Origin: a phage
Sequence record: PZ386953.1
Direction: 5' to 3' (one strand)
Length of the DNA stretch: 64,000 bases
Shown: positions 1 to 64,000 of the stretch, one piece after another
Position numbering within the stretch: position 1 is the first letter of the stretch
Layout: each line of letters opens with the position of its first letter
Notes under the pieces: model-generated
Seen by the model: only the letters and a program-made list of their open reading frames with translations
Databases searched by the model: none
Told to the model about the DNA's origin: nothing
Translations under genes and position numbers: made by a program

Positions 1-1
1 T

Positions 2-2590
2 ACTAAAAAGGGTGGTGTCAAGGTAAAACTTCGTCAGGATGCTAAAGAGTGGAATGATGCCACAGGGCAACTTCCGGATTCTGGCGATGTAGATATTCCA
101 ATATCTCCATCTGGTGTAGCTCAACCGCAAAACTTCAGATATTCCGTTCTCCAAGCTGGAGAAGTAACTCACGGTGTTTTGGCTTGGGACAACGTTGGGA
201 CATACGCTCAAAATATTGTGCAGGTAAGAAAGAACGGAGAGATTGTTTGGACAGCACAGACAGTTGAGCAGTTTGTCCGTGTTGAGGGTCTGACTAAAGG
301 ATTCTACACAGCCACTGTTGTTGCAACATCTTATAAAGGTGGTGTATCTCCGGAAGCATATTGTGAGTTCAACATTCAGGCACCTGAAGCTCCTGTTTCT
401 GTGGAGGTTAAACAGGGATACTTTGCTATTACCCTGATCCCGCACAGCAGAGACTTGGCTAGTGTAAGCACCCAGTACGACTTTTGGACATCTGGGATGA
501 CAAGATTGCCAGATACCAGTGATGCAACCGTTACTTCAAAAGCCACGCGTATGGGTGTTGGTTCAACTTGGACATCTGAAGGTCTGCAGAACGATAAGAT
601 TTATTATTGGTACATTAGAACCACAAACGCTTTTGGTAGTTCTCAGTTTGTAGAATGCGCTGCACGCTGCTATACATCCATTGAAGATCTGATGCCTCAG
701 ATAGATGCTGAATTTAAAAAGACAGAAACTTATAAAGAGTTGATGAGCACTTTAGATTCCTCTATCGAAGAGGTTGAAAATCGGGTCACAGAGCTCAATA
801 AATACATGGATGGTAGGGTAGATGAAGCATTCCAGCAACTCGGAGATAGGATAGGCGCGGTAGTTACAGAGACAACTCAGAAGTTTGAGGATGTCAATGG
901 TAACATTACAGCACTGGATAAGAAACTTGTTGCTGCACAAAATAAGTTTACTAACGACCTGAACACTGAAAGTGGTAGACTGGCATCCCTGATCGAGACA
1001 ACCAATAAAGCAACTACTGATCTTTTGAACAAAAAGACAGAGGCTTTAGATGAAAAATTGGTTGCCGCCAAGGGTGAGCTGGTAGAGCAAATAGGGGGTG
1101 TTGAGAGCGGATACCTTGCTGGAGATAAAACTCTAGATGGCAAGATCAATACTCAGAGAACAGAGCTTGATGCAAGTATCCTAAGCACCAACAAGGCAAC
1201 AGTGGATCTTTTGAACAAGACCTCTGAAACCCTGGATCAAAAGATTAGTCAGACAAATGCGACGGTATCTAAGAACTATACCACGTTAGATGGTAAGATA
1301 ACCACTGCAAAAACTGATCTCAATACTTTGATCGCTAATACCAATAAGGCCACCACAGATTTATTGAATCAGAAAACATCTGCACTGTCAGAGCAGATAA
1401 CTTCTGCCCGTGGAGAGATCTCTACCAACAAGCAGGCAATTAAGGACTTGGATGGGAAACTTACCTCCACAAAAACAGCACTTGATGCTACAATTTCTGA
1501 TACTAATAAAGCCACTGTGGATCTTATTAACGGTACCGCGTCAGCTATTCGCCAAGAACTTGCGGTTGCTAAACAGGAAATAATTGATGATGTTGGTGAT
1601 GTATCTGAGCTTAGAGCTGCAGTAGCTACAACATCTAAGGCTGTAACCGACTTAGAGGGCAAAGTAAATGCTCAATGGGGAACAAAGATACAGGTAGACT
1701 CCGCAGGGAATAAGTATGTTGCAGGTATCCAGCTGGGCATGGAGGGGTCTGGGGGACAAGTTCAATCATACTTCATGGTTAGTGCAAACAACTTTGCGGT
1801 ATACAACCCCGGAAACGGAACAGCAACCCTTGCTTTCGCAATCAAGAACAACCAAGCGTTCTTGAAAGACGCTTTTATAGAGAATGGCACAATCTCCTCT
1901 GCCAAGATTGCACAAGAAATTTCGTCAAACAACTACGATGGCAACGGGTACCATAAATACGGTTGGTATATTAACAAGAACGGGCATGCCCAATTTATGG
2001 ATGTGTGGGTGAAAGGCAACATTAACGCCAGTTCTGGTAACTTCACAGGGGCAGTTAACGCCACTAGTGGTACCTTCCGTGGAGATGTTTATGCCAATAA
2101 TGGTAGCTTTAGAGGCACCATAGATGCAACCGGAGGTACATTCCGTGGTCGTGTAGAAGCTTCTGTTATCCGTGCTAACCAGTTTGAAGGTGCAATTGTT
2201 GCACACAGGACTTACGGAGATTGTGCTCCAGTATATAACTCCCAGCAGAGGGTTTGCCGTTGGAGGTGGAGATACGTAGATAACGTTTCAGGTCAAGGTA
2301 AGAACGTAACATTCTTCTTTAAACTGAACGGTACTCGTGCCAACTCCCAACTAAATGCGTGGATAGCTGGTCATCAACTCCTTGCTGGCAAGAAGTACGG
2401 AAACGACAATGATGGCATGTGTGCAGTTGGGATAACAGGTCTAGGTGAACAGACTATAGACATTATTATTGAAATCTACACCCCGTGGTCAACGTCAAAC
2501 GTGACAGGTATTACAATATCCTGTCCTACTGTGGTTGTTAGTCGTTCTAACTCCAGCTTCCAGGGACCTTGGAACGAGTCTCACGACTAA
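2..2590 (+). CDS. tail fibre protein, 5'-partial, coiled-coil shaft
   Basis: Frame is open from the window edge (tool start 179 is an internal TTG); about 4 tandem ~60-aa repeats (TNKAT-DLLNK); G/S/T/N-rich C-terminus; hairpin terminator follows. Confidence 0.6.
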   Translation, partial: TKKGGVKVKLRQDAKEWNDATGQLPDSGDVDIPISPSGVAQPQNFRYSVLQAGEVTHGVLAWDNVGTYAQNIVQVRKNGEIVWTAQTVEQFVRVEGLTKGFYTATVVATSYKGGVSPEAYCEFNIQAPEAPVSVEVKQGYFAITLIPHSRDLASVSTQYDFWTSGMTRLPDTSDATVTSKATRMGVGSTWTSEGLQNDKIYYWYIRTTNAFGSSQFVECAARCYTSIEDLMPQIDAEFKKTETYKELMSTLDSSIEEVENRVTELNKYMDGRVDEAFQQLGDRIGAVVTETTQKFEDVNGNITALDKKLVAAQNKFTNDLNTESGRLASLIETTNKATTDLLNKKTEALDEKLVAAKGELVEQIGGVESGYLAGDKTLDGKINTQRTELDASILSTNKATVDLLNKTSETLDQKISQTNATVSKNYTTLDGKITTAKTDLNTLIANTNKATTDLLNQKTSALSEQITSARGEISTNKQAIKDLDGKLTSTKTALDATISDTNKATVDLINGTASAIRQELAVAKQEIIDDVGDVSELRAAVATTSKAVTDLEGKVNAQWGTKIQVDSAGNKYVAGIQLGMEGSGGQVQSYFMVSANNFAVYNPGNGTATLAFAIKNNQAFLKDAFIENGTISSAKIAQEISSNNYDGNGYHKYGWYINKNGHAQFMDVWVKGNINASSGNFTGAVNATSGTFRGDVYANNGSFRGTIDATGGTFRGRVEASVIRANQFEGAIVAHRTYGDCAPVYNSQQRVCRWRWRYVDNVSGQGKNVTFFFKLNGTRANSQLNAWIAGHQLLAGKKYGNDNDGMCAVGITGLGEQTIDIIIEIYTPWSTSNVTGITISCPTVVVSRSNSSFQGPWNESHD
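900..1560 (+). repeat. tandem in-frame coding repeats (~180 bp period)
   Basis: Four imperfect copies encoding TNKATxDLLNKxTxALxxK in the fibre shaft. Confidence 0.55.
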
Positions 2591-2598
2591 CCTTTAAA

Positions 2599-2626
2599 GC
2601 CCCGCTTCGGCGGGGTTTATTTTTAT
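2599..2626 (+). terminator. intrinsic terminator
   Basis: CCCCGC-TTCG-GCGGGG hairpin then TTTATTTTTAT. Confidence 0.7.
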
Positions 2627-2695
2627 GCTCAGATTGACTATTGTTACAAAATTTGGTAAAATACCTTGTAGAGATTTTCATACCGGAGGAGTGAC

Positions 2696-4186
2696 GTGGC
2701 TAAGTATGGATTGACAGAGGCTGGTTTCGTTATACCAACCCTAAATGACCTAATCGTTGAAACTAAGCAAAGCCTGATCCGTGCTTTTGGCGAAAACTTC
2801 AACGTACAGAGTAACTCCGTTGCAGATAAGCTGACCACTATCTTCAACGAGCGAGAGTATCAACTTATTCTTATGGCAGCATCTGTATACGCATCACAGA
2901 CGCTGTATGGGGCAGAAGGTATTTACCTGGACGAACTTCTTGGAAGACAAGGTATTTACCGAAGAGGCCGTTCTAAATCATCAGGTACCTGCCAGTTGAC
3001 GATCAACACAACTGTGCCGTACAATATGATTTATGATTCCAAAACTTATACGCTGGATAGTGGCAACTTTGTTCTTAGCAATGATGTGCAAGTGGCAGGG
3101 AATCTTATTGCCCACAGAATAAATGCTCCAGACCTAAGGATTGGTAAATACAACTTTCAAATTACCAACCAGACAGATGGAAGTATCAAAACAAAAAGTT
3201 TGGTTTTAACAGATAAGGCTCTGGACTCTTCTGATCTGCCAAGCTTTTACGGAGAGATTAAGCAATTCATTGTCGATAATACAACCCTGTTGAACGACGA
3301 TTTGATTCAGATCGATATGTTGACAGGAACGTTGTGGATAGGGTACAATTCGAATCTTGATCAAGTTGGACTTAATAGTAGGGTAGATTTCAGAGTATCC
3401 CCGATTGTAGGGGAAAGAACCATCACCCTGGATGTTATCGCTAACGAGGCTGGTGAGCTGTCAAGAGAGGCAGAAACCGTGACAACAATGTCACCTACTC
3501 CCAGTGGATTTATCAAGCTTACCAACCGCGAAAGATTCAACGAGGGCAGGGATGTTGAGAAAGATTCCGAGTATCGCTTAAGAGCTTCCAGCACTAAACA
3601 GTTAACATCGAAGGCTACCCGTCCTGCAATCCTTAGCGCGGTAAGCGAGGTGAAAGGTGTTGAGAAAGTGAGAGTGTTCTCCAACAACACCGATAAAACT
3701 GATGCTAAAGGTATACCTCCTTACAAGTTCCAAGTGGTTGTGTTTGGTGGTGCAACGGAGGACATTTGCCAAGCACTTTACCAAACTATAGCCTGTACGA
3801 ACAGAACTTATGGTAATATTTTCTACGATGTAACTACATCTGACGGTCAAACTGAAAGAATTTATTATTCCAAGGCAAATACCTACCGCCTGGATGTAAG
3901 AATTACCTACTCAGGTGCTGCGCTTTCCACAACCGAAAAAGATGCCATTGTAGAGGCTCTTTTGCAGGTTGTTAACGGACTGGATGTTGCAGATACGTTG
4001 TACAATATCCAATTGGTTGGTGCTGCATCTGCTGCTGTGTCGATAGGTAGATTTAATAGACTGGTAATTCAAGTTAAACCTGTGGGGGCTTCTGATGAAG
4101 CTTACACTGCAAACGATATTGTTGCAAACATGACCGAGGTGTTTGACCTCGATGAAAGTAATATAACTTTCCAACAAACTATTTAA
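2696..4186 (+). CDS. hypothetical virion/tail protein
   Basis: 496-aa ORF, GTG start 6 nt after GGAGGA, inside the structural block; no recognisable motif. Confidence 0.4.
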   Translation: MAKYGLTEAGFVIPTLNDLIVETKQSLIRAFGENFNVQSNSVADKLTTIFNEREYQLILMAASVYASQTLYGAEGIYLDELLGRQGIYRRGRSKSSGTCQLTINTTVPYNMIYDSKTYTLDSGNFVLSNDVQVAGNLIAHRINAPDLRIGKYNFQITNQTDGSIKTKSLVLTDKALDSSDLPSFYGEIKQFIVDNTTLLNDDLIQIDMLTGTLWIGYNSNLDQVGLNSRVDFRVSPIVGERTITLDVIANEAGELSREAETVTTMSPTPSGFIKLTNRERFNEGRDVEKDSEYRLRASSTKQLTSKATRPAILSAVSEVKGVEKVRVFSNNTDKTDAKGIPPYKFQVVVFGGATEDICQALYQTIACTNRTYGNIFYDVTTSDGQTERIYYSKANTYRLDVRITYSGAALSTTEKDAIVEALLQVVNGLDVADTLYNIQLVGAASAAVSIGRFNRLVIQVKPVGASDEAYTANDIVANMTEVFDLDESNITFQQTI

Positions 4187-4197
4187 GGCGGCGAGAT

Positions 4198-4884
4198 ATG
4201 GCAGAGATTAAGTCGGATGTTAACCACATCCACACTCTGCCAGATTTTGTTCAGGGAGGTCTTGACTACCTGCCTGGAGATTTTCTGGCTGAGAAGGTTA
4301 ATTTAGTCACATTCTTAACCGTGTACCTTAAAAGGTTGGAGGATGTTGATAAGATGCTGGTAGGTTTGGCTGAAGGAAGATTGCTTAATAATGCCAGCGG
4401 AAGATACCTTGACGAAGTTGGTAATCAACTCGGTATTCTTAGGAATGGACTTTCAGATGCTGATTTTCGTGCCACACTAATTATTCAGCAGGCCGCAGCA
4501 TCAAGGGGCGGGACTCGCGAAGATGTCATCTCCACCTTGCGACAATTGTTCGGAAGAAACAATTTCGATACGTGGAAAGGAGACAACTTCAGGTTTGACA
4601 TAAATATTAGAAAAACTTGCTTTGACATATTGCAGTCTATTGATCAGATCTTAGACATGCTACCACTGCCTTGTCATTTGCGTCTTACAGAATCGCAAGG
4701 GCAAGCTTTTGGTTTTGAAGGTGACTCTACAGCTCTTGGCTTCGGATCAGTGTGGGAAGAAAACCAATTCGGAGTTGGTGGGCTGGCTACTTTGCTGTAT
4801 GTTCCTGACGTAAGACCTGATTGGGACACCACAACCATTTATTGTGAAAGTATTACAGTAAACGCAACTAGACAGGAGGGTTAA
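4198..4884 (+). CDS. hypothetical structural protein
   Basis: 228-aa ORF tightly packed in the structural operon. Confidence 0.4.
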   Translation: MAEIKSDVNHIHTLPDFVQGGLDYLPGDFLAEKVNLVTFLTVYLKRLEDVDKMLVGLAEGRLLNNASGRYLDEVGNQLGILRNGLSDADFRATLIIQQAAASRGGTREDVISTLRQLFGRNNFDTWKGDNFRFDINIRKTCFDILQSIDQILDMLPLPCHLRLTESQGQAFGFEGDSTALGFGSVWEENQFGVGGLATLLYVPDVRPDWDTTTIYCESITVNATRQEG

Positions 4885-6956
4885 TGGCAACAGCTGTTTT
4901 TAAACCTTACCGTGATTACTCTACAATGGCTGCACGGTTTCATTACCGCACAGTTCAGGATACTGCCGTTCCTGGTAGGGATTATGATCATGTTGAGGGC
5001 GATATAACTATCCCAGTTGGGGCAACCAGTATTGAAATCCCAGTGGAAATTGTTGACAAATTACCCAACAGGTTACCAAGAAGCTTCTTTATGGAGTTTT
5101 CATCAAAATCTCAAGGGGTGATGATTGGGACACAAAGGGCGAAATGTACAATAGTTTCAGATGAGAATCTTGACAGAATATCTTGGGATACTGTCGAGGA
5201 GAGAATGTTTCACCCAAGATATTGGGTTACAACCACTCAGCAGACTGAAAGTACCTGTATTGTTGCAGATGACAACTGTTGTATTAACCGTTTAGTGTCA
5301 AGAACATATGGAGGTATGGCTGGGTGCATTTGGGAAACAGTTGACAAGTATGACCATTTCGGTATTGGGTTTGATGATCACTATGAGATGAGAAACACCA
5401 AGCTTTGGTTCAGAATGTCAATAACCAATGCCAGCAACTTCTCCACTCCTGAAAAGATGATTATGACTGTAGACCTTGTTGATGGTACAATCATCTATGT
5501 TCCTTTAGCTCAATATGCTGTCAGCATCTCAGAGGATAAGAATGTTGCAGAGATTCATATTGATTTCGAGGACTGCGTCGGGATGGATCAGAACAACAAC
5601 ATGATGGGTGTTGATCCTCGACAGGTGAGAAGAATTTTAATACCGCTCATGCCTAAAGACTGGGTAAGTAATAGCACAGACCCGAGAACGGAAAATGTAG
5701 AGTGTGAGTTGCGCCTAGATCTGCTTCAGCCAGACACGGGCTGGAAAATGATGCAACTTAACAATATTCAGGTTAAAGAGCACGACGTTGGGATCTGCAC
5801 CGCATATGACGATATGTGGAACGTATCTCCTTTAAGGGTGTTGAACAATATCAAGCGTCTGGGCTATACCGGAACCATAAACCATTATGTTGGTATGAGT
5901 CATTATTATGACTACACATGGTCAGGAACCCAATGGTCTATAAACAGAACAGGAGCGCTAAACGCTGCAGCTTATAAATGGCATGATGATTTTATGTACA
6001 ATGCCAAACGACATAACTTCGACGTTATGCAATCTGTAAGTTTTGAGCTTTTCAGCGATGCCTGCCCGTTGGAATGGACCCAAAGAGACTGGAACGATAA
6101 CTACGCTAAAACAGGGTATACACCTTGTAGCTACCTCCTGTCTCCAACCATTGAAGAGGGTATGAATTTCCTTACTGCAGTATTTAAGAATTTTGCATCA
6201 GCCGCTATGAGAAACAACCTGCCAGTGATTATGCAGGTTGGTGAACCGTGGTGGTGGTACAATACCGATACTCGTAGACCTTGTATTTATGATTACCCTA
6301 CAAAACAGGCGTTTTATGATGAGACAGGCGAGTATGCCTTAGATATTGGGACTATTGACGATCCTAAAACTGGAGGTGTTTACGACAAGTATGTAGCATT
6401 TTGTCGTGGTAAGCTTGGCGCTCGTATTGCGGCTATTTCAAAGGCAATAAAGGCACACGCTGCATCAGCTCAGATGACAGCTCTGCTGTTTTTCCCAACC
6501 ATTATGGAAACCGAGCTTACGCAAAAGCTTAACCTTGCTGACCAATATAAAAAAGAAGCAGGCGCTCTTGATTTCTTCTGCACTGAGTGCTACGATTGGG
6601 TGATGCAGGGAGGTATTGAAAAGGCAAAAGAGTCTGTAAACATACCTATCGTTAAGTTAGGTTGGCAACCGTCTGAAATACAATACCTTGCAGGGTTCGT
6701 TCCTAGTAAAGAGCTTGCTCCGGTATATGGATACGACCCAACTAGGAATTACCAAGAATTTTTATGGAGATGTATTTGCGGAAACATGGCAACTATAGAG
6801 TATAGATACCCTGAGGTAAAACAGTATGTGTGGGCATACCCGCAAGTAATGTCTGACAGCATCACTGTTACCGCTAGAGATTCTACCGTGCTTCATATGG
6901 GGCAGGTTGCTCTGAAAGGGTATGTAGAAGATGTTGTCCCGCCAGACTTCTCATAA
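4884..6956 (+). CDS. hypothetical structural protein
   Basis: 690-aa ORF; TAATG stop-start overlap with upstream gene; AGGAGGG RBS. Confidence 0.4.
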   Translation: MATAVFKPYRDYSTMAARFHYRTVQDTAVPGRDYDHVEGDITIPVGATSIEIPVEIVDKLPNRLPRSFFMEFSSKSQGVMIGTQRAKCTIVSDENLDRISWDTVEERMFHPRYWVTTTQQTESTCIVADDNCCINRLVSRTYGGMAGCIWETVDKYDHFGIGFDDHYEMRNTKLWFRMSITNASNFSTPEKMIMTVDLVDGTIIYVPLAQYAVSISEDKNVAEIHIDFEDCVGMDQNNNMMGVDPRQVRRILIPLMPKDWVSNSTDPRTENVECELRLDLLQPDTGWKMMQLNNIQVKEHDVGICTAYDDMWNVSPLRVLNNIKRLGYTGTINHYVGMSHYYDYTWSGTQWSINRTGALNAAAYKWHDDFMYNAKRHNFDVMQSVSFELFSDACPLEWTQRDWNDNYAKTGYTPCSYLLSPTIEEGMNFLTAVFKNFASAAMRNNLPVIMQVGEPWWWYNTDTRRPCIYDYPTKQAFYDETGEYALDIGTIDDPKTGGVYDKYVAFCRGKLGARIAAISKAIKAHAASAQMTALLFFPTIMETELTQKLNLADQYKKEAGALDFFCTECYDWVMQGGIEKAKESVNIPIVKLGWQPSEIQYLAGFVPSKELAPVYGYDPTRNYQEFLWRCICGNMATIEYRYPEVKQYVWAYPQVMSDSITVTARDSTVLHMGQVALKGYVEDVVPPDFS

Positions 6957-6968
6957 TCAGGAGATAAA

Positions 6969-8009
6969 ATGTCAAAACCTAGTTTTCCATTAGAGATTTG
7001 GGCAGAGGAGGATCAGGTTCTGCCTAACACCCACAGACAGAACAGGCTACGCCCGATTGATGATTTGTGGAGAAAAGGTTGGGATCTTGGTCAAAAGCCC
7101 TCATGTGAAGAACTTAACTATATTTTCAATATGCTCGGAACTTGGGCAAAATATATTGCTGACGAGCAGATCCCCGCTCAAGAAGGCCGTTATCTGGTAC
7201 GCGATAATAACTTGAGTGATCTTTTGAACATTCCTGTTGCCCGTAGAAACCTTGGGATTATTACTAAGGAAGAGGCAGACGCCAGATATGTAAAAGTTAC
7301 AGGTGATACAATGACAGGCCCACTGGGTTTGCAACGTATCAACTTTAAAGCTGCCGAGACAGATAAGGCTTGGATAGAGACAACTATTGGCCCAGATAAG
7401 ACAACTCTCGACTTTGGGTTAAGTGATAATACCGGGTCGTTTGATGATGGTGGTACATCTACAGTAGATGCGTTCCGTTGGAGATTCCAGCCAACTCAGC
7501 CGGATATTAATCCAGAGTTCACTTTGATGTACCTTAACGCGATCACGGCTAACCGTGCGCTGTTGAAAGTGGTAGGCAATGTTGAAGTTGTCGATAACAT
7601 GAGGTGCAATAACCTTACTATCAGCAATACAGCAACATTCACCAACTGTAATGTGGCTAGTCAGTTGACGGCTGGGTCAGTATATGTTAATGGTGGTGCA
7701 AGTTGTGACAGCATGGTTGTAAGAAGCCAGCACTGTGTTGTCGGTAACAGAAATGTGGTGCGCTCTGTGAATGGGGTGACGGCTAACGGTAACGGTGATG
7801 TAACAATCACTATCCCGCAGACAGGTGTGCAAGACATCAGAATCGGTGCAAGACTTGTTGACGGCGTTTCTGAATCTCCAATTCGCAACGGCTACGTTGT
7901 CACAGGCTGGCATTTCGGTGACAAAAAAGAGATGCGTGGTTCAACCTACTGGGCAGGACCTTTACAAAAACTTGTAAATGGTCAATGGATCACTGTTAAT
8001 TATGCATAG
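6969..8009 (+). CDS. tail fibre / receptor-binding protein, paralog A
   Basis: 346 aa; N-terminus, central FRWRFQP motif and C-terminal LVNGQWIT shared with 9024..10067. Confidence 0.5.
   Translation: MSKPSFPLEIWAEEDQVLPNTHRQNRLRPIDDLWRKGWDLGQKPSCEELNYIFNMLGTWAKYIADEQIPAQEGRYLVRDNNLSDLLNIPVARRNLGIITKEEADARYVKVTGDTMTGPLGLQRINFKAAETDKAWIETTIGPDKTTLDFGLSDNTGSFDDGGTSTVDAFRWRFQPTQPDINPEFTLMYLNAITANRALLKVVGNVEVVDNMRCNNLTISNTATFTNCNVASQLTAGSVYVNGGASCDSMVVRSQHCVVGNRNVVRSVNGVTANGNGDVTITIPQTGVQDIRIGARLVDGVSESPIRNGYVVTGWHFGDKKEMRGSTYWAGPLQKLVNGQWITVNYA
7965..7994 (+). repeat. 30-bp direct repeat, copy 1 (3' end of fibre gene A)
   Basis: CAAAAACTTGTAAATGGTCAATGGATCACT, identical at 10023..10052. Confidence 0.8.
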
Positions 8010-8023
8010 ATCGGAGGACTAGC

Positions 8024-8608
8024 ATGAAAATACTTCAAGAGTTTAAACTTTACCAACCGGGATCTGGCGAATACCACCCTAACAAGGGAACCAAGGAGCT
8101 GACCCCTCAAGAGGTTGAGGATTACACCGCATACACTGGGTATTTTTTACGTAATGATGATGGCGATTGGTATGTGCAGTCACGAACATTACGACAAGAA
8201 AATCCGGGTTGTATCTTCCTACTTGTTGACGAGAAGGGAATTCTTAAGACATCTACAGAAGAACCTGATGCCCTATGGCCTGCTCCAGGTCTTCGTGTGG
8301 TTATCGCCAAAAAAGAAGAGGTACCAGAAAACATTATGCTTCACCACGACGCTTTGCGTTTAGTTGGTGATGAATTTGTCACAGACAATGAATTCTTTGT
8401 TCAACAGGCAGAGGGTGTCATAGAGACAGAACTTGCTTGGGCTACTGCTAGAATTGGTGCCTATCAAGACATGATTGACCTTGAATATGATCTTACTGAT
8501 GACCAGAAACGTAACATCAGAGATTTGAAAATGTACAGGGTAAAACTTCTTGAAATAGATACATCTAAAGCCCCTGACATTTTCTTCCCGGAGCGACCTA
8601 CCCTCTAA
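8024..8608 (+). CDS. hypothetical protein (fibre-associated?)
   Basis: 194-aa ORF with GGAGGA RBS directly after the fibre gene. Confidence 0.35.
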   Translation: MKILQEFKLYQPGSGEYHPNKGTKELTPQEVEDYTAYTGYFLRNDDGDWYVQSRTLRQENPGCIFLLVDEKGILKTSTEEPDALWPAPGLRVVIAKKEEVPENIMLHHDALRLVGDEFVTDNEFFVQQAEGVIETELAWATARIGAYQDMIDLEYDLTDDQKRNIRDLKMYRVKLLEIDTSKAPDIFFPERPTL

Positions 8609-8619
8609 GAGGAGGTGTT

Positions 8620-8934
8620 GTGGAGTTGGATTTGGCGGCATTGTACGGTATCTGCATGGGTACCGTTGTCCCGATCTGTGTATGGGCTTTCAACCAGTGG
8701 CACACCAAATGGAAAGGCATTTCCAAGAGGTTGGATGAACTGGAGAAAGACCTCATCTTAGTGAAAAACAGTATGGTTACAAAAGATAAACTTGATTCTA
8801 TTATCGAGACCCGGTTAAGCAAGCTAGAGGCCGATATTAACGACCTTAAGCAGGATGTTAGGACAGATGTCTCCGGCATCAGAGCTGATGTACAAAAGAT
8901 TTTGCACATGCTTGTAGAGCATAGTAAAAGGTAA
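8620..8934 (+). CDS. small membrane-anchored coiled-coil protein
   Basis: GTG start after GAGGAGG; N-terminal hydrophobic segment followed by heptad-like sequence. Confidence 0.3.
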   Translation: MELDLAALYGICMGTVVPICVWAFNQWHTKWKGISKRLDELEKDLILVKNSMVTKDKLDSIIETRLSKLEADINDLKQDVRTDVSGIRADVQKILHMLVEHSKR

Positions 8935-9023
8935 ACAAAGGTCAGGACGGAAAGGACTCCGTTCTTGCATTTTGTTCACTAAAGTGTTAAAATAGTCCTA
9001 AGGAATTTTCTCAGGAGAACGTG

Positions 9024-10067
9024 ATGACTAAACCAGTTATCCCTCTTGATATTTGGGCCAATCAGGATGTTGTGCTTGAAAATACGGGAGAATTGAATAA
9101 GTCCCAACCAAAAAAAGAAGAGAGACTGAAAGGTTGGGATATGACACAAAGAGTGGCATGTGAAGTTGTTAACTTTGAACTTCACATGCTTTCTGCGTGG
9201 TTAAAGCATTTAACAGAAGATGTTGTCCCAGGATGGGATAATAGATTCTTAAGGGTCACTAATAATCTGGCAGACGTTCCAGACAAAGCTGCTGCACGTC
9301 AAGTTCTCAATGTATACTCGCCTGAAGAAATGGATGACCTTTATGTTGACAAGGCTGGAGACACAATGATCCAGACTCAAACTTTAGGTCTTCAAAGAAT
9401 CGAGTTTGCATCCGCGTCAACAGACAATGCGGCGATATACACCACCATAACTTCAGACAAGACGATGATGGATTTCTGGATTATGGACAACATCGGTGGT
9501 GCTGACGGCACAGACCTTGATGATCCCTCTCACCAAATAGACGGTTTCCGTTGGAGATTTCAACCTTCTGGTGGGCAGCCTGTGTTTTCAGCTATGAAGC
9601 TCAATGCTATAACTGCCAACCGTGCAAGACTGGCTATCCAAGGAAATCTTGAATGCAACGACGCAAAAAGTTCCTCTGCAAATGCCAATGCAGCTACGAT
9701 ACCAAGAGCCACTGTTAATGGACAACAATCCTGTGGAAGCGCTCAAATAGGTGGAAGAGTTGATTGTAACGATGAAACCGTCAGGGGCCAATATGCAACA
9801 GTTGGTGGAAGAAACGTGGTCCGCAGGGTAAATGGTAACAGCGCAGACGGTAGTGGTAACCTTACTATCCCTATGCCCAGCAGAGGGGTTGATGATGTGA
9901 GGATAGCAAACCGTTTCAAAACCACCTACAGAGAGTCAAGAGTCTACCCTGGACATGTGATGTGCTCGGGTAACTACGCTTATAAACACCCTTATCAAGG
10001 TGATTACTGGACAGGTGCTATCCAAAAACTTGTAAATGGTCAATGGATCACTATATCTTATGCTTAA
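9024..10067 (+). CDS. tail fibre / receptor-binding protein, paralog B
   Basis: Paralog of 6969..8009 with identical 30-nt 3' segment; ATG 3 nt inside tool GTG start, CAGGAGA RBS. Confidence 0.5.
   Translation: MTKPVIPLDIWANQDVVLENTGELNKSQPKKEERLKGWDMTQRVACEVVNFELHMLSAWLKHLTEDVVPGWDNRFLRVTNNLADVPDKAAARQVLNVYSPEEMDDLYVDKAGDTMIQTQTLGLQRIEFASASTDNAAIYTTITSDKTMMDFWIMDNIGGADGTDLDDPSHQIDGFRWRFQPSGGQPVFSAMKLNAITANRARLAIQGNLECNDAKSSSANANAATIPRATVNGQQSCGSAQIGGRVDCNDETVRGQYATVGGRNVVRRVNGNSADGSGNLTIPMPSRGVDDVRIANRFKTTYRESRVYPGHVMCSGNYAYKHPYQGDYWTGAIQKLVNGQWITISYA
10023..10052 (+). repeat. 30-bp direct repeat, copy 2 (3' end of fibre gene B)
   Basis: Identical 30-mer. Confidence 0.8.
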
Positions 10068-10078
10068 AAAGAGGGTAA

Positions 10079-10345
10079 ATGAAACTAACTCAGTTTTTAT
10101 GGGGACTGGTTGCGGCATCTGATGACCCTACGAAAGTGTCCCAATCTAAGCTATGGTCAAACATAGGTATGGCGGTGATGACTGGGGTGTTTATTCATAT
10201 GGGGTATAATGATACGCTTCCTGAATGGTATGCGTGGATATATGCGCCTTCGGTAGCTTGCCCCCAGCTTATTAGCAAATTCATCTCGCTCCGGTGGGGT
10301 TGCCAGCACCCTGACCACGTTAAAAACGAAGAGCAAAAAGCTTAA
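10079..10345 (+). CDS. small membrane protein
   Basis: 88 aa with 2-3 hydrophobic segments; follows fibre gene. Confidence 0.3.
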   Translation: MKLTQFLWGLVAASDDPTKVSQSKLWSNIGMAVMTGVFIHMGYNDTLPEWYAWIYAPSVACPQLISKFISLRWGCQHPDHVKNEEQKA

Positions 10346-10354
10346 GGAGAGATC

Positions 10355-12100
10355 ATGGCGCAAGACATGACAAGCTTTGAGCAGGCGGTAGATCAAGTAA
10401 TTGTTGATTCTGAACGTTTGCACCTGATTGTCAACGGTAACGCTGTGGATGAGGTTGTCGTAGAGGATGGGACCACCATCCCTACGGTACGAAAAGCCAT
10501 GCTTGACACCCTTTATTTTAAAACGCCGCCGATCCCTTGGGCGTATGGTGCATCCACAACAGTTTTTAACCAGCTATATGAGTTTAAAGGGGACACAGGG
10601 CCCCAGTGGTGGTACGCTCCCGCAGCATCAAAATCTAACCCGGTTAGAATGCCAGCAGATCCTTCACAATCCCCAAACTGGAGATTATATACTGACTCTG
10701 CAGTAATGGCAAAATACTATGCAAAACTTAACAGCCCAAGGTTCGAAGGTGACCCGCGAGTACCTACACCTCCAATGGACGATAAGTCAGAGTCTATAGC
10801 AAACACAGAGTTTGTTGTTGACTATGTTGATAGTATATTTAAAGCCATGGAGGGGATGAAAGTTACTGTAGGATCTTTGGTGGTGAAAGGTCTTACAGAA
10901 CTCGCTAACACCATAGTTGGTGGCACCCTTACCTTACATGGACCTGTTAATGGGGCAGATTCTACTGCACGCTTTAGGAATCTAATCCTCACGGCAAATA
11001 CTTCTACACTTACTTTTGCGTGGAGCGATCCTAAGCATGCAGACTGGAGAAGTACAGAGCTGCAACCTCATGAAGTGTCCACCCACAGGGTTATAGCTGA
11101 CACTATAACTTCTGGGAAACCAGTGGCTAATAATAACGATGTACATTTTGATGGTCTGGGTAATAACTTTTTTGACTACGTGTACATTCGTGGTAATGCC
11201 ATGAAGGCAGCAACCGAACCGACATTGCAGGTCGATGGGACCACCAGGGTTAAGAACCTTGAGGTGACAGGTACCGTTACAGGGATAACCTACTCTGTTG
11301 ATGGCACCATGATCTACCCTAGCTATATTGAAAGCACGGGCGATGCATTGATAAACGGCGATTTGGAGGTTGGCGGGTCTGTAGTTATCCGAGGTACAGC
11401 CTCTATCCAAAATATAGCTCTGAATACTTTAAGAGTCAATGAGCGTGCAACTTTTGAAGGAGAAGGGCTTACAGCCAATAAAGGTACAATTACTGAGCTG
11501 ACCACCACCACTTTAACTGCAACAACTGCAAACTCTGAAAACTGCAACATTACCAGAAACTTGCAGGTAAATGGAGATGTTAGTTTAAACGCCGCAGGGA
11601 CTGGCACCACCTACCTTCACAATCTTGAAATATCCGGCACAGTGACCGGATGGCTGCCAGACTTCTCTAATGTCAACTTTGTCTGTAATGGTATTAACTC
11701 CAGTGGTAAGATAACCACCTCTCAAGAAATTGAGGCTGGTAAAACCATCACTGCCCCTACTTTCCACGCAGGGAAGGTAGATTTCGATTTAGAGGAGGTT
11801 GACGCGTCCAGTGGGACATGGACACCTAACGGGCAGGCCAGTATGTATGTTGTCCACGCTAAAGGGGATTTTACAATAGGGCAGTGGCCTGGGACATCAG
11901 CGGAAGATAAACCTTATCCATTTACTGCGGTTATCTATGTAATTCAGGATGCTGTAGGTCACAACGTGACTTTGCACGATAAGTATGCTATCCTGTCGGC
12001 AACACCTGTTATTAACAACAAGGCTAACAGTGTTACCTTGCTGCAATTAACGTATTGTGGTGTTGGTGATATCGTAGATGTAGTAATTGCACAACGTTAA
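10355..12100 (+). CDS. tail fibre / tailspike-like protein
   Basis: 581 aa, G/T/N-rich repetitive beta-type sequence; AAGGAGA RBS; terminator follows. Confidence 0.45.
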   Translation: MAQDMTSFEQAVDQVIVDSERLHLIVNGNAVDEVVVEDGTTIPTVRKAMLDTLYFKTPPIPWAYGASTTVFNQLYEFKGDTGPQWWYAPAASKSNPVRMPADPSQSPNWRLYTDSAVMAKYYAKLNSPRFEGDPRVPTPPMDDKSESIANTEFVVDYVDSIFKAMEGMKVTVGSLVVKGLTELANTIVGGTLTLHGPVNGADSTARFRNLILTANTSTLTFAWSDPKHADWRSTELQPHEVSTHRVIADTITSGKPVANNNDVHFDGLGNNFFDYVYIRGNAMKAATEPTLQVDGTTRVKNLEVTGTVTGITYSVDGTMIYPSYIESTGDALINGDLEVGGSVVIRGTASIQNIALNTLRVNERATFEGEGLTANKGTITELTTTTLTATTANSENCNITRNLQVNGDVSLNAAGTGTTYLHNLEISGTVTGWLPDFSNVNFVCNGINSSGKITTSQEIEAGKTITAPTFHAGKVDFDLEEVDASSGTWTPNGQASMYVVHAKGDFTIGQWPGTSAEDKPYPFTAVIYVIQDAVGHNVTLHDKYAILSATPVINNKANSVTLLQLTYCGVGDIVDVVIAQR

Positions 12101-12107
12101 TATATCT

Positions 12108-12136
12108 AACCGCTCCTGACGGGGCGGTTTTCTTAT
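12108..12136 (+). terminator. intrinsic terminator
   Basis: AACCGCTCC-TGAC-GGGGCGGTT hairpin then TTCTTATC. Confidence 0.6.
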
Positions 12137-12148
12137 CTGGAGAACACA

Positions 12149-15100
12149 ATGCTTCCAATCCCTTTGCTAAAACTTGGTCGTCATTTCCTCGATAAGAGGG
12201 GTGGAATTAAGGAACTTGCTGTTCTGTCATACCCAATAGACAACAGTGATGGTACAAGCAATACAGTATCCTATGTAAATAGCTTAGCTATACTTTTTGA
12301 TGATGGTCAGCTTAATATTACTGGTTATAATAGGTTCGGAGAGTGTCGGACTGGAGATCTTGATACAATAAACTATCCTAATGAGGCAGCTTGGAACGTA
12401 GACCATGTTTGGAGAGCTGACCGTGCATTTGTAATCCGCACATTCGATAATAAATTTTTCTATATTGGTTGCACAGCTGGTCTTATCGGATCGGAGGCAG
12501 CAGGTGGAAACGATGTTTGTGTCAGAGAGTGGACACCTTTGCCGGAACAGATCGTAACAGGGTTGCATTTGGACACCCATCCTGAGAGACTTGTTGAAGT
12601 AATGGGTGGCGTAAACAATACAGTGTGGGTAATTGCTGCACCAGAGGCTGATGGTATGCTTCACCTGTACGGCTCTGGCAATAATACTTACGGCTCTCTT
12701 CATGTTGACAAAAATCAACACGCTACTCCAGTTAAGATTGGTGAAACATCTGAAAGTCCAGAGACAGGTCCTTGGAAAAACCCAAGAATTAATTGTGAAG
12801 TTCATGACAACTCGGTTATTTTTGGTGGTCCTAACGGATTCTGGATTGCAGGTTACGATTTCTTAAGAAATAACAGCAAAAACACACTAATTTATCCAGC
12901 CGAGCATGCGACTCTTGACCAGTTTAAAGGCATCTCGGTGGGCGAGACATGGAAAGGGTTTATGTGTGGACCTAATGGTGCAATTATAGCCACAGAAAGG
13001 ATGCACAAACCTGATGACCAACAGCTTGTTAATGTGTTTTATGGTCAGGATGTTTGGGGTGACGACACGTGGAGAAGCCTTAACATCACCTATACCCATG
13101 AAGTAATTATGGCTCGCGGGTACGGGACTAGTGGAATTTTCTTCAATAATGGTACAAAACAGTACCGTGGTTTCTCCAGAAACCTGTGTAACGATATTGG
13201 TGCTCAATCTGCTAATAATAATCCTAGGGCCAATTTTATTCATTACAGAGCGCTGGCAACAGCTAAGTTTGTTGAACAGACAGAGCCAGTAAGCTGGACA
13301 GAAAGCGTTTATTTTCAAGGGATCCACAGGGAAGGTTTCTTAGGCACATTCTGTGTGGTAAATGGAAAGCTTTGGTGGTCAGGTATCCCAAGGGGCAGTT
13401 TTTCAGGCTCTAATAACCTGTTCGGCGGCAGACTTAACAGCCAAGGGTTCACAGAGATTCCTGAGAATTGGTATAAAAATGTTCCGGTAGATAGCTGGAG
13501 TATCGAAGACATCTTTGATGTCAATGGTGTAAGCAGTGTTAGCAATATATACATTGGCGACACTGTCAAAATGAAGTTGAAACCTCAACCGGAGGGTGCT
13601 ACGTTCATTATTGACAAGATTGAGCTCGTGAACGCTGCAGGTACTGTTGTTACAGATGCAAACTATCAGTTCTCTACTAGCTGGAACCATGGCGGTGCTA
13701 ACGAGGTTGTGGTTACCCAGCATAACCGTAACATCAACAGACGCGGTCTGTATTCTGTCAAGATCACCTATCATGATAAACATGGCGCTGGAAGAACCCA
13801 CACCACACGAAACTTAAACTGGAACATTGTAGTTCCTGCATATCCGTCAGACGGCAAATGGCACACTGTTGGCAGGAAGAAACAGTTCCATGTAAACGAT
13901 ACTGTATACTTTGGGCTTAACGGCTCTCAGCCTGCTCCAGAAAGCGATACAGCATATATGGTTAGGCTTCACAGGCAAGATGCCGGATCTACCACGTATG
14001 ATGTGACCCAGGAGATCTACGACCAGAGACGCAGTATCTATGACAATCTTGTGAAAACACAAGCCTTGTGGGAGTTCAACCCTAACGGCAAAGGCGGGAA
14101 GATGCTGCAGGTTAACGAGCAGAACGGAACATCGTTAACAGTGCACGAGCATGCTGATCCATGGCCTGATCCTGGTAAGCCTAACCCAGGTGCTCGCACA
14201 CTGAAAGTTGTTAGCCACAACGCAGGGTATTTCGGGATACGTTGGGAAGCTACAGTAAAATATGTTGATGGAACAACAAACAATATAGGTATTACTCTGG
14301 GTGGTACCAGTGAAGATAGTTCTCTGAAAATTGCCTACACCCCTAGAGGCATCTCTATTGACAATATGGATATAGTTCGTAACGGTTACGGTGATGTAAA
14401 CATCAAAGTTACCCTCGGTGAACATCTTGGTGGAGAAAGGATCATCATGTATGCCTTTGACCATGATCCTCGCACCAATGGAACCTATGCAAATCAGGCG
14501 TGGAGTTACCTGATAAATGCACCTGAGCCAAATACTAAAGAGTTTTATTATGGTATGAAGCGCGATGTGTGCAAGAAAACAGGAACACATGACTGGATCG
14601 CTATCTGCGTTAAAGATGAGCGGACAGCTTGGGACGAGCCTGTTAACAGATGGTTCATAGGAATCCCAACCAGAAGTGATAAATATGTCACAGAATATAT
14701 TGTGTGCATGGGCGGCACCAACCTGAACCTGTGTTGGAACGAAGATGCAAACAAATATTCCGATTATGACTATATGAGAGATATCTCTTGTAATCAGTGG
14801 TTTAACCAGACTACAGGTTACCCTCCGCGTCAGGCGAGAGTAAACCCTGCAATCTTCACAGATACGCAGGTTTTCTTGACAAAACAGGCCAACGAGGTTC
14901 AGACCTTCAAGAACAAATACGACCCTAACAAGTGGTTTTATAACTGTTATGGCGCATTTTTCTGGGGTCCGGGGGAACTACCTAACGGGGGATCTTGCTT
15001 CGAGGCTGCAACCTATGGCAGCGACTATATTATGGGGCAAGTCAAGAAATACAAAATGATCCCTGGTCCTGAAACCCTGGGTAATGCTGTTGACCCGTAT

Positions 15101-17785
15101 ATAGTCTTCTCGTCTGTCCATGCAAATATGAACGGAGAGAAGTATCCGTTCGACGTTCCGGTAGCCAATGGATACAGACGTGTCGTGATGATCATTAAGT
15201 GCGACCTGATAGGTAAGCAAGTTCCTGCTGAAAACGGAACATCAACACACCCGTTTGAAATTGCTCTGCACTACCAATTTGCAGATTCTCCTTTTGCAGG
15301 GGATAAGAGAATATCTGATACAGATGCACAGCGTTGTAAGAAGGTATTGTTAGGTGCTGGATGGTGGTGGTATGAGTTTGACTTGACAGACAAACTCACA
15401 GACAACACAAAAACTCTTACAGGTATTCGTCTGGACCTTGGTGAAAACATGCACAAAAGTGTCTGCGATGGCACCTATGGTGATCCTACAGTACACTTGA
15501 AATATGTTTCTCTTGAGCATCCGGAGGAAACTGTTATTGGCCCCAAACTGAGACTGTTTGGCAGCTGGATTGCTAAAGACAGAGTAGGAATGGGTAAAAA
15601 GGTAAGAGGATTCCTGATGGATGCGGGGACAGAAGACATGCTGGTTAATGCAGTGTGGCCTACTCTAGAGGGAACCGACTACAACAATGCTGCAAGATCT
15701 GTCAACTGGTTTAACATCCACAGAGCCATGTGGACTACCAACTGCTATTTGTGGAGAGAGCTTAACGATAATGCCTTCGGCTTCAGCAATGGCAGAAGGA
15801 TGGCTATCATTTGCTGGACAACACTGCAACGTTGCTATGACCACAACTATGAAATAGGTGGTAGAGCGTGGAAAGACACCAGGGATAGAATTGTGTACAA
15901 CTTTGCAGACGACAACGGTGGTGGAGCGTATAACTTCGGCACAAGCAGACTTATCCACTTAAACGGATCCTCGGCCTACAAGAAAGAAGGTTACTCTGGA
16001 TCCATGATTGAGTGGGGTCTGGTAAAAGATGCTCGCGTATTGATGGGCCAACAACTTGCTGCTGCAATAGGTCCTAACGCAGTGCAATCTGTTAAACCAG
16101 CGTGGTTCGATATTCCATTGTGGTCATCCGGCACACCAGGGACTGCTGCAATCAATCCTACCACGGGAGATCTGGAAATCTCTTGGGAAGACTTGAAGCA
16201 GGTTGGGGGCTGGGATAAGACAGGGTATCAGGTGCAGTGGTGGAAATCTGACGGATCGTTAGCAGCTGATGAGTTTGTTAAGGACAATTTCTACACCATG
16301 TCCTCTGCAAAAGCACAGGAATTGTTCGGTCAGGCAACTCCGTCAACGATCACCATGTCCATGTGCTGTAAAGACAACAGGACTGGAGCTTTGGGGCCAA
16401 GGGTTGCTAAGGTTTTCTCAGGTATTAAATGGAATCCCTCTGTTCAAAGTGTTTCATGGAAGCAAATAGGTGATAACAAGCTGCTAGTTACCCCCGCCTG
16501 TCAGTTCAACGCAACTCTTAACGTTGATCCTGCTGCTGCGGCAAACTCAGCTAAAGCTTCTGACTTCTCTGTGTCTAACACTGCTATGGCAGATGTGAGG
16601 AAGATTGACACACTGAACGCCAGAATTACCTGTAAAAACACTTATGGCACATTCCAAATCATCAACAACTTCACAGATGCTGATTCTAAGGTAGTGAGGA
16701 CAGCAAGCCAGACTCTGAGTTTAGGAACTCTGGCCTATGCGGCCCTGATCACCGAACAGTCGGCAACACTCCAAGGAGGTGGTGTAGGCAAGTCCATTAC
16801 AACACCTGTGTGGAAGCCAAATGAGTGGGTTGTGTTTGATTTGACTGTGGACTTCTCCAGCGATAATAACTGGACATGGGTAAGGAATTGCTTGTCACAA
16901 CTGATGGGTGGTCCAAGCTCCGTTAGTGATAGCTACGACTCCACTGACCCGAGTGTGTTTCAGGTGGGTAAAACTCACCCGGAGACTGGAGCAACGTTGC
17001 CTGACAGGAAGTATGCTTTGGTTTGCATCTCTTACGGGAAGGCAGATGTCACCTTCTCAGGGACACACACTTATAACGGAACCTACAACTTCTCAAGGAA
17101 GTATAGTCTCAAAGCAGGGAACATTATAGACGAGGTTGGTGTGCTGTATAATCCGGGCAACGGCATAGGGATTGTGGGTGGTAAACTGCAGATGCAGGAA
17201 CCTTCTATTACCCCTTCCAACGTATCCGGGATTAGAAAGACTTGGGAAAGTAGTAATACCAACATTGCAACAGTGGATGCCACCACAGGACTGGTAACAT
17301 TTAAAGCTACTGGGAATGTCACCATAAAGTTTGTAGTTACAGATGATGCAGGGCGCAAAACGTCTTCAACATCTTTTACTGTCAAACAGATGGCACCACA
17401 GTGGAGAATGTGGATAGGTACAGCAACAAACGGGGCATACCCTAATCCGGCAGGTACTTCTGGTATGAAGACTTTCTCTACAAGCAAACCGATGGAGTAC
17501 GGCAGCGGTCCTAAGGTAGGGCAGATGGTGTACTTTGGTGCGTATATTCCTGAAATTATAGGGCTTCCGAGAAGTCAGCTTCAGTTGCTGTTTGGGGCTG
17601 GTGTTGACGATCTTGCCACTTTCGGGTATAGCGACAACATCGAGGCTGCAAGGAGTTCAGGATGGGTAGGGTTCAGAATGGAGTCTGGAAAGGAAGGCAG
17701 GATTCTAGGGACAGCCTCTATAGGTGTTATGTTCCCTGGTGACCAGCAGTATCGTCTAGAAGCCTACGCAACCTTTTCTCGTTAA
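12149..17785 (+). CDS. giant virion protein with Ig-like segment
   Basis: 1878-aa ORF; Ig-like (Big_2-type) stretch near C-terminus (VTFKATGNVTIKFVVTDDAGRKTS); bidirectional terminator follows. Confidence 0.5.
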   Translation: MLPIPLLKLGRHFLDKRGGIKELAVLSYPIDNSDGTSNTVSYVNSLAILFDDGQLNITGYNRFGECRTGDLDTINYPNEAAWNVDHVWRADRAFVIRTFDNKFFYIGCTAGLIGSEAAGGNDVCVREWTPLPEQIVTGLHLDTHPERLVEVMGGVNNTVWVIAAPEADGMLHLYGSGNNTYGSLHVDKNQHATPVKIGETSESPETGPWKNPRINCEVHDNSVIFGGPNGFWIAGYDFLRNNSKNTLIYPAEHATLDQFKGISVGETWKGFMCGPNGAIIATERMHKPDDQQLVNVFYGQDVWGDDTWRSLNITYTHEVIMARGYGTSGIFFNNGTKQYRGFSRNLCNDIGAQSANNNPRANFIHYRALATAKFVEQTEPVSWTESVYFQGIHREGFLGTFCVVNGKLWWSGIPRGSFSGSNNLFGGRLNSQGFTEIPENWYKNVPVDSWSIEDIFDVNGVSSVSNIYIGDTVKMKLKPQPEGATFIIDKIELVNAAGTVVTDANYQFSTSWNHGGANEVVVTQHNRNINRRGLYSVKITYHDKHGAGRTHTTRNLNWNIVVPAYPSDGKWHTVGRKKQFHVNDTVYFGLNGSQPAPESDTAYMVRLHRQDAGSTTYDVTQEIYDQRRSIYDNLVKTQALWEFNPNGKGGKMLQVNEQNGTSLTVHEHADPWPDPGKPNPGARTLKVVSHNAGYFGIRWEATVKYVDGTTNNIGITLGGTSEDSSLKIAYTPRGISIDNMDIVRNGYGDVNIKVTLGEHLGGERIIMYAFDHDPRTNGTYANQAWSYLINAPEPNTKEFYYGMKRDVCKKTGTHDWIAICVKDERTAWDEPVNRWFIGIPTRSDKYVTEYIVCMGGTNLNLCWNEDANKYSDYDYMRDISCNQWFNQTTGYPPRQARVNPAIFTDTQVFLTKQANEVQTFKNKYDPNKWFYNCYGAFFWGPGELPNGGSCFEAATYGSDYIMGQVKKYKMIPGPETLGNAVDPYIVFSSVHANMNGEKYPFDVPVANGYRRVVMIIKCDLIGKQVPAENGTSTHPFEIALHYQFADSPFAGDKRISDTDAQRCKKVLLGAGWWWYEFDLTDKLTDNTKTLTGIRLDLGENMHKSVCDGTYGDPTVHLKYVSLEHPEETVIGPKLRLFGSWIAKDRVGMGKKVRGFLMDAGTEDMLVNAVWPTLEGTDYNNAARSVNWFNIHRAMWTTNCYLWRELNDNAFGFSNGRRMAIICWTTLQRCYDHNYEIGGRAWKDTRDRIVYNFADDNGGGAYNFGTSRLIHLNGSSAYKKEGYSGSMIEWGLVKDARVLMGQQLAAAIGPNAVQSVKPAWFDIPLWSSGTPGTAAINPTTGDLEISWEDLKQVGGWDKTGYQVQWWKSDGSLAADEFVKDNFYTMSSAKAQELFGQATPSTITMSMCCKDNRTGALGPRVAKVFSGIKWNPSVQSVSWKQIGDNKLLVTPACQFNATLNVDPAAAANSAKASDFSVSNTAMADVRKIDTLNARITCKNTYGTFQIINNFTDADSKVVRTASQTLSLGTLAYAALITEQSATLQGGGVGKSITTPVWKPNEWVVFDLTVDFSSDNNWTWVRNCLSQLMGGPSSVSDSYDSTDPSVFQVGKTHPETGATLPDRKYALVCISYGKADVTFSGTHTYNGTYNFSRKYSLKAGNIIDEVGVLYNPGNGIGIVGGKLQMQEPSITPSNVSGIRKTWESSNTNIATVDATTGLVTFKATGNVTIKFVVTDDAGRKTSSTSFTVKQMAPQWRMWIGTATNGAYPNPAGTSGMKTFSTSKPMEYGSGPKVGQMVYFGAYIPEIIGLPRSQLQLLFGAGVDDLATFGYSDNIEAARSSGWVGFRMESGKEGRILGTASIGVMFPGDQQYRLEAYATFSR

Positions 17786-17794
17786 CAAGGGGGT

Positions 17795-17830
17795 AAATAA
17801 AAAGGGGCCAAACGGCCCCTTTCTTTTTAT
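17795..17830. terminator. bidirectional intrinsic terminator
   Basis: AGGGGCC-AAAC-GGCCCCT hairpin flanked by A-tract and T-tract between convergent genes. Confidence 0.7.
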
Positions 17831-17832
17831 AG

Positions 17833-18033
17833 TTAGTAATACTCCCAACATGCCCCATCTTCAGACGGCTTGACGCGCTTACCTTTATGGTCAACATAGG
17901 TATAGCCACAACCTTCACAAATAACAGGTGCTGCATAGCCTTCCTTCCACTGATCCTCAGTGATCAGACCTTCCAAATCTTTGCAGTCAAAGCCAAACAA
18001 CTCTTCAGAGCAATCTTTACAAAAATCAGCCAT
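17833..18033 (-). CDS. zinc-ribbon protein
   Basis: 66 aa with two CxxC pairs; starts just after the bidirectional terminator. Confidence 0.4.
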   Translation of the reverse strand: MADFCKDCSEELFGFDCKDLEGLITEDQWKEGYAAPVICEGCGYTYVDHKGKRVKPSEDGACWEYY

Positions 18034-18036
18034 TTC

Positions 18037-18444
18037 TCAGTCCTCGCATTTAACAAATTTTTCTATAGATCCACCAAGCACAGCTTGTTGTTTGATGGCA
18101 CTTTCTTCATCATAGTGGATAGACTTATGTTCCGTACCTCCAAACTTACCTGTGTGGAAGGTGTGCACCCAAATCTCTTTAGGAAGGTATTTATTCTCTT
18201 CCTCCACCAACTCCCACATACCCCACAAGTGATCTGTGATATCTCTGATGAAATATCCCTCGCCGAGGTTTGTATTCACACTGTAAGCTGATTCGTGATC
18301 TCCGCAAATATAACGGAAGGCAGTGTACTCTTTACCTGGTGTGAAGTGAGTATCCATTAGTATGGCTGTTAAAGAATAAGGGTCTCGAAAGCCCAAGAAC
18401 TTTAGTTTAACAATTTCGACATTTACATCTGCAAGATTATCCAT
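18037..18444 (-). CDS. hypothetical protein, weak metallophosphoesterase-like motifs
   Basis: ATG preceded by AGAGGAG on the - strand (tool start is 57 nt upstream); MDTH and GDHE motifs. Confidence 0.3.
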   Translation of the reverse strand: MDNLADVNVEIVKLKFLGFRDPYSLTAILMDTHFTPGKEYTAFRYICGDHESAYSVNTNLGEGYFIRDITDHLWGMWELVEEENKYLPKEIWVHTFHTGKFGGTEHKSIHYDEESAIKQQAVLGGSIEKFVKCED

Positions 18445-18605
18445 GACGATCTCCTCTGTTTGGTTGGTGAGAATTATATATAGATCTGGTGGTGGTGTCA
18501 AGCTTAATTTTAAGAGATCTGAGAGGGTATTTTATTCAGGAAGGCAATCGCACAGGGTGGAGAAATTTATGAAGGAACAGGCCTCGTTTGAGGCCTTAAA
18601 TTCTA

Positions 18606-18986
18606 TTATGACACTTTGACATAGCGCTCTGACAAAGCTGGGAAGCCAAAAGTAGTGCCGATACTACCATAGGCTATCCACCATTGGAGTTCATCGTGAC
18701 ACCATTTTCCGATCAGGAAGGTGCTGGGATAGCGGGTCAGTATTTTGGCATAAGCTTTAGGATCTACATCTTCTGGGATAATGATGCTTGGAATATCTTT
18801 GTTATGACCACAGCAGCAGTTTAGCGTTTTCAAACCTGCTGCCCACAAACTCATGATAGGCTTAGCCATACACTTATCAAGGCACACACGTTTTTTGCCG
18901 TCACGAAGATTTTTAGGCACATCAACGATAACATTTGGATGCTTGGCACCTTTCACTTTCCAATTATAGGATTTACACTTGCACAT
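18606..18986 (-). CDS. Cys/His-rich protein, possible HNH-type nuclease
   Basis: 126 aa, CKCK...CCCGHN cysteine cluster; GGAGA RBS. Confidence 0.3.
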   Translation of the reverse strand: MCKCKSYNWKVKGAKHPNVIVDVPKNLRDGKKRVCLDKCMAKPIMSLWAAGLKTLNCCCGHNKDIPSIIIPEDVDPKAYAKILTRYPSTFLIGKWCHDELQWWIAYGSIGTTFGFPALSERYVKVS

Positions 18987-19036
18987 TTAATCAGTCTCCG
19001 TCTAGAAAGCCGCACTATACGTTTTTGAGGTATACT

Positions 19037-19207
19037 TTACTTAAAGTCTTTATCACCTGCCACGATTGCATGAATCCACTCATTGTGATGCTCAATAGCG
19101 GTGAGATGTAACATGATGTAGTGATCGTCATTGCCAAACATGATATGATAGGCTTTGGCAGCATTTTGATATAACTTCCACATCAGGTAATGATATCTTC
19201 GCCTCAT
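19037..19207 (-). CDS. small hypothetical protein (56 aa)
   Basis: ORF fills the intergenic gap, GGAG about 9 nt upstream; below tool size cutoff. Confidence 0.25.
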   Translation of the reverse strand: MRRRYHYLMWKLYQNAAKAYHIMFGNDDHYIMLHLTAIEHHNEWIHAIVAGDKDFK

Positions 19208-19212
19208 GGCTC

Positions 19213-19683
19213 TTACTCCGGTTCAGGATCTGGGTAATCTTCAATAATAAAGGGCCATCCGTTCCGCTTAGCCTCAGACTTATACTCAATCTCCTTCATT
19301 GCAAACTCTAACTGATTCTTAGCCGGAATACATGCCGGAGAATCATCAATCCAGATATCTGGGTAGATATCAAACTGCGCCAGGTAGGCTGCCTTCTGAA
19401 CACCACCTGTGTAGAACACACCAACATCGAGCTCCTTGCGCCAATACTCAATGTCTACATTGTCTTGAGTAATGAATCGGAAAGTCACAAGGTAGACTGT
19501 CCACCCCTCCTTCTTCAGATCCCTGATCAGGCTGGAGAAGATGAAAGGGCTCGCATTAAACGTTCCATCAAAGTCGATGGCAATGATGTGCGTGCCGTGG
19601 CGAGTCTCATATGGATTGCTCGTGGTAAGATTGCTGTAATTAAAAGGGACTTCTTCCCCGCAGTAGCTGTAGTCCATATTCAC
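19213..19683 (-). CDS. HAD-superfamily phosphatase-like protein
   Basis: IAIDFDGT near the N-terminus matches HAD motif I (DxDGT). Confidence 0.45.
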   Translation of the reverse strand: MNMDYSYCGEEVPFNYSNLTTSNPYETRHGTHIIAIDFDGTFNASPFIFSSLIRDLKKEGWTVYLVTFRFITQDNVDIEYWRKELDVGVFYTGGVQKAAYLAQFDIYPDIWIDDSPACIPAKNQLEFAMKEIEYKSEAKRNGWPFIIEDYPDPEPE

Positions 19684-19955
19684 ACCTTCTCGTTGATAAA
19701 TTTACGGGCGGTTTGGTGAGTTGTTTCTGCTGTCTTCAGAATGATATTAATTTTATCGTCAAGATCATTCATCTCGGCAGTTAATTCAGGAATCTCTCCG
19801 GCATGCATGGTGAAATCATACATAGACATGCCCAAGATCTCATTGATGCGGCGGTTGCATTCTGCAGCACGCTGGTTCATTTTCCAAGCTAACACCAAAG
19901 CCTCCTGCGTAGCCTCTAGTGCAAAATCTAATACGTCGGCCTCTTCTTTCGTCAT
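19680..19955 (-). CDS. hypothetical protein
   Basis: 91-aa ORF, 4-nt overlap with downstream gene. Confidence 0.35.
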   Translation of the reverse strand: MTKEEADVLDFALEATQEALVLAWKMNQRAAECNRRINEILGMSMYDFTMHAGEIPELTAEMNDLDDKINIILKTAETTHQTARKFINEKV

Positions 19956-20012
19956 CTTAGTCTCTCCTGTTGTATTGTTGGTAGGTGTATGAATACCTTA
20001 TAACTCACCTTT

Positions 20013-20579
20013 TTATTCAAACTGCAATAGTAAGTCCACCACCGCGCTAGGTCTGTCAACAAATTCCCCAGGTCCACATGCCCACAGAGGGTATCCGTCT
20101 ACATACCGCCAAATCCAACCTGCAGTGTGGAGTTCGAGCAGGGCAGTACCGTCCTTACTGTCAACCACTCTTTCCCACAGTGTCGGGCAGCGAAGCTTGA
20201 GGATCGGATCCCCTCCCTTATACCCATCCATGTAGATACCCATTGCAAAGTTCAGCATCATCTTTTTGTGCACTGATCTTTTACTGAGGGTACTCATCAC
20301 TTCCTCTTTGTGAATGTTTGTAAGCTTCTCCTTGGCTACCCGCAGATCGTTGCAACCATTGTTCAGCAGATCTTCCAGACACTTGATCCGAAGGTCGTGA
20401 ATGTCTTTGTCGTGTACCGTTGGCACAGGGTCGTAGCGGTATAGCACTGTTGATACAAGGTTGCTCGGGTGTGGGTCTGACAGCAACCCATAACCCCAAT
20501 ACTCTTCTGTATCTGAAAGGACAAGACACCCAATGTCTCTGTCAAGCTTTCCTGTGTTGTAAGCCACATTGACCGCCAT
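20013..20579 (-). CDS. hypothetical protein
   Basis: 188-aa ORF in co-directional packed block. Confidence 0.4.
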   Translation of the reverse strand: MAVNVAYNTGKLDRDIGCLVLSDTEEYWGYGLLSDPHPSNLVSTVLYRYDPVPTVHDKDIHDLRIKCLEDLLNNGCNDLRVAKEKLTNIHKEEVMSTLSKRSVHKKMMLNFAMGIYMDGYKGGDPILKLRCPTLWERVVDSKDGTALLELHTAGWIWRYVDGYPLWACGPGEFVDRPSAVVDLLLQFE

Positions 20580-20581
20580 GA

Positions 20582-20827
20582 CTATAGCTCCACTAGCAAA
20601 GTGCTTTCAAAGTGCCGTTCATGCAAACCGTTGTAAGGGACCACTTCTACAACGCCATCACGGACATATGGGGCCATCATGGTGGTATAATCTCCAAACG
20701 GGTTGGTATTGTCACTAACCACAACCACCTTCTGCCCTTCCTTGGCAGAGTGCCAAATAGATCTGCACTTCATCAGGTGTTCGAGAGCTCCAGGTAAAAT
20801 TTTGTTACGTTCTTTACGGGTCTTCAT
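20582..20827 (-). CDS. hypothetical protein
   Basis: 81-aa ORF, 4-nt overlap with upstream gene. Confidence 0.35.
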   Translation of the reverse strand: MKTRKERNKILPGALEHLMKCRSIWHSAKEGQKVVVVSDNTNPFGDYTTMMAPYVRDGVVEVVPYNGLHERHFESTLLVEL

Positions 20828-21273
20828 AGCAGGTATAGCTCCTTATGAAAGTGATCTTTTAATTTCTCACTGAGAAACCTCTTGATACCTTCCTCTAAAG
20901 TGTTTTCGATGTAGTCCAGCTTAACTGCTTCGATGGACATATCATAGATTGCCAGCTCTAAGCTGTCAAGTCCCATCATAGCATGAACCATAAGATTTTC
21001 ATCTTCAGATACATTCAGGGGACTTCCTATAACATCTGGAGGCAGAATAGTTTCCCAATTATTCTGGGTGGTAGTTCTCCCGCCATCTACTTTACGGCGC
21101 AGTTCGAATGTGTTCTTAGTGTAGAACACTTCATAAGAAACGATACGACTGTCACTCTCATAATAAACGAAGTTCAGGTAGGAGCCTAGCCGCAGTCGGC
21201 AAACTTCCACCCCAAACCATTGTTTCTTATAAGAATTCAGGCTAATGCTGTCGCATTCACGTTTGCTCAACAC
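20824..21273 (-). CDS. hypothetical protein
   Basis: 149-aa ORF. Confidence 0.35.
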   Translation of the reverse strand: MLSKRECDSISLNSYKKQWFGVEVCRLRLGSYLNFVYYESDSRIVSYEVFYTKNTFELRRKVDGGRTTTQNNWETILPPDVIGSPLNVSEDENLMVHAMMGLDSLELAIYDMSIEAVKLDYIENTLEEGIKRFLSEKLKDHFHKELYLL

Positions 21274-21289
21274 GGCTATCTCCTTTTTG

Positions 21290-21523
21290 TTAATCTTCGT
21301 AAATCAGGATTTCTGCTTTAGGTTTTCGTGCTTTCAGGTCCAGCTCTATCCAGTGCACCATAGCTGTTTCAAGAAAAACAGCTTGGATGCATCCGTCCTC
21401 AGCGTGCCCCACCAACATAACGAGATCTTCACCTTCGTCATCTGCATCACGAACATAAAGAATCTCTCCAGATTCGAAGTCTTTCACAACCTGATTGCTA
21501 GATAATTTTCTAATTTTTGCCAT
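21290..21523 (-). CDS. small protein, divergent member of tandem paralog family
   Basis: 77 aa; shares G-x-V/I...V...F/L...D...IL pattern with the three 87-aa genes downstream. Confidence 0.4.
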   Translation of the reverse strand: MAKIRKLSSNQVVKDFESGEILYVRDADDEGEDLVMLVGHAEDGCIQAVFLETAMVHWIELDLKARKPKAEILIYED

Positions 21524-21524
21524 A

Positions 21525-21788
21525 TCAGAAACCCTCTAAAAAGCTCTTGTAGAAAACAATCTCAGTATCCACACCAGTCACAATCTTGTCGTTCCTGATT
21601 TCATCGGTAAGATAGGTGTCAAAACGCAGAACCTGTGTGGTGTTGTCACACATCCACTCAGCTGTGACCATTGCGAAAATCTTAGCATCTTCATTATCTG
21701 GTGTGAATGTTACCACCTCACCGCACTTAAACTTTTCGATAGGCTGAGTGTTAGCTTTCGGTTCTGCGATAGTGATTTTTGTGGTCAT
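21525..21788 (-). CDS. small protein, tandem paralog 1
   Basis: 87 aa; FxCGxVV...FD...VTxxD pattern. Confidence 0.4.
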   Translation of the reverse strand: MTTKITIAEPKANTQPIEKFKCGEVVTFTPDNEDAKIFAMVTAEWMCDNTTQVLRFDTYLTDEIRNDKIVTGVDTEIVFYKSFLEGF

Positions 21789-22051
21789 TATTCTCCTCCT
21801 TCTTTTGAATAGCTTGTCTCTCCAAGGATGGTAATTTTGGTGTCAAGCTCTGTAACTTTCATGTTTGGCGGCAGATCGTACAACTCATTATTTTCTAAAT
21901 CGAACCCCCACACACAATGTTCTCCTGTTTTGACAATCATAACTATGTTTTGAATGCCGTCTCCGTCGCAACTTACCACGGTCCCACACGGAAAACTGTC
22001 TGCACGCTTTTTGTTCTTCACCTTAGAATTGAATACAATGCTGGTAGCCAT
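21788..22051 (-). CDS. small protein, tandem paralog 2
   Basis: 87 aa; same pattern; 1-nt overlap with neighbours. Confidence 0.4.
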   Translation of the reverse strand: MATSIVFNSKVKNKKRADSFPCGTVVSCDGDGIQNIVMIVKTGEHCVWGFDLENNELYDLPPNMKVTELDTKITILGETSYSKEGGE

Positions 22052-22314
22052 TATTGTTCCTCCACCATAACTTCGCCAAGAATTTCTATGCAGGCATCCA
22101 TTTCTGTAACAACCAAACTGTGAGGCAGTTCTACAAACACCTTTCTGAACAGGTCAAATACCCCAACATATATGTTTGCAGGATGTGATTTTACAACAAG
22201 TGCTGTATTCACATCCCCAAGTTCATCAACAAACATCACCACAGTGCCTGGAGCTACTGAGGACAGATACTTCTTAGTTTTACGGTTTGATGCAAATTTT
22301 AACTCTGTTGCCAT
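22051..22314 (-). CDS. small protein, tandem paralog 3
   Basis: 87 aa; same pattern. Confidence 0.4.
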   Translation of the reverse strand: MATELKFASNRKTKKYLSSVAPGTVVMFVDELGDVNTALVVKSHPANIYVGVFDLFRKVFVELPHSLVVTEMDACIEILGEVMVEEQ

Positions 22315-22329
22315 AAATAACCTCCTCTC

Positions 22330-23811
22330 TTACTTAGCGTACTCGATTAATTCCACAGTTTTCCCAAAGCTCGGGATATAATTTTTATTATACCCCTCAG
22401 TGAGGACCCATAGAGTATCGTACTTTTTCCACTTGTTGTCAACAACCTTTTGTTCAAAGTTATGCTCAAAGTATAGGTCGGTCAGGACGATGACATCTTT
22501 TGCATTAGGTATGTTGGCATCCAGATACTCGAACACGCAAGCAGCTGTTGTGCCCCATGTTGAGTGGACCTCATAGTTGACCATCTCGTCTATGTTGCCG
22601 CGAGTGTATACTTTAACCTCTCCAACCTCAGTTGACCAACAGAACATTGTAACCTTAAACTCTTTATACAGATTGCACAATCCGGTGATTTCATTGAACA
22701 TTTTCTTTAAAGTTCTTTGAGAGATCGAGCCAGAAACGTCTAAAGCCACCACAATATCTATAGTGTTTTCCGGATTACGACCAGGAACAATAACGTGCTG
22801 GTTCTTGTTTATAGCCCCAACTTTTCGCATTGTGCTGGTCAAAGACCCAGATCGGCGACCAGGTTTTCTGTAGGTCAGTTCGGCCTTTCTTTTAGACAAC
22901 ATACGTTGCTTAATGATGTCTATATAGTTGATTACAGGCTTACCTCTGTTCTTGACAAACTCACGCACCGCCTCAGGGCAACGGCCTCCGGACGCTTGCA
23001 TTGCTGCCTCCAGCATATCACCAGAGTCCTGCATGGCCTGATCTTTATCAGATTGGCTGATTACAGGTTGTGGCTGATCATACCCCATAGCCTTTCCAAG
23101 ATTATCACTGGTGCCACCGTTCCCACTCATGTGATCATCGGTTTGTCGCTTATCACTTTGAGAGTTCTCACCTTTACCGTTCTTACTTTTACCGTTATTC
23201 TGATCTCTTTGCTTATCAAGAACTGCATAAACGTTCTCAGCAATCCATCCATGAAACTTCATGTCGCAGTAGCAGCTGGCTAAGAAGCCAAAAGGCTTAC
23301 CTTTCATGAACGTAGTGCTTTTCCCCTTCGGGAAGAAAACACAAGGAGGTTTGCTAAAGTCAACCACAAGGCCTGTGTTGATAACGTGATCACAAGCAAT
23401 ATTGAACAGTTCCGGCTCAAAGCTTTTACCACGGACTAGGTGATCACAGATAATATGCCCCACCTCATGTGACAGAAGGAAGGCCACCTCTTTCACAGAT
23501 TTTGGGGAATAGAAAACTTCAGCCATCTCAAACTGCTCGTCAGTTAGAGAAGCCTTAAGAATAGCCTTGCGTTCATCAGCCAATCCCATAATGAACTCAG
23601 GACTGTAATAGATGCGTTTATGGTCGGTTGCCATGGTGGAGCACCATGTGTGGTTTTCTACGAACTGCAACCCTGACAGTAGTGTGCCATAAAACGGCAA
23701 CTTTTCAAGGAGATACATACGTGCAGCCTGCAACATTCTCAGGGCATCATCTTTCTGCGAGGCAATGATTTCTGAACTTCTGCTATCCATTAAAACTCCA
23801 GGAGGGGCCAT
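22330..23811 (-). CDS. putative zinc metallopeptidase - vWA domain protein
   Basis: HEVGH (HExxH) in N-terminal half; DVSGS (vWA MIDAS DxSxS) in C-terminal half; alternative start at 23790 has a better RBS (first ATG lies inside a hairpin). Confidence 0.6.
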   Translation of the reverse strand: MAPPGVLMDSRSSEIIASQKDDALRMLQAARMYLLEKLPFYGTLLSGLQFVENHTWCSTMATDHKRIYYSPEFIMGLADERKAILKASLTDEQFEMAEVFYSPKSVKEVAFLLSHEVGHIICDHLVRGKSFEPELFNIACDHVINTGLVVDFSKPPCVFFPKGKSTTFMKGKPFGFLASCYCDMKFHGWIAENVYAVLDKQRDQNNGKSKNGKGENSQSDKRQTDDHMSGNGGTSDNLGKAMGYDQPQPVISQSDKDQAMQDSGDMLEAAMQASGGRCPEAVREFVKNRGKPVINYIDIIKQRMLSKRKAELTYRKPGRRSGSLTSTMRKVGAINKNQHVIVPGRNPENTIDIVVALDVSGSISQRTLKKMFNEITGLCNLYKEFKVTMFCWSTEVGEVKVYTRGNIDEMVNYEVHSTWGTTAACVFEYLDANIPNAKDVIVLTDLYFEHNFEQKVVDNKWKKYDTLWVLTEGYNKNYIPSFGKTVELIEYAK

Positions 23812-23823
23812 TGGCCCCTGTCA

Positions 23824-24864
23824 TTATTTAACGTGTTTGAAAATACCTGCCAACTCGGTCATTGTCATGCGGGTGGTCTTCATAAGATCTGTCATAGCTT
23901 TCTCCATAATTGGAGATACTACCATAAAGTTTCCTTTAGTGAAACCTTTATTCCAGTCGGTCACCAACAGGGGTTTAAGTCCAGCTCCAAGACGTTCACC
24001 AGTTAAAGCACAGCATTTGCGAATATACGAACTCTTAAATTGGCTGAACGACAGATCAACTTTCATACCTACATCGTAGAACGTTTGACAATAGAAAGTG
24101 TAAGCTTTGGCAATCTCAACATCATCAGGTAGTGCAGGAACCTCTTCTGTAAGCCCCTCTTCGACCTCCTGAGTCTCTTTTTCCTCTTCATGCACCTGTT
24201 GCGTCATTTCTTCAATCTCTTCTGTGATAGGCTCGTTTACAATGTCGGAAATGTGCTTCTTGGGTGCACGATAAGTAACTTTAGACATCGGTAGCATATC
24301 TTCCTCCTCTTCTTCGTCAAAGAGTGCTAGTTTATCCTCTTCCGTTCCATATTGCAAGATGAAATCTTCAAAAGTATAATCACCTTTCAATTTCTCCATA
24401 CGCTCTTCGCTCAGGTGGAGCATCATCTGCTGGACAATTTTTCGATCAGTTTCGTCTTTAATCAAGACTGCAGTCTTTTTATCTACCAGACAGTCCTTTA
24501 GAGAGTTGCATCTCAATCCCACCACACAACAGTTATCAACCGCATAAGGACCTTCATCATCTATCCGCTCCAGGGATGGGTAGAAAGGATTCCCCAGCCC
24601 GTTTTCATCTGTGTGCATGTCAAAAGGTATAAGGGTATAGTCGCATACTCCATCTCCTAAAAGTTTTTTACCAAATAGGAGGTATTCTTCCCATGACAGG
24701 TCGAACTCTATATCTCGTTTCCGTGCGTTATTCTGTTTGCGTCTATATTTTTTGAGCAAGCGCTCTAACTCTTCTGGTGTATAATATTTTTCAAGATTCA
24801 TGAGTCGTCTCTCGTGCTCTGTAAGTGAAGAAATCGTATCAATTGTCTCAACAGATGTCAACAT
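23824..24864 (-). CDS. acidic protein with two related Cys-containing segments
   Basis: 346 aa; poly-E linker; N- and C-terminal segments both begin LSW/FxxY/F; internal MSKVTYRA encoded by a 29-bp repeat. Confidence 0.4.
   Translation of the reverse strand: MLTSVETIDTISSLTEHERRLMNLEKYYTPEELERLLKKYRRKQNNARKRDIEFDLSWEEYLLFGKKLLGDGVCDYTLIPFDMHTDENGLGNPFYPSLERIDDEGPYAVDNCCVVGLRCNSLKDCLVDKKTAVLIKDETDRKIVQQMMLHLSEERMEKLKGDYTFEDFILQYGTEEDKLALFDEEEEEDMLPMSKVTYRAPKKHISDIVNEPITEEIEEMTQQVHEEEKETQEVEEGLTEEVPALPDDVEIAKAYTFYCQTFYDVGMKVDLSFSQFKSSYIRKCCALTGERLGAGLKPLLVTDWNKGFTKGNFMVVSPIMEKAMTDLMKTTRMTMTELAGIFKHVK
24265..24293 (-). repeat. 29-bp inverted repeat, arm 1
   Basis: Reverse complement of TACCGATGTCTAAAGTTACTTATCGTGCA, inside the 346-aa - strand gene. 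Confidence 0.8.
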
Positions 24865-24874
24865 CAAAAACGTG

Positions 24875-24903
24875 TTGACTTTACTCTAACTCCACAATAT
24901 AGT
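24875..24903 (+). promoter_or_regulatory. sigma70-like promoter
   Basis: TTGACT-17 bp-TATAGT at the strand-switch region. Confidence 0.5.
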
Positions 24904-24943
24904 GCACCCATTCGAAAGAAAACTAACATAGGAGCACTTACTT

Positions 24944-25843
24944 ATGGCAAATCTTAACAGTTTTAGTACGCGGTGGAAACAGGACATAACAACCAATCTT
25001 TCAGCTGGGGACATCCTTTCTGCAATTTACGAGGCTTTAGATGATAAAGCTACTTCAAAAGCGGTTTGTACCAACCCATTAATTCCTATAGTGATGAAGG
25101 TTATTGAGCGTAGATTGGTATCTGGGTCTGATAAGTGGACATATTTAGATAATGAAGGACACACCTATTCCAATGGGTATGTCGATATAAAAGTAGAATA
25201 CGCGGTATCATACCGCCGGAGCGGTTCTGTAACTTTCAACTTCTCTGGAGGTTTTCGATCTCTGGCTACCTCACCTTTTGTTTCCTCGGAGGAGAAGTAT
25301 GAGCTGCCATTTCTTTGGATGATGGCTAACGCGACAGGAAAAACCCCCGTTAGCATCCGAGTAAAATACAACTACAACGGATCTAGTAAGATCTATGCCG
25401 AAAGTGTCTCAGCAAGTTTTTATTTTGTGATGGGGGATGGAATCCTCAAACATATAAAGATGTGCGATATGCATGATGTTATAAATGAAGTGACTGATAA
25501 GAATGTTCTAGTGAAAGACCTCAACAATTTTTATACACCTGGAGACTATTACGTCAGCCGTCCACTGTGCATCTTTAATGCCGCACACCCTCTAGGTGAG
25601 TATTTGATCGCCAATAGCGATATTGCCAATAACCGCTTCGAGGTAGCAAGAGTTCAGAATGAGGTATTGACATCTTGCAAGAGCGGTGATAAGTTTACCG
25701 AAGAAGAGATGGGTGTTTTAGAAATGATGGGATATAAGTGTAGCCTTTGGGTAGATGAGGTGTTTAATGATTGCATCTATGGACAGGATATTTACCCATT
25801 AAAGAAGTATACTGATACAAGTTTAATTTATGCGAGGGTTTGA
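24944..25843 (+). CDS. hypothetical protein
   Basis: 299-aa ORF; AGGAG RBS; consensus-like promoter 24875-24903 upstream. Confidence 0.45.
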   Translation: MANLNSFSTRWKQDITTNLSAGDILSAIYEALDDKATSKAVCTNPLIPIVMKVIERRLVSGSDKWTYLDNEGHTYSNGYVDIKVEYAVSYRRSGSVTFNFSGGFRSLATSPFVSSEEKYELPFLWMMANATGKTPVSIRVKYNYNGSSKIYAESVSASFYFVMGDGILKHIKMCDMHDVINEVTDKNVLVKDLNNFYTPGDYYVSRPLCIFNAAHPLGEYLIANSDIANNRFEVARVQNEVLTSCKSGDKFTEEEMGVLEMMGYKCSLWVDEVFNDCIYGQDIYPLKKYTDTSLIYARV

Positions 25844-25845
25844 CT

Positions 25846-26118
25846 ATGATGAAGGCATGTGGTAATGTATATTACGTCGGTGAACATGTTCAGGCAGACA
25901 GTGTGTGGAAATCTATTAAGTCCACCACTGACGATGCCTTTCTGAGTGGACTATGTTTCCCCAATCCGGGAGACATCCTCCCTCATCCTGGAGATTTTGT
26001 TGTCAACAAGATGGACGGTTATACCGTGTGCCTGATGGTTGAAAAAATCTTTTTAGACACTAGACACAATCACCGTCTTGTGTTAAAATTTCAAGAATGT
26101 AAAATGACAATTGCCTAA
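25846..26118 (+). CDS. hypothetical protein
   Basis: ATG 7 nt after GAGGG; overlaps upstream stop. Confidence 0.4.
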   Translation: MMKACGNVYYVGEHVQADSVWKSIKSTTDDAFLSGLCFPNPGDILPHPGDFVVNKMDGYTVCLMVEKIFLDTRHNHRLVLKFQECKMTIA

Positions 26119-26126
26119 GGAGACCT

Positions 26127-26155
26127 TACCGATGTCTAAAGTTACTTATCGTGCA
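26127..26155 (+). repeat. 29-bp inverted repeat, arm 2
   Basis: TACCGATGTCTAAAGTTACTTATCGTGCA spanning the start codon of 26132..26488. Confidence 0.8.
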
Positions 26156-26488
26156 GCTATTTACTGCAATGAACACCCAATCAATAATGATGGTCACTGC
26201 CTTTTTAAAGAAAATCAATTGGGCTGTATTGTCCTCCCCGATGAAGGGGAAGGTTATCTGATTGCATTGACAGGGTTTGAACCTGAGGCTCTGGAAGCCA
26301 ATCTGGACTACCTGGTAGAAGAGGGTGCTGCAGACCTGGTTGCCAATGGCCTCTCCATAAGCCTTGACGAAGTAGAGCGCTTCATGGGCAATTACCGTGT
26401 AGTGCGTGAGTTTACTATCGAGGTGGAAACTCCCGAGTGGGGTAGCCATGAAACTAATGCCGAAGAAAAAGAAGAGGAGGTAGAATAA
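26132..26488 (+). CDS. hypothetical acidic protein
   Basis: ATG after AAGGAGA; first 8 codons lie in the 29-bp inverted repeat. Confidence 0.4.
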   Translation: MSKVTYRAAIYCNEHPINNDGHCLFKENQLGCIVLPDEGEGYLIALTGFEPEALEANLDYLVEEGAADLVANGLSISLDEVERFMGNYRVVREFTIEVETPEWGSHETNAEEKEEEVE

Positions 26489-26745
26489 TGAAAGTGCAGA
26501 TCTTGACTAATGCTGAGAAGATGTTTATTGAAGATACACCTTTTGAAGCTGGTGAGCTACAGTTCGTTTATTTTGTTGACTTAGATAAGGTGTTTCCTGC
26601 ACTGAATCTAGGTTTGGATGAAGTTCCTCATAAGGTTTTGTGCCGAGTTGTTCGTGCCTTAGCGGCAGAGGGGGAGTTCCACACCCTTCAAGATGTCCAG
26701 ACCTACGGGTATCTTGAACTACAACGAGAAGAAGAGGTGGACTGA
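26488..26745 (+). CDS. hypothetical protein
   Basis: 85 aa; ATGA stop-start overlap. Confidence 0.4.
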   Translation: MKVQILTNAEKMFIEDTPFEAGELQFVYFVDLDKVFPALNLGLDEVPHKVLCRVVRALAAEGEFHTLQDVQTYGYLELQREEEVD

Positions 26746-26747
26746 TA

Positions 26748-27128
26748 ATGGCTCAGTGGAAGACAACAGTTGACCTTCATGATCAGTGGTTAGGACGCAT
26801 CACTGAAGACGGGAAGCTAGTGGAGTGGGACAATAAGCATGTTAGCGAGTTGGCAAGTATTGTGGCTGGCAAGTTACGCTCCAAGTTCCCTGAACAACTG
26901 GATCCTGATAGTTCAAAGTTCGATCCTGAGTTAGAGGATGTTGTATACTACTTCGACACCGTTGATGACTACGACGCGTGGTTTGCAGCACGGGAGCTTT
27001 ACCCACAAGGCTCTGCTATGCGCCAGATGGAAGAAGATTATCCTCCGTGTGAGCAATTCAATAGTGCAATGACTTGCCTCTATGATTGGGCAGATAAGAA
27101 CCTTGTCTGGATTCGGACTGCATTTTAG
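26748..27128 (+). CDS. hypothetical protein
   Basis: 126-aa ORF. Confidence 0.4.
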   Translation: MAQWKTTVDLHDQWLGRITEDGKLVEWDNKHVSELASIVAGKLRSKFPEQLDPDSSKFDPELEDVVYYFDTVDDYDAWFAARELYPQGSAMRQMEEDYPPCEQFNSAMTCLYDWADKNLVWIRTAF

Positions 27129-27172
27129 TGGGCAGGAATGGCGGCAAGGATGCTGCTTAAGGAGTAGTAGAG

Positions 27173-27442
27173 ATGTTATACCAGCAATATGAACTTCGTG
27201 CAGAAAAAGAGTTAAATTTTGACAAAGATATTCACAGATATTATTATGGGAAAGTTAGAGGGCAAGCAAGAAAGTGTACTCCAACACTCTTTTATGCCAG
27301 CAGACGACTAGCGCCAGAAGAGGCAACAGCAGAAAGGGTTGCGTACAACTGGAGAGTCACGTATGATATTGACAGATTCGATGTGATATCTGTTTTGGAA
27401 AACTTTGAAAACACTTACACACAAGTAGAGGACTTTTACTAA
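27173..27442 (+). CDS. hypothetical protein
   Basis: 89-aa ORF. Confidence 0.4.
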   Translation: MLYQQYELRAEKELNFDKDIHRYYYGKVRGQARKCTPTLFYASRRLAPEEATAERVAYNWRVTYDIDRFDVISVLENFENTYTQVEDFY

Positions 27443-28626
27443 TGTCAAGAAACGTATTCGAAAGTGGTCAAATCACTGTCCGTGAGTTGCCAGCTATTAT
27501 TCAGTTTGCCCAACGTCATAGCCGATCTGTCCTAATTTTGGGACCAATGGGTGTGGGTAAAAGCCAGGTGATGAAGCAGATCGCTGATAATATGTTCGGT
27601 GAGCGAGATGACAACCTTGTTGACGTGCGACTGTCAGATAAAGATCCTGCCGACTTATCTGGGCTACCTATCCCTGTAGAAGCGGATGGAACTACACGTA
27701 CAGTGTTTGCAATTCCAGAATTTTGGCCTGCGAATCCTGACTGGAGCGGAATTATCTTTCTGGATGAGCTCACTCATGCAGATAACTACCTGCAAAAGGT
27801 TGCAATGCAAATTATGCTTGACCACAAGTGCGGCACCTATGCATTCCCTAAGGGCTCTGTTTTTGTGGCTGCGGGTAACCGTTCTACAGATGGTGCGGTT
27901 CTTTCGGCGCTCGAAGCCCCTCTGGCTAACCGTTTTATCATTGTAGAGGTTACAAGCAATGCAGAGGTGTTTATTGAGGACTACGCATTCCTCAACGGGG
28001 TTCACTCCTCTGTAATTGGGTATCTGAAAAGAGTTCCATCAGCTATTGATAATTATGAGGCTATGGCTGAGATTAATTGTCCATCTTTTGCCACACCACG
28101 ATCTTGGGTTGCTGCATCTGACATCTTGCACGATTTTGACAGCGGTATTATTTCTGACGCTATGGCCCGTGTTCTTCTGCAAGGTGCTATTGGTCACACT
28201 GCAGCGGTAGAGATCTGGACTTACCACACCAAGAAACGTAATTTACCGGAAATCGGTCGGATTATGGCAGGTGGCTGCAAAGAATATGTAGGTCCTAAGC
28301 AGCCAGACATTTTGTGGATTCTTGGATCTGAAGGTTGTATCGCTATTCGCAATATGATGGAAAATGCAAGTATCTCAGACGAAGATCTTGTCAGCTGCGT
28401 GGCAAACTTCCTCGATTTCCTTTGGGAAAACTTCAAGGACGAGAACCGAGATTTTGTATTCTCAGTCTTTATGGCGATGATGAAACCTAATGCCTTAGGA
28501 AATGCCTTGCTTATCGGTAAAGGGCGTGACAAGATTGTTGCTCAGCTGATCAAAGCATACCCAAACCTGATGAAGATTGTAAAAGAGTTTGGTGAAGAGT
28601 TTAGCGCCATTTTGGCTAAAGCTTAA
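27442..28626 (+). CDS. AAA+ ATPase, MoxR-like
   Basis: Walker A GPMGVGKS, Walker B IIFLDELTHA; TAATG overlap with upstream gene. Confidence 0.6.
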   Translation: MSRNVFESGQITVRELPAIIQFAQRHSRSVLILGPMGVGKSQVMKQIADNMFGERDDNLVDVRLSDKDPADLSGLPIPVEADGTTRTVFAIPEFWPANPDWSGIIFLDELTHADNYLQKVAMQIMLDHKCGTYAFPKGSVFVAAGNRSTDGAVLSALEAPLANRFIIVEVTSNAEVFIEDYAFLNGVHSSVIGYLKRVPSAIDNYEAMAEINCPSFATPRSWVAASDILHDFDSGIISDAMARVLLQGAIGHTAAVEIWTYHTKKRNLPEIGRIMAGGCKEYVGPKQPDILWILGSEGCIAIRNMMENASISDEDLVSCVANFLDFLWENFKDENRDFVFSVFMAMMKPNALGNALLIGKGRDKIVAQLIKAYPNLMKIVKEFGEEFSAILAKA

Positions 28627-28636
28627 GGGGGGTTGT

Positions 28637-29017
28637 ATGGCTAAAGTAGGTAAGCGGGGAAACTACCTGGTGGTATTGACCGAGGAGCCGGAGAAGGAGT
28701 ACGAATGCAGCTCCACTTGCGTGATCGATATCCGAGAAAAAGATGTAGATGAAGTCTGGTTTAAAATATTGGACGCTTGCGATAGCAGTGATTATTTCTT
28801 CATTTATGTCAACGATAAGGCTGGATTCTTCCATGACGACGGAGAGTTGCCGTATGAAATCTATGAACTTGTAGAGGCTTGCCATCGTGGAGATGCGGAG
28901 TTGTTTGGCCTACGGCTGAAAAGCGGTAAATTCTTCTATCAAGATGAGTGCATGAATCTTCATAACTTTGTAGAGGGAACTTGCAACGATGGAGAGATTT
29001 TGGCACACTACGATTAA
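28637..29017 (+). CDS. hypothetical protein
   Basis: ATG after AAGGGGGG; tool start 28589 overlaps upstream gene; terminator follows. Confidence 0.4.
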   Translation: MAKVGKRGNYLVVLTEEPEKEYECSSTCVIDIREKDVDEVWFKILDACDSSDYFFIYVNDKAGFFHDDGELPYEIYELVEACHRGDAELFGLRLKSGKFFYQDECMNLHNFVEGTCNDGEILAHYD

Positions 29018-29028
29018 TTTCTAAGACC

Positions 29029-29057
29029 TCCCCCGCTTCGGCGGGGATTTTCTATTT
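29029..29057 (+). terminator. intrinsic terminator
   Basis: CCCCGC-TTCG-GCGGGG (same stem-loop as 2599) then ATTTTCTATTT. Confidence 0.65.
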
Positions 29058-29066
29058 GGAGTCATT

Positions 29067-29567
29067 GTGAAAATTAAGATCTTTGCTATTATTTTGAGCG
29101 CACTTTTATCGCTGCCTGTTGTTGCAGCACCAAAACAAAAAGTATATCATACTTGCAAGCCATCAGATACTAAGGAAAACATTCTGGCATGCAATATCTA
29201 CAGGGAAGCTAGAGGAGATGGCACGATGGGTATGCTGGCATCTGGGTTTGCCACACTAAACAGGAAATCCCACCCTAAATACCCAGACACTATAAGAAAG
29301 ATTGTCTACCAACCTAACCAGTTTTCGTGGACAAACCACGGCAAAACTTTTAAGGTGACAGAAAAAGATTCATGGGATCACGCTAAAAGTCTTGCAAAGA
29401 TGCTTCTAAAGGTCTATAATAACAACCATGTTGCATACATGGCTATGGACATAACAGGTGGAGCAACACACTACCATACAACCAAAGTACGACCGAAATG
29501 GGCAAAAAAGATGCAGAGGACAGCTCAATTCGGGAGCCATATCTACTACAAGGAGCGCAATAAATGA
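29067..29567 (+). CDS. secreted cell-wall hydrolase, SleB-like
   Basis: N-terminal signal peptide (MKIKIFAIILSALLSLPVVAAP); LNRKSHPKYPDTIRKIVYQPNQFSW resembles the SleB/CwlJ hydrolase core. Confidence 0.5.
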   Translation: MKIKIFAIILSALLSLPVVAAPKQKVYHTCKPSDTKENILACNIYREARGDGTMGMLASGFATLNRKSHPKYPDTIRKIVYQPNQFSWTNHGKTFKVTEKDSWDHAKSLAKMLLKVYNNNHVAYMAMDITGGATHYHTTKVRPKWAKKMQRTAQFGSHIYYKERNK

Positions 29568-31546
29568 TTGTAAACAGTAATGAAACTAAAGCAGTGCTGA
29601 CCGGAAATATGGAGGTCACCAGGGGCTCAATTTCTCTGAACAAAGAGACTTTTGGGCTAATCATTAAAGGGATTTACGAAGATAAGGTGCTGGCAAGCTG
29701 CCGTGAACCAATCTTCAATGCTGTGGACTCCCATGTTGAGTCTGGACGGGGTGATGTACCGATCATCATTCACTCTCCTACAGACCTTGAACCATACTTC
29801 TTTGTGCAGGACGTTGGATTGGGCATGTCAGAAGAGATGGTCCGCAACACTTTCATGAATCTCGGGGAGTCAACCAAGCGCAACAGCAACGCTCTGGTAG
29901 GTAATAAAGGTGTTGGTTCAAAGGCTCCGTTCAGTATGGTGGACACTTTCGATGTTATCAGTGTGCACAATGGTGTTGAAAGCACATATCTATTGTTCTT
30001 GGATCAGGGTATCCCAAACGTTACCAAGATCCGTGAGCGGAAGACTGAAGAGCACAACGGGGTAAAAGTTCAGTTCCATGTTAAGAAAGAGCATGTCCTG
30101 AAATATCGCACTGCTATTGCATCGTGCTTACGCTATGCGAAGTTTCCGTTCATCGTCACCGATCCTATGACCAGTAAGATGTTAGAAGGTGACAAGGTTG
30201 AGGCACAGTATCATTACGAGAAGGATGGCTGGAAAATGACCATCCTGAAAGGTTATACCAGTTCTGATGAGAGCCGTGTTGTGATGGGTCACCAACCTTA
30301 CCGCTCCAAGTTCCTGGAGACATTGACCGATTACCCTGCAATCTGCGTGGAAATTCCTATTGGGGATTGCAATATTAACCCTGGGCGTGAATGGACCATA
30401 GAGGGCCATGACGACGGTGGATTCCAGGATCGCCTGGAGGCCTTTGTCAAAGAAGGTATACGTCTTCGCGGGGCAGAAGTTATTGCAGAACTGGAGACGG
30501 CAAAAACCTCCGCAGAAGCACGTGAAATGATGAAGAATAGTGGAGTGTTCGGACACATCTTCGGCAAAAACTTTATGTGGAACCGTTGGGAAGAAACAGG
30601 GCTTGGCGACTTAGGCGATTGTGAAATTTTCGCTGGCGGCTTAAATAAAGGCCGCATAGGCTATGCTCGTTACGGAAAGTCGGAGTTCTTACGAGGTGTA
30701 TACCTTGTATTTAACGACGGAGATGGTAAATATAACCGAAATAAGTGTAACTACTTAAGCGAAATCACCGGACGCAACGTTTTCTATTGCCGGAACACGG
30801 ATCTGGTGAAAGAGTTTAAAGAGGCGGCACACCATCCGTTCTTTGCAGATACTGTCAAATTGTTATCAGAGCTCCCTCGCCGACCTGCGAAGAAAGGTGA
30901 AACAAAAACTCATTACGAGCCAGGTTATTGGGTTAAAAAGCTTGAGAAGGATGGTTACTTCCGTCGTGAACGTATTACTAAGGCAGAGTTCAAGAAGATT
31001 AAGCACTGCATTCCTTATGAGGGTGATATCCAACGTGGAAGTTGTTGGCTGGGACAGCTGAGTAACATCTACCAGCAAAATTATGACCGTGTGCGTGCTG
31101 CACTCCAGATTCCTGAAGGTGAAGATCTGTACTTGGTATCAGAATCTCGTCTGCTTTGGACTGATCCTGATTGCCAGTATGTTACAGAGAAGAATGTGGA
31201 ACACTTGTTGAAAGAGGATGCTTGGAAATTCTTACTGACTCGCGCAGCAAATGAAACTTCATATGACAGCTTGTATAGACAATTAGGGAAAATTATCCCC
31301 ATGCAGGATTTTGGAAATTATCGGCCACATTTCCACAAGTGGGAAGGTAACACCGCGTGGAAGCACAGTGAGCTAAATCATCGTGCCAAAATCTTAATCG
31401 CCAACCGGGTTAAGTGCGGGAAGGCCTATATTGCAAGATTGGAAAAGAAATATCCACTTTTGAAGCATGTGGGCTTGAAATATTGGGACACCCCTGCTAT
31501 GATTGAATACCGTGAGCTGATCGATACAAAGAATAACATCAAATAA
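29564..31546 (+). CDS. GHKL-type ATPase-like protein
   Basis: Bergerat-fold motifs in order: N-box EPIFNAVDS, G1 DVGLGM, G2 GNKGVGSK. Confidence 0.5.
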   Translation: MIVNSNETKAVLTGNMEVTRGSISLNKETFGLIIKGIYEDKVLASCREPIFNAVDSHVESGRGDVPIIIHSPTDLEPYFFVQDVGLGMSEEMVRNTFMNLGESTKRNSNALVGNKGVGSKAPFSMVDTFDVISVHNGVESTYLLFLDQGIPNVTKIRERKTEEHNGVKVQFHVKKEHVLKYRTAIASCLRYAKFPFIVTDPMTSKMLEGDKVEAQYHYEKDGWKMTILKGYTSSDESRVVMGHQPYRSKFLETLTDYPAICVEIPIGDCNINPGREWTIEGHDDGGFQDRLEAFVKEGIRLRGAEVIAELETAKTSAEAREMMKNSGVFGHIFGKNFMWNRWEETGLGDLGDCEIFAGGLNKGRIGYARYGKSEFLRGVYLVFNDGDGKYNRNKCNYLSEITGRNVFYCRNTDLVKEFKEAAHHPFFADTVKLLSELPRRPAKKGETKTHYEPGYWVKKLEKDGYFRRERITKAEFKKIKHCIPYEGDIQRGSCWLGQLSNIYQQNYDRVRAALQIPEGEDLYLVSESRLLWTDPDCQYVTEKNVEHLLKEDAWKFLLTRAANETSYDSLYRQLGKIIPMQDFGNYRPHFHKWEGNTAWKHSELNHRAKILIANRVKCGKAYIARLEKKYPLLKHVGLKYWDTPAMIEYRELIDTKNNIK

Positions 31547-31556
31547 GGAGACCAAG

Positions 31557-32762
31557 ATGATTTTCATCTACGAACATTTCAAAACCCGTAAAGAAGCACG
31601 AGACCGCCGTGCAGAACTTGAGAAGAAGGGTTTCACATGTGCCGTTGAGAAAGGCGACACAACCTGGACACTGGCAGTTGGTGCCCCAGAGTTGTTCGAT
31701 CCTGACCGTGACAGCGTCTGCTACACCCGTGAGGATTTTGAAACCCGCGAAGAGGCCCGTTTATTTCGATACGGTCTGGAAGATAACGGTAAGTACGCTA
31801 TGATCTTAGATTTAGGCGAAGGTTCCGTTAAACGTTGGGGCGTGGTATACCCACTGTGTGTTGTTCACGGTGTGGGGTTCACTGGGGTGGCAATCAAGTC
31901 AGAAGAACCTTTAGTAGAAGTCAAAGATCCGGTGCTGGAGGTGGTGAGCAGTGTGTCTCAGCAACAGACTCGAAACATCGAGCCTTTGGTGGTTATTTGT
32001 GGGGAACTCCTCCAGATCACCTGCAACGAAGGCATTTTTGAAATTCGCCGCAGCGAAAGTGAGGAAGTTTACCAGAAAGTCTTCGACCATATCTCTGTTC
32101 AGGAATATGACGAGGCAATTGGTGAAATCCTTGTCTGGTTGGAACGCAAGAATGAGTTCACTACACTTGCAGACAACCTGATTATGAAAGATGGTAAGCT
32201 CTATTACTACGGTGTAGAGATGCAATCTACCATTGCAAAGAAAATTGAGGAAGATTATATAGATGGAACACTGGACGACCGATATGTTAAATTCCTTGTC
32301 CGTCTGCTACGCAACCCGTCTGCAAAATCTGTGAACATGCTCTACGATTTCATGCAGGCTAATGACATCCAGGTTGCAGAAGATGGTCGAATCATTTGCT
32401 ATAAGGGGGTTCAGTTTAACGGAAGCAAGTGGGTGGATTGGCACAGCGGTAAAGTTCCACAATACCAGGGTGCTTTTGTATCCATGCCTCGTAACTTTGT
32501 AGAAGATGATCCGGAAGCTGCGTGTTCTTATGGCCTGCACTGCGCCAGCAAAGAGTATGCAGCGGGCTATGGCACCGTAATGATGGTTATGGTTGACCCT
32601 GCGGATGTGGTTAGTGTGCCATACCAACACAACAGTGCTAAGTGCCGTGCATGCCGCTACGAAATCGTAGCAGCACCGGAATCACGCAAAGATGGCGATC
32701 CGATTGAATACGTGGTTGACCGTGATGGTAACACTATCGACATTCTTTACGAGGAGGCGTAA
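31557..32762 (+). CDS. hypothetical protein
   Basis: 401-aa ORF, AAGGAGA RBS, tightly coupled to flanking ATPase and helicase genes. Confidence 0.45.
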   Translation: MIFIYEHFKTRKEARDRRAELEKKGFTCAVEKGDTTWTLAVGAPELFDPDRDSVCYTREDFETREEARLFRYGLEDNGKYAMILDLGEGSVKRWGVVYPLCVVHGVGFTGVAIKSEEPLVEVKDPVLEVVSSVSQQQTRNIEPLVVICGELLQITCNEGIFEIRRSESEEVYQKVFDHISVQEYDEAIGEILVWLERKNEFTTLADNLIMKDGKLYYYGVEMQSTIAKKIEEDYIDGTLDDRYVKFLVRLLRNPSAKSVNMLYDFMQANDIQVAEDGRIICYKGVQFNGSKWVDWHSGKVPQYQGAFVSMPRNFVEDDPEAACSYGLHCASKEYAAGYGTVMMVMVDPADVVSVPYQHNSAKCRACRYEIVAAPESRKDGDPIEYVVDRDGNTIDILYEEA

Positions 32763-34132
32763 TGGAAAAAGGGCAGTATGATGTAGGCACAGATGCTGCC
32801 CTCGTTGCAATCATGAGCGGTGAGAATGTCTTCGTTTCAGGACCCGCAGGTTGTGGGAAGACGTACCTCATCAACATGATCCAGTCAATGTATGGAGACT
32901 CTTGCATAACGGTTGCCCCGACAGGGGTAGCCGCTTTAAACGTTAATGGAGCAACAGCACACCGAACCTTCGATCTTGCAGCAGGTGTGAGCATGGAGTC
33001 AGACTGGACCGCAATAAGGGCAAAAACAGCAAAGCCTTTGAAGAGCAAGGCATTTACCATCCTAATTATCGATGAAATCTCTATGATCCGTGCTGATAAG
33101 TTTATAGAGATGGATAGGAAACTCCGCTTCCTTCGAAAAAATGACAAACCTTTCGGAGGCATACAGGTCATATTGTTTGGCGATTTTTACCAGGCACCTC
33201 CTGTTGTCTCTTCTATGGAGAAGGAAGCCTACTTCAACTTCTACCATACGGACTTGTGTTGCTATACCGAATCTTGGAAAGAGCTTGACCTCCACAACAT
33301 AGCCCTAATAGATCAGTTCCGACAGGAGTCTATTCGATTTGCTACAATGCTCAACTGTGTTCGTGAGGGTCGTCGTATAAAAGAGGTTGTAGCAGAACTT
33401 AATGCTCGCTGTTACAAAGGAGGTGTACCAACAGACGCTCTCACAATTTGCGCCACCAACAAACAAGCAGAGGAAGTGAACAGAAGGTTCTATGATGCCA
33501 TCAACGCCCCAGAGAAGGTATACACTGGTGAAATGAAGGGTAAGTTTCCCTCTACCTTGCCAGTTGAGCAGGAGATGAAGTTGAAAATTGGCATGAAAGT
33601 TATGATAACCGCCAACGATGTTGACCCGACGCACAAAGTACCTTATTATGTTAACGGAACACGTGCCACAATTGTTAAATTTAAGAACAAGGCGGTGGTG
33701 GTGGAGCTTGAAGATGGAACACAGGTTGACATAGAACAAAGGTTGTGGGAGAATAACGAGTATAAGCCATCTCAAAGATACAACATTGCAGAAAGGAAGA
33801 TGGAGAAGTTTATAGAGAGGGTAGTGATTGGATCATACAAGCAACTCCCTCTGAAATCTGGGTACGCCGTAACATCTCATAAAAGTCAAGGACTTACGCT
33901 AGATTGTTACAACCTGGACCTTGGAAAGAACGGAGCTTTCTCTCCTGGGATGACGTATGTTGCTTTGAGTCGAGTTAAGACAATACAAGGAATAAACTTG
34001 TTGCGTCCACTAAGAGAAGTTGACATTATTGTTGACCCGCGAGTAGTAGAGTTTTACAATACAACCTTTCCTGACTTAGACAAAATTGTCAGGAAAGATT
34101 TTGAAACCAGAGCAGAAGAGGGGGACGTATGA
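32762..34132 (+). CDS. PIF1/RecD-like superfamily 1 helicase
   Basis: Walker A GPAGCGKTY; Walker B IIIDEISMI; C-terminal SH3-like core. Confidence 0.6.
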   Translation: MEKGQYDVGTDAALVAIMSGENVFVSGPAGCGKTYLINMIQSMYGDSCITVAPTGVAALNVNGATAHRTFDLAAGVSMESDWTAIRAKTAKPLKSKAFTILIIDEISMIRADKFIEMDRKLRFLRKNDKPFGGIQVILFGDFYQAPPVVSSMEKEAYFNFYHTDLCCYTESWKELDLHNIALIDQFRQESIRFATMLNCVREGRRIKEVVAELNARCYKGGVPTDALTICATNKQAEEVNRRFYDAINAPEKVYTGEMKGKFPSTLPVEQEMKLKIGMKVMITANDVDPTHKVPYYVNGTRATIVKFKNKAVVVELEDGTQVDIEQRLWENNEYKPSQRYNIAERKMEKFIERVVIGSYKQLPLKSGYAVTSHKSQGLTLDCYNLDLGKNGAFSPGMTYVALSRVKTIQGINLLRPLREVDIIVDPRVVEFYNTTFPDLDKIVRKDFETRAEEGDV

Positions 34133-34470
34133 GTTTGTGGAGAAATATAGTTAACTACGTGTGTGGCAATCCAACTCCTGAAGAGAAGGATGTTGTGATT
34201 CACGATTTTACTAAAAGATCTCGTGAAAAAGATCTACTGCTGACAAAGGTGACTGATAAAGATCCTGCAGTAGGGGACTGGGCAGGTTTTGCGTTTACAT
34301 CGGACAAATACACCTTTAACAAAGGTGACTATCTTGTTGTGGATTTTAACGAAGACATCGAGGGTGCTGAACCTTACTATCAAACCCTTATTGTTGCAGG
34401 GTGTGTTAATCTCTCTGCAGGTATGCACAGTTTGATTCTTTTTGAGCTTGACTCTGAAGACCTTGAGTAG
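34129..34470 (+). CDS. hypothetical protein
   Basis: 113 aa; ATGA overlap. Confidence 0.4.
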   Translation: MSLWRNIVNYVCGNPTPEEKDVVIHDFTKRSREKDLLLTKVTDKDPAVGDWAGFAFTSDKYTFNKGDYLVVDFNEDIEGAEPYYQTLIVAGCVNLSAGMHSLILFELDSEDLE

Positions 34471-34531
34471 TAAGATGTGAGTATAAAGGGGAGGCACTCC
34501 TCCCCACAAAAACTAAGGAGAGCACCAAACG

Positions 34532-35857
34532 ATGAGTAAAACCAAATTAGAACTAACCTGGATAGGTAAAAACGAGCGCAAAAAGTTAGAGCCGCACATT
34601 TTGTTAGAAGATTCTAGCAAGTCTTACCACAGCCAGAAAGTGACTGAAAACGATATTTTTGATAATAAACTGATTTTTGGAGATAACTTATTAGCATTGA
34701 AGGCGCTAGAGCAAGAGTATGCAGGCAAAGTGAAGTGTGTTTACATAGACCCACCATTCAATACTGGAAGGGCTTTTGAGCACTACGATGATAGCCTTGA
34801 GCATTCCATTTGGCTGGGCTTAATGAGGGATAGGTTAGAAATAATTCGTAATCTTCTAAGTGATGATGGGGTAATATTCGTTCACTTAGATGATTGCGAA
34901 ATGGCGTATTTAAAAGTTTTGATGGACGAGATTTTTGGTCGTGCAAATCAGTTAAATACCATATCGATGACCACAAATTCCCCTTCGGGATTTAAGGCAA
35001 TAGGAGCCACAGTTTTCTCCACAGCAAACTTTTTGCTTGTATATGCAAAAGATCGCACCCAGAAACCGCTTAACAAAATCTATATACCTAAAGGGTATGA
35101 TACAGGATATAACAAATACCTATTAAACCCGGATGACCATTATAAAAATTGGACGTGGTGCGGTATTGCCGATGCGTTTGCAAAGGCCAATGGCTATAAA
35201 GATGCAAAAGAGGCCAAGAAAAAACTGCCTGATACATTCGATGATGAATTAGCACAATTCGCAATTGATAATGCAGAACGTGTATTTCAATCTGTTGCAA
35301 TCGGCGGTGGTGCTAAAATAAAGAGAAAAGAAACTATCGAGAAGTCAAAGAAAGATAGGGATAAGGTTTATGTACATCCAAATGAAGATGTTGAAGGATT
35401 TTATATCGTAAATGGTAGGCAAATGGTCTTTTACTCCAACAGGCTTTTGGAAATTGACGGTGATATGCAACCTGCGGAACTAATAACTGATGTTTGGACA
35501 GACATTAGTTGGAATGGAATAGCAAATGAAGGCGGCGTTAGTTTCAAAAATGGGAAAAAACCAGAAGCGCTTTTGAAGCGAATTTTCGAAATGTGTACGC
35601 GAGAAGGCGATTTGGTATTGGATTCATTCGGTGGTTCGGGAACTACTGCTGCTGTAGCTCACAAGATGAAAAGACGTTGGATCTCAATCGAGCTGGGTGA
35701 TCATTGTCATACCCATATTATTCCGCGCTTGGAAAAAGTGATCGATGGTGAAGATCAAGGTGGTATTTCTAAGTCTGTAAACTGGCAAGGTGGTGGTGGC
35801 TTCAGTTATTACAAACTTGCCCCGACCTTAATTGCGAAAGATAAGTCTGATCAATAA
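34532..35857 (+). CDS. DNA N6-adenine (or N4-cytosine) methyltransferase, beta class
   Basis: Motif IV IDPPFNTG precedes motif I LDSFGGSGTT. Confidence 0.7.
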   Translation: MSKTKLELTWIGKNERKKLEPHILLEDSSKSYHSQKVTENDIFDNKLIFGDNLLALKALEQEYAGKVKCVYIDPPFNTGRAFEHYDDSLEHSIWLGLMRDRLEIIRNLLSDDGVIFVHLDDCEMAYLKVLMDEIFGRANQLNTISMTTNSPSGFKAIGATVFSTANFLLVYAKDRTQKPLNKIYIPKGYDTGYNKYLLNPDDHYKNWTWCGIADAFAKANGYKDAKEAKKKLPDTFDDELAQFAIDNAERVFQSVAIGGGAKIKRKETIEKSKKDRDKVYVHPNEDVEGFYIVNGRQMVFYSNRLLEIDGDMQPAELITDVWTDISWNGIANEGGVSFKNGKKPEALLKRIFEMCTREGDLVLDSFGGSGTTAAVAHKMKRRWISIELGDHCHTHIIPRLEKVIDGEDQGGISKSVNWQGGGGFSYYKLAPTLIAKDKSDQ

Positions 35858-35870
35858 AGAGTACAATCAA

Positions 35871-36176
35871 ATGATGAAATGTTATAAACCATACACTTTT
35901 GAAATCGATTTCGAACTTGACGATATGTTCACTGTGGAAGCTCAGGCAGTTGTCCAGTTGCCAGACCCAGAGTGCCGTGATTCTGATGTTGACTATTACG
36001 GATTTAGACAAATTACCGATGTGCATGTTTACCACAACGGTGAAGAGGTGGACTTCCACCAATTGCCAAACGATATGCGCCACTCAATTTACAAACGTGC
36101 AGCCCGTGAACTAGAGTCCTATCTGGATGCAGCGACGACAGCAGCTGCATTTGCTGAAGAAGTGGGAGGTTTCTGA
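35871..36176 (+). CDS. hypothetical protein
   Basis: ATG downstream of tool TTG start; avoids overlap with the methyltransferase. Confidence 0.35.
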   Translation: MMKCYKPYTFEIDFELDDMFTVEAQAVVQLPDPECRDSDVDYYGFRQITDVHVYHNGEEVDFHQLPNDMRHSIYKRAARELESYLDAATTAAAFAEEVGGF

Positions 36177-36571
36177 TGATTACAGGTGTGAAGATTATCC
36201 AATACCACTTAACCAAATTGGAAGATGCTGAAAAAGAGCTTGCAGAAGTTCTAAATAGTGGATATACTTTGCTATCATGCGCCTGCTCAGACACCTACGC
36301 TGTGTGGACACTTATCCGGAAGGAGGAGCCTGCAGGGATCTTGGTGCCAAACCCTAAGATTATCAGTGAAGTGGATGACTGCTCTCAGGACGGCCTGTCA
36401 GAAGACTGGGAAGCATGGGAAGGTGGTGAAAACCCTGCACCAGGTAAGTGGGTAAAATACAAACTACGTAGCGGTGCACAGCACGCTGGATACTCTGATA
36501 ACCTGGACTGGAGTCATTCTTCACCGGAATCATTGGTAAGTGCATATGATATCGTTGCTTTTCAGGAATAA
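36176..36571 (+). CDS. hypothetical protein
   Basis: 131 aa; ATGA overlap. Confidence 0.4.
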   Translation: MITGVKIIQYHLTKLEDAEKELAEVLNSGYTLLSCACSDTYAVWTLIRKEEPAGILVPNPKIISEVDDCSQDGLSEDWEAWEGGENPAPGKWVKYKLRSGAQHAGYSDNLDWSHSSPESLVSAYDIVAFQE

Positions 36572-36583
36572 GGAGAGAGTGTT

Positions 36584-37066
36584 ATGTCAGATTTTATGTG
36601 GAAAGTAGGTTATGCCTCTCCTGAAATGTGCGAGGCTTGCTTTGTAAAAATAGGCCGCGAGGATATTGACAAAGTGATCTTTAAGTTTCGTGATGTATCT
36701 GTGATCGGCAACCGAGTGCTTAAGCACTTAAAGAATCTGAAGCTCACCAAAAAGAAGTTCTTCGGACTTTTCGAAGAGAAAGTTGATGCTTGGACCCATT
36801 GCATTCAGGAAGCTAAATCTCACTACAGTGCTATCGTTACCCCAGAACGGGTAGCCAAGATGGAAGGATTCATCAACAGCACAGAGTTTGAGTGCCTAAA
36901 GGCTGCCCTTAATAGTTATCCAAAGTGCCTCAAACACCTTGACAAGTATGTAGAAAAGGATGGGGAAATGTATCTCACCCTGGATGCATACTATGAGATG
37001 CAAGAAATTTTAAATTTAGATTTGACATTGGTATCCACCGAGTATACAATAGGTATCCGGGTTTAA
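36584..37066 (+). CDS. hypothetical protein
   Basis: 160 aa; AAGGAGAGAG RBS; terminator follows. Confidence 0.4.
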   Translation: MSDFMWKVGYASPEMCEACFVKIGREDIDKVIFKFRDVSVIGNRVLKHLKNLKLTKKKFFGLFEEKVDAWTHCIQEAKSHYSAIVTPERVAKMEGFINSTEFECLKAALNSYPKCLKHLDKYVEKDGEMYLTLDAYYEMQEILNLDLTLVSTEYTIGIRV

Positions 37067-37070
37067 CACT

Positions 37071-37100
37071 AGGCCCTGCCCGAAAGGGTGGGGCTTTTTG
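37071..37100 (+). terminator. intrinsic terminator
   Basis: GCCCTGCCC-GAAA-GGGTGGGGC then TTTTTG; same 22-mer at 47206. Confidence 0.7.
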
Positions 37101-37117
37101 CATTAGGAGACAGCAAA

Positions 37118-37882
37118 TTGAAATTTATCTATAAAGAACACTACCACAAAGGTGTTGTGTGGAGTCTATTTGACGGATCTGGCGGTGCAGTCATTGACTG
37201 GGCAAAAGCTGGATATCTGTGCCTGTGCTTTAACGCAGAAGGTGCTGACCACGGCAGTTATGCAGAGGTGATCACCGATCATCCCAACATTCACTATGTG
37301 GACTATTGGATTGACCCGTGGTTCCCTCAGGAAACTTTTTGCATGTATCCGGCTCCAGATTTTATTCTTGCATTTCCTCCGTGCACGCATTTAGCGGTAT
37401 CAGGTGCTGCACATTTTAAGAAAAAGCTGGCTAAGGACCCCATGATCCAAATTAATGCTGTAAAGGATGCTCGGGTTGCGGAAGAGCTGGGAGAGATTTA
37501 CGATTGCCCGTGGCATGTAGAGAATCCTGTGGGTGTTATGTCCACACTGTGGCGCAAACCTGATTACCGTTTTCACCCTTCGGATTATGGCGGGTATTTA
37601 CCGGAAGATGATGTAAACCCATGGTTTCCTGAATTTATAGCTCCACGTGATGCCTATCCAAAAATAACTTGCGGCTGGATAGGTAATGGATTTATAATCC
37701 CAGCCACAAAACCTGTCCCGCAAATAGTTGACGCGGTTAGCGGGTATTCCATGCAACACGCCAAGCTGGGTGGAAAGAGTGCAAGAACGAAGATGATTCG
37801 AAGCCTCACACCACGTGGCTGGGCAAAAGCCGTATTCCTAGCAAACGAGCCTGTAGTAAGGAGCAGAATTAATGGGAAGTAA
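37118..37882 (+). CDS. DNA cytosine-C5 methyltransferase-like protein
   Basis: Motif I LFDGSGG, motif IV PPC, motif VI ENP in canonical order; TTG start 7 nt after AGGAGA (tool GTG start lies inside the terminator). Confidence 0.45.
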   Translation: MKFIYKEHYHKGVVWSLFDGSGGAVIDWAKAGYLCLCFNAEGADHGSYAEVITDHPNIHYVDYWIDPWFPQETFCMYPAPDFILAFPPCTHLAVSGAAHFKKKLAKDPMIQINAVKDARVAEELGEIYDCPWHVENPVGVMSTLWRKPDYRFHPSDYGGYLPEDDVNPWFPEFIAPRDAYPKITCGWIGNGFIIPATKPVPQIVDAVSGYSMQHAKLGGKSARTKMIRSLTPRGWAKAVFLANEPVVRSRINGK

Positions 37883-39950
37883 ATTTATGGCATCTGCATA
37901 CAACCGTTTCGGTGAGCCAAACCCGAAAGCAACTAAGTATAAAAGTGGGGGAAGTGTGAAACGAGACTATCGTGATGAAAAAGAAGTTGAAACTGTAGAG
38001 ACTGTTTTAGAAAATACTAAAATTGTCCCTGTCCCACAACAAAATATCGGTCTGATGGCTGCACAATATTTTGGTGTGCGATCAGCATTGTCCCAAGAAG
38101 ACGGTGTGACAGTCACTGCAACATATTTCCCATATTACGACCGCTACGGAAATCTGTCTGGTTTCAAAAAGCGTGACTGGACTATTCCTAAAGAGCAAAG
38201 GGGCCATTTCTCCGTTGTTGGCATCGTAAAGGCCAACTCCCAGATGTTTGGTCAAAAGCTGTGTGCATCTTCCAACAACCGTAAGCAGATTAACGTTTGT
38301 GAGGGAGAAGGTGATGTTATTGCAGCATGGCAGGCTGCATATCAGATACAAGTAAAAGGGATTCTCACCAACGCTAAAGCCCCGGCAAAGGTGAAGCAGT
38401 GGGCTAAAGAGGTCCAGGACGGGATCGACGCAGTTATCAACGGTGGTGATCTGGCAGGAAAACCCTGCCTGCCTTTTGTTGGAATTAACTGTGGATGTGC
38501 AAACGCAGTAGATACTTTTGCAAACAATGAGAAGTTTATCCGTAGCTATGGAACAGTTGTGCTGGCAATGGATAACGATGCAGCTAACGAGGTAGAGAAG
38601 CAAAAACACGTCATTAAAGGTGTTGAGGCCACGCACAATATCGCAGCATTTTTGATGGCTGATAACGTTTACCACGTAGAATACCCTGGTGAAGTAAATG
38701 ACCCTGACGGTGTAAAAGATATCCGAGACATGCTGAAGGCTAAAAAGCTGGAAGATATTGTCAACATGTTCCGGCACCCTGTTAAATATGTGCCTGATGC
38801 TGTGTCGGATTTAGAAGACTTCTCTATCGAGTCTTTGCGGAAAAAGACTTCCAACGGGGTAGATATCAGTGCAGAGTTCCCAAAACTGCAAAAAATGCTA
38901 AAAGGCTTGCACAAAGGGACACTTGTAATGCTTACAGGTCCATCAGGCGGCGGTAAAACAACCGTGGCTAAAAAACTGGAACACTGTATTGCAAGATACC
39001 TAATGGACCCGACATGCCCGAAGGCCGATGACTATGAAGAGGATGATCGTCTATGCATGATTCATCTTGAGGAGGACCCAGAGGAAGCAATTAACTCCTT
39101 GTATGCAAACCAGTTAGGGTTTGATGTTAAAGAGTTTGTTGAAGATCCTAGCCAGTTTTTAACTGATCAAGAACACGCAGAGATTCACCAATCATGGGCA
39201 AAAGCTGGAAAAATCAAAGTGTTCAAACATTTCGGGTCTATTCCAGTGGACGAGTTGATTACCAAGCTTAAGCAAATGGTTTGCCTGTACCATTGTCGTT
39301 ATATTGTGCTGGATCACCTGTCCATGGTAATTTCAGGGCTTAATGTTAAGGATGAGCGAAAAGAACTGGACATGGCTATGACCCAACTGGCTGCGTTTTG
39401 TAAGCAGTTTAACGTGTTTATCTTGGTGATCGCTCACCTCAAACGTACAGAGATTGTGCCCCCTAAGGACAAGGATGGTAACCCATTACCTTTCTGGTAT
39501 CCTGTGCGAAAAGAGAATTTGCGAGGATCGGCTGGGCTTGAACAGTTGAGTTGGGTAGTCATAGGTGTCGAGGCCGAAGAAATGGTGGATCGTTCTCGTG
39601 GACGTGTCCGTCTGGTAGGTCTTAAAAACCGTCCAGCAAAAACTTTAGGTATTGCTGACACTTTAGTTATGGATCCGCATACAGGTAAGTTCCATGATGC
39701 CAGTAATTGGTACTGGGACAAAGAAATGCAGATGTTTACAGACGGAGAAGGTGGGGAGGTTGTTTGGAGACCTCAGGCTATGTTTGAGGATCAGGAGCAT
39801 GCAGTTGTAGAAACACCTATGGGCAAGGTTGTGGCTGATAAGGTTGTAACACCCACTGTCAAGCCTATTGACACGCAGGAAGACCTCCAATACGATGATC
39901 CATCCTCTGATCCGGTCCCTGGTTTTGAGGATGATGAAACACCTTTTTAA
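37872..39950 (+). CDS. primase-helicase (TOPRIM + DnaB-like)
   Basis: TOPRIM-like EGEGD and DNDAANE; Walker A GPSGGGKTT; precedes the polymerase. Confidence 0.7.
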   Translation: MGSKFMASAYNRFGEPNPKATKYKSGGSVKRDYRDEKEVETVETVLENTKIVPVPQQNIGLMAAQYFGVRSALSQEDGVTVTATYFPYYDRYGNLSGFKKRDWTIPKEQRGHFSVVGIVKANSQMFGQKLCASSNNRKQINVCEGEGDVIAAWQAAYQIQVKGILTNAKAPAKVKQWAKEVQDGIDAVINGGDLAGKPCLPFVGINCGCANAVDTFANNEKFIRSYGTVVLAMDNDAANEVEKQKHVIKGVEATHNIAAFLMADNVYHVEYPGEVNDPDGVKDIRDMLKAKKLEDIVNMFRHPVKYVPDAVSDLEDFSIESLRKKTSNGVDISAEFPKLQKMLKGLHKGTLVMLTGPSGGGKTTVAKKLEHCIARYLMDPTCPKADDYEEDDRLCMIHLEEDPEEAINSLYANQLGFDVKEFVEDPSQFLTDQEHAEIHQSWAKAGKIKVFKHFGSIPVDELITKLKQMVCLYHCRYIVLDHLSMVISGLNVKDERKELDMAMTQLAAFCKQFNVFILVIAHLKRTEIVPPKDKDGNPLPFWYPVRKENLRGSAGLEQLSWVVIGVEAEEMVDRSRGRVRLVGLKNRPAKTLGIADTLVMDPHTGKFHDASNWYWDKEMQMFTDGEGGEVVWRPQAMFEDQEHAVVETPMGKVVADKVVTPTVKPIDTQEDLQYDDPSSDPVPGFEDDETPF

Positions 39951-40008
39951 TGTTTAACAAAGAGTGGGAGGGGTAGTACAACCGCCTCCCCTTTAAGGAG
40001 AACTGTAT

Positions 40009-42786
40009 ATGAGCATGTGGTCGTTCGACTTTGAGTCATCCGGTTTGCTGGAAGATCCAGATCTTTATTATCACTGCGGCCTGTTTAAAGAGCTGAATAA
40101 GAACCGTTTTATGCTGTTCCTTCCTCTAAATGACCGCACACACTACTCCGAAGAGGATATAGAGAAGGCTAAGAACTTTATTCTGGCAAAGAAAACTCTT
40201 CATAAAGATTTTGAAGTTCGCATAGCAGATTTTTCGGAGTTGGAAGGTTGGCTTACAGGCAATTCCGACTGGTCACCAACAGCTTTGAACTGCCATAACT
40301 GCTACAGTTATGACTTTATGCTGATGGAAAGATTATCCGGTATTCATTTTGATATGTTCCGTGATCCTAAATGCATGGGGACTATCAACGACCACCAGGT
40401 TAACCTGTTTGATACGTTGGCGATGAGCAGAATCTTGTGGCCTGATCGCCCTTTACCAAAAGGTTGTCCGGACTCTGTATTCAACCCGGTTACTAAGAAA
40501 ATGCAGCCTGTTGGTCCTCACGGCCTTATGGCATGGGGCTACGCCCTTGGTAACCAGAAAGTTCAAATTGATGACTGGCGCGATCTTCCGTTGTGGAAGT
40601 ATGTGGATCGTGTATTCGAGGACGTTATCATCCAGGAGCTGCTCTGGAAAGAGCTGGTAGCGGAATCAAAAGGTGTATTCTACGGCAAATCTGACATGCA
40701 GAACTTTATGTACGATCCAGCCAAAGAGAAGCCGAAAGGGTTCAAGAAAATCACCTGGAAGAACGCATTACGCCGAGGCATGCTGCAGCACTTCCTGATG
40801 GAGCTGCAGGCCCGTCAGGGTGTATACTTCGACATAGATGGAGCTATTGCTTTACGTGACCGTTGTGATGCGTGGATGAAAGAAATCGCTGATCGTGTTG
40901 AACCTCAACTTCCTTTAAAAGAGCTGTCAATGTCTCAGCGGCCCAAGTTCCCTGAAAAGCCGTTTAACCAAGATGGGACAATCTCCAACAATGGTTGGAA
41001 ATGGTTAAAAGATAAGCTTGGCTATCCTGTGGACATGAGTGCTTTGGAGTTCAAAGCCCCGCCTAAGCGAGCATTTACCTCCACAGGAGATGTCAGCAAG
41101 ATGGGGATAAAATGGTGTGAAGAGATGGGCTGCAAAGACCCTGATAAGATGGCTGATTTCTTGAGAGGCTATATTAAGGGCACTTCCACACCACAACCTT
41201 TACCTAAAGAGCTGATGGATCAGGCAATAAGTGATCTACAGCAGAAGCGAATGCCGGACTGCAAGATACCTATGAAAATCAGCAATCAGGACGACATTAA
41301 GCGATACCTGATCAGTGCTGGTTGGCTTCCGACAATGTGGAGAACTAAGGATGTAACTAAAGACAGCAAGAAGAAAGCTCTACCTGATGCAGATGTTGAT
41401 GCACGAGTATATGCATACATGGACGAGCTTTTAGAGTCAGAGTATTGTGACCTGATTATCAACTTCTGGAACAAAACTGATGCTAAGTTTCAGACAACCG
41501 TGCACAAGTTCCGAAGCTTTCCTAACTCCGAAAGGATTAAAAAGGAAGTATTCGGGAAAATACGTAGAAAAGCCAGAGCACTTATTACTTCTCCGCAGCT
41601 GAAAGATACGTTTGGACACCTATGCCCAAATCTTGAAAAATTGAACGGAGAGATGGCTAAAGATATCGTCTTGTGGTTATCATTGCGAAACCGCAGATCG
41701 GTCCTTGATCCAATCAAGGAGGATAAGGTTGATACTGGTCTTCTTAATCACCCACGTTTGAAGATTGACCATAAGCTTCCTGCTAAAAGTTCTGGATTAA
41801 CAAACACTTCCCGACAGAAACACAGTATTTGTGCAAACATGCCTAAACCATCTCCTAAAGTGGTTATGGGTAAAGAGATGCGCAGTCTGTGGGGTGTTCC
41901 TCCAGGATACTTTGAGATCGGTATTGACGGGTCCAACTTAGAGCAGCTTATCGGGGCTTGGGGTGCCTTTGAGTTCGACAACGGCCTGTATTACGATGTT
42001 GTAAGTAACGGGGATGCCCACCAAAACAATGCTGAGGCATATACGAAAGTAGCAGGTAGAGAGGTGTCTCGTAACGACGGTAAACCTATCACGTACGGGG
42101 TTATGTATGGGGCACAAAAAGATAAAGTTGCAGACATGCTGGATATCTCCCCAGAGTTGGGGCAAAGGGTAATCGATGCGCTTTGGGATGCCAACCCTGG
42201 TCTTAAAGGGCGTAAAGAGGATCTGGAGAAATTCTGGGAAGCAACGGGTAAGAAGTTTATCTACTCTTTTGATGGTCATGCTATCTGGACCCGATCTAAA
42301 CACTCTTTACTTAATGCATACCAACAAAATGGTGGTGCATCGTTGTGTGACTTAGTTGGGATACTCATGCACCACCAAATGGTGAAGCGTGGGTGGTACG
42401 ATGAAGGTGTTCGTCGTATTATTTATTACCATGATGAGTACCAACTTCAGGTCCCTGACACGCCTAAGTATAAGACTGTGTACACCTTCGACACAATTGA
42501 AGAATTGGAAGCATTTAAGGCAGAGCAGGAGGCCAAACTTCATGTGTTTGACGGTCATAAGTACAAAAAGGCACGCAAGGATGAAAACGGAAACGAAGTG
42601 GTTGACAGAGACGGAAACACGGTGTACGATCCTATCCTGAACGATGACGGAAAGCTTGAACTTATCTGGAGCCCTGTGGGTGAAATGGTGGTGCATTGCT
42701 TCTGGCAAGCTTCTAAAATGATGGGCGTTCCATTCCAGATCACAGGTGAATACTTGTGTGGTCGGAACTGGGGTGATTGTCACTAA
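40009..42786 (+). CDS. family A DNA polymerase with 3'-5' exonuclease domain
   Basis: Exo I FDFES, motif B K-x3-YG (RNDGKPITYGVMYG), motif C YHDE; AAGGAGA RBS. Confidence 0.8.
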   Translation: MSMWSFDFESSGLLEDPDLYYHCGLFKELNKNRFMLFLPLNDRTHYSEEDIEKAKNFILAKKTLHKDFEVRIADFSELEGWLTGNSDWSPTALNCHNCYSYDFMLMERLSGIHFDMFRDPKCMGTINDHQVNLFDTLAMSRILWPDRPLPKGCPDSVFNPVTKKMQPVGPHGLMAWGYALGNQKVQIDDWRDLPLWKYVDRVFEDVIIQELLWKELVAESKGVFYGKSDMQNFMYDPAKEKPKGFKKITWKNALRRGMLQHFLMELQARQGVYFDIDGAIALRDRCDAWMKEIADRVEPQLPLKELSMSQRPKFPEKPFNQDGTISNNGWKWLKDKLGYPVDMSALEFKAPPKRAFTSTGDVSKMGIKWCEEMGCKDPDKMADFLRGYIKGTSTPQPLPKELMDQAISDLQQKRMPDCKIPMKISNQDDIKRYLISAGWLPTMWRTKDVTKDSKKKALPDADVDARVYAYMDELLESEYCDLIINFWNKTDAKFQTTVHKFRSFPNSERIKKEVFGKIRRKARALITSPQLKDTFGHLCPNLEKLNGEMAKDIVLWLSLRNRRSVLDPIKEDKVDTGLLNHPRLKIDHKLPAKSSGLTNTSRQKHSICANMPKPSPKVVMGKEMRSLWGVPPGYFEIGIDGSNLEQLIGAWGAFEFDNGLYYDVVSNGDAHQNNAEAYTKVAGREVSRNDGKPITYGVMYGAQKDKVADMLDISPELGQRVIDALWDANPGLKGRKEDLEKFWEATGKKFIYSFDGHAIWTRSKHSLLNAYQQNGGASLCDLVGILMHHQMVKRGWYDEGVRRIIYYHDEYQLQVPDTPKYKTVYTFDTIEELEAFKAEQEAKLHVFDGHKYKKARKDENGNEVVDRDGNTVYDPILNDDGKLELIWSPVGEMVVHCFWQASKMMGVPFQITGEYLCGRNWGDCH

Positions 42787-42835
42787 TGTAAACTATCAGC
42801 ACAGGGAGGTGCTGTTGAGCAAAGAGGGGATTTTT

Positions 42836-43120
42836 ATGGTAGTAGAACCAACAAAAACATTTACATCTATGACTATCCCTGTTATTATGCAGGTGGAGTG
42901 TGTTCAGGTATCTCAAGTGTGGCCTGGCACCAAAATCCCAACAGGGCCTGATTTCTTTCAGGTTGGGAAAGTGTACAATGTCTGGAAGGCACCAGATTGT
43001 TACCCTTTCATTAAAGATGACCGTGGAATGTTGTGGTATCTTGGAAATGATTTGACACTGCACCTTGGGAATGCTATTATTGCAGTATTCAGACTTAACA
43101 AGAAGGAGACCGATCAATGA
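42836..43120 (+). CDS. small protein, paralog family 2, member a
   Basis: ATG after AAAGAGGGG; G-x-Y...KD..G..W pattern shared with next two genes. Confidence 0.4.
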   Translation: MVVEPTKTFTSMTIPVIMQVECVQVSQVWPGTKIPTGPDFFQVGKVYNVWKAPDCYPFIKDDRGMLWYLGNDLTLHLGNAIIAVFRLNKKETDQ

Positions 43121-43344
43121 CAACTTTGGTTAAAGCTACTTTTGTAGAAGAAAAGATGACAGACCTGTCCTTCTTTAAAGAAGGAAAGACCTACGAGGTT
43201 TATTACGATAAAGCTCGTGCAAACAAAATGATTAAAGACGAGGAAGGGGTTGCCTGGTATATCTCTCACCTGGCAAACGGTGAGTATCATATCTACGGAA
43301 CCACTTTGCTTGCCAAGTTTGTAGTTGTTGAAGAGGACCTATGA
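43117..43344 (+). CDS. small protein, paralog family 2, member b
   Basis: 75 aa; ATGA overlap; shared pattern. Confidence 0.4.
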   Translation: MTTLVKATFVEEKMTDLSFFKEGKTYEVYYDKARANKMIKDEEGVAWYISHLANGEYHIYGTTLLAKFVVVEEDL

Positions 43345-43535
43345 AAGTAAAGTATCTTGCTGAAGGTATGAATAGGTATTTTACCCTTGGGGAAGAATAT
43401 TGGCCCTTTACAAACAACGGTGATGTCTACGTGAAAGATAATTTCGGCACGCCGTGGTTTCTGCACTCTAATGGGCTGGGATACTCCATTTACTGCGGTG
43501 CAGTGAACAACACAACTCTTGCAGAGTTCGTTTAG
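43341..43535 (+). CDS. small protein, paralog family 2, member c
   Basis: 64 aa; ATGA overlap; shared pattern. Confidence 0.4.
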   Translation: MKVKYLAEGMNRYFTLGEEYWPFTNNGDVYVKDNFGTPWFLHSNGLGYSIYCGAVNNTTLAEFV

Positions 43536-43545
43536 AGGAGGTAGG

Positions 43546-43917
43546 ATGTTAGTAAAAGGTACCCACACAGTCAAACAACGTATTGAAGTTGAGATTGATG
43601 ATTGTGAGCTGAAGCATATTTTACGGTCATGCTCCAACGTTTTGCTCCTTAGTATTCTTCAGGAGCGAGCGGAGAACGAGTTCTTAAATGCATTGGCAGG
43701 CCGTCCCGGTGACTTCTGTGTGCGTAAGCGTGGTGACAACAAGTCATGGTTGTGGGAAATCGATGCCGACTGGGATTACCACAAAAATGAGGGTATAGAT
43801 GAGCCTATTCGTGAACTGACTGACAAAGAGATTCAGATGTACAATGAAGTTTGTCATTGGGCAACACGCCAACAAATTTACCTAGACCCTGTGTGGCTGA
43901 TTGAAAATAGCCATTGA
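43546..43917 (+). CDS. hypothetical protein
   Basis: ATG after AGGAGG (tool GTG start is 27 nt upstream). Confidence 0.4.
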   Translation: MLVKGTHTVKQRIEVEIDDCELKHILRSCSNVLLLSILQERAENEFLNALAGRPGDFCVRKRGDNKSWLWEIDADWDYHKNEGIDEPIRELTDKEIQMYNEVCHWATRQQIYLDPVWLIENSH

Positions 43918-43993
43918 CAAGAAGTAAGATTAGATATAAGATGCTTCGCACAAACAGAGTGTTGATTTTTAAATAACTAAGGAGACTGCTAAG

Positions 43994-44248
43994 ATGAAAA
44001 TTACTTTGAAGTCAGAATGCGTTGCAAATGACCGAGCTTTTAAAGATTGCACAGTCGGTGCAATTTATGAAGCAGAGTTTTGTGAGAACCCTCTGGTAAA
44101 AGCCCTCCTGGAAGAAGGGGCCCCTTTATCACAAGAAGAGATCGATGAGCTGGAAAACTCAGCACAGTGCCTTACCTTTAAAGATGATGAAGGAGACTCT
44201 GTCTGGTGCACTGTTAATGAAGTAGTTTTTGTAAAACCTGAACATTAA
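43994..44248 (+). CDS. small protein, paralog family 3, member a
   Basis: 84 aa; D-x-AF-x-DCT motif shared with 44312..44572. Confidence 0.4.
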   Translation: MKITLKSECVANDRAFKDCTVGAIYEAEFCENPLVKALLEEGAPLSQEEIDELENSAQCLTFKDDEGDSVWCTVNEVVFVKPEH

Positions 44249-44251
44249 TAC

Positions 44252-44280
44252 TTGACAACAGTGATGGAGCCTAATATAAT
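44252..44280 (+). promoter_or_regulatory. consensus sigma70-like promoter
   Basis: TTGACA-17 bp-TATAAT, perfect consensus. Confidence 0.6.
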
Positions 44281-44311
44281 GGCCCTATCAAAACGAAAGG
44301 GGACCACAGCA

Positions 44312-44572
44312 ATGACCAAACAATACCAACGAATTAAAGCCAAGGTTAAGCCAGACTATCTGGAGAAAGACTCTGCTTTTCGGGACTGCACAGCCGACAA
44401 AGTTTACACAGGGGCTGTCCTGTTGAACGATAAACTTGAAGTAGATGTGCTGGGTAAAGAGGCCGTTATCGAGGATGACAACGGTGACTGTGTTTTCTGC
44501 ACCACACGGGAGCTAGAAGTCTTAGAATACTTCGGTGAAATCTTCAACTCTTTAGACGACGAGGAAGCGTGA
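44312..44572 (+). CDS. small protein, paralog family 3, member b
   Basis: ATG downstream of consensus promoter 44252-44280 (tool TTG start is the -35 box itself). Confidence 0.4.
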   Translation: MTKQYQRIKAKVKPDYLEKDSAFRDCTADKVYTGAVLLNDKLEVDVLGKEAVIEDDNGDCVFCTTRELEVLEYFGEIFNSLDDEEA

Positions 44573-44961
44573 TGAAAAATATTTGGGATATTGATATCTT
44601 TGAAGCCTCTAAGCTTGACGGTGCTGATGGAGTTATTATGGTGTCTGATGGCAAGGCAACACTAACTTCCGGAGATATCATCTATGCCTTGGACGAGCTG
44701 GCGCTTCTGAAATCTACCGGTAACACTTTAGAGGAGCGTCTTCAAGGCTTCGCCTTCAAAGAAGGCACAAATACCGCCATGATGTGCACCACACGGACAG
44801 TTCAGGTTGGTAACGGTGTCTATATGATCATTGCGGTGTGTCCTAAATTCAGCAACGTCAATAAAGATGATGCTGACGCTGTCAACGATGTGGTTGTTCT
44901 CTTCGGAGGTGACGCTATGGCAGACCTGATGAATGCAGGAGAAGCGGCAAATGAAGACTGA
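44569..44961 (+). CDS. hypothetical protein
   Basis: 130 aa; ATGA overlap. Confidence 0.4.
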   Translation: MMKNIWDIDIFEASKLDGADGVIMVSDGKATLTSGDIIYALDELALLKSTGNTLEERLQGFAFKEGTNTAMMCTTRTVQVGNGVYMIIAVCPKFSNVNKDDADAVNDVVVLFGGDAMADLMNAGEAANED

Positions 44962-45253
44962 AAACATTACCCCAGCAGGGTTCTTAAAAGTATACCGTGA
45001 ACTGCTATATACTACAGAGGACAGTGTTCTAGAGTATCCAGAATATCTTTTGCTGTATAAGTATCTGCAGGAGGCTGGTGAAAATCTGCCAGTTAGTGCA
45101 GAAGGTGGTCCGAACTGGATATACAGCGCATGGAGAAAGGTTGACATTCTCCCAGATCCAGGTAAAGATATGGTAGTTTGGCAGCTTATCAACAACATTG
45201 GGATTCCAATCTTTGATGAAGCTGTTAAAATCTATTTTGAACTTGACGATTAA
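44951..45253 (+). CDS. hypothetical protein
   Basis: ATG about 9 nt after AGGAG; short overlap with upstream gene. Confidence 0.35.
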   Translation: MKTENITPAGFLKVYRELLYTTEDSVLEYPEYLLLYKYLQEAGENLPVSAEGGPNWIYSAWRKVDILPDPGKDMVVWQLINNIGIPIFDEAVKIYFELDD

Positions 45254-45270
45254 TATCAGGAGACCTTAAG

Positions 45271-45516
45271 ATGACTGAAGTAGTTGCTCGCGCAGGACAG
45301 AAAGTACGTTGTGTTGAAGTAGGTTTTGGTGGCAAAGGGTGTCAAAACTTGACTCAAGGTAAGGAATACGCTGTTATTTCTGGTGGTGGCGACGAAAGTA
45401 TTGTGTTCGAGGGCCACATCCTGGATGCTGAAAACTTTGAAATCTTTGACGACGATGGGGATCCGATCACCTGCCTGCTGGACGGGAATTGGGGAACTTT
45501 CGAAGTGATTGGCTAA
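45271..45516 (+). CDS. hypothetical protein
   Basis: 81 aa; CAGGAGA RBS. Confidence 0.4.
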   Translation: MTEVVARAGQKVRCVEVGFGGKGCQNLTQGKEYAVISGGGDESIVFEGHILDAENFEIFDDDGDPITCLLDGNWGTFEVIG

Positions 45517-45599
45517 CAAATACCTATTGTAATTTGCAGAAGGGGATGCTAAAATAGTGTCTCCTTCTATGTTGTTCAAATAAAATCGGAGATTCCATA

Positions 45600-45965
45600 A
45601 TGGAACAAATGAACGATCAAGCGTCGGTTGCGATGAACGAGCAAGAACAACCTCAAGAATTTTTCTTAGGGTTAAGTAAAGATCAAGTGTCTCTTCTACT
45701 AGTGCTTTCTTCTTTCATGGGAAGACTTCAGGAGCTCACACAACAACCAGAGGCTGAACAATTATTTCAAGCTCTGCGTGAAGAAGAAAAATATCGTCGT
45801 TTGGACTATGCCTTAGGTTGGGTAGCTCAACAACGAGATATGCTGATGGCCCTCTCTGGGACCACAAGTTTTGCAATGGGGCTGTTGGCTCAAGTTCAGG
45901 ACAAATTAATTCAAGCAGGGTTTGCACACACGGCAAACACTAACGAAGAACAAGGAGACAAATAA
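45600..45965 (+). CDS. hypothetical protein
   Basis: 121 aa; promoter-like TTGTAA-17-TAAAAT at 45527-45555 upstream. Confidence 0.4.
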   Translation: MEQMNDQASVAMNEQEQPQEFFLGLSKDQVSLLLVLSSFMGRLQELTQQPEAEQLFQALREEEKYRRLDYALGWVAQQRDMLMALSGTTSFAMGLLAQVQDKLIQAGFAHTANTNEEQGDK

Positions 45966-47191
45966 TGAGCGTTATTCAACAATTCGCTAACCCGATGAAT
46001 CCGCGTGAAACTGTTTTACTGGCTCACGGCATGATTAAACGTGTCAGCATCAAGCCTATCAAAGGTGCTGATCCTACAACAGGTATTAAAACCACTGTGT
46101 GGCAAGGTAAGAAAATTGAATCCAGCCACACCATCTCTTTACTGATTTCTGAACTGGATTCCTCTGATAACCTGCTTCAAGGTGGTGAAGAAGTTTGGAT
46201 CAGCATGGGTGATAAGCTGCTTAAACCTGGTCATCAAGACTCTGTCTCTGTTAAAATTGATGACAAGTGGGAAACCGTAACGCCGGGATGGATCGTAAAT
46301 ATTCCTTTGAAGGCAAACGAGCATAACGGTAAGACCTATTACAAAGGCTCACTGGCTAAGATGGTCAAGCTGGGTGCAGGAGAGGCTCCAGCAGCGACTC
46401 AGCAGCAAAAACAGCAACAAGGTGCACAATCACAAGGCCAGAAGCAGAAACCTCAGCAGAATGCCAATCAGGACGTTTTACGCATCTATGGTGATGTGAC
46501 TCAGATTGTTGGCAACGTGGTTACTGTTAATGACCACAAGATTGGCGAAGGTGCTATGGTTGTAACTGATGAGCAGCTTAAAGACCTGGTGGTAGGTGGT
46601 CGTGTTGCAGCCATTGTTGACAAAGACACCGGAAACATTATCAGTGGTTTCAAGGCCTATCCTCCTAAGGCAGAGAACGGCACTCAAGGCTCTGGTGGCA
46701 AGCGTAAATCCTCTTACGACCCTATCGGTGTGGAAACGGGGCATAGCATCAATGCGTTGCAGATCATCCTGGATCGCGGGTTTAAGGTAGACGACCCACT
46801 GGGCGTGGCTAAAACACTGCACGTAGTCACCATTGAGCTTAAGAAAGAGTATGCTCAAGCCACCAACCGAACTGAAGATGAAGTAGGTGCCAGTGTCGGT
46901 AATGCGGTGTTGAACGCTTGTCGCCGTATTGACAAGAAAACGAAAGTTGATGATTTTGCAGTGGCAATTACTGCAGAAGCAAAAGATGTCTTGACTAATC
47001 TAGCTGAGCCGTTGTACGATTGGATCAAGAACGGTGCTGAGTCCACTGACCATCAAGAACCTCAGGCTGCCAAACAGGAAGCAGCTCCACAGCAAAACAC
47101 TGTAGACGCTCCTCCTGTAAATGATGCGGAAGATGACCCAATGGATCAGAATCCAGCACAGTACGTCTTTGATGATGACATCCCATTTTAA
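45965..47191 (+). CDS. DNA-binding protein with SSB-type acidic C-terminal tail
   Basis: 408 aa ending ...YVFDDDIPF (E. coli SSB ends DDDIPF); Q-rich and G-rich linkers; TAATG overlap; terminator follows. Confidence 0.45.
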   Translation: MSVIQQFANPMNPRETVLLAHGMIKRVSIKPIKGADPTTGIKTTVWQGKKIESSHTISLLISELDSSDNLLQGGEEVWISMGDKLLKPGHQDSVSVKIDDKWETVTPGWIVNIPLKANEHNGKTYYKGSLAKMVKLGAGEAPAATQQQKQQQGAQSQGQKQKPQQNANQDVLRIYGDVTQIVGNVVTVNDHKIGEGAMVVTDEQLKDLVVGGRVAAIVDKDTGNIISGFKAYPPKAENGTQGSGGKRKSSYDPIGVETGHSINALQIILDRGFKVDDPLGVAKTLHVVTIELKKEYAQATNRTEDEVGASVGNAVLNACRRIDKKTKVDDFAVAITAEAKDVLTNLAEPLYDWIKNGAESTDHQEPQAAKQEAAPQQNTVDAPPVNDAEDDPMDQNPAQYVFDDDIPF

Positions 47192-47203
47192 CATTTAGTT
47201 AAC

Positions 47204-47234
47204 ATAGCCCTGCCCGAAAGGGTGGGGCATTTTT
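47204..47234 (+). terminator. intrinsic terminator
   Basis: GCCCTGCCC-GAAA-GGGTGGGGC then ATTTTTG. Confidence 0.7.
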
Positions 47235-47253
47235 GTATAAGGAGATCTAAAAA

Positions 47254-47670
47254 ATGACATTAGAAGATATCATTGTTAAACCTGAGAACTATGACCAATA
47301 CAACCTGTCAACTCAATCTGTAGACCTTGGATGCGCCACGGTCAGTGCGTGGCTGGTTAACGGAAAAGAGCTGGATAAATGCTTAGAAGCTCACATGTCT
47401 ATTAACAAGTTTCTGGATGAAAATACTCACTGGCTTGAGGGTGCAGGAGTATATGCTTCATGGTTGGAAAGTATGGGATTCGACTACCAATCTGAAGAAG
47501 GGTGGTGGAGCTATTTAGCTATCTGCCCAGAGACGCTGCAATGCTTCATGAAATATTCTGAAGATTTGGAGTACCGGGCGGTGGTTGATAGTGCTATTGC
47601 CCGTTATAGCCGTAAACCTTTTTCCCACGACATTAAAACTGTGGAAGAGTTTGTTGAAGTTTTCTGTTGA
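47254..47670 (+). CDS. hypothetical protein
   Basis: 138 aa; TAAGGAGA RBS. Confidence 0.4.
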   Translation: MTLEDIIVKPENYDQYNLSTQSVDLGCATVSAWLVNGKELDKCLEAHMSINKFLDENTHWLEGAGVYASWLESMGFDYQSEEGWWSYLAICPETLQCFMKYSEDLEYRAVVDSAIARYSRKPFSHDIKTVEEFVEVFC

Positions 47671-47766
47671 CACAGGTGGAAAGGTGTGCAATTATAACTT
47701 CATAGAACGGGAGGACGTGATGAACGAAGAAAACTGGGATGTATAACTAACAGGAGGCCACTGCCC

Positions 47767-47964
47767 ATGATTTATCGAATCCGTGTAAGAGAAGATGCAC
47801 CAGGCTGTTACTTTGACTGGCGTGGGTGGTGGTTTCTCCACCCAATGGATGGACTCACGGATAGAATGCTGGATGCTGCCCTTTATACAGATACCGACAT
47901 AGAATATAATCTCTATCTGAAGGACGGTATAGATAACGGCCTGTTTGAAGCAATTCCTGTGTAA
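47767..47964 (+). CDS. hypothetical protein
   Basis: 65 aa; AGGAGG RBS; promoter 47667-47696 upstream. Confidence 0.35.
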   Translation: MIYRIRVREDAPGCYFDWRGWWFLHPMDGLTDRMLDAALYTDTDIEYNLYLKDGIDNGLFEAIPV

Positions 47965-48029
47965 GAGACTGTGATAGCTATGTTTTATGATCTTCCTGTA
48001 ACACCACCTGTTGAACCCGGAGAACTAAG

Positions 48030-48455
48030 ATGATCTATGAAATGCCAAAACTGATTCGTGACGATGCCCAAAACGCCCACACCTTTATCATGGGCAAGCG
48101 CATGGATATTATTTGTCATAAAGATTTCTGGGAAGGTAGTTACTTCACAGAATATTTTGGTAAACTGGATAATGGTCTGCTGATCCAGTTCTACACCGAT
48201 GCGGAAAACAATATCTGCTGGGAGTTCGAAACTGAAGATATCCATAAACTTTTCACCTTCCTAGGTATTAAGGTTGAGGCCAAGTTTGAAGAAGGCGAGT
48301 GCGACGATTGTGGATTCTACGAGGTAACAGATTTCTATCTCCCAAGTGGTGAGAACCTTTACTATGAAAGCCACTTCGGCAACTCAAATATGCCACAAGG
48401 TTGGGATGAGTTTTTTGAAATTGCGGAAGAGGAGCTGACATACCGTGATTATTGA
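48030..48455 (+). CDS. hypothetical protein
   Basis: 141-aa ORF. Confidence 0.4.
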   Translation: MIYEMPKLIRDDAQNAHTFIMGKRMDIICHKDFWEGSYFTEYFGKLDNGLLIQFYTDAENNICWEFETEDIHKLFTFLGIKVEAKFEEGECDDCGFYEVTDFYLPSGENLYYESHFGNSNMPQGWDEFFEIAEEELTYRDY

Positions 48456-48903
48456 TACTGTAGCGGGAGATTTAATCTCCCTTTTTAAGAGCGGTGCTGG
48501 TCACCTGATCCACGGTTGTAACTGCTTTCATACAATGGGTGCAGGCATAGCGAAAGATATTGCCCGTGAGTTCCCTCAAGCACTGGCAGCCGACAAAGAG
48601 ACTGCCTATGGTAATCTGGACAAGCTGGGTATGTTTTCTTGTTGGGAGCATTTTGCCAAGAACAGGGTCGTATATGGAATCAACCTGTATACCCAGTTCT
48701 ACCCAGGGCCCAATGCTGAATACTTCTCAATAATGAAAGGTTTTGAGCGAGTCAACGAGGTATTCAAAGGTGTGTCATTGCCGTTCTACATTCCTAAAAT
48801 TGGATGCGGTATTGGCGGTCTAAAGTGGGAACATGTAGAAGATGTAATTAATCTTGCAACCACAGATATTGATGTGGTTGTAGTAGAGTACAAAAAGTGT
48901 TGA
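48445..48903 (+). CDS. macro-domain-like protein (ADP-ribose binding/processing?)
   Basis: N-terminal HGCNCFHTMGAGIAKDI and later IGCGIGGL resemble macro-domain glycine-rich loops. Confidence 0.4.
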   Translation: MIIDTVAGDLISLFKSGAGHLIHGCNCFHTMGAGIAKDIAREFPQALAADKETAYGNLDKLGMFSCWEHFAKNRVVYGINLYTQFYPGPNAEYFSIMKGFERVNEVFKGVSLPFYIPKIGCGIGGLKWEHVEDVINLATTDIDVVVVEYKKC

Positions 48904-48928
48904 CGACCATCTTCTGAGGTGATATAGT
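48900..48928 (+). promoter_or_regulatory. sigma70-like promoter
   Basis: TTGACG-17 bp-TATAGT. Confidence 0.5.
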
Positions 48929-48957
48929 TTCCACAACAACTAAGAGAGGAGAGCACT

Positions 48958-49128
48958 GTGGAGACTAAAATCTTAATTCTTGCTGTGGTAGATACAACCG
49001 AAGGAGCTATATTCGAATCTGCAGGGGGGTATTTCTACCTACCATACGGAAAAAGAACTTCCGAGCCAAGTAAAGATTCAATCCTCAAGGTGTTCCCGTG
49101 TGCTTTCTGGCTGGAGATTTTGGTATAA
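48958..49128 (+). CDS. small hypothetical protein (56 aa)
   Basis: GTG 8 nt after GAGGAGAG, downstream of promoter 48900-48928; below tool size cutoff. Confidence 0.25.
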   Translation: METKILILAVVDTTEGAIFESAGGYFYLPYGKRTSEPSKDSILKVFPCAFWLEILV

Positions 49129-49155
49129 GATTGCAGAGGATTTGGGAGAGAATTA

Positions 49156-49349
49156 TGAGAAACAAGAAAGAGCTTTACTCTGGTGAGTGGATCAACGATC
49201 AACAGGTGGGAGAGGTAACCTGCTTCCGATGTTTTACCAGGTACAATCTTAAAACTGCACCAAAAAGTGTTCCAAAGACTGATGGTTATTACATAAAAGA
49301 ACCTCATTGCCCAAAATGTAAATGCCGATTATACTGGAGTAACCTATAA
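49156..49349 (+). CDS. small zinc-ribbon protein
   Basis: ATG after GGGAGAGA; CFRCF...CPKCKC pairs. Confidence 0.35.
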
Positions 49350-49353
49350 AAGA

Positions 49354-49381
49354 TTGACATCTGAAAACTGCAGTGTATAAT
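49354..49381 (+). promoter_or_regulatory. consensus sigma70-like promoter
   Basis: TTGACA-16 bp-TATAAT. Confidence 0.55.
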
Positions 49382-49412
49382 ATATGCATAAACTAACAGA
49401 GAGTGATGTATT

Positions 49413-49604
49413 ATGGTAATTTTTAACCGGGATGGTATCATAGTTAGACAGCACCCCTTCCTTGAATACTATCAAATTGAGCAATGGTGCTACGGGGATT
49501 GCAGTCACTCCTACGGGCAAAGTTGGGGATATCGCACAGTTTTTGAATCAACAGATCTTGATAAAGTAAAACAGAAAGTTTTAGAACTTCTTAACAACAA
49601 GTGA
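49413..49604 (+). CDS. hypothetical protein
   Basis: 63 aa; consensus promoter 49354-49381 upstream. Confidence 0.35.
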   Translation: MVIFNRDGIIVRQHPFLEYYQIEQWCYGDCSHSYGQSWGYRTVFESTDLDKVKQKVLELLNNK

Positions 49605-49614
49605 GTATCGTGCC

Positions 49615-49947
49615 ATGGTAACTTTGGAAAGACGTAAAGCTATCGCCGCCACACTGGCAGACATCTTTTGGGATTGCAACTTAAAAGATACCCGAAATTG
49701 TGGCGCATCTGTAGATGTATTATTCCCACGGCCCACCATTGTTGCAATGGGAAACCTGTTAAACGTAGTGTACGGAGCATGGGACAAAGAAGGTGGATTC
49801 TATATCTGGCAACCTGACTACGGAGCCTGGAAAGAGGTAAGGGGTGCGGATGACTTTGGGCCTACAGTTGCTAAGATGGATGGCTGGGAAATTTATGTTG
49901 GAAACGACATGAAGCTGAAAGGCGAGATTGTTTACTGGTTACCTTAA
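49615..49947 (+). CDS. hypothetical protein
   Basis: 110-aa ORF. Confidence 0.4.
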   Translation: MVTLERRKAIAATLADIFWDCNLKDTRNCGASVDVLFPRPTIVAMGNLLNVVYGAWDKEGGFYIWQPDYGAWKEVRGADDFGPTVAKMDGWEIYVGNDMKLKGEIVYWLP

Positions 49948-49967
49948 GAAAGTGCAGGAGATAAAGT

Positions 49968-50213
49968 ATGAACAAAGGGTGGACATTTGTAGACGGCGTT
50001 AAAAACATGCCTCTAGGAAAGTATATCGTAGCCATGGCTGATGAGGATGGCAATGTAGATTTCGGAGCTTGCGAGGTTGTTCTTGCAGGATCTGGTAACT
50101 ATGTGAGTAAAACCGGGATAATTAACGGTCAGTTCTACTTTGATCACAACCCTGTTGTAGCGTATATGGCTATGCCAGAGTTCAAGTTCCCAAAGGAGGG
50201 TGCAGATGTTTAA
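49968..50213 (+). CDS. hypothetical protein
   Basis: 81 aa; CAGGAGA RBS. Confidence 0.4.
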   Translation: MNKGWTFVDGVKNMPLGKYIVAMADEDGNVDFGACEVVLAGSGNYVSKTGIINGQFYFDHNPVVAYMAMPEFKFPKEGADV

Positions 50214-50403
50214 GCTTAAATCTGCATGGAACATCGCTGTGGGGGACGAGATCCGTATCCCAGGTGGAAAGACCATTATGAAGATATCTCGTATTGAGTA
50301 CGAAGGTGACCGTGTATTCCACATCTTCGCAGAAGATGGTCGAGAAATTTATATACAGGCAGGTTCTCACATCTATATCCGTAAGAAAGGGGACGACAAA
50401 TGA
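50206..50403 (+). CDS. hypothetical protein
   Basis: ATG 5-6 nt after AAGGAGGG. Confidence 0.4.
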   Translation: MFKLKSAWNIAVGDEIRIPGGKTIMKISRIEYEGDRVFHIFAEDGREIYIQAGSHIYIRKKGDDK

Positions 50404-50729
50404 CAGAGATCATCATTTCAACTGCAGGGTATGTGTTCCTGACAATCATTGCACTGACTATTTTGGTGACAGTGTATGGGTTTGTTATCCTTCCTATCCT
50501 TGAGACATTTAGTTTGTGTCGGTGTTGGAGAAAAGCTTACGGTCCACAACCATGGAAGGACTGGCCCCACCTGGTGCGCTTAGCGTTCTCTTATGCTTAC
50601 GATCACTACAGTAGTGCATGCATAACCGGATACCACGCCCACAACTGGAGCTGGGAAGGGTTGAGGAAATGGAATGTTACAAAGACCATACCTCTGCGCA
50701 TGTACAAACCTAAAAACAAAGACAACTGA
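50400..50729 (+). CDS. membrane protein
   Basis: 109 aa with long N-terminal hydrophobic segment; ATGA overlap. Confidence 0.4.
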   Translation: MTEIIISTAGYVFLTIIALTILVTVYGFVILPILETFSLCRCWRKAYGPQPWKDWPHLVRLAFSYAYDHYSSACITGYHAHNWSWEGLRKWNVTKTIPLRMYKPKNKDN

Positions 50730-50732
50730 TAC

Positions 50733-50761
50733 TTGAAAATTCCTGGCATATCAAGTATAAG
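50733..50761 (+). promoter_or_regulatory. sigma70-like promoter inside a palindrome
   Basis: TTGAAA-17 bp-TATAAG; embedded in TACTTGA...TCAAGTA inverted repeat. Confidence 0.4.
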
Positions 50762-51036
50762 GGGGATTTCTAAAATGGATTTCCTCCTTTTGATATTTCA
50801 CCGGGCTGGATATTTTAAAATTCTTAGAAAATCAGAAAATGGATCGAAAACTAAAATGTATTTTTCAGAGTAGGCGCGACAAGCTGAATAACTCATCCTA
50901 TCGTTTGCACCATATTCCAGGCCACCATTATAGATTTTCCCACACATGCTCACATCCTTCTACCAGAACTTTCCCACTCGCCCTTGGCCTTTTATGGCAA
51001 TAATCCAGCCACTATCTTGAAGTTGCGGTACAGCTT

Positions 51037-51128
51037 TCCAAGTACTCGATCTGTTTTTCGTTTCAAAGATTGAATTTTCTGAAAATTTTTCTCGATAAAT
51101 TTCCAAGTACTCGATCTGTTTTTCGTTT
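51037..51128 (+). repeat. iteron-like direct repeats
   Basis: TTCCAAGTACTCGATCTGTTTTTCGTTT at 51037-51064 and 51101-51128; partial third copy TCGATTTTTCGTTTT at 51189. Confidence 0.7.
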
Positions 51129-51332
51129 TCTGAATCGGATTTTCTGGAAATCGTTCCAGCTCTCTACCTGAAATTTTTGGGGACGAAATCGATTTTTCGT
51201 TTTCAGAAATGGATTTTTAAAATTTCTATATGGGAATATTTTATGGGATACTGTTTTATAGGAAATTGTTACGGAGGGTAATTAGCATGCTAATTAAATT
51301 TATTAAATGCGAGGAGTTCTCATTTAGAATTT

Positions 51333-51350
51333 TGAATGATAATCATTCTC
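51333..51350 (+). promoter_or_regulatory. Fur-box-like sequence
   Basis: TGAATGATAATCATTCTC matches about 15 of 19 positions of GATAATGATAATCATTATC; weaker copy at 51464-51480. Confidence 0.3.
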
Positions 51351-51365
51351 GTTTGCAGAATAACG

Positions 51366-51388
51366 GGCAGGCCCGGTGATTGTCTCCC
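51366..51388 (+). repeat. 23-bp GC-rich element, copy A
   Basis: GGCAGGCCCGGTGATTGTCTCCC; exact reverse complement at 60968..60990; diverged tandem copy at 51505..51540. Confidence 0.75.
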
Positions 51389-51745
51389 GGCCCCTGTTGC
51401 CCCGGCTTGTTATTATAGTATCACACAGGACAAAGAAGGCAAGGATTTTTTGCATAAATTTTTAAATGATAATGATAACCGTTCTCATTTTATGCAGCGC
51501 CCATCCCCGGTGGTTGTCTCCCCCGTCACCGGTGCCTGCCGTCCTTTCGATAGGTATATTGTGCCCCCCCTGGCGGGGCCGCTGTCAACACCTTTTCAAA
51601 AAATTTTTCTAACCTGATGCGCTAACCGTTGCAACCTGGCGGGGCCAGCCTGGCAGGACCTAACTGACCAGGTGGGAGAGGGTGAAATCTTGCAAACCTG
51701 GTAGGCCCATGCTGTAGGGTAAACAATTGAAGAGGAGGTACAAAA

Positions 51746-51886
51746 ATGAAAGGTAATGCTACTCACCTGGGAAATGTAGTGATTAATGATACAGAAGCGC
51801 GGGAACATAAAGAAGAGTACGAAAAAATGGTGGTTAACCTGGCGGGGGCGGCAGGTGGATTCTATCATAAAAATAATTTAAAATAA
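51746..51886 (+). CDS. small protein (46 aa)
   Basis: ATG after GAAGAGGAGG; below tool size cutoff. Confidence 0.35.
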   Translation: MKGNATHLGNVVINDTEAREHKEEYEKMVVNLAGAAGGFYHKNNLK

Positions 51887-51889
51887 TCG

Positions 51890-51918
51890 TTGACAACAAG
51901 GTTAATCATGGTATTATT
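51890..51918 (+). promoter_or_regulatory. sigma70-like early promoter
   Basis: TTGACA-17 bp-TATTAT. Confidence 0.5.
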
Positions 51919-51967
51919 ACCCTACAAGGTGAACAACACCGCACTAACCAGTAAAGAGGATAAAATC

Positions 51968-52165
51968 ATGAACGCATACGGGATCAAAGTACGTCGCAAC
52001 ACTCGCCAGGTGGTCACCGATCAAATGGTTTGCCAGGTGGACGTAACCATCAACAACGGGCAAGGCCTTTATAAATTCCGTCGCGGTCAGAGCTATACCC
52101 GGCAACAGCTTAATCGTTGCGCCCTGACAAAAGGACAGATCAACCACTGGTTTAATAAAAAATAA
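51968..52165 (+). CDS. small basic early protein (66 aa)
   Basis: ATG after AAGAGGATAAAATC leader; promoter 51890-51918 (tool start 51890 is the -35 TTG). Confidence 0.5.
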   Translation: MNAYGIKVRRNTRQVVTDQMVCQVDVTINNGQGLYKFRRGQSYTRQQLNRCALTKGQINHWFNKK

Positions 52166-52168
52166 GTA

Positions 52169-52197
52169 TTGACATATAGTCCGACACCAAATACACT
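52169..52197 (+). promoter_or_regulatory. sigma70-like early promoter
   Basis: TTGACA-17 bp-TACACT. Confidence 0.45.
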
Positions 52198-52229
52198 AAA
52201 AGCACAAAAGACACTAAGAGGATAAAATC

Positions 52230-52628
52230 ATGAAAACCACCACCTTTAATTTTGATAATGCGGACTTTTCTTTTTCTGATGTCAAGAACTGCCGCCGTGA
52301 TCGTGGATTTTACAAGGCTTATAATCTGGTGGGCCTGGACGATGACAATAATTTGCACGAAGTAGCTGAGATCCGGTATTATGCCGCCGCCAGCGGGAAC
52401 ACTCACTACTGCGTGTTTTGGATTCACGACAACAAGAACAATAAGTACGGTTATACTGGCGGCAAGGCGAGCGGTCACGGTTACGATAAAGCTAACGCAG
52501 CACTTGAGAGCGCATTAAATGCTATGGGGATCACTGCCGACGGCTGGATCTACGAAGAAGAGTTTTTGTCGGCACTTGCTGACCACCTGGGCTATAAAAA
52601 ACACATTGTAACATGCGCCCACGAATAA
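52230..52628 (+). CDS. hypothetical early protein
   Basis: 132 aa; identical AAGAGGATAAAATCATG leader; promoter 52169-52197. Confidence 0.5.
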   Translation: MKTTTFNFDNADFSFSDVKNCRRDRGFYKAYNLVGLDDDNNLHEVAEIRYYAAASGNTHYCVFWIHDNKNNKYGYTGGKASGHGYDKANAALESALNAMGITADGWIYEEEFLSALADHLGYKKHIVTCAHE

Positions 52629-52710
52629 AAATCATTGACACGCTGCAAAATTTAAGTAAACTAGACACAAAAGGCGGGAATGTTTCCCGCCAGCACAAAG
52701 GAAAAAGATC

Positions 52711-53106
52711 ATGAATAAGAACGTACGCCGCATCATGAACGAACTGGCAAACGATGAAAAAATTATTGATATGCATTTGGTCAACATTTGCCGCCGTTGT
52801 GTAACATATAACAACCGCGCCGCAAAAGCGCGTGAGATGAACGCAAAAGGCACCTTAAAGCCCTTTCAGGTGGTTGTAAAATCTATAACTAGCGCAGCAG
52901 GCCAGGCGCAGGACCACAACAACGAGAGCGCTAATATTGATCCGTCTTACGTAATGAAACGGATCCGGACTTGCAAGAATAAAGAGCAGGTATATAACGT
53001 CATAGATTGGCTGGACTCCCTGGGCGATGTGGTTTACAATAGGTTTTCTGCAGCTATCGAGATCCAGCTTGACAGATTGGACGGGAAAGTACTAAAAACT
53101 TATTGA
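52711..53106 (+). CDS. hypothetical early protein
   Basis: 131 aa; promoter 52635-52662, leader hairpin 52673-52691. Confidence 0.5.
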   Translation: MNKNVRRIMNELANDEKIIDMHLVNICRRCVTYNNRAAKAREMNAKGTLKPFQVVVKSITSAAGQAQDHNNESANIDPSYVMKRIRTCKNKEQVYNVIDWLDSLGDVVYNRFSAAIEIQLDRLDGKVLKTY

Positions 53107-53108
53107 GT

Positions 53109-53154
53109 TTATTTTTAGATGGCCTTGACACCAGGGCCATCAATAAAGTAAACT
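53109..53154 (+). promoter_or_regulatory. 46-bp palindromic promoter box, copy 1
   Basis: TTATTTTTAGATGGCCTTGACACCAGGGCCATCAATAAAGTAAACT; 7-bp inverted repeat GATGGCC/GGCCATC brackets the -35 TTGACA. Confidence 0.55.
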
Positions 53155-53186
53155 AACCACAGTTGAGCGGAAAAGGAGGCTTAAAG

Positions 53187-53306
53187 ATGAGCACTACACG
53201 CCAGCACACAAAGGTAACCATCATCGTTTGCATCATTGGGTACATCCTGGCGCAAATGTTGATGGGTAGCGCCAACGGTGTCGCAAAATTTTTCTTAAAC
53301 TTTTAA
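53187..53306 (+). CDS. small hydrophobic peptide (39 aa)
   Basis: ATG 6 nt after AAGGAGG, downstream of promoter box 53109-53154; one hydrophobic helix. Confidence 0.35.
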   Translation: MSTTRQHTKVTIIVCIIGYILAQMLMGSANGVAKFFLNF

Positions 53307-53334
53307 TTGACAAGCTAACTTAAATCGATATAAT
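53307..53334 (+). promoter_or_regulatory. consensus sigma70-like early promoter
   Basis: TTGACA-16 bp-TATAAT. Confidence 0.55.
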
Positions 53335-53385
53335 AAGCACATAAACGGGAAAACTTCCCAGAACACACAAAAGGAGAAAAACACC

Positions 53386-53727
53386 ATGACTACTATGACC
53401 GCCTCAGAAAAAGCTATGCAGATCGCTGAACTGAAAAAACAGATCGCAGACCTTGAGAATAAGATCGATAACTTTGAAATCGACGAGGACAAGTACGACG
53501 AAAACTATGATGAATGGTTAGACGAGATCTACGGCGAAATTATGATCGGAAACATTTCTTTTCTTCCGTCGCGTATCCTCAAGGAGCTAGATCCTATCGC
53601 TTACCGCTGCGGATTTAGCGACTACATCGACAGCCTGGATATTGAGAACGATGAAGAATACCAGGAATTACAGACAGAGTTAGAAGAAGCAAAAGAAGAG
53701 CTTGCGGAGCTGGAAGAAAACGAGTAA
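53386..53727 (+). CDS. highly acidic coiled-coil early protein
   Basis: 113 aa, D/E-rich, ends EELAELEENE; consensus promoter 53307-53334. Confidence 0.5.
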   Translation: MTTMTASEKAMQIAELKKQIADLENKIDNFEIDEDKYDENYDEWLDEIYGEIMIGNISFLPSRILKELDPIAYRCGFSDYIDSLDIENDEEYQELQTELEEAKEELAELEENE

Positions 53728-53729
53728 GC

Positions 53730-53775
53730 TTATTTTTAGATGGCCTTGACACCAGGGCCATCAATAAAGTAAACT
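53730..53775 (+). promoter_or_regulatory. 46-bp palindromic promoter box, copy 2
   Basis: Identical 46-mer to copy 1, immediately after a stop codon. Confidence 0.55.
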
Positions 53776-53816
53776 TTATACTGTTAACACTGAACGAATG
53801 CATAGGAGTTAAAACC

Positions 53817-54062
53817 ATGGCAGCACTAATCACCAAATATTATGCCCCTACCAATACCAAAAGCGCCCGTATCATGGTAAAAGGCTTCGGACGTAAAAAG
53901 GTGTACACCTGGGATTATGCCTTAGACACGGAAGACAACTACACCAACGCAATGACCGATTTTATTAATGAACTAAATAAGCAGATCTTGACAAGTTATA
54001 AAGTGACCGATATTGCTTATATAGGTGAAGGCGGGATCTGTTTTGTAGGCATTGTGAAATAG
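53817..54062 (+). CDS. hypothetical early protein
   Basis: 81 aa; ATAGGAGTTAAAACCATGGC leader repeated at 58407; promoter box upstream. Confidence 0.45.
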   Translation: MAALITKYYAPTNTKSARIMVKGFGRKKVYTWDYALDTEDNYTNAMTDFINELNKQILTSYKVTDIAYIGEGGICFVGIVK

Positions 54063-54110
54063 TTATTTTTTCGGTGGTCCTGGTTGCAGGGCCATCTATA
54101 AAGATAATTT
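54062..54110 (+). promoter_or_regulatory. diverged promoter box, copy 4
   Basis: TTATTTTTTCGGTGGTCCTGGTTGCAGGGCCATCTATAAAG: same layout, degenerate arms. Confidence 0.3.
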
Positions 54111-54136
54111 ATTAACACCATGAAAGGAGAAAGTAC

Positions 54137-54490
54137 ATGATCAGCGGGGCAAGTTTTATTATTGGCGCTATTGCTACGGCTTTAATTGTAAATAAGATCC
54201 AGGATAAAAAGGAAAGAGGAAGTACCGCCCTTGCAGAATATCCATTTTGGGCATTCAACGATAACGAAGATTATATTATAAAGTATAAAAATAAAGAAGG
54301 TGACCAAGTAACACCGCGACCGATCCCGGCTTACAAAATGCAGGAAACACTATACCGCCTGAAGGCGGGGGGCGCAAAAATTGTAGACTTTTGGGGATAC
54401 GACCACACAGATCAGGAAGTTATAAAGCGCCGTATCCGGGCTATTCAGGCCAATATTGAAGTTAGCAAGGGGGGAATATATGAAAATTAA
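54137..54490 (+). CDS. membrane-anchored early protein
   Basis: 117 aa, N-terminal hydrophobic helix; GAAAGGAGA RBS. Confidence 0.45.
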   Translation: MISGASFIIGAIATALIVNKIQDKKERGSTALAEYPFWAFNDNEDYIIKYKNKEGDQVTPRPIPAYKMQETLYRLKAGGAKIVDFWGYDHTDQEVIKRRIRAIQANIEVSKGGIYEN

Positions 54491-54677
54491 TTTCGAGAAA
54501 ATTGTAAAGCGCCCTCATGATTCCGAAGAGCTGCCAGAACGCCGCCAGCGTAACAATAAACTGAATAAGCCAAAAAGGTTTGGGAAGATCTGGCGTAATC
54601 ATTATGATCGTAAATTGCCCGGCCTACTTTTGGAACGTGAACGACAGGCAGAACGATACCGCCATAAAGACAAATAA
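54480..54677 (+). CDS. small basic protein (65 aa)
   Basis: ATG after AAGGGGGG, overlaps upstream stop; terminator follows. Confidence 0.35.
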   Translation: MKINFEKIVKRPHDSEELPERRQRNNKLNKPKRFGKIWRNHYDRKLPGLLLERERQAERYRHKDK

Positions 54678-54685
54678 CAACCAAC

Positions 54686-54715
54686 TCCCCGCCATTGTGC
54701 GGGGCTTTTTATTTC
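54686..54715 (+). terminator. intrinsic terminator
   Basis: CCCCGC-CATTGT-GCGGGG then CTTTTTATTTC. Confidence 0.65.
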
Positions 54716-54836
54716 TATCCTACGAATAGCGCCCCTGGTTGGCCCTGTAAGCGCCAAAAAGGCCCCCACCTATGCAATCGCCCCCCTTTAACCTGAAAAC
54801 ATCGCCCATGGCCGTTTCATGGCGTTAAAAATATCA

Positions 54837-54864
54837 TTGACATCGTCAACAGGTTAGCTATACT
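54837..54864 (+). promoter_or_regulatory. sigma70-like early promoter
   Basis: TTGACA-16 bp-TATACT. Confidence 0.5.
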
Positions 54865-54896
54865 AACCACATCAAAGAGAGAAAGGAGTAAACGCC

Positions 54897-55157
54897 ATGC
54901 GTAAATTAAAAAATTTTGATAAAGTTGATGTTATCCTGAATAATTTTTACTACTGCAACAACAAGGCTATTTGGTGGCGTGATAGTTCCACCGATAAAGT
55001 TAAGGCGCGCTTTCTTCAAGGGCACTGGCAAGGCCGCCCAGTGATTAAAATCATGGGGCAATTGGTAGCTTTCAAAAATTGCCGCCGTGCTGATGATATC
55101 GAAGATATCTTGAACGTTTTACGCTACAACAATTTTAAAAATAGTGTTGACAAGTAA
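54897..55157 (+). CDS. hypothetical early protein
   Basis: 86 aa; promoter 54837-54864; GAAAGGAG RBS. Confidence 0.45.
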   Translation: MRKLKNFDKVDVILNNFYYCNNKAIWWRDSSTDKVKARFLQGHWQGRPVIKIMGQLVAFKNCRRADDIEDILNVLRYNNFKNSVDK

Positions 55158-55174
55158 GATTAAACAAGTATACT
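55147..55174 (+). promoter_or_regulatory. sigma70-like early promoter
   Basis: TTGACA-16 bp-TATACT, overlaps upstream stop codon. Confidence 0.5.
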
Positions 55175-55231
55175 TAATCACATAGGCGGGAAAAATTCCC
55201 GCCACCGCCGAAGAAAATAGGAGAAAATATC

Positions 55232-55855
55232 ATGACTACCGTTAACATTACCGCAGGTTACAATTTATCTTTCGACGTGCTGACCGACGAACAAAAAGAA
55301 AAAGCCGTTGAAATGGTCCGCGAAAGAGAGGAAAACAGCGGTGATAACTTTTTCGCAGAAAGCGTAATTGAATACTATAAAGAATATGTTTTTCCAGAGT
55401 ATGGCCTTGAAGATACCGAAGTACATTGGTCAGGCTTTTGGTGCCAGGGTGACGGCGCGTCAATCAGTGCTGAAAACGTGGATTTAGAAAAATTTTTGCG
55501 TAAAGTAAAGGCCCTGACCAAGTTCCGATCAATTCGTCACTTGTTCGGCACAATGCACGATGGCGAGTTATCAGCCAGTGTTGAACGCGACAAGTACAGC
55601 CATTACAGCCATGAAAACACTGTAAGCGGGTACATTGATACCACTTGGCTAGATCTGACCGCCAAACAAGAAAACAAAGTGGAAGACCTGGAAGAACTGA
55701 TCACCGAGACGGTACGGGAGCTATCCCGCAAGGTTTACGTAGACCTGGAGGAGGCCTATCTAGAACAGTTCACCGCAGAAAACCTGATCGGCCTTATCGA
55801 GGCCAATAACTGGCGGTTTGATGTCGATGAATATGGTGAGATGACTTTTTCATAA
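55232..55855 (+). CDS. acidic early protein
   Basis: 207 aa, net acidic; promoter 55147-55174 and leader hairpin 55185-55203. Confidence 0.5.
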   Translation: MTTVNITAGYNLSFDVLTDEQKEKAVEMVREREENSGDNFFAESVIEYYKEYVFPEYGLEDTEVHWSGFWCQGDGASISAENVDLEKFLRKVKALTKFRSIRHLFGTMHDGELSASVERDKYSHYSHENTVSGYIDTTWLDLTAKQENKVEDLEELITETVRELSRKVYVDLEEAYLEQFTAENLIGLIEANNWRFDVDEYGEMTFS

Positions 55856-55863
55856 ATAAAGTG

Positions 55864-55891
55864 TTGCAATAACCTAAAAACCTGCTATATT
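55864..55891 (+). promoter_or_regulatory. sigma70-like early promoter
   Basis: TTGCAA-16 bp-TATATT. Confidence 0.45.
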
Positions 55892-55945
55892 AAAACTCAA
55901 GGGGGCAAGACGTTTGCCCCAACACAAAACAAAGAGGATAACATC

Positions 55946-56326
55946 ATGAAAAACACTACCAAGGCTATTGACACCGTTATGTTTAACCTGGTTACATTCC
56001 GTGAAGATATGAAAGATCTTCCTCGTGAAACAGTGTGCGACCATATCGAAAACTATCGCAAACTAATCAAAGAGTTGCCTTTAAAACGTGATCAATATGC
56101 GGCTAACGCCATGCTTAATGCCATGATCAAAAAGATGATCCAGTGTGATTTAACCCTGGCCTATGATTATGCAGGCGGTCGTTTTGCAGTATACAATCAG
56201 CCCGTGCCCGGTATGAGCACCACCGAAGAATTGCACGCGCTCAATCTAAAACAAGACGTGTGGGATAGTATGCCTCGCGTGGTGGTATGGGTAGAAAGCG
56301 GAAAGATTTACGGCGATAATTTTTAA
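55946..56326 (+). CDS. hypothetical early protein
   Basis: 126 aa; promoter 55864-55891, leader hairpin, AAAGAGGATAACATCATG. Confidence 0.45.
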   Translation: MKNTTKAIDTVMFNLVTFREDMKDLPRETVCDHIENYRKLIKELPLKRDQYAANAMLNAMIKKMIQCDLTLAYDYAGGRFAVYNQPVPGMSTTEELHALNLKQDVWDSMPRVVVWVESGKIYGDNF

Positions 56327-56390
56327 TCAGGTAGCAGGCGGCATATTTGCCGCCTTATTGTTAATCAGAACTGTAAAAGAGGTACATAGA

Positions 56391-56762
56391 ATGGAATTTA
56401 TTATTTTGGCTGTATTGGTTGCCTTGTTTAACGCCTGGATCGCTGGCAAGATGGGAAGATCCGCCTTTTTATGGTTTATTATATCTATTTTCCTGGGGGT
56501 GGTTGCAACTATTGTATTGGTTATCCTTGCAATTGTTGACAAGGGGAATAATAGAAAGGGTAAAGTATTTTCAGACCTGTACGACGCTCAAACGTTTGTC
56601 AACGCCTATTATAGTGATCTTCCAGTCTCCCTACGCTGCAGCCTGGCACAACAGGTTTTTGATGAGGCTAAAACCAGAGATCAAGCCCATGAGATATGTT
56701 TAACTGAGGCGGATCGCCTATTTGAGAGGAATAGAAAATATGTGGGCCAACCGTTTAAATAA
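56391..56762 (+). CDS. membrane protein
   Basis: ATG after AAAGAGG; two predicted TM helices. Confidence 0.45.
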   Translation: MEFIILAVLVALFNAWIAGKMGRSAFLWFIISIFLGVVATIVLVILAIVDKGNNRKGKVFSDLYDAQTFVNAYYSDLPVSLRCSLAQQVFDEAKTRDQAHEICLTEADRLFERNRKYVGQPFK

Positions 56763-56985
56763 TGCCACGTTAATTAATCCCTTTAGTGAAGATTTGAAGC
56801 CAGCCGCCTGGCGTGACGGATTCAATAACGAACGCTTTATTTTCAGGCCTGATCTTGAGGAATTTTATAACAATGGATCGAACAACAGCGGAGATAATTT
56901 TTCTTGTGGTGTGCGTGGTGATGGTACTCCTGGGGGCCATTGTAAACCACGTCACTACTACCAGAAGGAAAGGGGGAGACGATGA
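56740..56985 (+). CDS. hypothetical protein (frame uncertain)
   Basis: ATG after GAGAGGA; TGA overlaps next start (ATGA); an alternative 41-aa TM peptide ORF exists in another frame (56873..56998). Confidence 0.3.
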   Translation: MWANRLNNATLINPFSEDLKPAAWRDGFNNERFIFRPDLEEFYNNGSNNSGDNFSCGVRGDGTPGGHCKPRHYYQKERGRR

Positions 56986-57101
56986 CAACCAAGGATAAGC
57001 CATGTACCGATAAGGTGCGCCGCGTTATGGTATGGCTTGAGATTATCGCCCTTGAAATATTGCTAGGCGTAGGGATGTACTTTATCGCTGTAAGTAACTA
57101 A
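56982..57101 (+). CDS. small membrane peptide (39 aa)
   Basis: ATG 6 nt after AAGGGGGAG; one TM helix; terminator follows. Confidence 0.35.
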   Translation: MTTKDKPCTDKVRRVMVWLEIIALEILLGVGMYFIAVSN

Positions 57102-57104
57102 GAA

Positions 57105-57134
57105 CGGCCCCCGATCATGGGGGCCTATCTTTTA
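57105..57134 (+). terminator. intrinsic terminator
   Basis: GGCCCCC-GATCAT-GGGGGCC then TATCTTTT. Confidence 0.6.
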
Positions 57135-57240
57135 AAAAAATTTTTCTTCCGTGGTGTTGCAATCCGATCCGGAATGTGGATAATAACAATCAACGGGGAG
57201 CTAATCCCCACCACCACAAAAACCAGAAAGGAGAAACAAA

Positions 57241-57441
57241 ATGAGCAACAATATCCGCGTTATTAACTTCAAAAAAGAAGAAAAAATTGCCGTGCTGATT
57301 GACGGTCAAGAAATCTTCAAGGGCGACTATGAAGATCATCAAACGGCGATTAGTATCACTCGCGTGATTGGTTACCATAATTTCTACCCCCAAGGCGCTG
57401 AGGCAGCAGTTAAACGAATCAAAGAGATTGTAGGCCTGTAA
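57241..57441 (+). CDS. hypothetical early protein
   Basis: 66 aa; promoter 57157-57186; GAAAGGAGA RBS. Confidence 0.45.
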   Translation: MSNNIRVINFKKEEKIAVLIDGQEIFKGDYEDHQTAISITRVIGYHNFYPQGAEAAVKRIKEIVGL

Positions 57442-57444
57442 AAT

Positions 57445-57490
57445 TTATTTTTAGATGGCCTTGACTTCAGGGCCATCAATAAAGTAAATT
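57445..57490 (+). promoter_or_regulatory. 46-bp palindromic promoter box, copy 3
   Basis: Same box with 3 substitutions (TTGACT, TAAATT). Confidence 0.5.
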
Positions 57491-57532
57491 TAAACCCTGT
57501 TAAAATAATCAGTGCAAAAAGGAGTAATGGTC

Positions 57533-57832
57533 ATGTTTATACCCGCCAATAATCTTTATTTCTTTGATGGTCAGATCGTAGACGGTGTGGAAGTGGAGAT
57601 CACTGGGTGCCCTGGTGGTCAGGCTATGACTTTTCGGAATAATGCCTTTGATGATTCTCGTATCGTTATGAGAATGGAAGTTACAAAGCTGGACGACAAG
57701 AAAACACTCATTGACTATTCCGTGAAAGATCATCCAGACCACCACATGATCTATGGTGATTTGTGCATTGTTGACCGTGACAAGGTGAGCGGCATTGTGA
57801 TCGCTATTGTGAACGATGTTTTCTCAAACTAA
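57533..57832 (+). CDS. hypothetical early protein
   Basis: ATG 8 nt after AAGGAG (tool GTG start is 21 nt upstream); promoter box 57445-57490. Confidence 0.45.
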   Translation: MFIPANNLYFFDGQIVDGVEVEITGCPGGQAMTFRNNAFDDSRIVMRMEVTKLDDKKTLIDYSVKDHPDHHMIYGDLCIVDRDKVSGIVIAIVNDVFSN

Positions 57833-57849
57833 TTTCAGCAGGTGATTTT

Positions 57850-58200
57850 ATGAAAGTTAAATTATATTACCTCAATGAGCTTAACCCGCTTGCACAAGTC
57901 CACGCCCTGGATAACGCTGTTTATTGTGAAAAGTCTATATACAGTGTTGAGCTTAACGCTATGCGTGAACGCCTTAAAGGCGGTTACTTTGACATCCATG
58001 CTGCAATCAACGGCCTGAATATAGAATTTATCCGCTTACGTAACAGCCGCCAGAATCTGGCAAGAATGGAACAAGATCCGGCCCACCTTCGTAAGCTGGT
58101 TATTGAAAATCATCTGATGTTTAATGCCGATGGTGATTATTACCATTTTCACCGTAAACGCTGGTACCGTAGCGGCAATATAGGAAAGAATGCAAAATAA
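57850..58200 (+). CDS. hypothetical early protein
   Basis: 116 aa; terminator follows. Confidence 0.45.
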   Translation: MKVKLYYLNELNPLAQVHALDNAVYCEKSIYSVELNAMRERLKGGYFDIHAAINGLNIEFIRLRNSRQNLARMEQDPAHLRKLVIENHLMFNADGDYYHFHRKRWYRSGNIGKNAK

Positions 58201-58236
58201 GGCCCCTGGCAGGGCCTGCAGCGATATAATCACATA

Positions 58237-58270
58237 AAGGCTATGCGGTTGCATAGCCTTTATTATTTTG
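58237..58270 (+). terminator. intrinsic terminator
   Basis: AGGCTATGC-GGTT-GCATAGCCT then TTATTATTTT. Confidence 0.65.
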
Positions 58271-58406
58271 GCGTTACAGCGGCCCCCAAGGCGCTTAAAA
58301 AATTTTTAAAGAAGTACTTGCATCAAGTCCTACAATATGGATAATAAAGGGTGTCGGGGGGCGGTGAGGCCTCCAATCATTAACCGGATAGATAGGAGTT
58401 AAAACC

Positions 58407-58691
58407 ATGGCTATTGTTACCGTTGGCGATGTAGTAGAAATGGAAGCCAAATACTTAAAAGCTGGTATGCATATCATACGGAATGATCAAGAATTGTTAT
58501 TAACCATGGTTGAATATAATCCCGGTCAGGATTATCCAAGCATTGACTACTTTTTCCAGTATGTTGATGAAGAATTAAAAGAGGATGAGGCTTATCAGGG
58601 TGAATTTTGTAATTTCTTTTGCTCTGATGAGGTTGTAAAAGTTATCTATCAACCTGGCGTACCTTTCCCGCTGCACGCTATCAATAAATAA
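58407..58691 (+). CDS. hypothetical early protein
   Basis: 94 aa; promoter-like 58318-58346; repeated leader ATAGGAGTTAAAACCATGGC. Confidence 0.45.
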   Translation: MAIVTVGDVVEMEAKYLKAGMHIIRNDQELLLTMVEYNPGQDYPSIDYFFQYVDEELKEDEAYQGEFCNFFCSDEVVKVIYQPGVPFPLHAINK

Positions 58692-58747
58692 ACCTGGCGG
58701 GGCCGAAAAGGCCCCCCAATTATGAAAATAAAGAGAGGCAAATCATC

Positions 58748-58981
58748 ATGATGGAACAAATTAAACGCGCCGAGGCTATTAATGGCAACGTGATCTATTT
58801 TGTCAGCAAAAACGAAAAAGGCGTACCCTATGCGGCGGTAATAGTACAGCCTGACGGCGATTATTGGTGCACTGTGTACGGCGCTTATTCTTTTGGGCGT
58901 CCGGTGCATGATAAAATTTTGAAAGTAGCGAACCCTACCGGGAAAAATATTACAGCAGAAAAATTTTTTGAAAATAGTTGA
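58748..58981 (+). CDS. hypothetical early protein
   Basis: 77-aa ORF after hairpin 58699-58715. Confidence 0.4.
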   Translation: MMEQIKRAEAINGNVIYFVSKNEKGVPYAAVIVQPDGDYWCTVYGAYSFGRPVHDKILKVANPTGKNITAEKFFENS

Positions 58982-59005
58982 CATGACTATATAAAACTGT
59001 AGTAT
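58978..59005 (+). promoter_or_regulatory. sigma70-like early promoter
   Basis: TTGACA-16 bp-TAGTAT. Confidence 0.45.
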
Positions 59006-59057
59006 ATAAATCAAAGGGGGCAACAAGCCCCACCAACCACAAAGAGGATAAAAAATC

Positions 59058-59237
59058 ATGGCTATTATTGCAAAGACCGAGATCGTAGGCTTAGATTCTA
59101 TTCTCCTCGCATATGAGGAAGCTATAGAAATGTATGTGGTTTCCTATGGTGAGTATATCCGTGAATATGAATCTATTGATCTAGCTTTTGAATGTTATAT
59201 TCGCCAGGTTAATAAAGCGTACGATGATTATCGTTAA
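59058..59237 (+). CDS. small protein (59 aa)
   Basis: ATG after AAAGAGGATAAAAAATC; promoter 58978-59005; below tool cutoff. Confidence 0.4.
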   Translation: MAIIAKTEIVGLDSILLAYEEAIEMYVVSYGEYIREYESIDLAFECYIRQVNKAYDDYR

Positions 59238-59328
59238 AATAGTTTGACAACAAACAACCATCTAACAAAGCATAATACATAAGGTGGTAGAATGATCCGC
59301 CACCCGGAACAAAGAAGAGGTAAACACC

Positions 59329-59574
59329 ATGAAAAGCAATAAAGGTTATAACGGTTACAAAAACAAAACTCATTGGAATGTAAGCCTTTGGATTAATAAC
59401 GATGAGTCATTGTACCGGTTGGCCCAAGGATTTATTAACGCTAATGCTAATCGTAATGATGCGGCGCGGGATATGATGCTTTTTCTGGAGCTAACCGGAC
59501 AAGATAAGACCCCGGACGGCTTCAAGTACAGCACTACGGCGATCCGTGCCGCGATGGTTGGAATGAAACACTAA
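59329..59574 (+). CDS. hypothetical early protein
   Basis: 81 aa; AAGAAGAGG RBS. Confidence 0.45.
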   Translation: MKSNKGYNGYKNKTHWNVSLWINNDESLYRLAQGFINANANRNDAARDMMLFLELTGQDKTPDGFKYSTTAIRAAMVGMKH

Positions 59575-59651
59575 AAGCACATAGCCGCCTTACCCTGGGG
59601 CTGTAGTAGCGGCCCCATGAATAAGGTTACTAACAGAAGAGAATAAACACT

Positions 59652-59756
59652 ATGAAACAGAAATTAATCGATGCAGTGATCTTGGTTATTGCCCTGGGTA
59701 TTGGCCTGATTGCAACCATGTCTAATATGATCTTGTCTTCCAACGGTATCGGGTGA
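59652..59756 (+). CDS. small membrane peptide (34 aa)
   Basis: Single hydrophobic helix; weak RBS; below tool cutoff. Confidence 0.25.
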   Translation: MKQKLIDAVILVIALGIGLIATMSNMILSSNGIG

Positions 59757-59765
59757 GGTTGGCAA

Positions 59766-59981
59766 ATGATCACTAACAAAACAGGCAAAACAGAATTTTT
59801 ACGCAACTTACAGATCGGCAAGCCTGAGATCTGGTACTGCACTAAAACACCGCGTGACGAAATGAAAGACTTCACCGCCACGCTGCAACGGGTAAAGATA
59901 TCTATCACGCAGAAAAAGGCCTTACTAGTGGTGGAAGGGGAGATCCCCCAAACCGTTGTTATAGTTGAGCGTACAGCATAG
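59766..59981 (+). CDS. hypothetical protein
   Basis: 71-aa ORF. Confidence 0.4.
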   Translation: MITNKTGKTEFLRNLQIGKPEIWYCTKTPRDEMKDFTATLQRVKISITQKKALLVVEGEIPQTVVIVERTA

Positions 59982-60072
59982 TTTAATTTATACCGATACC
60001 CGAAAATTAACCAACAAAGCATAAACAGGCGGTTACCGCCGCCTTAAACGTAGCAGAAAGAGGATAGACACA

Positions 60073-60363
60073 ATGAAAAAGATGATCGCAGTGGTTGCCC
60101 TGGTTGTTGGACTTAGTGCGCCTGCAATGGCTAATGAGCTGGCAAAAGAGGTTAATCTAACGGATATTCATGCCGTCAATCGAATCGGGGTTACTTATCG
60201 CTTATGCCTTGCCACTAAAACTTTTAATGACGGTACAACAGAGTACTACGGGTTTGAGGGTATCCGGTGCGGTGAGCTTGCTCGCGACCTTAAGGAAGAT
60301 CCAGACCTGGAAGATCTGCCCATCACCGTAAACGGTAAAGCTTACGTAAACCGCCAACAATAA
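60073..60363 (+). CDS. secreted/periplasmic small protein
   Basis: Signal peptide MKKMIAVVALVVGLSAPAMA; AAAGAGGAT leader. Confidence 0.45.
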   Translation: MKKMIAVVALVVGLSAPAMANELAKEVNLTDIHAVNRIGVTYRLCLATKTFNDGTTEYYGFEGIRCGELARDLKEDPDLEDLPITVNGKAYVNRQQ

Positions 60364-60379
60364 GTAAGGGAGATGTAAA

Positions 60380-60571
60380 ATGAATACTGAACAAGTTAGA
60401 AAGGTATTGGCGGTACTGCGTTATCATAATCATAGAAAGGTCATAGACGATCCTGATTATGTAGATTCAAGCCTGGAAGAAGACACGCTACAAGCTATCA
60501 GCCATATGCAAGAATTGCTTAAGCGCATGACAGAGAAAAACCGACCGGACTACATAGGGGGTAAAATATGA
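60380..60571 (+). CDS. hypothetical protein
   Basis: 63 aa; AAGGGAG RBS. Confidence 0.4.
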   Translation: MNTEQVRKVLAVLRYHNHRKVIDDPDYVDSSLEEDTLQAISHMQELLKRMTEKNRPDYIGGKI

Positions 60572-60879
60572 TCGCTATTACGCCAACCGTTTTAGATTGG
60601 TATCGGCAACGCATAGCTCCTCCGCTGGCTATCTTCAAAGATGCGGAATCAAAACAACGCCGGATCTCAATACATGAGATCATCAACCTTAACGCTGGAG
60701 GCACACCATACCGCCCAGGGCCTGGCCGTGAGATGGACAATACGTTAGCGATCCTGAAGATACGCCGTAAACGGTCCTCCCTTACGCTGGACTCCTTACA
60801 CACAATGCAGTCTCCGTTCCAGGTGACCGGGAAACGGATCGCCAGGTCCTGGACAAAGGCCAATGATCGGACCGTATAA
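60568..60879 (+). CDS. hypothetical basic protein
   Basis: 103 aa; ATGA overlap. Confidence 0.4.
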   Translation: MIAITPTVLDWYRQRIAPPLAIFKDAESKQRRISIHEIINLNAGGTPYRPGPGREMDNTLAILKIRRKRSSLTLDSLHTMQSPFQVTGKRIARSWTKANDRTV

Positions 60880-60967
60880 ATAAAAAGTGCTTTGGTACTG
60901 ATTTTGGGGGTTGACTTGTTCGGCCCCTTTTGCTATTCTTATTAAACGGGCGGCACTTGGGAACAGG

Positions 60968-60990
60968 GGGAGACAATCACCGGGCCTGCC
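60968..60990 (-). repeat. 23-bp GC-rich element, copy C (inverted)
   Basis: GGGAGACAATCACCGGGCCTGCC is the exact reverse complement of copy A. Confidence 0.75.
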
Positions 60991-61098
60991 TGTCATATAA
61001 GAACTATAAAAACCGTTGACATCTGCCAGGTGGTGGGGTAACATTTATCTTGAAGGGGCAAAAGTGCCCACACAACAACCAGAAGAGAGGAAAACATT

Positions 61099-61371
61099 AT
61101 GTCAAGCTGGATTAATCAAGAAGTCGAATCACGTTTTAATGCTATTTGGGATCTCATCGAAAAAGAGGACGGAACATCAAGCCCTTATCTCAATAATCTT
61201 GAATTCCATTTCGTGGAAGCGATGAACGCAGAACATGATCACGAAGGTGGTGCGGATGAGTTCGCTAAAGGGTATGGCTTCAACAATGCCAACGAAATGA
61301 TCGAGGCGGTTGTACTCCAGGCTGAGGAAGATTATCAATTAAAAACGCTTGAATTCTGCCGCCGTAAGTAA
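61099..61371 (+). CDS. acidic early protein
   Basis: 90 aa, D/E-rich; promoter 61005-61034 and leader hairpin. Confidence 0.45.
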   Translation: MSSWINQEVESRFNAIWDLIEKEDGTSSPYLNNLEFHFVEAMNAEHDHEGGADEFAKGYGFNNANEMIEAVVLQAEEDYQLKTLEFCRRK

Positions 61372-61433
61372 TAAGATAATGACACGGGCCAAAAGGCCCA
61401 CTAAACAAAAACCACATAAAGAGGAAAAACATC

Positions 61434-61697
61434 ATGAAACGTCTTGACCAGCTCAAACTAGTTCAATATATGGCTTATCGTGTTCTGGAAGTCCAGAAAG
61501 GTAGCAAAAAAGAGGTTTGCGAGAAAGCTTATAAGATCTTTACCCGCAAAAAAGATGACTGGATGCTACGCCAGACCAAAAAGGCTGACATCTTGGGGTA
61601 CCTGGAAGAAGAGATCCGACTTGAAGAACAAGAAGAGATCCGCCGTAGTGAGGCAGATTATCAGGCAGCTTGGGAAAACTGGATGAGCAACAAATAA
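61434..61697 (+). CDS. hypothetical early protein
   Basis: 87 aa; AAAGAGGAAAAACATCATG leader. Confidence 0.45.
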   Translation: MKRLDQLKLVQYMAYRVLEVQKGSKKEVCEKAYKIFTRKKDDWMLRQTKKADILGYLEEEIRLEEQEEIRRSEADYQAAWENWMSNK

Positions 61698-61763
61698 TAC
61701 AACAAGTTACATGGTCAGGGGCAATAAAGCCCCTTGATCACATAAAAATTATGCTATCCTTGG

Positions 61764-61792
61764 TTGACAGGGATCGGCAGTTTTGCTATATT
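61764..61792 (+). promoter_or_regulatory. sigma70-like early promoter
   Basis: TTGACA-17 bp-TATATT. Confidence 0.5.
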
Positions 61793-61842
61793 CTTTTTTG
61801 AAGGGAAGTTGTAAGAAAATTAACTGAGAGGTAAAAAACACC

Positions 61843-62262
61843 ATGAACATTAAATCTGATAATCCGGCATATAGCTTTGATAACGCTTTTTGTCACGGTC
61901 CGGCGGCGAAAGGATTCGAAATCGATGGTAAACTAATTATTGTCAATGTTGACGGGGAAGAGGTTGCAGTATATCCGGTGGCGGACGTTAAAAGCCGTCT
62001 ACAATGCCGCATGGATGTTACCGCCTATCAGCTTGATCCGGTCCGCGTAGTTGCCCTGGTCCTGGAGGAAGAGATCAAAGCCATGCATCATAGCAACAAG
62101 TTTATCGGTGACGCGCAAGATAATATGAAGGTATGCCGCCATAAAGTTAACGAAGTTCTTAAAGAATACGGCTTCAAAGATCTGATGATCAAGCGTGATG
62201 AAAAATTCCGCTATCGTAATGACCTGGCAAATCGAATCTATCAAATATACGAATCATTATAA
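61843..62262 (+). CDS. hypothetical early protein
   Basis: 139 aa; promoter 61764-61792; terminator follows. Confidence 0.5.
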   Translation: MNIKSDNPAYSFDNAFCHGPAAKGFEIDGKLIIVNVDGEEVAVYPVADVKSRLQCRMDVTAYQLDPVRVVALVLEEEIKAMHHSNKFIGDAQDNMKVCRHKVNEVLKEYGFKDLMIKRDEKFRYRNDLANRIYQIYESL

Positions 62263-62280
62263 TTTCTTAACTGAACTATC

Positions 62281-62310
62281 AGGGGCTTTAAAAGGCCCCT
62301 TTCTTTTTGT
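62281..62310 (+). terminator. intrinsic terminator
   Basis: AGGGGC...GCCCCT hairpin then TTCTTTTTG, ends the early array. Confidence 0.65.
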
Positions 62311-62879
62311 CTGTATTTCTCCTACCACAAACGGCCCCACCTGGCAAGTGGAATAATTGACTAGCCATCAATCCCACACACTGTACAAATATACATGTAA
62401 AATAGCTATTGCATAATCTTTCATTGTGTGGTAGCAGGGCCATTTTTACACGTTTTTCCTTCCAAAATTGCACGTAATGCCGCTATTGCACAAAATTTAA
62501 CCTGATGCATATCTTCAGTGTCTTGTCAACAACTAAAAATCTTTATAAGTCATACACTTACACACTCACAAAAGCGTGTTCTACGTGAAAAATCGAGTAT
62601 AACTATAGCCGCCAGATCTCAGAATTTACGTACGTTCACCATTCTATAGTCTGCTAAGTATTTATTCCAACCATAGAATAATGGAATAGTCAATACCTGC
62701 ATAAAATAATTATTCGTGTAAACTGCATAACATAAATCAGCTTAGGTGTCAACATTTTTCGTAAACAGCCTGAAATTATCACGGTGAGTTATCATAAACA
62801 GAGAAATCTTTAGTCGTCTAATGTTTACTGTACATTACTATACTTACTGGAATCATTAGATGACTAAGAGAAAGATAAG

Positions 62880-63360
62880 AAATAATTAACAATACAATTA
62901 TTTTATCTGTAACAATAAGGCAACTATGCAAACGAATGGCATGGCGCGACGGAGTCGCGACATAATATAAAAGCAGTAACCATCACCCCCGTGATAGTTT
63001 GTCTGCAAACTATTAATCAGATCATAGTTGCCTTGTATTTAGTTAATCATGACATAACAAGCAAGGCAACTATAGATCTGCTAATAGTTGCCCTGCTTTT
63101 ATATTATGTCATATATTATTAACCTGTTAATTGTCAGCTTATTGGCTGTTAGCTTGTCAATTGTTAACTTGTTAATTGTTATCATGCAAACGAATGTCAT
63201 GGCTTATCATCTTTGTGTAAACAGTCAATCATGTAAATGATAAGTATGTGAACAGTTATCCATGTAAACTATTAGACATGTAAACAATCAGGTGTGCAAA
63301 AGTGTCATAGTATGTCACTATTGTGTCTAAAGTGTCACCAGTATGTCAGACAAGTTTTTC
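62880..63360. repeat. repeat-dense AT-rich non-coding region
   Basis: AAGGCAACTAT in alternating orientation x4 (62918, 63026, 63063, 63085); GCAAACGAATG(G/T)CATGGC x2; several (T/C)GTAAAC motifs; TTAATTGT repeats. Confidence 0.6.
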
Positions 63361-64000
63361 TCCTCTTTGTCAAGTGCTGCATGAAAAATTTACAAACTGG
63401 TATGGTAGCATTTTTGCGGCCCTGTTTACATTCAGCGATGTATGTATAAACCTTGCTGTGTGGGCGTTTAGACGTCTAGACGGTTGGAAGTCTGCAGGTC
63501 AATATCTAATCTATTGGCTGCTAACCATATCCCACACAAATAGTAATAAATATAATTGTTATATGCGTAAACAGTAACTCATGTTATCAATCCCTGTATG
63601 TATCGCCAGTGGTGCGCATAATGGGTATTATGTTAAATTGCCCGTAATGATAACTATTCTCACAATGATAGGTATTCTCATTCACCCCCACAAGATAGGT
63701 TGCAAATGTTGTGCCACTGTGTGAACGGCCTAGCCTATTAATTTGCCTCACTGCCTTGATATTTGAGAATTGTTATAAGAATGAGAAGTATTCCCATTTC
63801 GTCCGCTTGGCAGCACTCCAGTCGCTACCGGCTCCTGACAGGGCAGCACTCCTGTCGGTCAGGTCAAAATCGTGGTATAACTGGACCTGTTCAGATATTT
63901 CTGGCTGACTCTTCAGGCCTGTGTGGGAAAAGCCGACCCCTCCGGCGGCGGGGAGGGGGTCAATTAAAAAATTTACGGGGTATATGAAGCGCTCTTCAGG

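Follow-up and report, generated by a model that had tools for sequence, protein, structure and literature searches.

Predicted Fur operators coupled to tandem promoter-and-leader cassettes in a conserved gene-free region of a strictly lytic phage

The DNA analysed here (the window; all 64,000 nucleotides of the stretch from sequence record PZ386953.1) belongs to an rV5-like Vequintavirus, a strictly lytic phage infecting E. coli. Within a co-directional series of + strand genes lies a gap of ∼1 kb without genes (positions 50730-51745). An earlier note made from the sequence had described the locus as gene-free and next to an early region; this holds only loosely, the gap being an interruption in the + strand series. 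Upstream of the gap is a gene for a family-A DNA polymerase, and 3' of it there is an array of small genes, the majority of which have their own sigma70 promoter. The gap holds three direct repeats (51032-51217; ∼65-74 bp apiece), all of which contain an inverted repeat, and an AT-rich stretch (51200-51330, GC 26-28%) that includes a perfect 18-bp palindrome, TAATTAGCATGCTAATTA (51279-51296). CR8, Mydo, ABPH49 and W70 have comparable repeats at the corresponding position. Only one site in the gap, 51173-51210 (+ strand), is terminator-like, and no tRNA or tmRNA was found. A genome terminus or pac site was considered, as several database records begin or end near the element described below, but their break points fall within repeats and no such site is claimed.

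To the right of the AT-rich stretch are two diverged tandem units (51331-51455 and 51461-51590), both present as the earlier note had proposed. Their local alignment score was 53, compared with 18.1 ± 3.1 (maximum 32) for 500 shuffles, and the start-to-start spacing is 134-136 bp and not 130 bp. The units share a GC-rich core, CCCGGTG(A/G)TTGTCTCCC, that is exact but for one base, and the terminator scan found no intrinsic terminator after it. Core and an AT box together make up a module. With a sequence model (R1), the first module (u1; 51360-51428, + strand; core GGGCAGG..CGGTGATTGTCTCC) scored 48.7 bits (E 4e-14), this copy being itself among the sequences from which the model was built, and the second, with the diverged core CGGTGGTTGTCTCC (u2; 51496-51570, + strand), scored 32 bits (E 7e-9). 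The element had been thought confined to 51331-51590, which is not the case: a third copy of the cassette was found at 60911-60996 (u3; + strand), with its core inverted (60928-60996; 47.1 bits, this copy too having been included in building the model), and a second cluster of Fur-like boxes lies at 63643-63800. At u3 a predicted promoter, TTGACT-17-(TGc)TATTCT (60911-60939), points rightward with the early genes, whose orientation was taken from the annotation of CarlMeissner. Because u3 combines promoter and core without a Fur box, the core probably has a role of its own.

Each of the two tandem units carries an AT-rich box that had been likened to the Fur operator, and this resemblance was borne out: the boxes contain the top two matches to the 19-mer consensus GATAATGATAATCATTATC in the 64-kb window (16/19 at 51468 and 15/19 at 51332), and each of these overlaps a second match shifted by 6 bp. 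Allowing up to 3 mismatches, the 19-mer gave 1 match in the window against 0.00 expected; a search with the 7-1-7 form TGAKAATNATTMTCA gave 8 against 1.28 expected when as many as 2 mismatches were allowed. A 19-bp Fur box can be understood as overlapping 7-1-7 or 6-1-6 sites. The inverted-repeat unit of the 7-1-7 form (TGATAATnATTATCA) is present, and TGATAATCATTCTCG has 2 mismatches. Fur box 1 (51332-51356) consists of overlapping 19-mers starting at 51332 and 51338, TTGAATGATAATCATTCTC (15/19) and GATAATCATTCTCGTTTGC (14/19), includes a perfect 15-bp palindrome, GAATGATAATCATTC, and is nearly invariant across genera. Fur box 2 (51462-51492) consists of three overlapping 19-mers, at 51462 (13/19), 51468 (16/19) and 51474 (13/19). 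To the left of box 1 a degenerate box, aaatgcgaggagttctcattt (51307-51327), is what remains of a second box, which other genera have in intact form (e.g. AATGAGAATGATTCTCATTT); relatives have two to four boxes spaced ∼29-30 bp apart, those of the CR3 locus (L034) being at 8085, 8123, 8152 and 8181. The distant cluster at 63643-63800 (boxes at 63648, 63666, 63764 and 63782) sits in a large non-coding region after the early genes, and the rV5 genome map shows a 'non-coding' box (PMC3606486).

The boxes also resemble operators that bacteria use. Positions 51339-51354 (ATAATCATTCTCGTTT) are identical, over 16 consecutive bases, to the box of the E. coli K-12 fhuA promoter, a site that is shifted by Fur in a gel assay (PMC2189734), and the 6-bp offset of overlapping sites is a spacing described for clustered Fur sites (PMC2189734). 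In its arrays of such sites the locus resembles strongly regulated promoters. A related 19-mer palindrome, AATGAGAATCATTCTCATT, which is the form present in T5-like and other phage contigs and is one central base off the Salmonella/Cronobacter form, occurs at no fewer than 120 bacterial loci, against ∼1 expected by our own estimate. Among the first 20 open reading frames (ORFs) starting within 100 nt of AATGAGAATCATTCTCATT, half (10/20) have metal or iron functions: FTR1 (2), a TonB-dependent receptor, ExbB, solute-binding proteins (2), ZnuA, Nramp, a FUR-family regulator and a porin. By every sequence test run, the boxes are Fur operators. In the literature searched, Fur boxes are not described for rV5-like or T5-like phages, and neither is this combination of core and box; the searches returned no transcriptome for Vequintavirinae either.

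Conservation of core and box extends over Vequintavirinae and Stephanstirmvirinae. The segment 51280-51580 is almost invariant among 10 Vequintavirus relatives, and phAPEC8-like, Mydovirus, Certrevirus, Serratia, Salmonella and 'Acinetobacter' phages retain box plus core at 78-87% identity; almost all of them have the element within a stretch of 0.6-1.4 kb annotated without a gene or with short ORFs only. A conserved region whose boxes resemble Fur operators by sequence supports the earlier suggestion of a protein-binding regulatory locus beside early genes.

The one long ORF here (51336-51617, 93 aa) exists and has no Shine-Dalgarno sequence, as had been remarked, and it is in all probability non-coding. 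Its start codon is the ATG inside Fur box 1. Variation at codon positions 1, 2 and 3 (0.140, 0.141 and 0.124) has no periodicity, relatives differ from the window by indels of -2 and -1 nt that put the frame out of register for ∼30 nt, and Pfam returned no match for the ORF. In sequences read by eye, the frame from the box ATG is open for 8, 26, 51, 83 or 93 aa depending on the genus, closing after 8 aa in Mydo and after 26 aa in Salmonella R7. That the ORF is a real small gene could be argued from its being open in the window and the Vequintavirus relatives and from its annotation as a hypothetical protein in Gotham, CarlMeissner, FFH2, APECc02, Murica and JEP1. However, most distant relatives have no annotation there, and the missing ribosome-binding site, the start within an operator, the codon statistics, the frame-shifting indels and the lack of a Pfam family make a gene highly improbable. 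The 93-aa 'hypothetical protein' in GenBank is thus almost certainly spurious, and its annotation is corrected here.

The earlier note had offered a structured RNA as another reading of the region, and this found no support in Rfam, fold z-scores or covariation. Rfam (E≤1) returned 0 matches for window positions 45000-58000 and six relatives, and fold z-scores ranged from +0.33 to -2.10, not significant on either strand. Covariance folding across related phages (RNAalifold) gave 3 pairs at -1.05 kcal/mol with a zero covariation term, and 0 pairs on the other strand; one row (L043) of alignment A3 was in the wrong orientation. A candidate CCGG/CCGG hairpin was rejected, as it paired in 64.5% of cells versus 62.8% for shuffles, of which 192/500 did as well. 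The arrangement of a Fur box adjoining non-coding DNA recalls the Fur-repressed small RNAs of the RyhB type. In contrast to these, the locus has no Rfam match, terminator, conserved structure or similarity, and the transcription supported here runs toward the box and not away from it.

The Fur box had been read as a leader preceding the GC-rich core. This does not agree with the promoter predictions: the promoter with the strongest conservation sits beyond the core as seen from the box and is on the opposite strand, so that the box follows the core in the direction of transcription. In the first unit, a leftward sigma70-type promoter (P_L1; 51412-51442, - strand) is composed of a -35 element TTGCCT (51442-51437), a 19-nt spacer and a -10 element TATAAT (51417-51412), with a predicted start near 51405, such that u1 read on the minus strand would be the first ∼45 nt transcribed. 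In the second (P_L2; 51558-51588, - strand), the elements are TTGACA (51588-51583) and CACAAT (51563-51558), again with a 19-nt spacer. Both promoters score 8.5 in the window, and both may be weak because of their 19-nt spacers. The 19-nt spacer of P_L1 is found in all Vequintavirus, whereas at P_L2 the relatives examined (Gotham and APECc02) have a 17-nt spacer and an extended -10 (TGn) with a score of 11, the window exceeding all 10 relatives by 2 nt at the C run.

At the position of P_L1, other genera have TTGCAA-17-TATATT, TTGATC-16-TATTAT, TTGACC-17-GATAAT and similar sequences, and across 17 distinct module variants the promoter scan found the hexamers kept and the spacer sequence variable. 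Nearly every lineage scanned fits the form TTGnnn, a variable spacer of 16-18 nt and TAT(A/T)(A/T/C)T or GATAAT, and in nearly all of them the -10 element ends 28-33 nt before the core; the promoter of phAPEC8 was read by eye because the scan favoured another site. The same promoter is kept at u3 and at the second copies found in Mydovirus. Since the latter also keep a Fur-like box of their own, promoter, core and box travel together. The conserved opposite-strand promoter beyond the core therefore suggests that each unit is to be read leftward, as a promoter, a conserved leader and then a Fur box at about +50 to +85. The predicted leftward RNA is G-rich, with three to four runs of at least 3 G. 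Relative to E. coli Fur operators, with which the boxes share 16/16 bases of the fhuA site and 15-16/19 of the consensus, the setting differs: the boxes lie in a gene-free gap of a lytic phage, 50-85 nt downstream of the best-conserved promoter, with no iron gene nearby. The only promoter that they cover is a weak and non-universal rightward candidate (P_R; 51332-51361, + strand; TTGAAT, 18-nt spacer, CAGAAT), overlapped by Fur box 1 and left unlisted by the promoter scan because it matches only 8/12 consensus positions. In 112 unrelated phage loci with a box, no clear pattern of promoter-to-box geometry emerged, perhaps because hosts and their promoters differ. The motif CCWGG, considered as an early-promoter signature within the spacers, was present in only 3/16 and was discarded.

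The function that we consider most likely for the locus, with a probability of roughly 45%, is Fur-gated, early and non-coding transcription from tandem control cassettes. Read on the minus strand, each cassette would comprise a host sigma70 promoter, a GC-rich first-transcribed segment of ∼45 nt and a Fur operator centred ∼50-85 nt past the predicted start. Early in infection, host RNA polymerase would start at P_L2 and P_L1 and proceed leftward, opposing the flanking genes. With sufficient iron, Fur-Fe2+ on the boxes would halt or shorten the leftward transcripts, and it may also silence the weak rightward promoter overlapping box 1; when iron is scarce, Fur would leave and transcription would continue into the AT-rich DNA and the three repeats with their hairpins. 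We infer both the binding of Fur in infected cells and its blocking action. Fur operators normally overlap their promoter and blocking from a downstream site is usually leaky, which speaks against this explanation, as does the fact that there is no minus-strand gene beyond the boxes. Further points against it are the 19-nt spacers of both leftward promoters, the u3 cassette with its lack of a box, the patternless promoter-to-box geometry in the 112 unrelated loci and the skew behaviour of rV5 given below.

The boxes could instead serve the rightward promoter. Under such an arrangement, which follows the orientation of the earlier note and which we regard as unlikely, box 1 would repress P_R by overlapping its -35 element and spacer, and P_R would fire under iron starvation to produce an RNA beginning with the GC-rich core, either a small regulatory RNA or read-through into the early genes. 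This is the usual geometry of Fur repression; TTGAAT occurs in most lineages, the trailing GAAT of the -10 element is nearly invariant and is followed by the GC-rich stretch, and P_R faces a strong leftward promoter with ∼30-35 bp between the predicted starts, making transcriptional interference possible. However, besides its 8/12 consensus positions and 18-nt spacer, P_R lacks its -35 element in phAPEC8-type phages (GTAAAT) and in W70, and position 2 of the -10 element no longer has its essential A in CB7, phiTE and L042 (CGGAAT) or in Mydo (CTGAAT). The conserved (C/G)AGAAT may equally be a further Fur hexamer; a T5-like sequence has the same GAGAAT beside its box. A rightward RNA would have no terminator after the core and no structure, covariation or Rfam match. 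That the palindromes are operators of a phage-encoded repressor and merely resemble Fur sites, host Fur being uninvolved, is very unlikely. Their preferred half-site is ATTCTC and not the consensus ATTATC, the change is symmetric (TGAGAAT-N-ATTCTCA) and the conserved core next to the boxes has the appearance of a phage-factor site, all of which would suit such a repressor; yet the ATTCTC form is that of the natural fhuA operator, it is found beside iron-uptake genes in many bacterial phyla, and a single repressor is unlikely to be common to the unrelated phage lineages in which the box is found.

Somewhere between these in plausibility, and still quite unlikely, is a cis-acting nucleoprotein locus, such as an origin or an entry or boundary site like the iss of T5, in which the boxes are DNA sites and Fur or another host protein plays an architectural part without an iron switch. 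The conserved, multi-part gap found across subfamilies (three hairpin repeats, one to four boxes, the core and further blocks) is consistent with this, as are the box arrays that flank the early-gene block both in the window (51.3 and 63.6 kb) and in Mydovirus. In T5-like phages the same palindrome and at least five further boxes ∼31 nt apart lie in the untranslated terminal-repeat region with the injection stop signal, beside DnaA boxes (10.1101/866236). Repeat Region 3 of the T5 iss is likewise a large untranslated border of the early genes, packed with repeats and palindromes, that is better conserved than the neighbouring genes and contains the same Fur-like palindrome in arrays (10.1101/866236). 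Unlike the T5 region, with its paired DnaA boxes and terminal repeat, positions 50730-51760 contain no DnaA box with up to 1 mismatch, and rV5-like phages have no known terminal repeat and no mapped origin (PMC3606486); outside the box the flanking sequences have no significant similarity to the T5 iss region, apart from a weakly significant one for CR8. Moreover, a nucleoprotein locus overlaps with Fur-gated leftward transcription as an explanation and does not exclude it.

With regard to what Fur-gated leftward transcription might achieve, our favoured guess is that the RNA activates or primes a replication origin, or else insulates the early block. The guess is prompted by the order of tandem promoters, G-rich RNA, AT-rich DNA and repeats in a phage with a family-A DNA polymerase and, as the rV5 genome paper has it, a gp4-like primase-helicase. 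At the primary origin of T7 an AT-rich region comes after the tandem promoters 1.1A and 1.1B, and oriF of T4 is also activated by transcription. Origins of this type resemble the locus in layout only, with tandem promoters ahead of an AT-rich stretch (here with repeats) in a gene-free gap; the phage also encodes the family-A DNA polymerase and the T7 gp4-like primase-helicase that is reported for rV5 (PMC3606486). They differ from it in that the promoters here are of the host sigma70 type and a Fur operator stands between promoter and AT-rich DNA. In rV5, the GC skew changes only where the direction of transcription changes, and no origin could be defined from skew analysis (PMC3606486). The promoter sequences described here were looked for in the supplementary files of rV5 without a match.

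Fur boxes are textbook bacterial operators, and to our knowledge the phage Fur boxes known so far all control cargo genes of temperate phages, as does the box controlling stx1. A further example is found upstream of sitABCD on lambdoid phages (PMC6969025). While these cases share with the present one a host Fur site on a phage genome, they serve accessory genes expressed from the prophage, whereas the sites reported here belong to a conserved core control region of virulent phages. What is new, then, is the presence of high-confidence predicted Fur operators in a conserved gene-free control region of lytic phages used for typing and therapy, where they are coupled to a promoter-and-leader cassette and, with the second cluster, bracket the early-gene block. 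The cassette suggests that a strictly lytic phage senses the iron status of its host.

It is conceivable, and we propose it only tentatively, that arrays of Fur operators are a feature of virulent phages from several unrelated lineages, namely rV5-like, phAPEC8-like, Mydovirus, Certrevirus and, in the injection-stop region, T5-like phages, and that they lie in conserved untranslated DNA bordering the early genes. In that case some early stage of infection, such as DNA entry, the firing of an origin or transcription that is early or non-coding, would be gated by host Fur-Fe2+, iron status would be a general input to lytic phage development, and the palindromes in the long-enigmatic injection-stop region of T5 would gain a concrete candidate identity. 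If Fur binds these sites, early transcription and possibly replication would depend on the iron status of the host. Because laboratory broth, the gut and infected tissue contrast sharply in iron status, Fur binding would then have a bearing on how such phages perform in therapy.

Two diverged units stand in tandem at 51331-51455 and 51461-51590, where the earlier note had placed them, with starts 134-136 bp apart. Their local alignment scores 53, against 18 ± 3 (maximum 32) for shuffled sequences. When all 64 kb were scanned with the 19-bp Fur consensus, the top two matches were those at 51468 (16/19) and 51332 (15/19), in Fur box 2 (51462-51492) and Fur box 1 (51332-51356), and both boxes carry additional overlapping 19-mer matches offset by 6 bp. 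At up to three mismatches the window holds one match to the consensus where none is expected, and the 7-1-7 form TGAKAATNATTMTCA occurs eight times at up to two mismatches, against 1.28 expected. The tandem units and their Fur-like boxes are real and far beyond chance.

The E. coli K-12 fhuA promoter reads ctttATAATAATCATTCTCGTTTACg, and positions 51339-51354 of the window match it over 16 consecutive bases, ATAATCATTCTCGTTT. Fur binds the fhuA site, and overlapping Fur sites form clusters (Chen et al., PMC2189734). The exact 19-mer palindrome AATGAGAATCATTCTCATT, which is the form of T5-like and other phage contigs and from which the box of the Salmonella and Cronobacter relatives differs at the central base only, was scanned against bacterial genomes, one per species; it was found at at least 120 bacterial loci, compared with about one by our own estimate of chance. 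Among the matches listed, the first 20 ORFs starting within 100 nt of the palindrome were taken unselected, and 10 of the 20 have metal or iron functions: two FTR1 iron permeases, a TonB-dependent receptor, ExbB, two solute-binding proteins, ZnuA, Nramp, a FUR-family regulator and a porin. Three independent sequence tests (identity to fhuA, the frequency of the palindrome in bacteria and its metal-gene neighbours) identify the boxes as predicted Fur operators, giving the original Fur-box reading strong support at the sequence level; Fur would be expected to bind them in infected cells.

The units occupy a roughly 1-kb gap, 50730-51745, in which every ORF is at most 54 aa except one of 93 aa derived from the repeat. 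This ORF (51336-51617) lacks a ribosome-binding site, as the earlier note had observed, and its start ATG lies inside Fur box 1. Its variation across genera is equal at codon positions 1, 2 and 3 (0.140, 0.141 and 0.124); the frame from the box ATG, read from relatives' sequences, stays open for 8, 26, 51, 83 or 93 aa depending on the genus; indels of 2 nt and 1 nt between the window and 10 close relatives frameshift about 30 nt of it; and a Pfam search with it found no match. On these grounds it was rejected as a coding gene. The suggestion that the units form a structured RNA also went unsupported: Rfam gave no match at E ≤ 1 in the window or six relatives, fold-energy z-scores of +0.3 to -2.1 are not unusual, and covariance folding across relatives with RNAalifold returned three pairs with zero covariation on the + strand and no pairs on the - strand. 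For the likeliest hairpin, 64.5% of cells pair; among shuffles the figure is 62.8%.

The units had been read rightward, from Fur box into GC-rich core. This orientation was not borne out, since a conserved promoter lies on the opposite strand and reads through the core toward the box. In nearly every module variant scanned, a sigma70-type promoter occupies this fixed place, its -35 (TTGCAA, TTGATC, TTGACA, TTGACT, TTGACC or TTGCCA) drawn from a conserved CAAG block and its -10 (TATATT, TATTAT, TATTCT, TATAAT or GATAAT, often with TGn) from the AT box. Between the hexamers lie 16-18 nt of variable sequence, and the -10 ends 28-33 nt before the core; in phAPEC8, where the scan favoured another site, the corresponding promoter (TTGCTT-16-TATTCT) was picked by eye. 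Kept hexamers around a variable spacer are the usual mark of a genuine promoter. In the window, the unit 1 promoter, P_L1, reads TTGCCT-19-TATAAT, and the unit 2 promoter, P_L2, is TTGACA-17-(TGg)CACAAT (score 11) in the relatives scanned. The C run at 51564-51570 is 2 nt longer in the window than in all 10 close relatives, so that P_L2 here has a 19-nt spacer; the longer run, which also changes the frame of the spurious 93-aa ORF, may reflect either missequencing of the homopolymer or a genuine promoter-down variant. With promoters opposite the original strand in both, the units are predicted to be tandem leftward promoters, whose transcripts would start with the G-rich complement of the core, meet the Fur boxes about 50-85 nt on, and then enter an AT-rich stretch (GC 26-28%) followed by three repeats.

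A core search of the window returned two + strand copies, at 51360-51428 and 51496-51570, and a third at 60928-60996 on the - strand. Every gene between 51.7 and 62.3 kb is on the + strand in the CarlMeissner annotation, so the third copy is antisense to the orientation first proposed. It lies just upstream of a + strand gene starting at 61099 and has a rightward promoter, TTGACT-17-TATTCT (60911-60939), running with the early genes, and no Fur box; a second promoter, TTGACA-17-TAACAT (61016), stands directly downstream of it, before that gene. Mydovirus loci have a second, inverted cassette at a distance of about 7.3 kb from the main copy; it has kept both a promoter, TTGCTT-17-(TGc)TATTCT, and a Fur-like box of its own, which indicates that promoter, leader and Fur box behave as one cassette. 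An additional Mydovirus box cluster, about 10 kb from the main cassette, mirrors one at 63.6 kb in the window, where Fur-like 7-1-7 boxes cluster in pairs 18 bp apart (63648, 63666, 63764 and 63782; also 63170); box arrays thus bracket the early-gene block. The surrounding 62263-64000 is a second large gene-free region after the early genes, rich in short repeats (catgtaaac, aagtgtca, atagttgcc), and is probably what the published map of rV5 marks as a 'non-coding' box.

Distant blastn with unit 1 (box and core) found 78-87% identity well outside Vequintavirus, in phAPEC8-like Stephanstirmvirinae, Mydovirus, Certrevirus, and Serratia, Salmonella and 'Acinetobacter' phages, most of these matches falling in unannotated DNA. 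Nearly all fetched relatives carry the element within 0.6-1.4 kb annotated with no gene or with short ORFs only, and the order of parts is constant: three hairpin repeats of about 65-75 bp each, one to four Fur-like boxes spaced about 29-30 bp, then ...GCAGAATAGCGGGCAGG..GGTGTTTGTCTC..., the AT box (ATGTGTATAATATA) and CAAGCGTCTTTACAnnTCTTTACAAA, and finally further conserved GC-rich blocks. Relatives outside Vequintavirus have extra strongly conserved non-coding blocks right of the cassette, CTACCGGCGATCCACCTTCC ... GTTAGCCCCGCCTTTTCGCCGTGGGGTGGCG (L005 2100-2300, L006 2130-2300, L003 160-300 and L184 1340-1480), followed by a second leftward promoter, such as TTGACG-17-CATAAT in CR8. A search of the window for these blocks found none, and unit 2 seems to take their place. 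W70, SKA64 and CB7 share a conserved small - strand protein, MTxTTLHLMHxLxWQGGTVHQVA..., encoded immediately to the element's right (L184 1474-1740, L185 1479-1745 and L009 2276-2698), with no counterpart seen in the window; W70_22 (L184 872-1111) is a spurious ORF translating the repeats.

Closer to home, the Vequintavirus (Vequintavirinae) phages ime and rV5_ev146 of Escherichia are 99.5% and 99.3% identical to the window over 51000-52200. Among 10 close relatives within the genus, 51280-51580 is nearly invariant and many indels occur past 51600. A perfect 18-bp palindrome, TAATTAGCATGCTAATTA (51279-51296), in the AT-rich stretch adjoining the boxes is kept in Vequintavirus with one variable base. 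Four AACCTGGCGGGGCC-like motifs with CCWGG (Dcm) sites lie at 51567, 51633, 51695 and 51836, one of them in the P_L2 spacer. Iterons or tandem terminators are possible readings of the three direct repeats (51032-51217, about 65-74 bp), all of which contain an internal inverted repeat and a T run; in CR8, Mydo, ABPH49 and W70 this position is taken by GATC-containing repeats of like kind. About 16 'Campylobacter phage' records that give C. jejuni as host share 92-99% identity with this E. coli rV5-like phage, probably through mislabelling or contamination of the assemblies; in several of these records the sequence breaks within the repeat region around the element.

The mechanism we favour, at a probability of roughly 0.45, is Fur-gated early transcription. 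Host RNA polymerase would initiate from P_L1 and P_L2, and the extent of leftward transcription would be limited by Fur-Fe2+ bound at the boxes downstream. Fur may also silence a weak rightward promoter-like sequence, TTGAAT-18-CAGAAT, overlapped by box 1. That sequence could instead be the promoter that matters; however, phAPEC8-type phages and W70 lack its -35, several genera have lost the essential A of its -10, and (C/G)AGAAT is readable as another Fur hexamer, so we rank it as a rival, below the main reading.

For the predicted leftward non-coding RNA of Fur-gated transcription, a role may be suggested by analogy. T7 and T4 have transcription-activated origins, and the succession here of tandem promoters, G-rich RNA, AT-rich DNA and repeats resembles them. 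This phage also encodes a family-A DNA polymerase (40009-42786, in the + strand block left of the gap) and, according to the rV5 genome paper, a gp4-like primase-helicase (PMC3606486), which we count toward the likeness. Against an origin, however, skew analysis in the rV5 paper located none (PMC3606486), and the gap 50730-51745 contains no DnaA boxes. Small + strand genes are arrayed to the right of the gap, and the majority of them have individual sigma70 promoters.

More than 120 IMG/VR contigs, the majority unrelated to this phage, carry the motif AATGANAATCATTCTC; in them the palindrome extends past the bases fixed in the query and arrays are frequent. In these contigs (L011-L130) the form TGA(G/T)AAT-N-ATTCTCA recurs widely in non-coding DNA, often as 2-4 copies 22-35 bp apart (e.g. 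L022, L023, L038, L058, L059 and L080). T5-like phages have the same palindrome in untranslated terminal-repeat DNA, adjoining two DnaA boxes and at least five further Fur-like boxes about 31 nt apart (Escherichia phage chee24, L307 2560-3120; also L012-L016, L032 and L040). Davison describes that T5 region as a conserved, unexplained injection-stop region, in a text from which the word 'Fur' is absent (10.1101/866236). Outside the box, similarity between T5 and rV5-type flanks is not significant.

We found no description in the published literature of Fur boxes in virulent phages, whether of the rV5 type or not. The rV5 genome paper has a 'non-coding' box on its map, leaves the origin undefined and does not mention Fur (PMC3606486), and in the sole paper found to mention both rV5 and a Fur box, the box concerns sitABCD on lambdoid prophages (PMC6969025). 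As judged from sequence, the locus combines predicted host Fur operators with a conserved promoter and leader in one cassette, situated in non-coding control DNA of lytic phages, and it is this use of putative host Fur operators as part of a conserved lytic-phage cassette that appears to be new.

Follow-up and report, generated by a model that had tools for sequence, protein, structure and literature searches.

The window analysed here, a stretch of 64,000 nt from phage sequence record PZ386953.1, belongs to a Vequintavirus (rV5-like) genome and carries an array of small early genes, all on the + strand, that is bordered by a short repeat. The repeat, GGCAGGCCCGGTGATTGTCTCCC, lies at 51366-51388 on the + strand (copy A), and its exact reverse complement lies at 60968-60990 (copy B; window letters). 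An earlier note on this DNA had claimed an exact inverted pair that exceeds chance and brackets the early array, and all of this was borne out. None of 100 dinucleotide-preserving shuffles contained a match, even with 3 mismatches permitted, and our own estimate for a 23-nt inverted match arising by chance in 64 kb is about 6e-5. The array lies almost wholly between A and B; only three further + strand genes (61099-62262) are placed past B. The extent of the element had been grasped in part: the 23-bp exact match stands, but the full unit is a cassette of about 115 bp, and a third copy (A') had been overlooked. The inverted similarity itself is longer than 23 nt (93% over 29 nt, 51360-51388 against 60968-60996), and A', which is diverged, follows A in tandem on the + strand at 51500-51524, its core CCGGTGGTTGTCTCCC having one mismatch. 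The features of the locus are as follows.

51032..51217, + strand: three 47-nt direct repeats with GATC, in the noncoding region that the conserved promoter of copy A faces
51331..51444, + strand: cassette copy A, whole unit in element orientation (nhmmer profile, E=1.5e-28)
51337..51351, no strand: putative Fur-box-like palindromic operator of copy A, TGATAATCATTCTCG (fixed gap-free distance to the core)
51366..51388, + strand: 23-bp core of copy A, GGCAGGCCCGGTGATTGTCTCCC (exact match, shuffles)
51412..51442, - strand: candidate outward promoter of copy A, P_rev (consensus comparison across copies)
51468..51559, + strand: cassette copy A', tandem and diverged (nhmmer, E=2.1e-14), with core CCGGTGGTTGTCTCCC at 51507-51522 and box at 51473-51487
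60906..60939, + strand: promoter P1, the P_rev of copy B (promoter and hairpin called by a tool)
60910..61022, - strand: cassette copy B, whole unit, inverted (nhmmer, E=3e-21)
60968..60990, - strand: 23-bp core of copy B, exact reverse complement of the A core
61016..61044, + strand: promoter P2, TTGACA, 17-nt spacer, TAACAT (tool call, alignment)
63349..63806, no strand: homolog of an annotated 459-bp direct terminal repeat, the physical genome end (94.8% identity to the repeat_region of phage Gotham)

Judged from the alignments, constraint is strongest in the 23-bp repeat, which belongs to an ancient, putatively cis-regulatory cassette of about 115 bp. Copy A aligns with cassette copies of nine other lineages, and GGTG and one T are invariant across all aligned copies. 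In the multi-lineage alignment no gap occurs between operator box and core, and in CR3 as well as in phi92 the last box stands 38 nt ahead of the core, which is what cooperating DNA-bound factors would lead one to expect. The link between box and core is not universal, because the B copies of Vequintavirus and Phapecoctavirus are without the operator box; in the window, P2 takes the place where other genera keep this part of the cassette. On reading the alignment, the variable arms were seen to be of an A type and a B type, each common to several genera. No host match was found.

The A(+)/B(−) pair, 7-12 kb apart, was found in six genera of two subfamilies of rV5-like and phi92-like phages (Vequintavirus, Certrevirus, Seunavirus, Mydovirus, Henunavirus and Phapecoctavirus); in phi92, the B copy was not found in the region examined. 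A and B are most probably old paralogs that have both been kept. In the complete relative MG065646.1 (137,167 bp), the cassette profile matches three sites only (A, A' and B) and no further 13-mer within one mismatch of the core occurs, so that the element is not a scattered motif. Two outcomes that would have spoken against the earlier note, a motif common throughout the genome and relatives that lack it, were thus not seen; the element is retained as far as another subfamily.

The orientation of the array is also fixed. Among about 130 genomes no inversion isomer was found, B occupies one place on one strand in relatives, and the alignments run straight across A, with 95 of 126 records covering at least 80% of the query that spans it. 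The module inversion proposed in the earlier note is therefore not supported, and the chance that site-specific inversion of the 9.6-kb early module uses A and B as crossover sites, or that they are transposon-like terminal inverted repeats, is next to negligible. An asymmetric sequence in two inverted copies that flank a discrete segment is what such sites look like, but the arrangement is fixed across six genera, hybrid junctions are absent at A and B, and neither dyad symmetry (the core was read for it) nor target-site duplication is present, the outer flanks being ...ATAACG and TGTCAT... The array proteins that were screened, 20 in number and a subset of the array ORFs, included no recombinase or transposase; they matched only families of unknown function (PHROGs), and Pfam gave no match for 10 proteins around A and B.

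Each copy keeps a predicted sigma-70 promoter on the opposite strand at a fixed distance of about 41 nt from the core. Throughout, the promoter evidence is consensus-based: over 23 copies this promoter scored 8.85, against a background of 6.52±1.19, and a score of at least 9 was reached in 16 of them, compared with 4.2% of the background windows. Its -10 stands 37-43 nt from GGTG, in most copies 40-42 nt, in spite of turnover and indels in the intervening sequence. A same-strand promoter was also considered and was rejected, since its score was at background level (6.07 against 5.58) and its supposed -10 varied at the critical second position. The P_rev of copy A (-35 TTGCCT at 51442-51437, 19-nt spacer, -10 TATAAT at 51417-51412) reads leftward through the core complement; because of the 19-nt spacer it fails a simple scan in the window, and its equivalents in other lineages match at 9-11 of 12. 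P1 (TTGACT, 17-nt spacer, TG-extended TATTCT), whose -35 sits within a terminator-like hairpin (60906-60928), reads rightward through the core complement into the last three array genes.

As the conserved promoters are on the opposite strand, the conserved transcripts would run outward from the array and carry the repeat's complement, and with the -10 held 40-42 nt from GGTG the core complement would lie at about +18 to +35. It is because the two copies are inverted that their promoters fire outward. That of copy A is directed away from every annotated gene, so its transcript would be a product without obvious use. The "convergent RNA elements" of the earlier note do not fit, since the conserved promoters read the complement and point outward and are therefore divergent, and no RNA structure is conserved. 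RNAalifold on the cassette copies gave zero pairs, per-copy folding z-scores averaged -0.46 and -0.52 on the two strands, and an enclosing-helix test gave z = -0.17. A local CCGG/CCGG helix could pair in 67.6% of cells, as against 66.9% in shuffles. Neither a conserved hairpin nor covariation was found in the cassette, no conserved ORF runs over it on either strand, and an annotated 93-aa gene that overlaps copy A seems spurious. Rfam, at permissive thresholds too, returned no match to the element. By these measures the constraint appears to be on primary sequence and not on structure.

The conservation, copy number and orientation of the cassette, its promoter and spacing, and the absence of conserved structure or ORF are established by these analyses. 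The reading that we tentatively prefer is that the repeat may be a primary-sequence recognition site for a protein, promoter-proximal in two boundary promoters; we infer both the protein binding and its effect. In this mechanism, each copy would have its early promoter, of host type (sigma-70), on the other strand from the repeat as first written, with the -35 in a hairpin loop, and the complement, 5'-GGGAGACAAUCACCGG-3', would be placed at about +18 to +35 of the transcript. Copy B would fire rightward, serving as P1 for the final three genes together with the terminal noncoding region, and copy A leftward into the noncoding region that holds phased Fur-box-like operators and the GATC-containing repeats. 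The core would be read as primary sequence rather than as a fold, and a regulatory protein of phage or host would most likely bind it on promoter-proximal DNA, for example at an operator or as a roadblock, so that the two boundary promoters would come under joint control. Among the three roles proposed in the earlier note, "paired regulator binding sites" is the best fit to the evidence; inversion and convergent RNA are not supported. However, variation in the core preserves GGAG, an A-rich spacer and CACC on the transcribed strand, a pattern that would also suit an element acting in RNA and would count against a protein site. Further points against this reading are that the 20 screened array proteins yielded no candidate binder, that the outward promoter of copy A fails the simple scan in the window and faces no annotated gene, that two genera have B copies with no operator box, and that phi92 showed no B copy in the region examined.

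It is rather doubtful that the core complement acts as a leader element, read in nascent RNA at about +18 to +35 of the outward transcripts, be it a processive antitermination mark like nutL/nutR or putL/putR or a Shine-Dalgarno-like 5' stabiliser that binds 30S without initiation. The conserved promoters do put it in the 5' leader of two divergent transcripts, and the array is full of promoter-hairpin cassettes for such transcripts to pass. The complement (GGAG, 5-7 A-rich bases and CACC, a pattern retained by the core variants) resembles the phage's own early ribosome-binding regions, such as 53373-53385 directly 5' of an ATG; no start codon follows the core complement. On the other hand, the conserved stem-loop needed by nut boxB and put is absent, a reading of the alignments shows nothing like boxA in core or flanks, Rfam is silent, and GCGAG in place of GGGAG in four A lineages weakens the Shine-Dalgarno version. 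RNA elements of this kind normally need no fixed promoter distance, whereas the distance is fixed here. A related idea, extremely unlikely, is an antisense pair or small RNA, in which sense RNA from A pairs with the + strand leader of B or with early ribosome-binding regions. With every gene on the + strand, RNAs of this strand that cross A and B would be complementary over 23 nt, and the core is complementary to a sequence like a ribosome-binding region. Yet the same-strand promoter scores at background level, covariation between A and B is absent (Certrevirus, for instance, has GATTG in A and GTTTG in B), and no terminator delimits a small RNA. Duplex energies with the array's ribosome-binding regions are no better than in shuffles (the observed value is attained by 27 of 200) and weaker for array than for non-array genes. 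That copy A is part of a transcription-activated replication origin, its promoter priming or opening the AT-rich GATC-repeat region, is very unlikely. This promoter is closely followed by the three GATC repeats and an AT-rich stretch (GC 0.39), similar repeats were read at the same place in CR3, and the first ~35 nt of the transcript are purine-rich by eye; against this, GC skew keeps its sign at copy A though all genes are on one strand, copy B has no such repeats immediately downstream, and no initiator gene was identified.

Copy B also marks a mosaic junction: for many genomes, homology with the window sets in at query position 479 or 517, slur16 is 100% identical from 60966, two bases off the core, and to the left of B the flank resembles Certrevirus in the window and Phapecoctavirus in HdK5 and Gotham. 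One pair of alleles, AGG(C/T)/ACCC, turns up at both A and B in different lineages, pointing to short-patch conversion. Of the early-module exchange supposed earlier, B as a junction between alternative gene modules holds, but a dedicated site-specific system does not; the mosaicism fits ordinary homologous recombination at a conserved island. The junction, the exchanged flanks and the shared alleles, together with a P1 -35 that lies in a hairpin, like those of the other promoter cassettes in the array, would also agree with a passive recombination anchor, a mobile PeSL-like promoter-hairpin unit whose leader is kept as a homology island for module swaps. This is quite unlikely, since it leaves unexplained the near-invariant 14-16 bp across two subfamilies, while about 20 other promoter cassettes of the array diverge, as well as the fixed promoter-core distance and the presence of exactly two inverted copies in conserved position. 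Less improbable, but still unlikely, is a boundary element of a T5-like first-step-transfer (FST, pre-early) domain, in which case array and terminal region would be the first to be delivered or expressed. With its boxes and the cassette pair, the noncoding region would correspond to the T5 injection-stop region and IRC/IRD, and the core would bind a factor arresting or anchoring DNA there. The noncoding region at copy A shares Fur-box-like palindromes with a T5-like FST untranslated region (40/47 ungapped identities over two boxes with identical spacing), and such boxes also occur within the phi92 terminal repeat. Copy A lies ~12 kb and copy B ~2.4-2.8 kb from the physical end, and the inner boundary stands at 7.7% of the genome in phi92, 8.2% in Gotham and ~9% in the window, compared with 7.9% in T5. 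The order of terminus, repeat copy, small genes, inverted copy, palindromes and direct repeats is shared with T5 (Davison, bioRxiv 10.1101/866236, section 3.3), and Demerecviridae and Vequintavirinae have in common an unusual sensitivity to daunorubicin, a compound that stops T5-like infection at a point after first-step transfer (PMC13250531). However, the core is not in the T5-like phage examined and the cassette is without DnaA boxes, the terminal repeats are 343-459 bp rather than about 10 kb, transcription of the array runs toward the terminus, opposite to T5-like pre-early genes, no T5 A1 or A2 homolog is among the screened array proteins, and two-step DNA entry in these phages was not found in reports.

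Several known systems offer comparison. The palindromes beside the core, not the 23-mer itself, recall Fur sites. The Fur box of Enterobacteria is GATAATGATAATCATTATC, or TGATAATnATTATCA in its 7-1-7 form; 51332-51350 matches the consensus at 15/19 and 51468-51486 at 16/19, phi92 holds exact 7-1-7 consensus boxes, and in relatives the boxes stand in tandem phased arrays, a common arrangement of Fur sites. Their commonest half-site is TGAGAAT, however, not TGATAAT, and they could equally be operators for a phage protein. The nutL/nutR sites of lambda and putL/putR of HK022 are paired promoter-proximal leader elements of divergent early operons. Here too a short element in two inverted copies lies tens of nt downstream of early promoters that point apart, with many terminators for early transcripts to pass. 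In contrast to nut and put, the cassette has no boxB- or put-type stem-loop, no covariation and no visible boxA-like sequence, its promoter distance is fixed, and one of the two transcripts enters noncoding DNA rather than genes; an N-like factor is not known. The T5 arrangement IRC-spacer-IRD / IRD'-spacer-IRC' (10.1101/866236) is likewise an inverted pair several kb apart in a terminal block of small early genes. As at the T5 injection stop, the inner copy adjoins untranslated palindromes, similar in sequence (40/47), and then direct repeats, at about 8-9% of the genome. The repeat sequence is another one, with DnaA boxes missing from the cassette and the core from the T5-like phage; terminal repeats are short and genes oppositely oriented here, and two-step entry is known for the T5 side only. 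T4-type phages possess promoter-early stem-loop (PeSL) cassettes, reportedly described by Arbiol et al. in 2010. A host-type early promoter with a hairpin, repeated among small variable genes and at mosaic junctions, is common to both. The PeSL-like units of the array are many and diverge freely, whereas the cassette adds a near-invariant segment of 14-23 bp and an operator box, and is present in 2-3 copies only; these are always placed at the borders of the array, in inverted orientation.

The 23-bp sequence GGCAGGCCCGGTGATTGTCTCCC and its exact reverse complement form an inverted pair (copies A and B), and the similarity between the two copies reaches 29 nt at 93%. Shuffles of the window contained no match to the 23-mer, even when 3 mismatches were allowed, so that the exact inverted pair described in the earlier note, which it had judged too long to be chance, is confirmed. 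The pair is not the full set: that note overlooked a third, tandem copy (A') with one mismatch in its 16-nt core. The window comes from a Vequintavirus (rV5-like) coliphage; a 3-kb query across copy A is 98% identical to the phages nom, nomine and HdK5. The right part of the window is arranged as follows.

Setting of the element, in window order
51.0-51.7 kb: noncoding region of ~0.7 kb that holds copies A and A'
51366-51388, plus strand: copy A
51500-51524, in tandem with copy A: copy A'
Next: array of small early genes
60968-60990, minus strand: copy B
Next: three more genes
Within 62300-63806: ~1.1 kb of repeat-rich, palindrome-rich noncoding DNA that precedes the terminal repeat
63349-63806: homolog of the direct terminal repeat, by homology to the annotated 459-bp repeat of Gotham

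Because the terminal-repeat homolog lies inside it, the window spans the physical genome end, which is ~12 kb from copy A (~9% of the genome) and 2.4-2.8 kb from copy B. In annotated relatives, all genes from the DNA polymerase gene through the array to the genome end are on the plus strand, and thus copy A is not at a divergent junction. Around the array head (~50500-51500), GC skew goes from ~0.15 to ~0.03 and AT skew from ~0.05 to ~0.2, with gene orientation unchanged.

As a cis element it is genuine, its conservation runs deep, and it had not been described before. A 43-nt query from copy A matched 141 phage records, usually at two places per Vequintavirus genome. By pattern and profile searches of fetched relatives, copy A on the plus strand is followed 7-12 kb downstream by copy B on the minus strand in Vequintavirus, Certrevirus (represented by CR3, KaOmega and DU_PP_I), Seunavirus, Mydovirus, Henunavirus and Phapecoctavirus; six genera of two subfamilies carry it at the same position. 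Copy A alone is present within the fetched region of phi92. In every annotated genus other than Vequintavirus and Seunavirus, copy A sits at the array head in a gap of ~0.9-1.4 kb with few or no annotated genes; in GEC_vB_MG, small ORFs are annotated across it. A comparable "non-coding" box is marked without comment in the rV5 genome paper (PMC3606486), and our literature search found no description of the cassette, and no interpretation of its noncoding region, for these phages. A complete 137-kb genome gave exactly three profile matches (A, A' and B), and nowhere else in it does the core recur with one mismatch or none. Thus, the element is neither a motif scattered through the genome nor one absent from relatives, the two outcomes against which the earlier note had set its reading. 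In viral contigs, nearly all matches to a bare 14-mer were due to chance and lay in unrelated coding DNA, and a 17-base pattern picked out the few true relatives. Seventeen records named "Campylobacter phage" (MG0656xx) show 93% identity to the window coliphage, and at least one of them, MG065646.1, is classified as Vequintavirus; their host labels look wrong.

Alignment of 27 copies places the core in a cassette of ~115 bp with the following parts.

Parts of the cassette, in order
Part 1: palindromic box, consensus TGAGAATCATTCTCA
Part 2: GAATAGC
Part 3: GGGCAGG
Part 4: core, CCGGTG-W-TTGTCTC
Part 5: variable arm of ~20 nt, with indels
Part 6: candidate sigma-70 promoter on the opposite strand, with its -35 in a hairpin loop

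Invariance is confined to GGTG and one T, and ~10 further positions are at least 90% conserved. Two types of variable arm, A and B, can be read from the alignment, each of them shared by different genera, so that the duplication would be ancient and both paralogs would have been kept. The transcribed strand of the core resembles the ribosome-binding region of early genes, having GGAG, an A-rich spacer and CACC, with the start codon absent; against this likeness, GCGAG replaces GGGAG in four A lineages.

Promoter candidates on both strands were scored at 23 copies against 3,000 random windows of the same genomes, and the evidence for promoters consists of consensus matches only.

Predicted promoters at the element
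Opposite strand to the core as first written, all copies: mean score 8.85 against a background of 6.52 ± 1.19; at least 9 in 16/23 copies and in 4.2% of background windows
Same strand as the core, all copies: mean score 6.07 against a background of 5.58; no copy reaches 9, the best being 8.5
Copy B, opposite-strand promoter (P1), plus strand: TTGACT, 17-nt spacer and TG-extended TATTCT, called by the prediction tool
Copy A of the window, opposite-strand promoter: TTGCCT, 19-nt spacer and TATAAT, which fails a simple scan

The distance from the -10 of the opposite-strand promoter to GGTG is 37-43 nt, mostly 40-42, despite turnover of the intervening sequence. Transcripts from this conserved promoter would therefore carry the element's complement, between about +18 and +35. 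Since the copies are inverted, the two promoters point outward; the predicted direction is leftward into the noncoding region for copy A, and for copy B it is to the terminus by way of the last three genes. The -35 of P1 is inside a terminator-like hairpin, and a second tool-called promoter (P2) lies beyond the core of copy B. The supposed -10 on the same strand reads CAGAAT, GAGAAT, CGGAAT or CTGAAT, and such variation at the second position is unlike a true -10, where it is not tolerated. An operator-controlled same-strand promoter for a small RNA was rejected on this variation and on its background-level score. Early promoters with the -35 in a GC-rich hairpin loop are repeated through the array (53106-53154, 53727-53775, 54061-54109, 57442-57490 and 60906-60939), and these promoter-hairpin units are similar to the promoter-early stem-loop cassettes of T4-type phages. 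Beyond A' and within the array there is also a repeated GC-rich motif, AACCTGGCGGGGCC (51633, 51836, 58203 and 58691), which CCCTGGCGGGGCC near 51567 resembles.

Coding and host-derived explanations were considered as well. No ORF through the core, leaderless ones included, is conserved on either strand. A 93-aa ORF (51336-51617) is annotated over A and A' in many Vequintavirus records, with its ATG within the palindromic box and without a Shine-Dalgarno sequence; its length varies from 26 to 93 codons in relatives, and it is missing in phi92 and most B copies. This "hypothetical protein" appears to be spurious, a recurrent annotation error over the element. A conserved minus-strand gene to the right of copy A was dismissed, being common only to phi92 and phiWec179, and so was a tie to particular flanking genes, since the neighbouring gene families differ among genera. 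A 31-mer had no match in E. coli by a method blind to short seeds. By eye, none of the consensus sequences for sigma-54, CRP, IHF, PhoB, Chi and E. coli Ter fits the core. The FtsK-orienting motif GGGNAGGG was rejected because the arm alternates between GGGCAGG and GGGCACC among close relatives and the translocase label of a neighbouring 87-aa protein is unsupported. Some records call homologs of this protein (61434-61697) "DNA translocase FtsK"; the protein itself has no Pfam match and, in PHROGs, matches only a family of unknown function.

Beside copy A, and again near the genome end, lie further palindromes and repeats.

Palindromes and direct repeats
51337-51351 and 51473-51487: Fur-box-like palindromes, TGA[G/T]AATnATT[C/A]TCA
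51303-51323: degenerate Fur-box-like palindrome
63170-63796: terminal cluster of the same boxes
13884-13994 in CR3 (fetched sequence L003): boxes
14928-15035, 26283 and 26478 in another fetched sequence (L133): boxes
51032-51217: three 47-nt direct repeats, two with GATC, adjoining an AT-rich stretch

At the level of sequence, the boxes match the enterobacterial Fur-box consensus, at 16/19 and 15/19 positions in the window, and exact 7-1-7 boxes are found in phi92, phiWec179, CR3, GEC_vB_MG, Mydo and pEa_SNUABM_55. They are confined to the noncoding DNA at either border of the early domain. In CR3 and phi92, phased arrays of boxes run upstream of copy A in 29- and 38-nt steps and end 38 nt before the core, and the terminal repeat of phi92 contains two boxes. 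The 47-nt direct repeats look iteron-like, but the sign of GC skew stays the same at this place. By reading, CR3 has a similar motif, CTCGATCnGTTTTTCGTTTT, three times at the equivalent place (~13670-13850 of L003).

The element is best filed as a promoter-proximal regulatory site. Sequence constraint on the core, its fixed distance to the promoter, the rigid link to the operator-like array and the two to three fixed copies would together suit a DNA target of a regulatory protein, close to two boundary promoters that fire outward, and this is the reading we tentatively prefer. Being noncoding and nearly unchanged across two subfamilies, with only two or three copies that sit at the edges of the early region, the element offers a testable entry to early control, through which a host or phage factor that recognises it might be found. 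Phages of the rV5-like, phi92-like and related groups are commonly isolated and serve in cocktails for therapy and biocontrol, yet how they control their early genes has hardly been studied.

Ranked first among the rivals, but unlikely, is an action at the RNA level, with the core as a leader of the nut or put type or as a Shine-Dalgarno-like stabiliser. The position shortly downstream of the outward early promoters predicted from consensus matches suits a nut- or put-type leader, but its conserved stem-loop with covariation (boxB or put stems) was not found. RNAalifold returned zero pairs on the aligned copies, folding z-scores per copy average about -0.5 on both strands, and a helix enclosing the variable 5' and conserved 3' segments (z = -0.17) is no more than composition gives. 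The CCGG/CCGG helix of copy A in the window shows no covariation and is not maintained across copies. A conserved RNA or DNA hairpin was rejected on these results. No rho-independent terminator was called at the core of either copy, many copies are without any hairpin, and Rfam 15 gave nothing at gathering score in the whole window, with chance-level hits only in the A and B regions (E at least 0.8). A pair of antisense RNAs, ranked fifth, is barely credible. A trans-acting antisense or small RNA was rejected on the background-level same-strand promoter, the missing terminator, the lack of covariation between A and B and a negative duplex test, in which energies with early ribosome-binding regions were no better than with shuffles; the last result also disposes of an anti-ribosome-binding-site small RNA.

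Explanations at the DNA level fare as follows. Site-specific inversion or a transposon end comes last and is nearly excluded. The earlier note had proposed that the pair might invert the early module, and this was not supported, as no inverted array or hybrid junction occurs in any genome compared. All records show a single orientation (rare isomers being invisible in assemblies), with alignments contiguous across copy A in 95/126, and copy B has one place and one strand in 129 records. The 20 array proteins screened for a recombinase match only PHROG families of unknown function, and Pfam has no match for any of the 10 proteins near A and B. Self-complementarity of the core is limited to the terminal CCGG, and the internal dyad symmetry of a Gin/Hin/Cin crossover site is lacking. 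An invertible segment of that type was rejected for these reasons, and terminal inverted repeats of a transposon or insertion sequence because there is no target-site duplication (outer flanks ATAACG and TGTCAT) and the position is fixed in six genera. Copy B coincides with a mosaic junction (60928-60968), many Vequintavirus genomes sharing the window sequence only to the right of it. For example, in slur16 the shared sequence starts at 60966, two bases before the core, with 100% identity. To the left of copy B, the flank resembles that of Certrevirus in the window but that of Phapecoctavirus in HdK5 and Gotham. Alleles AGG(C/T) and ACCC, just 5' of the core, recur at both A and B among different lineages, and nothing elsewhere changes to compensate (51369-51372 and 60984-60987 in the window; the equivalent position in the fetched relatives L002, L003, L004, L005 and L127). 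This sequence pattern suggests short-patch exchange or gene conversion between copies or phages. Passive anchoring of recombination as the role of the element, ranked third, is nevertheless distinctly improbable, and a part in a replication origin, ranked fourth, more so; an origin signal was rejected because skew has no sign change. Second in rank, and quite improbable, is a T5-like boundary or injection stop. In its favour, untranslated palindromes and direct repeats lie at the inner edge of the terminal early-gene block, ~8-9% from the genome end, much as in the T5 type, but the inverted pair is without DnaA boxes.

The comparison with T5 extends beyond this position. These phages share the order of features described for T5, where an inverted-repeat pair several kb apart, palindromes and direct repeats are found at 7.9% of the genome (Davison, bioRxiv 10.1101/866236). 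CR3 and the untranslated first-step transfer region of a T5-like phage have 40/47 ungapped identities across two boxes at identical spacing. The T5 inverted repeats carry paired DnaA boxes, and the T5-like region has DnaA boxes where the core would stand, whereas neither cassette core contains one. No homolog of T5 A1 or A2 was recognised among the screened proteins. Unusual sensitivity to the DNA intercalator daunorubicin is reported for the Demerecviridae (T5-like) and the Vequintavirinae alike (PMC13250531). The architectural link to the first-step transfer region is intriguing but unproven. On this analogy, the array of rV5-like and phi92-like phages might be a T5-style pre-early or first-step module, whose boundary would be the untranslated region ~8-9% from the physical end, with a Fur-box-like array homologous to that of the T5 injection-stop region; the cassette pair would replace the DnaA-box inverted repeats, and a host or phage protein acting at the 23-bp core would arrest, anchor or insulate the incoming DNA or its transcription. 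Taken as one joint claim, this is less likely still than a boundary function by itself. If true, it would extend two-step genome delivery, or its control architecture, from the Demerecviridae siphoviruses to two subfamilies of large myoviruses. To judge by this link, phages with unrelated virion types may govern the first minutes of infection in similar ways, with the host iron regulator Fur as a possible input to this shared early control.

Follow-up and report, generated by a model that had tools for sequence, protein, structure and literature searches.

The closest described relatives of the elements reported here are the PeSL of T4-type phages, which were presented as mobile regulatory cassettes and whose definition and behaviour are given in two earlier papers (PMC2839356, PMC4122927). 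For the phage rV5, promoters P164 to P195 and terminators t164 to t184 were listed in 2013 (PMC3606486, Table S4), and these promoters and their density have been known since then. I analysed a 64,000-nucleotide stretch of phage DNA (PZ386953.1, hereafter the window). The rV5 sites coincide with sites between positions 51890 and 62310. Along its whole length, this region shares 97.9% identity with that of Escherichia phage JLBYU08 (Vequintavirus murica, rV5-like) and 93–95% with those of Murica, LL12, rV5_ev, and FFH2. It is an ORFan-rich early-gene array of an rV5-like coliphage, the counterpart of the early region described in the rV5 paper (PMC3606486) and the Certrevirus paper (PMC7344957). 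Its recurrent promoter module is most similar in kind to PeSL, but the hairpin of the rV5-group module lies 3′ of the start site and lacks a U tract. This hairpin at a fixed position apparently has not been published before.

The array consists of 29 genes, g1 to g29 (51968..62262, + strand; 34–207 amino acids), recognised from the ORF list, SD sequences and start contexts, with annotated orthologues in JLBYU08 and Murica and a rough correspondence to rV5 genes 196 to 164. All features below are on the + strand unless stated otherwise. The coding share is 78%, and the intergenic sequences total 2288 nt. Among all 29 products, curated Pfam cutoffs were reached only by g8 (54480-54677; Phage_1_1, T7 gp1.1) and g21 (59329-59574; DUF7249), and all 20 products scanned against PHROGs fell into families of unknown function. 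The largest acidic protein gave a confident structure model, for which no known fold was found. A sequence-only reading of this region had counted about 30 small genes over 10 kb and pointed out acidic proteins, small membrane peptides, and a secreted protein. These agree with the products: six have a pI of 4.1–4.6 (g5, g10, g16, g18, g20, and g27), g4, g14, and g22 are hydrophobic peptides of 34–39 amino acids, and the N-terminus of g24 (MKKMIAVVALVVGLSAPAMA) resembles a signal peptide. There are also very basic small products (g8, pI 10.6; g1, pI 10.7; g26, pI 11.2). To the host-takeover or anti-defence role suggested in the sequence-only reading, the Pfam and PHROGs matches lend no weight either way.

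Promoters were scored by the number of matches, out of 12, to TTGACA-16/18-TATAAT, with a threshold of at least 10 and dinucleotide shuffles as the null. Twelve sites were found on the + strand, 11 of them intergenic, and none on the − strand, while the shuffles gave 1.7 ± 1.4 (maximum 6). The exact TTGACA hexamer occurs 17 times on the + strand and four times on the − strand (expected 2.5). With three further sites scoring 9/12 (55864, 57157, and 57461), the sigma70-type promoters total about 15, and TTGCAT-16-GATAAT at 58318 is an additional weak promoter-like site. Four promoters have no hairpin: P1 (51890..51917; TTGACA-16-TATTAT, with an extended −10 and an A-rich upstream sequence), which serves g1; P2 (52169..52197, rV5 P195; TTGACA-17-TACACT), whose leader is fully unstructured; P9 (54837..54864, rV5 P186; TTGACA-16-TATACT); and P29 (61764..61792, rV5 P164; TTGACA-17-TATATT). 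Six canonical terminators with T runs occur in the array region. Intrinsic terminators follow g8 (54687..54704, CCCCGCC...GGCGGGG plus CTTTTTATTT, annotated in Murica), g11 (56336..56355, rV5 t184), and g14 (57106..57125, rV5 t181), and another closes the array (62281..62300, rV5 t164). Two terminator-like hairpins follow g17 (58200..58263), the second of which (58234-58263) is rV5 t177, and one follows g26 (60906..60928), where it is the right-hand breakpoint of g26 deletions.

The recurrent unit, here called class A, is a module of about 100 bp: an A-rich tract upstream of a near-consensus sigma70 promoter, then a G+C stem-loop, a spacer, an SD sequence, and the start codon. A G+C stem-loop of 5–8 bp starts 11–13 nt past the −10 hexamer at eight promoters (p about 1e-10). 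By strict criteria, such hairpins lie 11–12 nt after the −10 at six of the 15 promoters (binomial tail 9e-11 against the window-wide hairpin rate); relaxed criteria bring in two more, the hairpin at 53347-53359 (offset 13) and an imperfect hairpin past 58318. In the first 51 kb of the window, about 25 promoter-like matches have no hairpin at that offset. Behind seven of the hairpins, the next 8 nt are free of T (A30 C22 G4; p about 1e-7 to 1e-6), which bears out the CA-rich leader of the sequence-only reading. A strong SD stands between the A/C spacer and the start codon. The conserved start context was also confirmed, with C at −1 of the ATG in 16 of the 29 genes (p = 3e-5), ATCATG in eight and ACCATG in five, so that the module start reads A-(T/C)-C-ATG. 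The predicted RNA folds range from −8.6 to −15.3 kcal/mol, and the leader 3′ of the hairpin is unpaired. A Y-R step 7–8 positions past the −10 predicts an unpaired 5′ tail of 3–4 nt.

The individual modules are as follows. In P3 (52635..52710; promoter 52635-52662, rV5 P194), the hairpin GGCGGGAATGTTTCCCGCC (52673-52691, offset 11; fold −14.6 kcal/mol, z −3.4) is followed by AGCACAAAGGAAAAAGATC-ATG. P5 (53307..53385, rV5 P192) has a perfect TTGACA-16-TATAAT, the hairpin GGGAAAACTTCCC (53347-53359), and a CA-rich leader. The P10 promoter (55147-55174, rV5 P185; module 55147..55231) overlaps the g9 stop codon, and its hairpin GGCGGGAAAAATTCCCGCC (55185-55203, offset 11) folds at −15.3 kcal/mol (z −3.35; CM score 43 bits). 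P11 (55864..55945; TTGCAA-16-TATATT with TG) has the hairpin GGGGCAAGACGTTTGCCCC (55902-55920, offset 11; −12.5 kcal/mol, z −3.3) and the leader AACACAAAACAAAGAGGATAACATC-ATG. Thus, the hairpins of P3, P10, and P11 lie exactly where the sequence-only reading had placed them. P15 (57157..57240; TTGCAA-16-GATAAT) carries GGGGAGCTAATCCCC (57195-57209, offset 11), whose stem is kept in the orthologues while the loop varies. The weak TTGCAT-16-GATAAT site is accompanied by an imperfect G+C hairpin in the g18 leader (58318..58406). P20 (58978..59057, rV5 P174; TTGACA-16-TAGTAT) and P27 (61016..61098, rV5 P168; TTGACA-17-TAACAT) carry GGGGCAACAAGCCCC (59017-59031) and GGGCAAAAGTGCCC (61056-61069), both at offset 12. 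P21 (59244..59328) is degenerate (TTGACA-21-CATAAT; hairpin 59283-59301); its spacer is 17 nt in phage AlexBoehm, and a T·G pair of its hairpin is C-G in nom and I29.

Four further hairpins lie just after stop codons with no recognisable promoter: GGCGGGGCC-GAAAA-GGCCCCCC, 5 nt past the g18 stop and upstream of g19 (58697..58718); one upstream of g22 (59598..59617); AGGCGGTTACCGCCGCCT upstream of g24 (60027..60044); and GGGCCAAAAGGCCC upstream of g28, with a CA-rich leader behind it (61386..61399). Since the strong P1, P2, P9, and P29 lack a hairpin and these four hairpins lack a recognisable promoter, promoters do not depend on the hairpin, and its use is not confined to sites next to a promoter. 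The dense sigma70-like promoters of the sequence-only reading were confirmed, while its statement that most genes form individual units goes too far: 15 of the 29 genes have their own promoter-like site, but only eight show the promoter-plus-hairpin form, and three of the promoters belong to a second repeat, class B.

Class B has four copies of a two-part hairpin of about 20 bp around the −35 box. Copy 1, upstream of g4 (53106..53154), has TTGACA in the loop (promoter-like site TTGACA-18-TAAACT at 53125-53154) and folds at −25.1 kcal/mol (z −7.8). Copy 2 lies upstream of g6 (53727..53775), and copy 4 (57442..57490; TTGACT-18-TAAATT) upstream of g16. A diverged copy (71%) upstream of g7 (54061..54109) has no good −35/−10, and both of its stems are preserved through compensatory and wobble changes.

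Is the class A hairpin conserved in other phages? The same module, with compensatory stem changes, was found in phi92-like, phAPEC8-like, Certrevirus, and 121Q-like phages. In five phages (four genera, and one phage without a genus assignment), 32 of 88 promoter-like sites have a strict hairpin. All 32 lie 9–15 nt after the −10 (sd 1.6), and their distance to the ATG is 17–29 nt (sd 3.0); the anchor of the hairpin is the promoter, not the start codon. Among Vequintavirus phages, the promoter spacer, the loop, and the leader have taken up substitutions, and the stems are intact. When 34 modules were aligned with a covariance model, 94.9% of cells were paired versus 86.9% in shuffles, and both-sided changes occur at four pairs, one of which is GC in 21 modules and CG in 10. 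The covariation score was 0.166 versus 0.072, reached by none of 500 shuffles, although it tallies sequences rather than independent events, and modules spread by duplication and exchange. KKE7M, nieznany, CR9, KP13-26, and 121Q have different stems at the matching position (GGCGGGAA, GGCGGCA, GGGGC, GGGGAGAA, and GTGGGGAA). Thus, what persists inside the genus, and also among three unrelated large-coliphage lineages, is pairing rather than sequence. Related phages have retained the hairpins in their homologous cassettes, which supports the small-gene array under host-type promoters with a conserved leader hairpin that was proposed from the sequence.

Where genes were lost, inserted, or exchanged between subfamilies, the breakpoints lie at the repeated modules. 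In 241Ecol014PP, the crossover that removed g6 lies within two copies of class B (53727..53775 being one partner), and the hybrid element is directly readable. In nom, I29, and HeinrichReichert, g21 was lost through a crossover within the common SD/ATG context (overlap 22–32 nt). MiataMamis has a 587-nt insertion within the P9 spacer, and JEP1 and 241Ecol014PP share a breakpoint at 58983, the end of the P20 −35. The segment 53306-53779, which begins at the P5 −35 and runs to the following module's −10, has 93% identity with the phi92-like KKE7M between unrelated flanks, and JEP1 11237-11534 matches KKE7M 9762-10058 from promoter to promoter (91%). Breakpoints at gene edges are in part expected from selection against disrupted genes. 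The modules are reused and swapped among several groups of large coliphages. Being non-random, promoter-anchored, pairing-conserved, and located at breakpoints, they are the rV5-group counterpart of PeSL. The link between modules and breakpoints had been overlooked in the sequence-only reading, whose promoter density was already in print.

What does the class A hairpin do? The modules are probably portable expression units whose hairpin acts in the early mRNA; this is the best explanation as a whole. It is unlikely that the hairpins instead attenuate or terminate read-through, a role already put forward and tested for PeSL stem-loops, so that each module halts upstream polymerases and restarts transcription, giving each ORFan its own level. 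In one earlier study, lacZ expression fell to a similar extent with a PeSL stem-loop as with rrnB T1 (PMC2839356), the P3 and P10 hairpins are annotated as terminators in phage Alma, as are two class B copies in Murica (54061..54109 among them), and the promoterless hairpins at 58697, 59598, 60027, and 61386 sit just past stop codons. But a hairpin 11–13 nt 3′ of its own −10 would also stop the transcripts of its own module, the T-free stretch after it is the opposite of an intrinsic terminator, and the region has separate canonical terminators. With its place 3′ of the start site and no U tract, the hairpin seems unlikely to terminate, and I infer that it is not an intrinsic terminator; this is a judgement from sequence, because PeSL stem-loops without obvious U tracts reduced downstream expression in vivo. 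It is quite doubtful that the palindrome or RNA hairpin is a site for a trans-acting factor, either a phage repressor that silences all early promoters at once or an N/boxB-like or other RNA-binding protein affecting RNA polymerase or translation. Roadblock operators and RNA sites of the nut type lie at about +5 to +25, as these hairpins do; several loops are rich in A or read GAAAA (58706-58710); g8, g1, and g26 are small, very basic candidates; and the same stem top, GGGAA-N3-5-TTCCC, was seen in Vequintavirus, phi92-like, phAPEC8-like, Klebsiella, and 121Q-like phages. That recurrence is, however, explicable by the demonstrated exchange of whole modules, and no boxA-like motif was noticed by eye. 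Moreover, one genome has several unrelated stems (GGCGGGAA, GGGGCAA, GGGGA, GGGGC, and GGGCA) with loops of 3–5 nt that differ in sequence, which is at odds both with a rigid dimeric operator and with an RNA binder specific for the loop. Finally, breakpoints and hybrid elements fall in the repeats, as they would if the hairpin had no role in expression and the repeat were selected only as homologous or structure-prone DNA for recombination, a selfish or evolvability element. This is very improbable: the crossovers lie at the −35, the spacer, the class B 3′ arm, and the SD/ATG context but none in class A hairpins, the offset from the −10 is fixed, and the stems stay paired despite divergence, which lowers homology and would not be expected to persist in a recombination substrate.

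For the class B repeat there are two readings, a PeSL-style promoter and an intercistronic processing site of the RNase III type. It is possible, though I lean against it, that the repeat is no promoter and instead serves RNA processing or stability in the manner of the T7 early-operon R sites; g4, g6, g7-g8, and g16-g17 would then be expressed by read-through from P3, P5, and P15, giving tidy operons each closed by a real terminator. The fold combines a 10-bp upper stem, an internal loop, and a lower A-U stem of 7–10 bp, for a total of about 20 bp (−21 to −25 kcal/mol, z −5 to −8). The copy at 54061 has lost the −35/−10 match and retained both stems, g8 is a T7 gp1.1 homologue, and the class B sites are missing from the rV5 promoter list (PMC3606486). 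Against this, TTGAC(A/T)-18-TAAA(C/T)T is preserved in three copies, and in the KKE7M copy a class A-type hairpin comes 11 nt past TAAATT, the canonical promoter geometry. The two roles are not mutually exclusive.

As for class A as a portable expression unit, a newly acquired small gene could be expressed at once by the host RNA polymerase. From promoter geometry, the hairpin would start at about +4 to +6 of the transcript, and my best guess is that it may act in the RNA as a 5′-proximal stabiliser or insulator. Only about 3–4 unpaired 5′ nucleotides would precede it in transcripts from the module's own promoter, and such a short tail may hinder RppH and 5′-end-dependent attack by RNase E. 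The hairpin may also keep the unstructured ribosome-binding site clear of upstream pairing, and in read-through transcripts the same hairpin could, after processing, serve as a protective 3′ end. The engineered mRNA stability of the sequence-only reading is thus a reasonable mechanism, but it depends on the true 5′ ends, and neither a transcriptome nor mapped 5′ ends for these phage groups were found in the literature. With an unpaired tail of at least 4 nt, RppH and RNase E could still engage and protection would not be assured; once the 5′ end is engaged, simple "orthogonal" stem-loops are readily bypassed by RNase E during scanning (PMC9943677). In 47 distinct hairpins, an unbiased count of internal mismatches gave four G·T/T·G and seven A·C/C·A, and thus no strand-asymmetry signal for the + strand RNA as the selected form; the G·U excess in the module alignment is confined to one terminal column. 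RNase E is stimulated by T4 Srd, and such stimulation would give phage mRNAs a reason for protection. An ORF elsewhere in the window (23824-24867, − strand) matches the PHROGs "Srd anti-sigma factor" and "decoy of host sigma70", and rV5 gp11 was named an Srd homologue in the rV5 paper (PMC3606486).

The cassette architecture that the sequence-only reading described at 51890-62310 is real, and it is more regular and more widespread than that reading could see. The stretch belongs to the early/ORFan region of Vequintavirus (rV5-like) phages. It matches 301 phage records, 75 of which cover at least 80% of the query. The best match is Escherichia phage JLBYU08 (97.9% over the full length of 10.4 kb), followed by Murica, LL12, isim, rV5_ev168, and FFH2 with 93-95% identity. 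JLBYU08 and Murica are classified as Vequintavirus murica, i.e., rV5-like myoviruses of about 136 kb, and the gene order of the array agrees with that of Murica, rV5_ev168, nom, and I29. Twenty-three records that carry the name 'Campylobacter phage' and list C. jejuni as the host share 91-97% identity with this region of an E. coli phage; their host labels look doubtful.

The array consists of 29 small genes (g1 to g29, 51968-62262, 34-207 aa), all of which lie on the + strand and have a recognisable SD. The coding density is 78%, leaving 22% as intergenic DNA. The start of g1 in the JLBYU08 record falls inside a clear promoter, while the Murica record uses the same ATG as this analysis. When all 29 products were searched against Pfam, the curated cutoff was reached only by g8 (T7 gp1.1, E = 2.6e-11) and g21 (DUF7249, E = 7e-13), and each of the 20 products scanned against PHROGs fell into a family of unknown function. 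PDB sequence searches gave no match for g2, g10, and g29. Homologues of the g10 product (207 aa, pI 4.4) occur in rV5-like genomes as well as on contigs, about 350 kb long, that resemble jumbo phages; the confident model of g10 (pLDDT 87.4) has no significant match among solved structures. Taken together, the searches speak neither for nor against a host-takeover or anti-defence array. The g5 product (53386-53727, 113 aa) is very acidic (pI 4.1) and coiled-coil-like, with no Pfam match above the cutoff. The acidic proteins and small membrane peptides expected from the sequence are present as six proteins of pI 4.1-4.6 and hydrophobic peptides of 34-39 aa, and the claimed secreted protein may be g24, whose N terminus is predicted to be signal-peptide-like. 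In the whole window, Rfam gave no matches at gathering scores and ARAGORN found no tRNA genes.

Are the promoters as dense as they seem? In a lenient scan of both strands (9/12 matches, 50-64 kb), 45 promoter-like sites were found against 33 +/- 5 in shuffles, together with 27 terminator-like sites against 13 +/- 4. At 10/12 the signal is sharp and one-sided: all 12 sites lie on the + strand, while dinucleotide shuffles gave 1.7 +/- 1.4 (maximum 6), so that the claimed density of host-type promoters stands. The exact TTGACA hexamer occurs 17 times on the + strand and four times on the - strand (about 2.5 expected). Eleven of the 12 sites at this level are intergenic, and the 9/12 sites at 55864, 57157, and 57461 as well as a weak one at 58318 also lie directly upstream of genes. 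At P1-P3, P9, P10, P20, and P27 (promoters are named after the gene served), the form is TTGACA-16/17-TAnnnT with an AAAA-rich sequence 5′ of it. The spacer of the g21 promoter (59244-59276, TTGACA...CATAAT) is 21 nt here and 17 nt in AlexBoehm via a 4-nt deletion, a natural indel that is likely to turn the promoter on or off.

The promoters themselves are already published, and the module as a whole represents no new principle. In the rV5 genome paper (Kropinski et al. 2013, PMC3606486, Table S4), 33 sigma70 promoters and 20 terminators were predicted. From that table, rV5 P195 corresponds to window position 52169, P194 to 52635, P192 to 53307, P186 to 54837, P185 to 55147, P174 to 58978, P168 to 61016, and P164 to 61764, and the rV5 terminators t164, t177, t181, and t184 coincide with terminators found here. 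For Certrevirus, Buttimer et al. (2020, PMC7344957) reported an early promoter AAAA(N3)TGTTGAC(N17-19)TATAAT that is found mostly beside short hypothetical genes. Both papers have the same promoters, likewise clustered among short hypothetical genes, whereas the promoter-proximal hairpin, the A/C leader, the class B repeat, and the gene-shuffling role are absent from them. In the rV5 text, 'stem-loop' refers to terminator symbols only (PMC3606486), and the words 'hairpin' and 'stem-loop' have no occurrences in the Certrevirus paper (PMC7344957). A literature search for a transcriptome or a 5′-end map of rV5-, phi92-, or phAPEC8-like phages found none.

The hairpin coordinates quoted by the sequence-only reading are correct, and their position relative to the promoter is nearly fixed. 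In what is called here the class A module, a sigma70-type promoter is followed by a G+C stem-loop, an A/C spacer, an SD, and the start codon. The stem starts 11-12 nt after the -10 box at six promoters (52635, 55147, 55864, 57157, 58978, and 61016) and 13 nt after it at 53307, while an imperfect hairpin follows 58318. The 64-kb window has no more than 67 start positions of strict G+C hairpins, and yet six of 15 promoters have one in the 5-nt slot (binomial tail 9e-11). None of about 25 promoter-like matches at 1-51 kb of the window has a hairpin at that offset, and the hairpin modules are confined to 51.9-62.3 kb. A pyrimidine-purine step lies at positions 7-8 after the -10 box in seven of eight modules, from which 3-4 unpaired nucleotides before the stem are predicted.

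The leader is equally regular. In the eight nucleotides 3′ of seven hairpins (56 positions), the composition is A30 C22 G4 T0 (p about 1e-7 to 1e-6). In 16 of 29 genes, the base before the ATG is C (p = 3e-5), with ATCATG occurring eight times and ACCATG five times; the CA-rich leader and the ATCATG start context noticed earlier are thus found again. The leader RNA is predicted to fold into a single hairpin with the remainder unpaired (-8.6 to -15.3 kcal/mol), and the direct-repeat families D3, D5, D6, D8, and D10 span the leader, the SD, and the ATG. On the other hand, the idea that most genes stand in individual units holds only in part. About half of the genes have their own promoter-like site, while only eight have both promoter and hairpin. 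Four hairpins have no recognisable promoter (58697, 59598, 60027, and 61386), and four strong promoters have no hairpin (P1, P2, P9, and P29).

Several known identities were considered for the class A hairpins and rejected. By their sequence, they are probably not rho-independent terminators, because no T occurs in the 56 nucleotides after the stems and the six true terminators are separate from them. Nor are they antisense terminators, since a T-rich tail on the - strand occurs at the P3 hairpin only and there are no - strand promoters. A lambda-type nut site (boxA plus boxB) was rejected because the loops differ in length and sequence among modules (TGT, AAA, GACGT, GCTAA, AACAA, and AAAG) and no shared boxA-like motif was seen by eye.

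Is the module maintained in other phages? In eight other Vequintavirus genomes, substitutions lie in the promoter spacers, loops, and leaders, and the stems are intact. A T·G pair of the P21 hairpin reads C-G in nom and I29, and the P3 module of MiataMamis has a different hairpin at the same place. Outside Vequintavirus, the regularity of the class A module is higher still. The phi92-like phage KKE7M (Justusliebigvirus) and the phAPEC8-like phage nieznany (Phapecoctavirus) both belong to Stephanstirmvirinae, and about two thirds of their early promoters have the form AAAA..TTGACA-16-TAnnnT-gtatcacatag-GGCGGGAAatggTTTCCCGCC-...aaagaga..atcATG. The module is also present in Cronobacter phage CR9 (Certrevirus), in Klebsiella phage KP13-26, and in the 349-kb jumbo phage 121Q (Asteriusvirus), where the stems are, for example, GGGGAGAA/TTCTCCCC and GTGGGGAA/TTCCCCAC. 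A stringent scan of IMG/VR with a promoter plus GCGGGAA-N3-TTCCCGC found six contigs of 15-153 kb (five of them 97-153 kb), a pattern too narrow to measure the spread. Across five of these phages, a strict hairpin accompanies 32 of 88 promoter-like sites, always 9-15 nt after the -10 box (sd 1.6), while the distance from the hairpin to the ATG is 17-29 nt (sd 3.0). The smaller spread on the promoter side shows that the hairpin is tied to the promoter and not to the ribosome-binding site.

A covariance model was built from 15 modules and used to align 34. The share of paired cells in this alignment is 94.9%; shuffles reach 86.9% and slid partners 38-70%. Four stem pairs change on both sides (one reads GC in 21 modules and CG in 10). 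The covariation score is 0.166 against 0.072, a value reached by none of 500 shuffles; the alignment is fitted to the model, sequences and not events are counted, and the modules have spread by duplication, so the score is to be read within these limits. The G·U pairs in the model-fitted alignment were considered as evidence for a + strand RNA and discarded, since among 47 distinct hairpins internal G·T/T·G pairs number four and A·C/C·A mismatches seven, which gives no strand signal. Modules of the phi92/phAPEC8 type (55 bits with model R1) were found in replacement or extra cassettes of JEP1 (L009, 10900-12650) and MiataMamis (L005, 5219-5804 and 10220-10832), which indicates continuing import from Stephanstirmvirinae-like phages.

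A second repeat, class B, is 49 nt long and intergenic, with copies at 53106, 53727, and 57442 and a 71% copy at 54061. Its RNA is predicted to form an upper stem of 10 bp and an A-U lower stem of 7-10 bp, separated by an internal loop (-21 to -25 kcal/mol, z -5 to -8). TTGACA lies in the loop region and TAAACT 18 nt further on. In the diverged copy at 54061, both stems are kept by compensatory and wobble changes and the promoter match is lost. The Murica record labels two of the copies as terminators, an identity rejected here for either strand because the sequence is T-rich before and A-rich after the hairpin on both strands. A class B covariance model was run on three Vequintavirus genomes (the window, MiataMamis, and JEP1) and found four copies in each; it found one copy in KKE7M and none in nieznany, CR9, or KP13-26. 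By an exact-pattern search, the three conserved copies are present in most of the fetched Vequintavirus loci. As far as these searches reach, class B is genus-specific apart from one exchanged copy. In that KKE7M copy, a class A-type hairpin lies 11 nt beyond TAAATT, in the geometry of a canonical promoter.

From this geometry and the fold, class B may act as a promoter, as an intercistronic site of the RNase III type, or as the two together. RNase III processing sites lie between the early genes of T7. Class B resembles them in that it lies between small early genes and forms a two-part hairpin, about 20 bp long and interrupted by an internal loop; it differs from them in that it also carries a -35/-10 match and occurs outside Vequintavirus only once, in the cassette shared with KKE7M. 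An RNase III-type site in place of a promoter is a possibility that I would hold with some reserve; the structure speaks for it and the -35/-10 match against it, and the two roles do not exclude each other.

The modules are also the places where genes come and go. The window was compared with 12 Vequintavirus genomes and the breakpoints were read directly, revealing many indels among close relatives in the array. The g6 gene is absent in 241Ecol014PP, and the junction there is a hybrid of the class B copies at 53727 and 54061 with the crossover in GGGCCATC(A/T)ATAAAG. The g21 gene is absent in nom, I29, and HeinrichReichert, with an overlap of 22-32 nt in the common AGAAGAG..AAAC..ATGAAA context. 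Such hybrid elements and overlaps suggest homologous exchange between repeats. In MiataMamis, 587 nt containing three small ORFs are inserted within the P9 spacer. JEP1 and 241Ecol014PP part from the window exactly at the end of the P20 -35 box, and at P21 MiataMamis diverges just after the -35 box and Alma just after the -10 box. Where g26 is deleted, the loss begins at its start codon and ends with the terminator at 60928. Among about 17 distinct break ends, only one lies deep within a gene, in a stretch of which just 22% is intergenic, a placement to which selection against broken genes contributes.

Exchange also reaches across subfamilies. The segment from the first base of the P5 -35 box through g5 to the -10 box of the next module (53306-53779) is 93% identical to KKE7M, while its flanks are unrelated. 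Similarly, JEP1 11237-11534 is 91% identical to KKE7M 9762-10058 from promoter to promoter. Read from such alignments, whole expression units move between subfamilies. The sharing of the complete g5 unit makes g5 a candidate for a strongly selected accessory function. Taken as a whole, the breakpoints and the shared segments argue strongly that the modules serve both as portable expression units and as crossover points.

The nearest known system is the PeSL (promoter-early stem-loop), a mobile regulatory cassette of T4-type phages. PeSLs are intergenic repeats of about 100 bp in which an AT-rich tract and a sigma70 promoter are combined with a G+C stem-loop, an SD, and an ATG; they cluster among ORFans and mediate indels and replacements, and their stem-loop lowered downstream lacZ expression (Arbiol et al. 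2010, PMC2839356; Comeau et al. 2014, PMC4122927). The modules found here likewise are repeated intergenic units of about 100 bp, in which an AT-rich upstream tract and a consensus sigma70 promoter precede the G+C stem-loop, the SD, and the start codon. The early region that holds them is also hyperplastic and rich in ORFans, and copies of the modules recombine so that single small genes are deleted, inserted, or replaced, for which the evidence here is comparative. In contrast, the host phages belong, by their taxonomy lines, to Vequintavirinae, Stephanstirmvirinae, and Asteriusvirus and are not T4-type. Furthermore, the PeSL stem-loop lies between the -35 and -10 boxes or over the -10 box, while the class A stem-loop lies downstream of the -10 box, predicted to be within its own transcript. 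With the T-free tract that follows it, the class A stem-loop is unlikely to be a terminator. The closer PeSL analogue is class B, in which the hairpin surrounds the -35 box; of the two, only class B has a hairpin that overlaps the promoter.

The class A hairpin also resembles ompA-type 5′ stem-loops, in that a short stable hairpin lies a few nucleotides from the predicted 5′ end and is accompanied by an unstructured leader and a strong ribosome-binding site. Emory, Bouvet and Belasco reportedly described, in 1992, the 5′-terminal stabilising stem-loop of the E. coli ompA 5′ UTR, synthetic stabilising 5′ hairpins are said to have come from Carrier and Keasling, and the specificity of RppH is reportedly the subject of work by Foley et al. 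in 2015. In the ompA type, no more than about 2-4 unpaired nt separate the stem-loop from the 5′ end of the mRNA. Judged by the ompA work and the specificity of RppH, the tail of 3-4 nt predicted here would be at the reported upper limit for protection, at which 5′-end-dependent decay is still slowed by such a structure.

What could the hairpin do? The overall explanation that I favour, with moderate confidence, combines the cassette and shuffling role with a stabiliser or insulator role. That the hairpin in itself is an mRNA stabiliser or insulator is a more tentative proposal, drawn from its position and its surroundings. The hairpin would act in the RNA, where the predicted start leaves 3-4 unpaired nucleotides before the stem, and a stem-loop at the 5′ end would slow 5′-end-dependent decay. 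The A/C-only spacer would keep the ribosome-binding site unpaired irrespective of the upstream sequence, and in read-through transcripts the hairpin may shield a processed 3′ end. T4 Srd stimulates RNase E; if the same holds during infection by these phages, protection of phage mRNAs would be useful. It was also noted that a 347-aa ORF on the - strand at a divergent promoter region (23824-24867) matches the PHROG 'HNH endonuclease' (2e-112) and, in addition, 'decoy of host sigma70' (6e-15) and 'Srd anti-sigma factor' (5e-10). According to the rV5 authors, rV5 gp11 is an Srd homologue (PMC3606486); it is not equated here with this ORF. RNase E readily bypasses simple stem-loops once engaged (PMC9943677), and this bypass, like the strong promoters that have no hairpin, is counted against the stabiliser role.

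The other readings fare less well. PeSL-type attenuation, in which the hairpins would dampen read-through transcription, is unlikely, because the hairpin is predicted to lie inside the module's own transcript and the tail after the stem is free of T. A binding site for a trans-acting factor I regard as quite improbable in view of the varied stems and loops within one genome. The same low credence goes to a bolder version, in which the hairpin would be the cis handle of a dedicated trans-acting system in at least three unrelated lineages (rV5-like, phi92/phAPEC8-like, and 121Q-like). A phage protein or a hijacked host protein would then bind the 5′ hairpin and switch, protect, or shut off the early ORFan regulon, and the hairpin would mark newly gained cassettes as 'self' early genes. 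The least probable of all is that the hairpin is a passenger serving recombination only, since the pairing is kept while the sequence diverges.

If the module works as proposed, namely as a shuffled cassette whose hairpin stabilises or insulates, it would explain how dozens of rapidly exchanged ORFans can be expressed in large lytic coliphages. Each gene would bring along its own promoter of the host type, a structured 5′ end, and a ribosome-binding site that is insulated, with the repeated modules acting as crossover points. The PeSL idea would then be widened beyond the T4-type phages and would gain a second geometry with the stem-loop within the transcript. Annotations would also be corrected by it, as several records start genes inside a promoter or call these hairpins terminators. 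Moreover, the modules would define where a cassette begins and ends when early ORFans are cloned and screened for activity in host takeover or anti-defence, and they would supply compact natural parts for expression design, consisting of a strong promoter, a 5′ hairpin, and an unstructured leader.

The DNA flanking the array has features of its own. In the non-coding DNA just upstream, two Fur-box-like sites (51332-51350 and 51468-51486) match GATAATGATAATCATTATC at 15/19 and 16/19 positions. They are the only sites in the 64-kb window reaching 15/19, with 0.29 expected per shuffle, and they are kept in every fetched Vequintavirus locus whose upstream part is long enough to include them. Clusters of this kind also flank the early arrays of KKE7M (four sites, L006 1523-1617), KP13-26 (three sites), nieznany, and CR9. 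No strong sigma70 promoter overlapping the sites was seen by eye, and no literature on Fur boxes in these phages was found. A 29-nt inverted repeat (51360-51388 and 60968-60996, 93% complementary, core GGCAGGCCCGGTGATTGTCTCCC) has its arms 9.6 kb apart, bracketing most of the array, with a third diverged copy near 51497-51540. Each left-hand copy lies just downstream of a Fur-box-like site. RNA folds of this G+C-rich element beside the Fur boxes gave no significant structure, and spurious ORFs are annotated across its copies in JLBYU08.

Further upstream, three non-coding direct repeats of about 47 nt (TTTCCAAGTACTCGATCTGTTTTTCGTTT..., families D2 and D4) occupy 51032-51217. A 46-aa ORF at 51746-51886, just upstream of 51890, has a strong SD (GAAGAGGAGG) and is annotated in nom; it is probably a real gene, for which no clear promoter was seen. 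At the other end, 62300-64000 is AT-rich (GC 0.39), lacks convincing genes, contains numerous short repeats (CATGTAAAC, TAATAGTTGCC, and GTTAATTGT), and probably corresponds to the 'non-coding' box of the rV5 map (PMC3606486). Some records, such as isim, have their genome start about 2 kb beyond it, and the region may be a packaging, terminal, or origin region.
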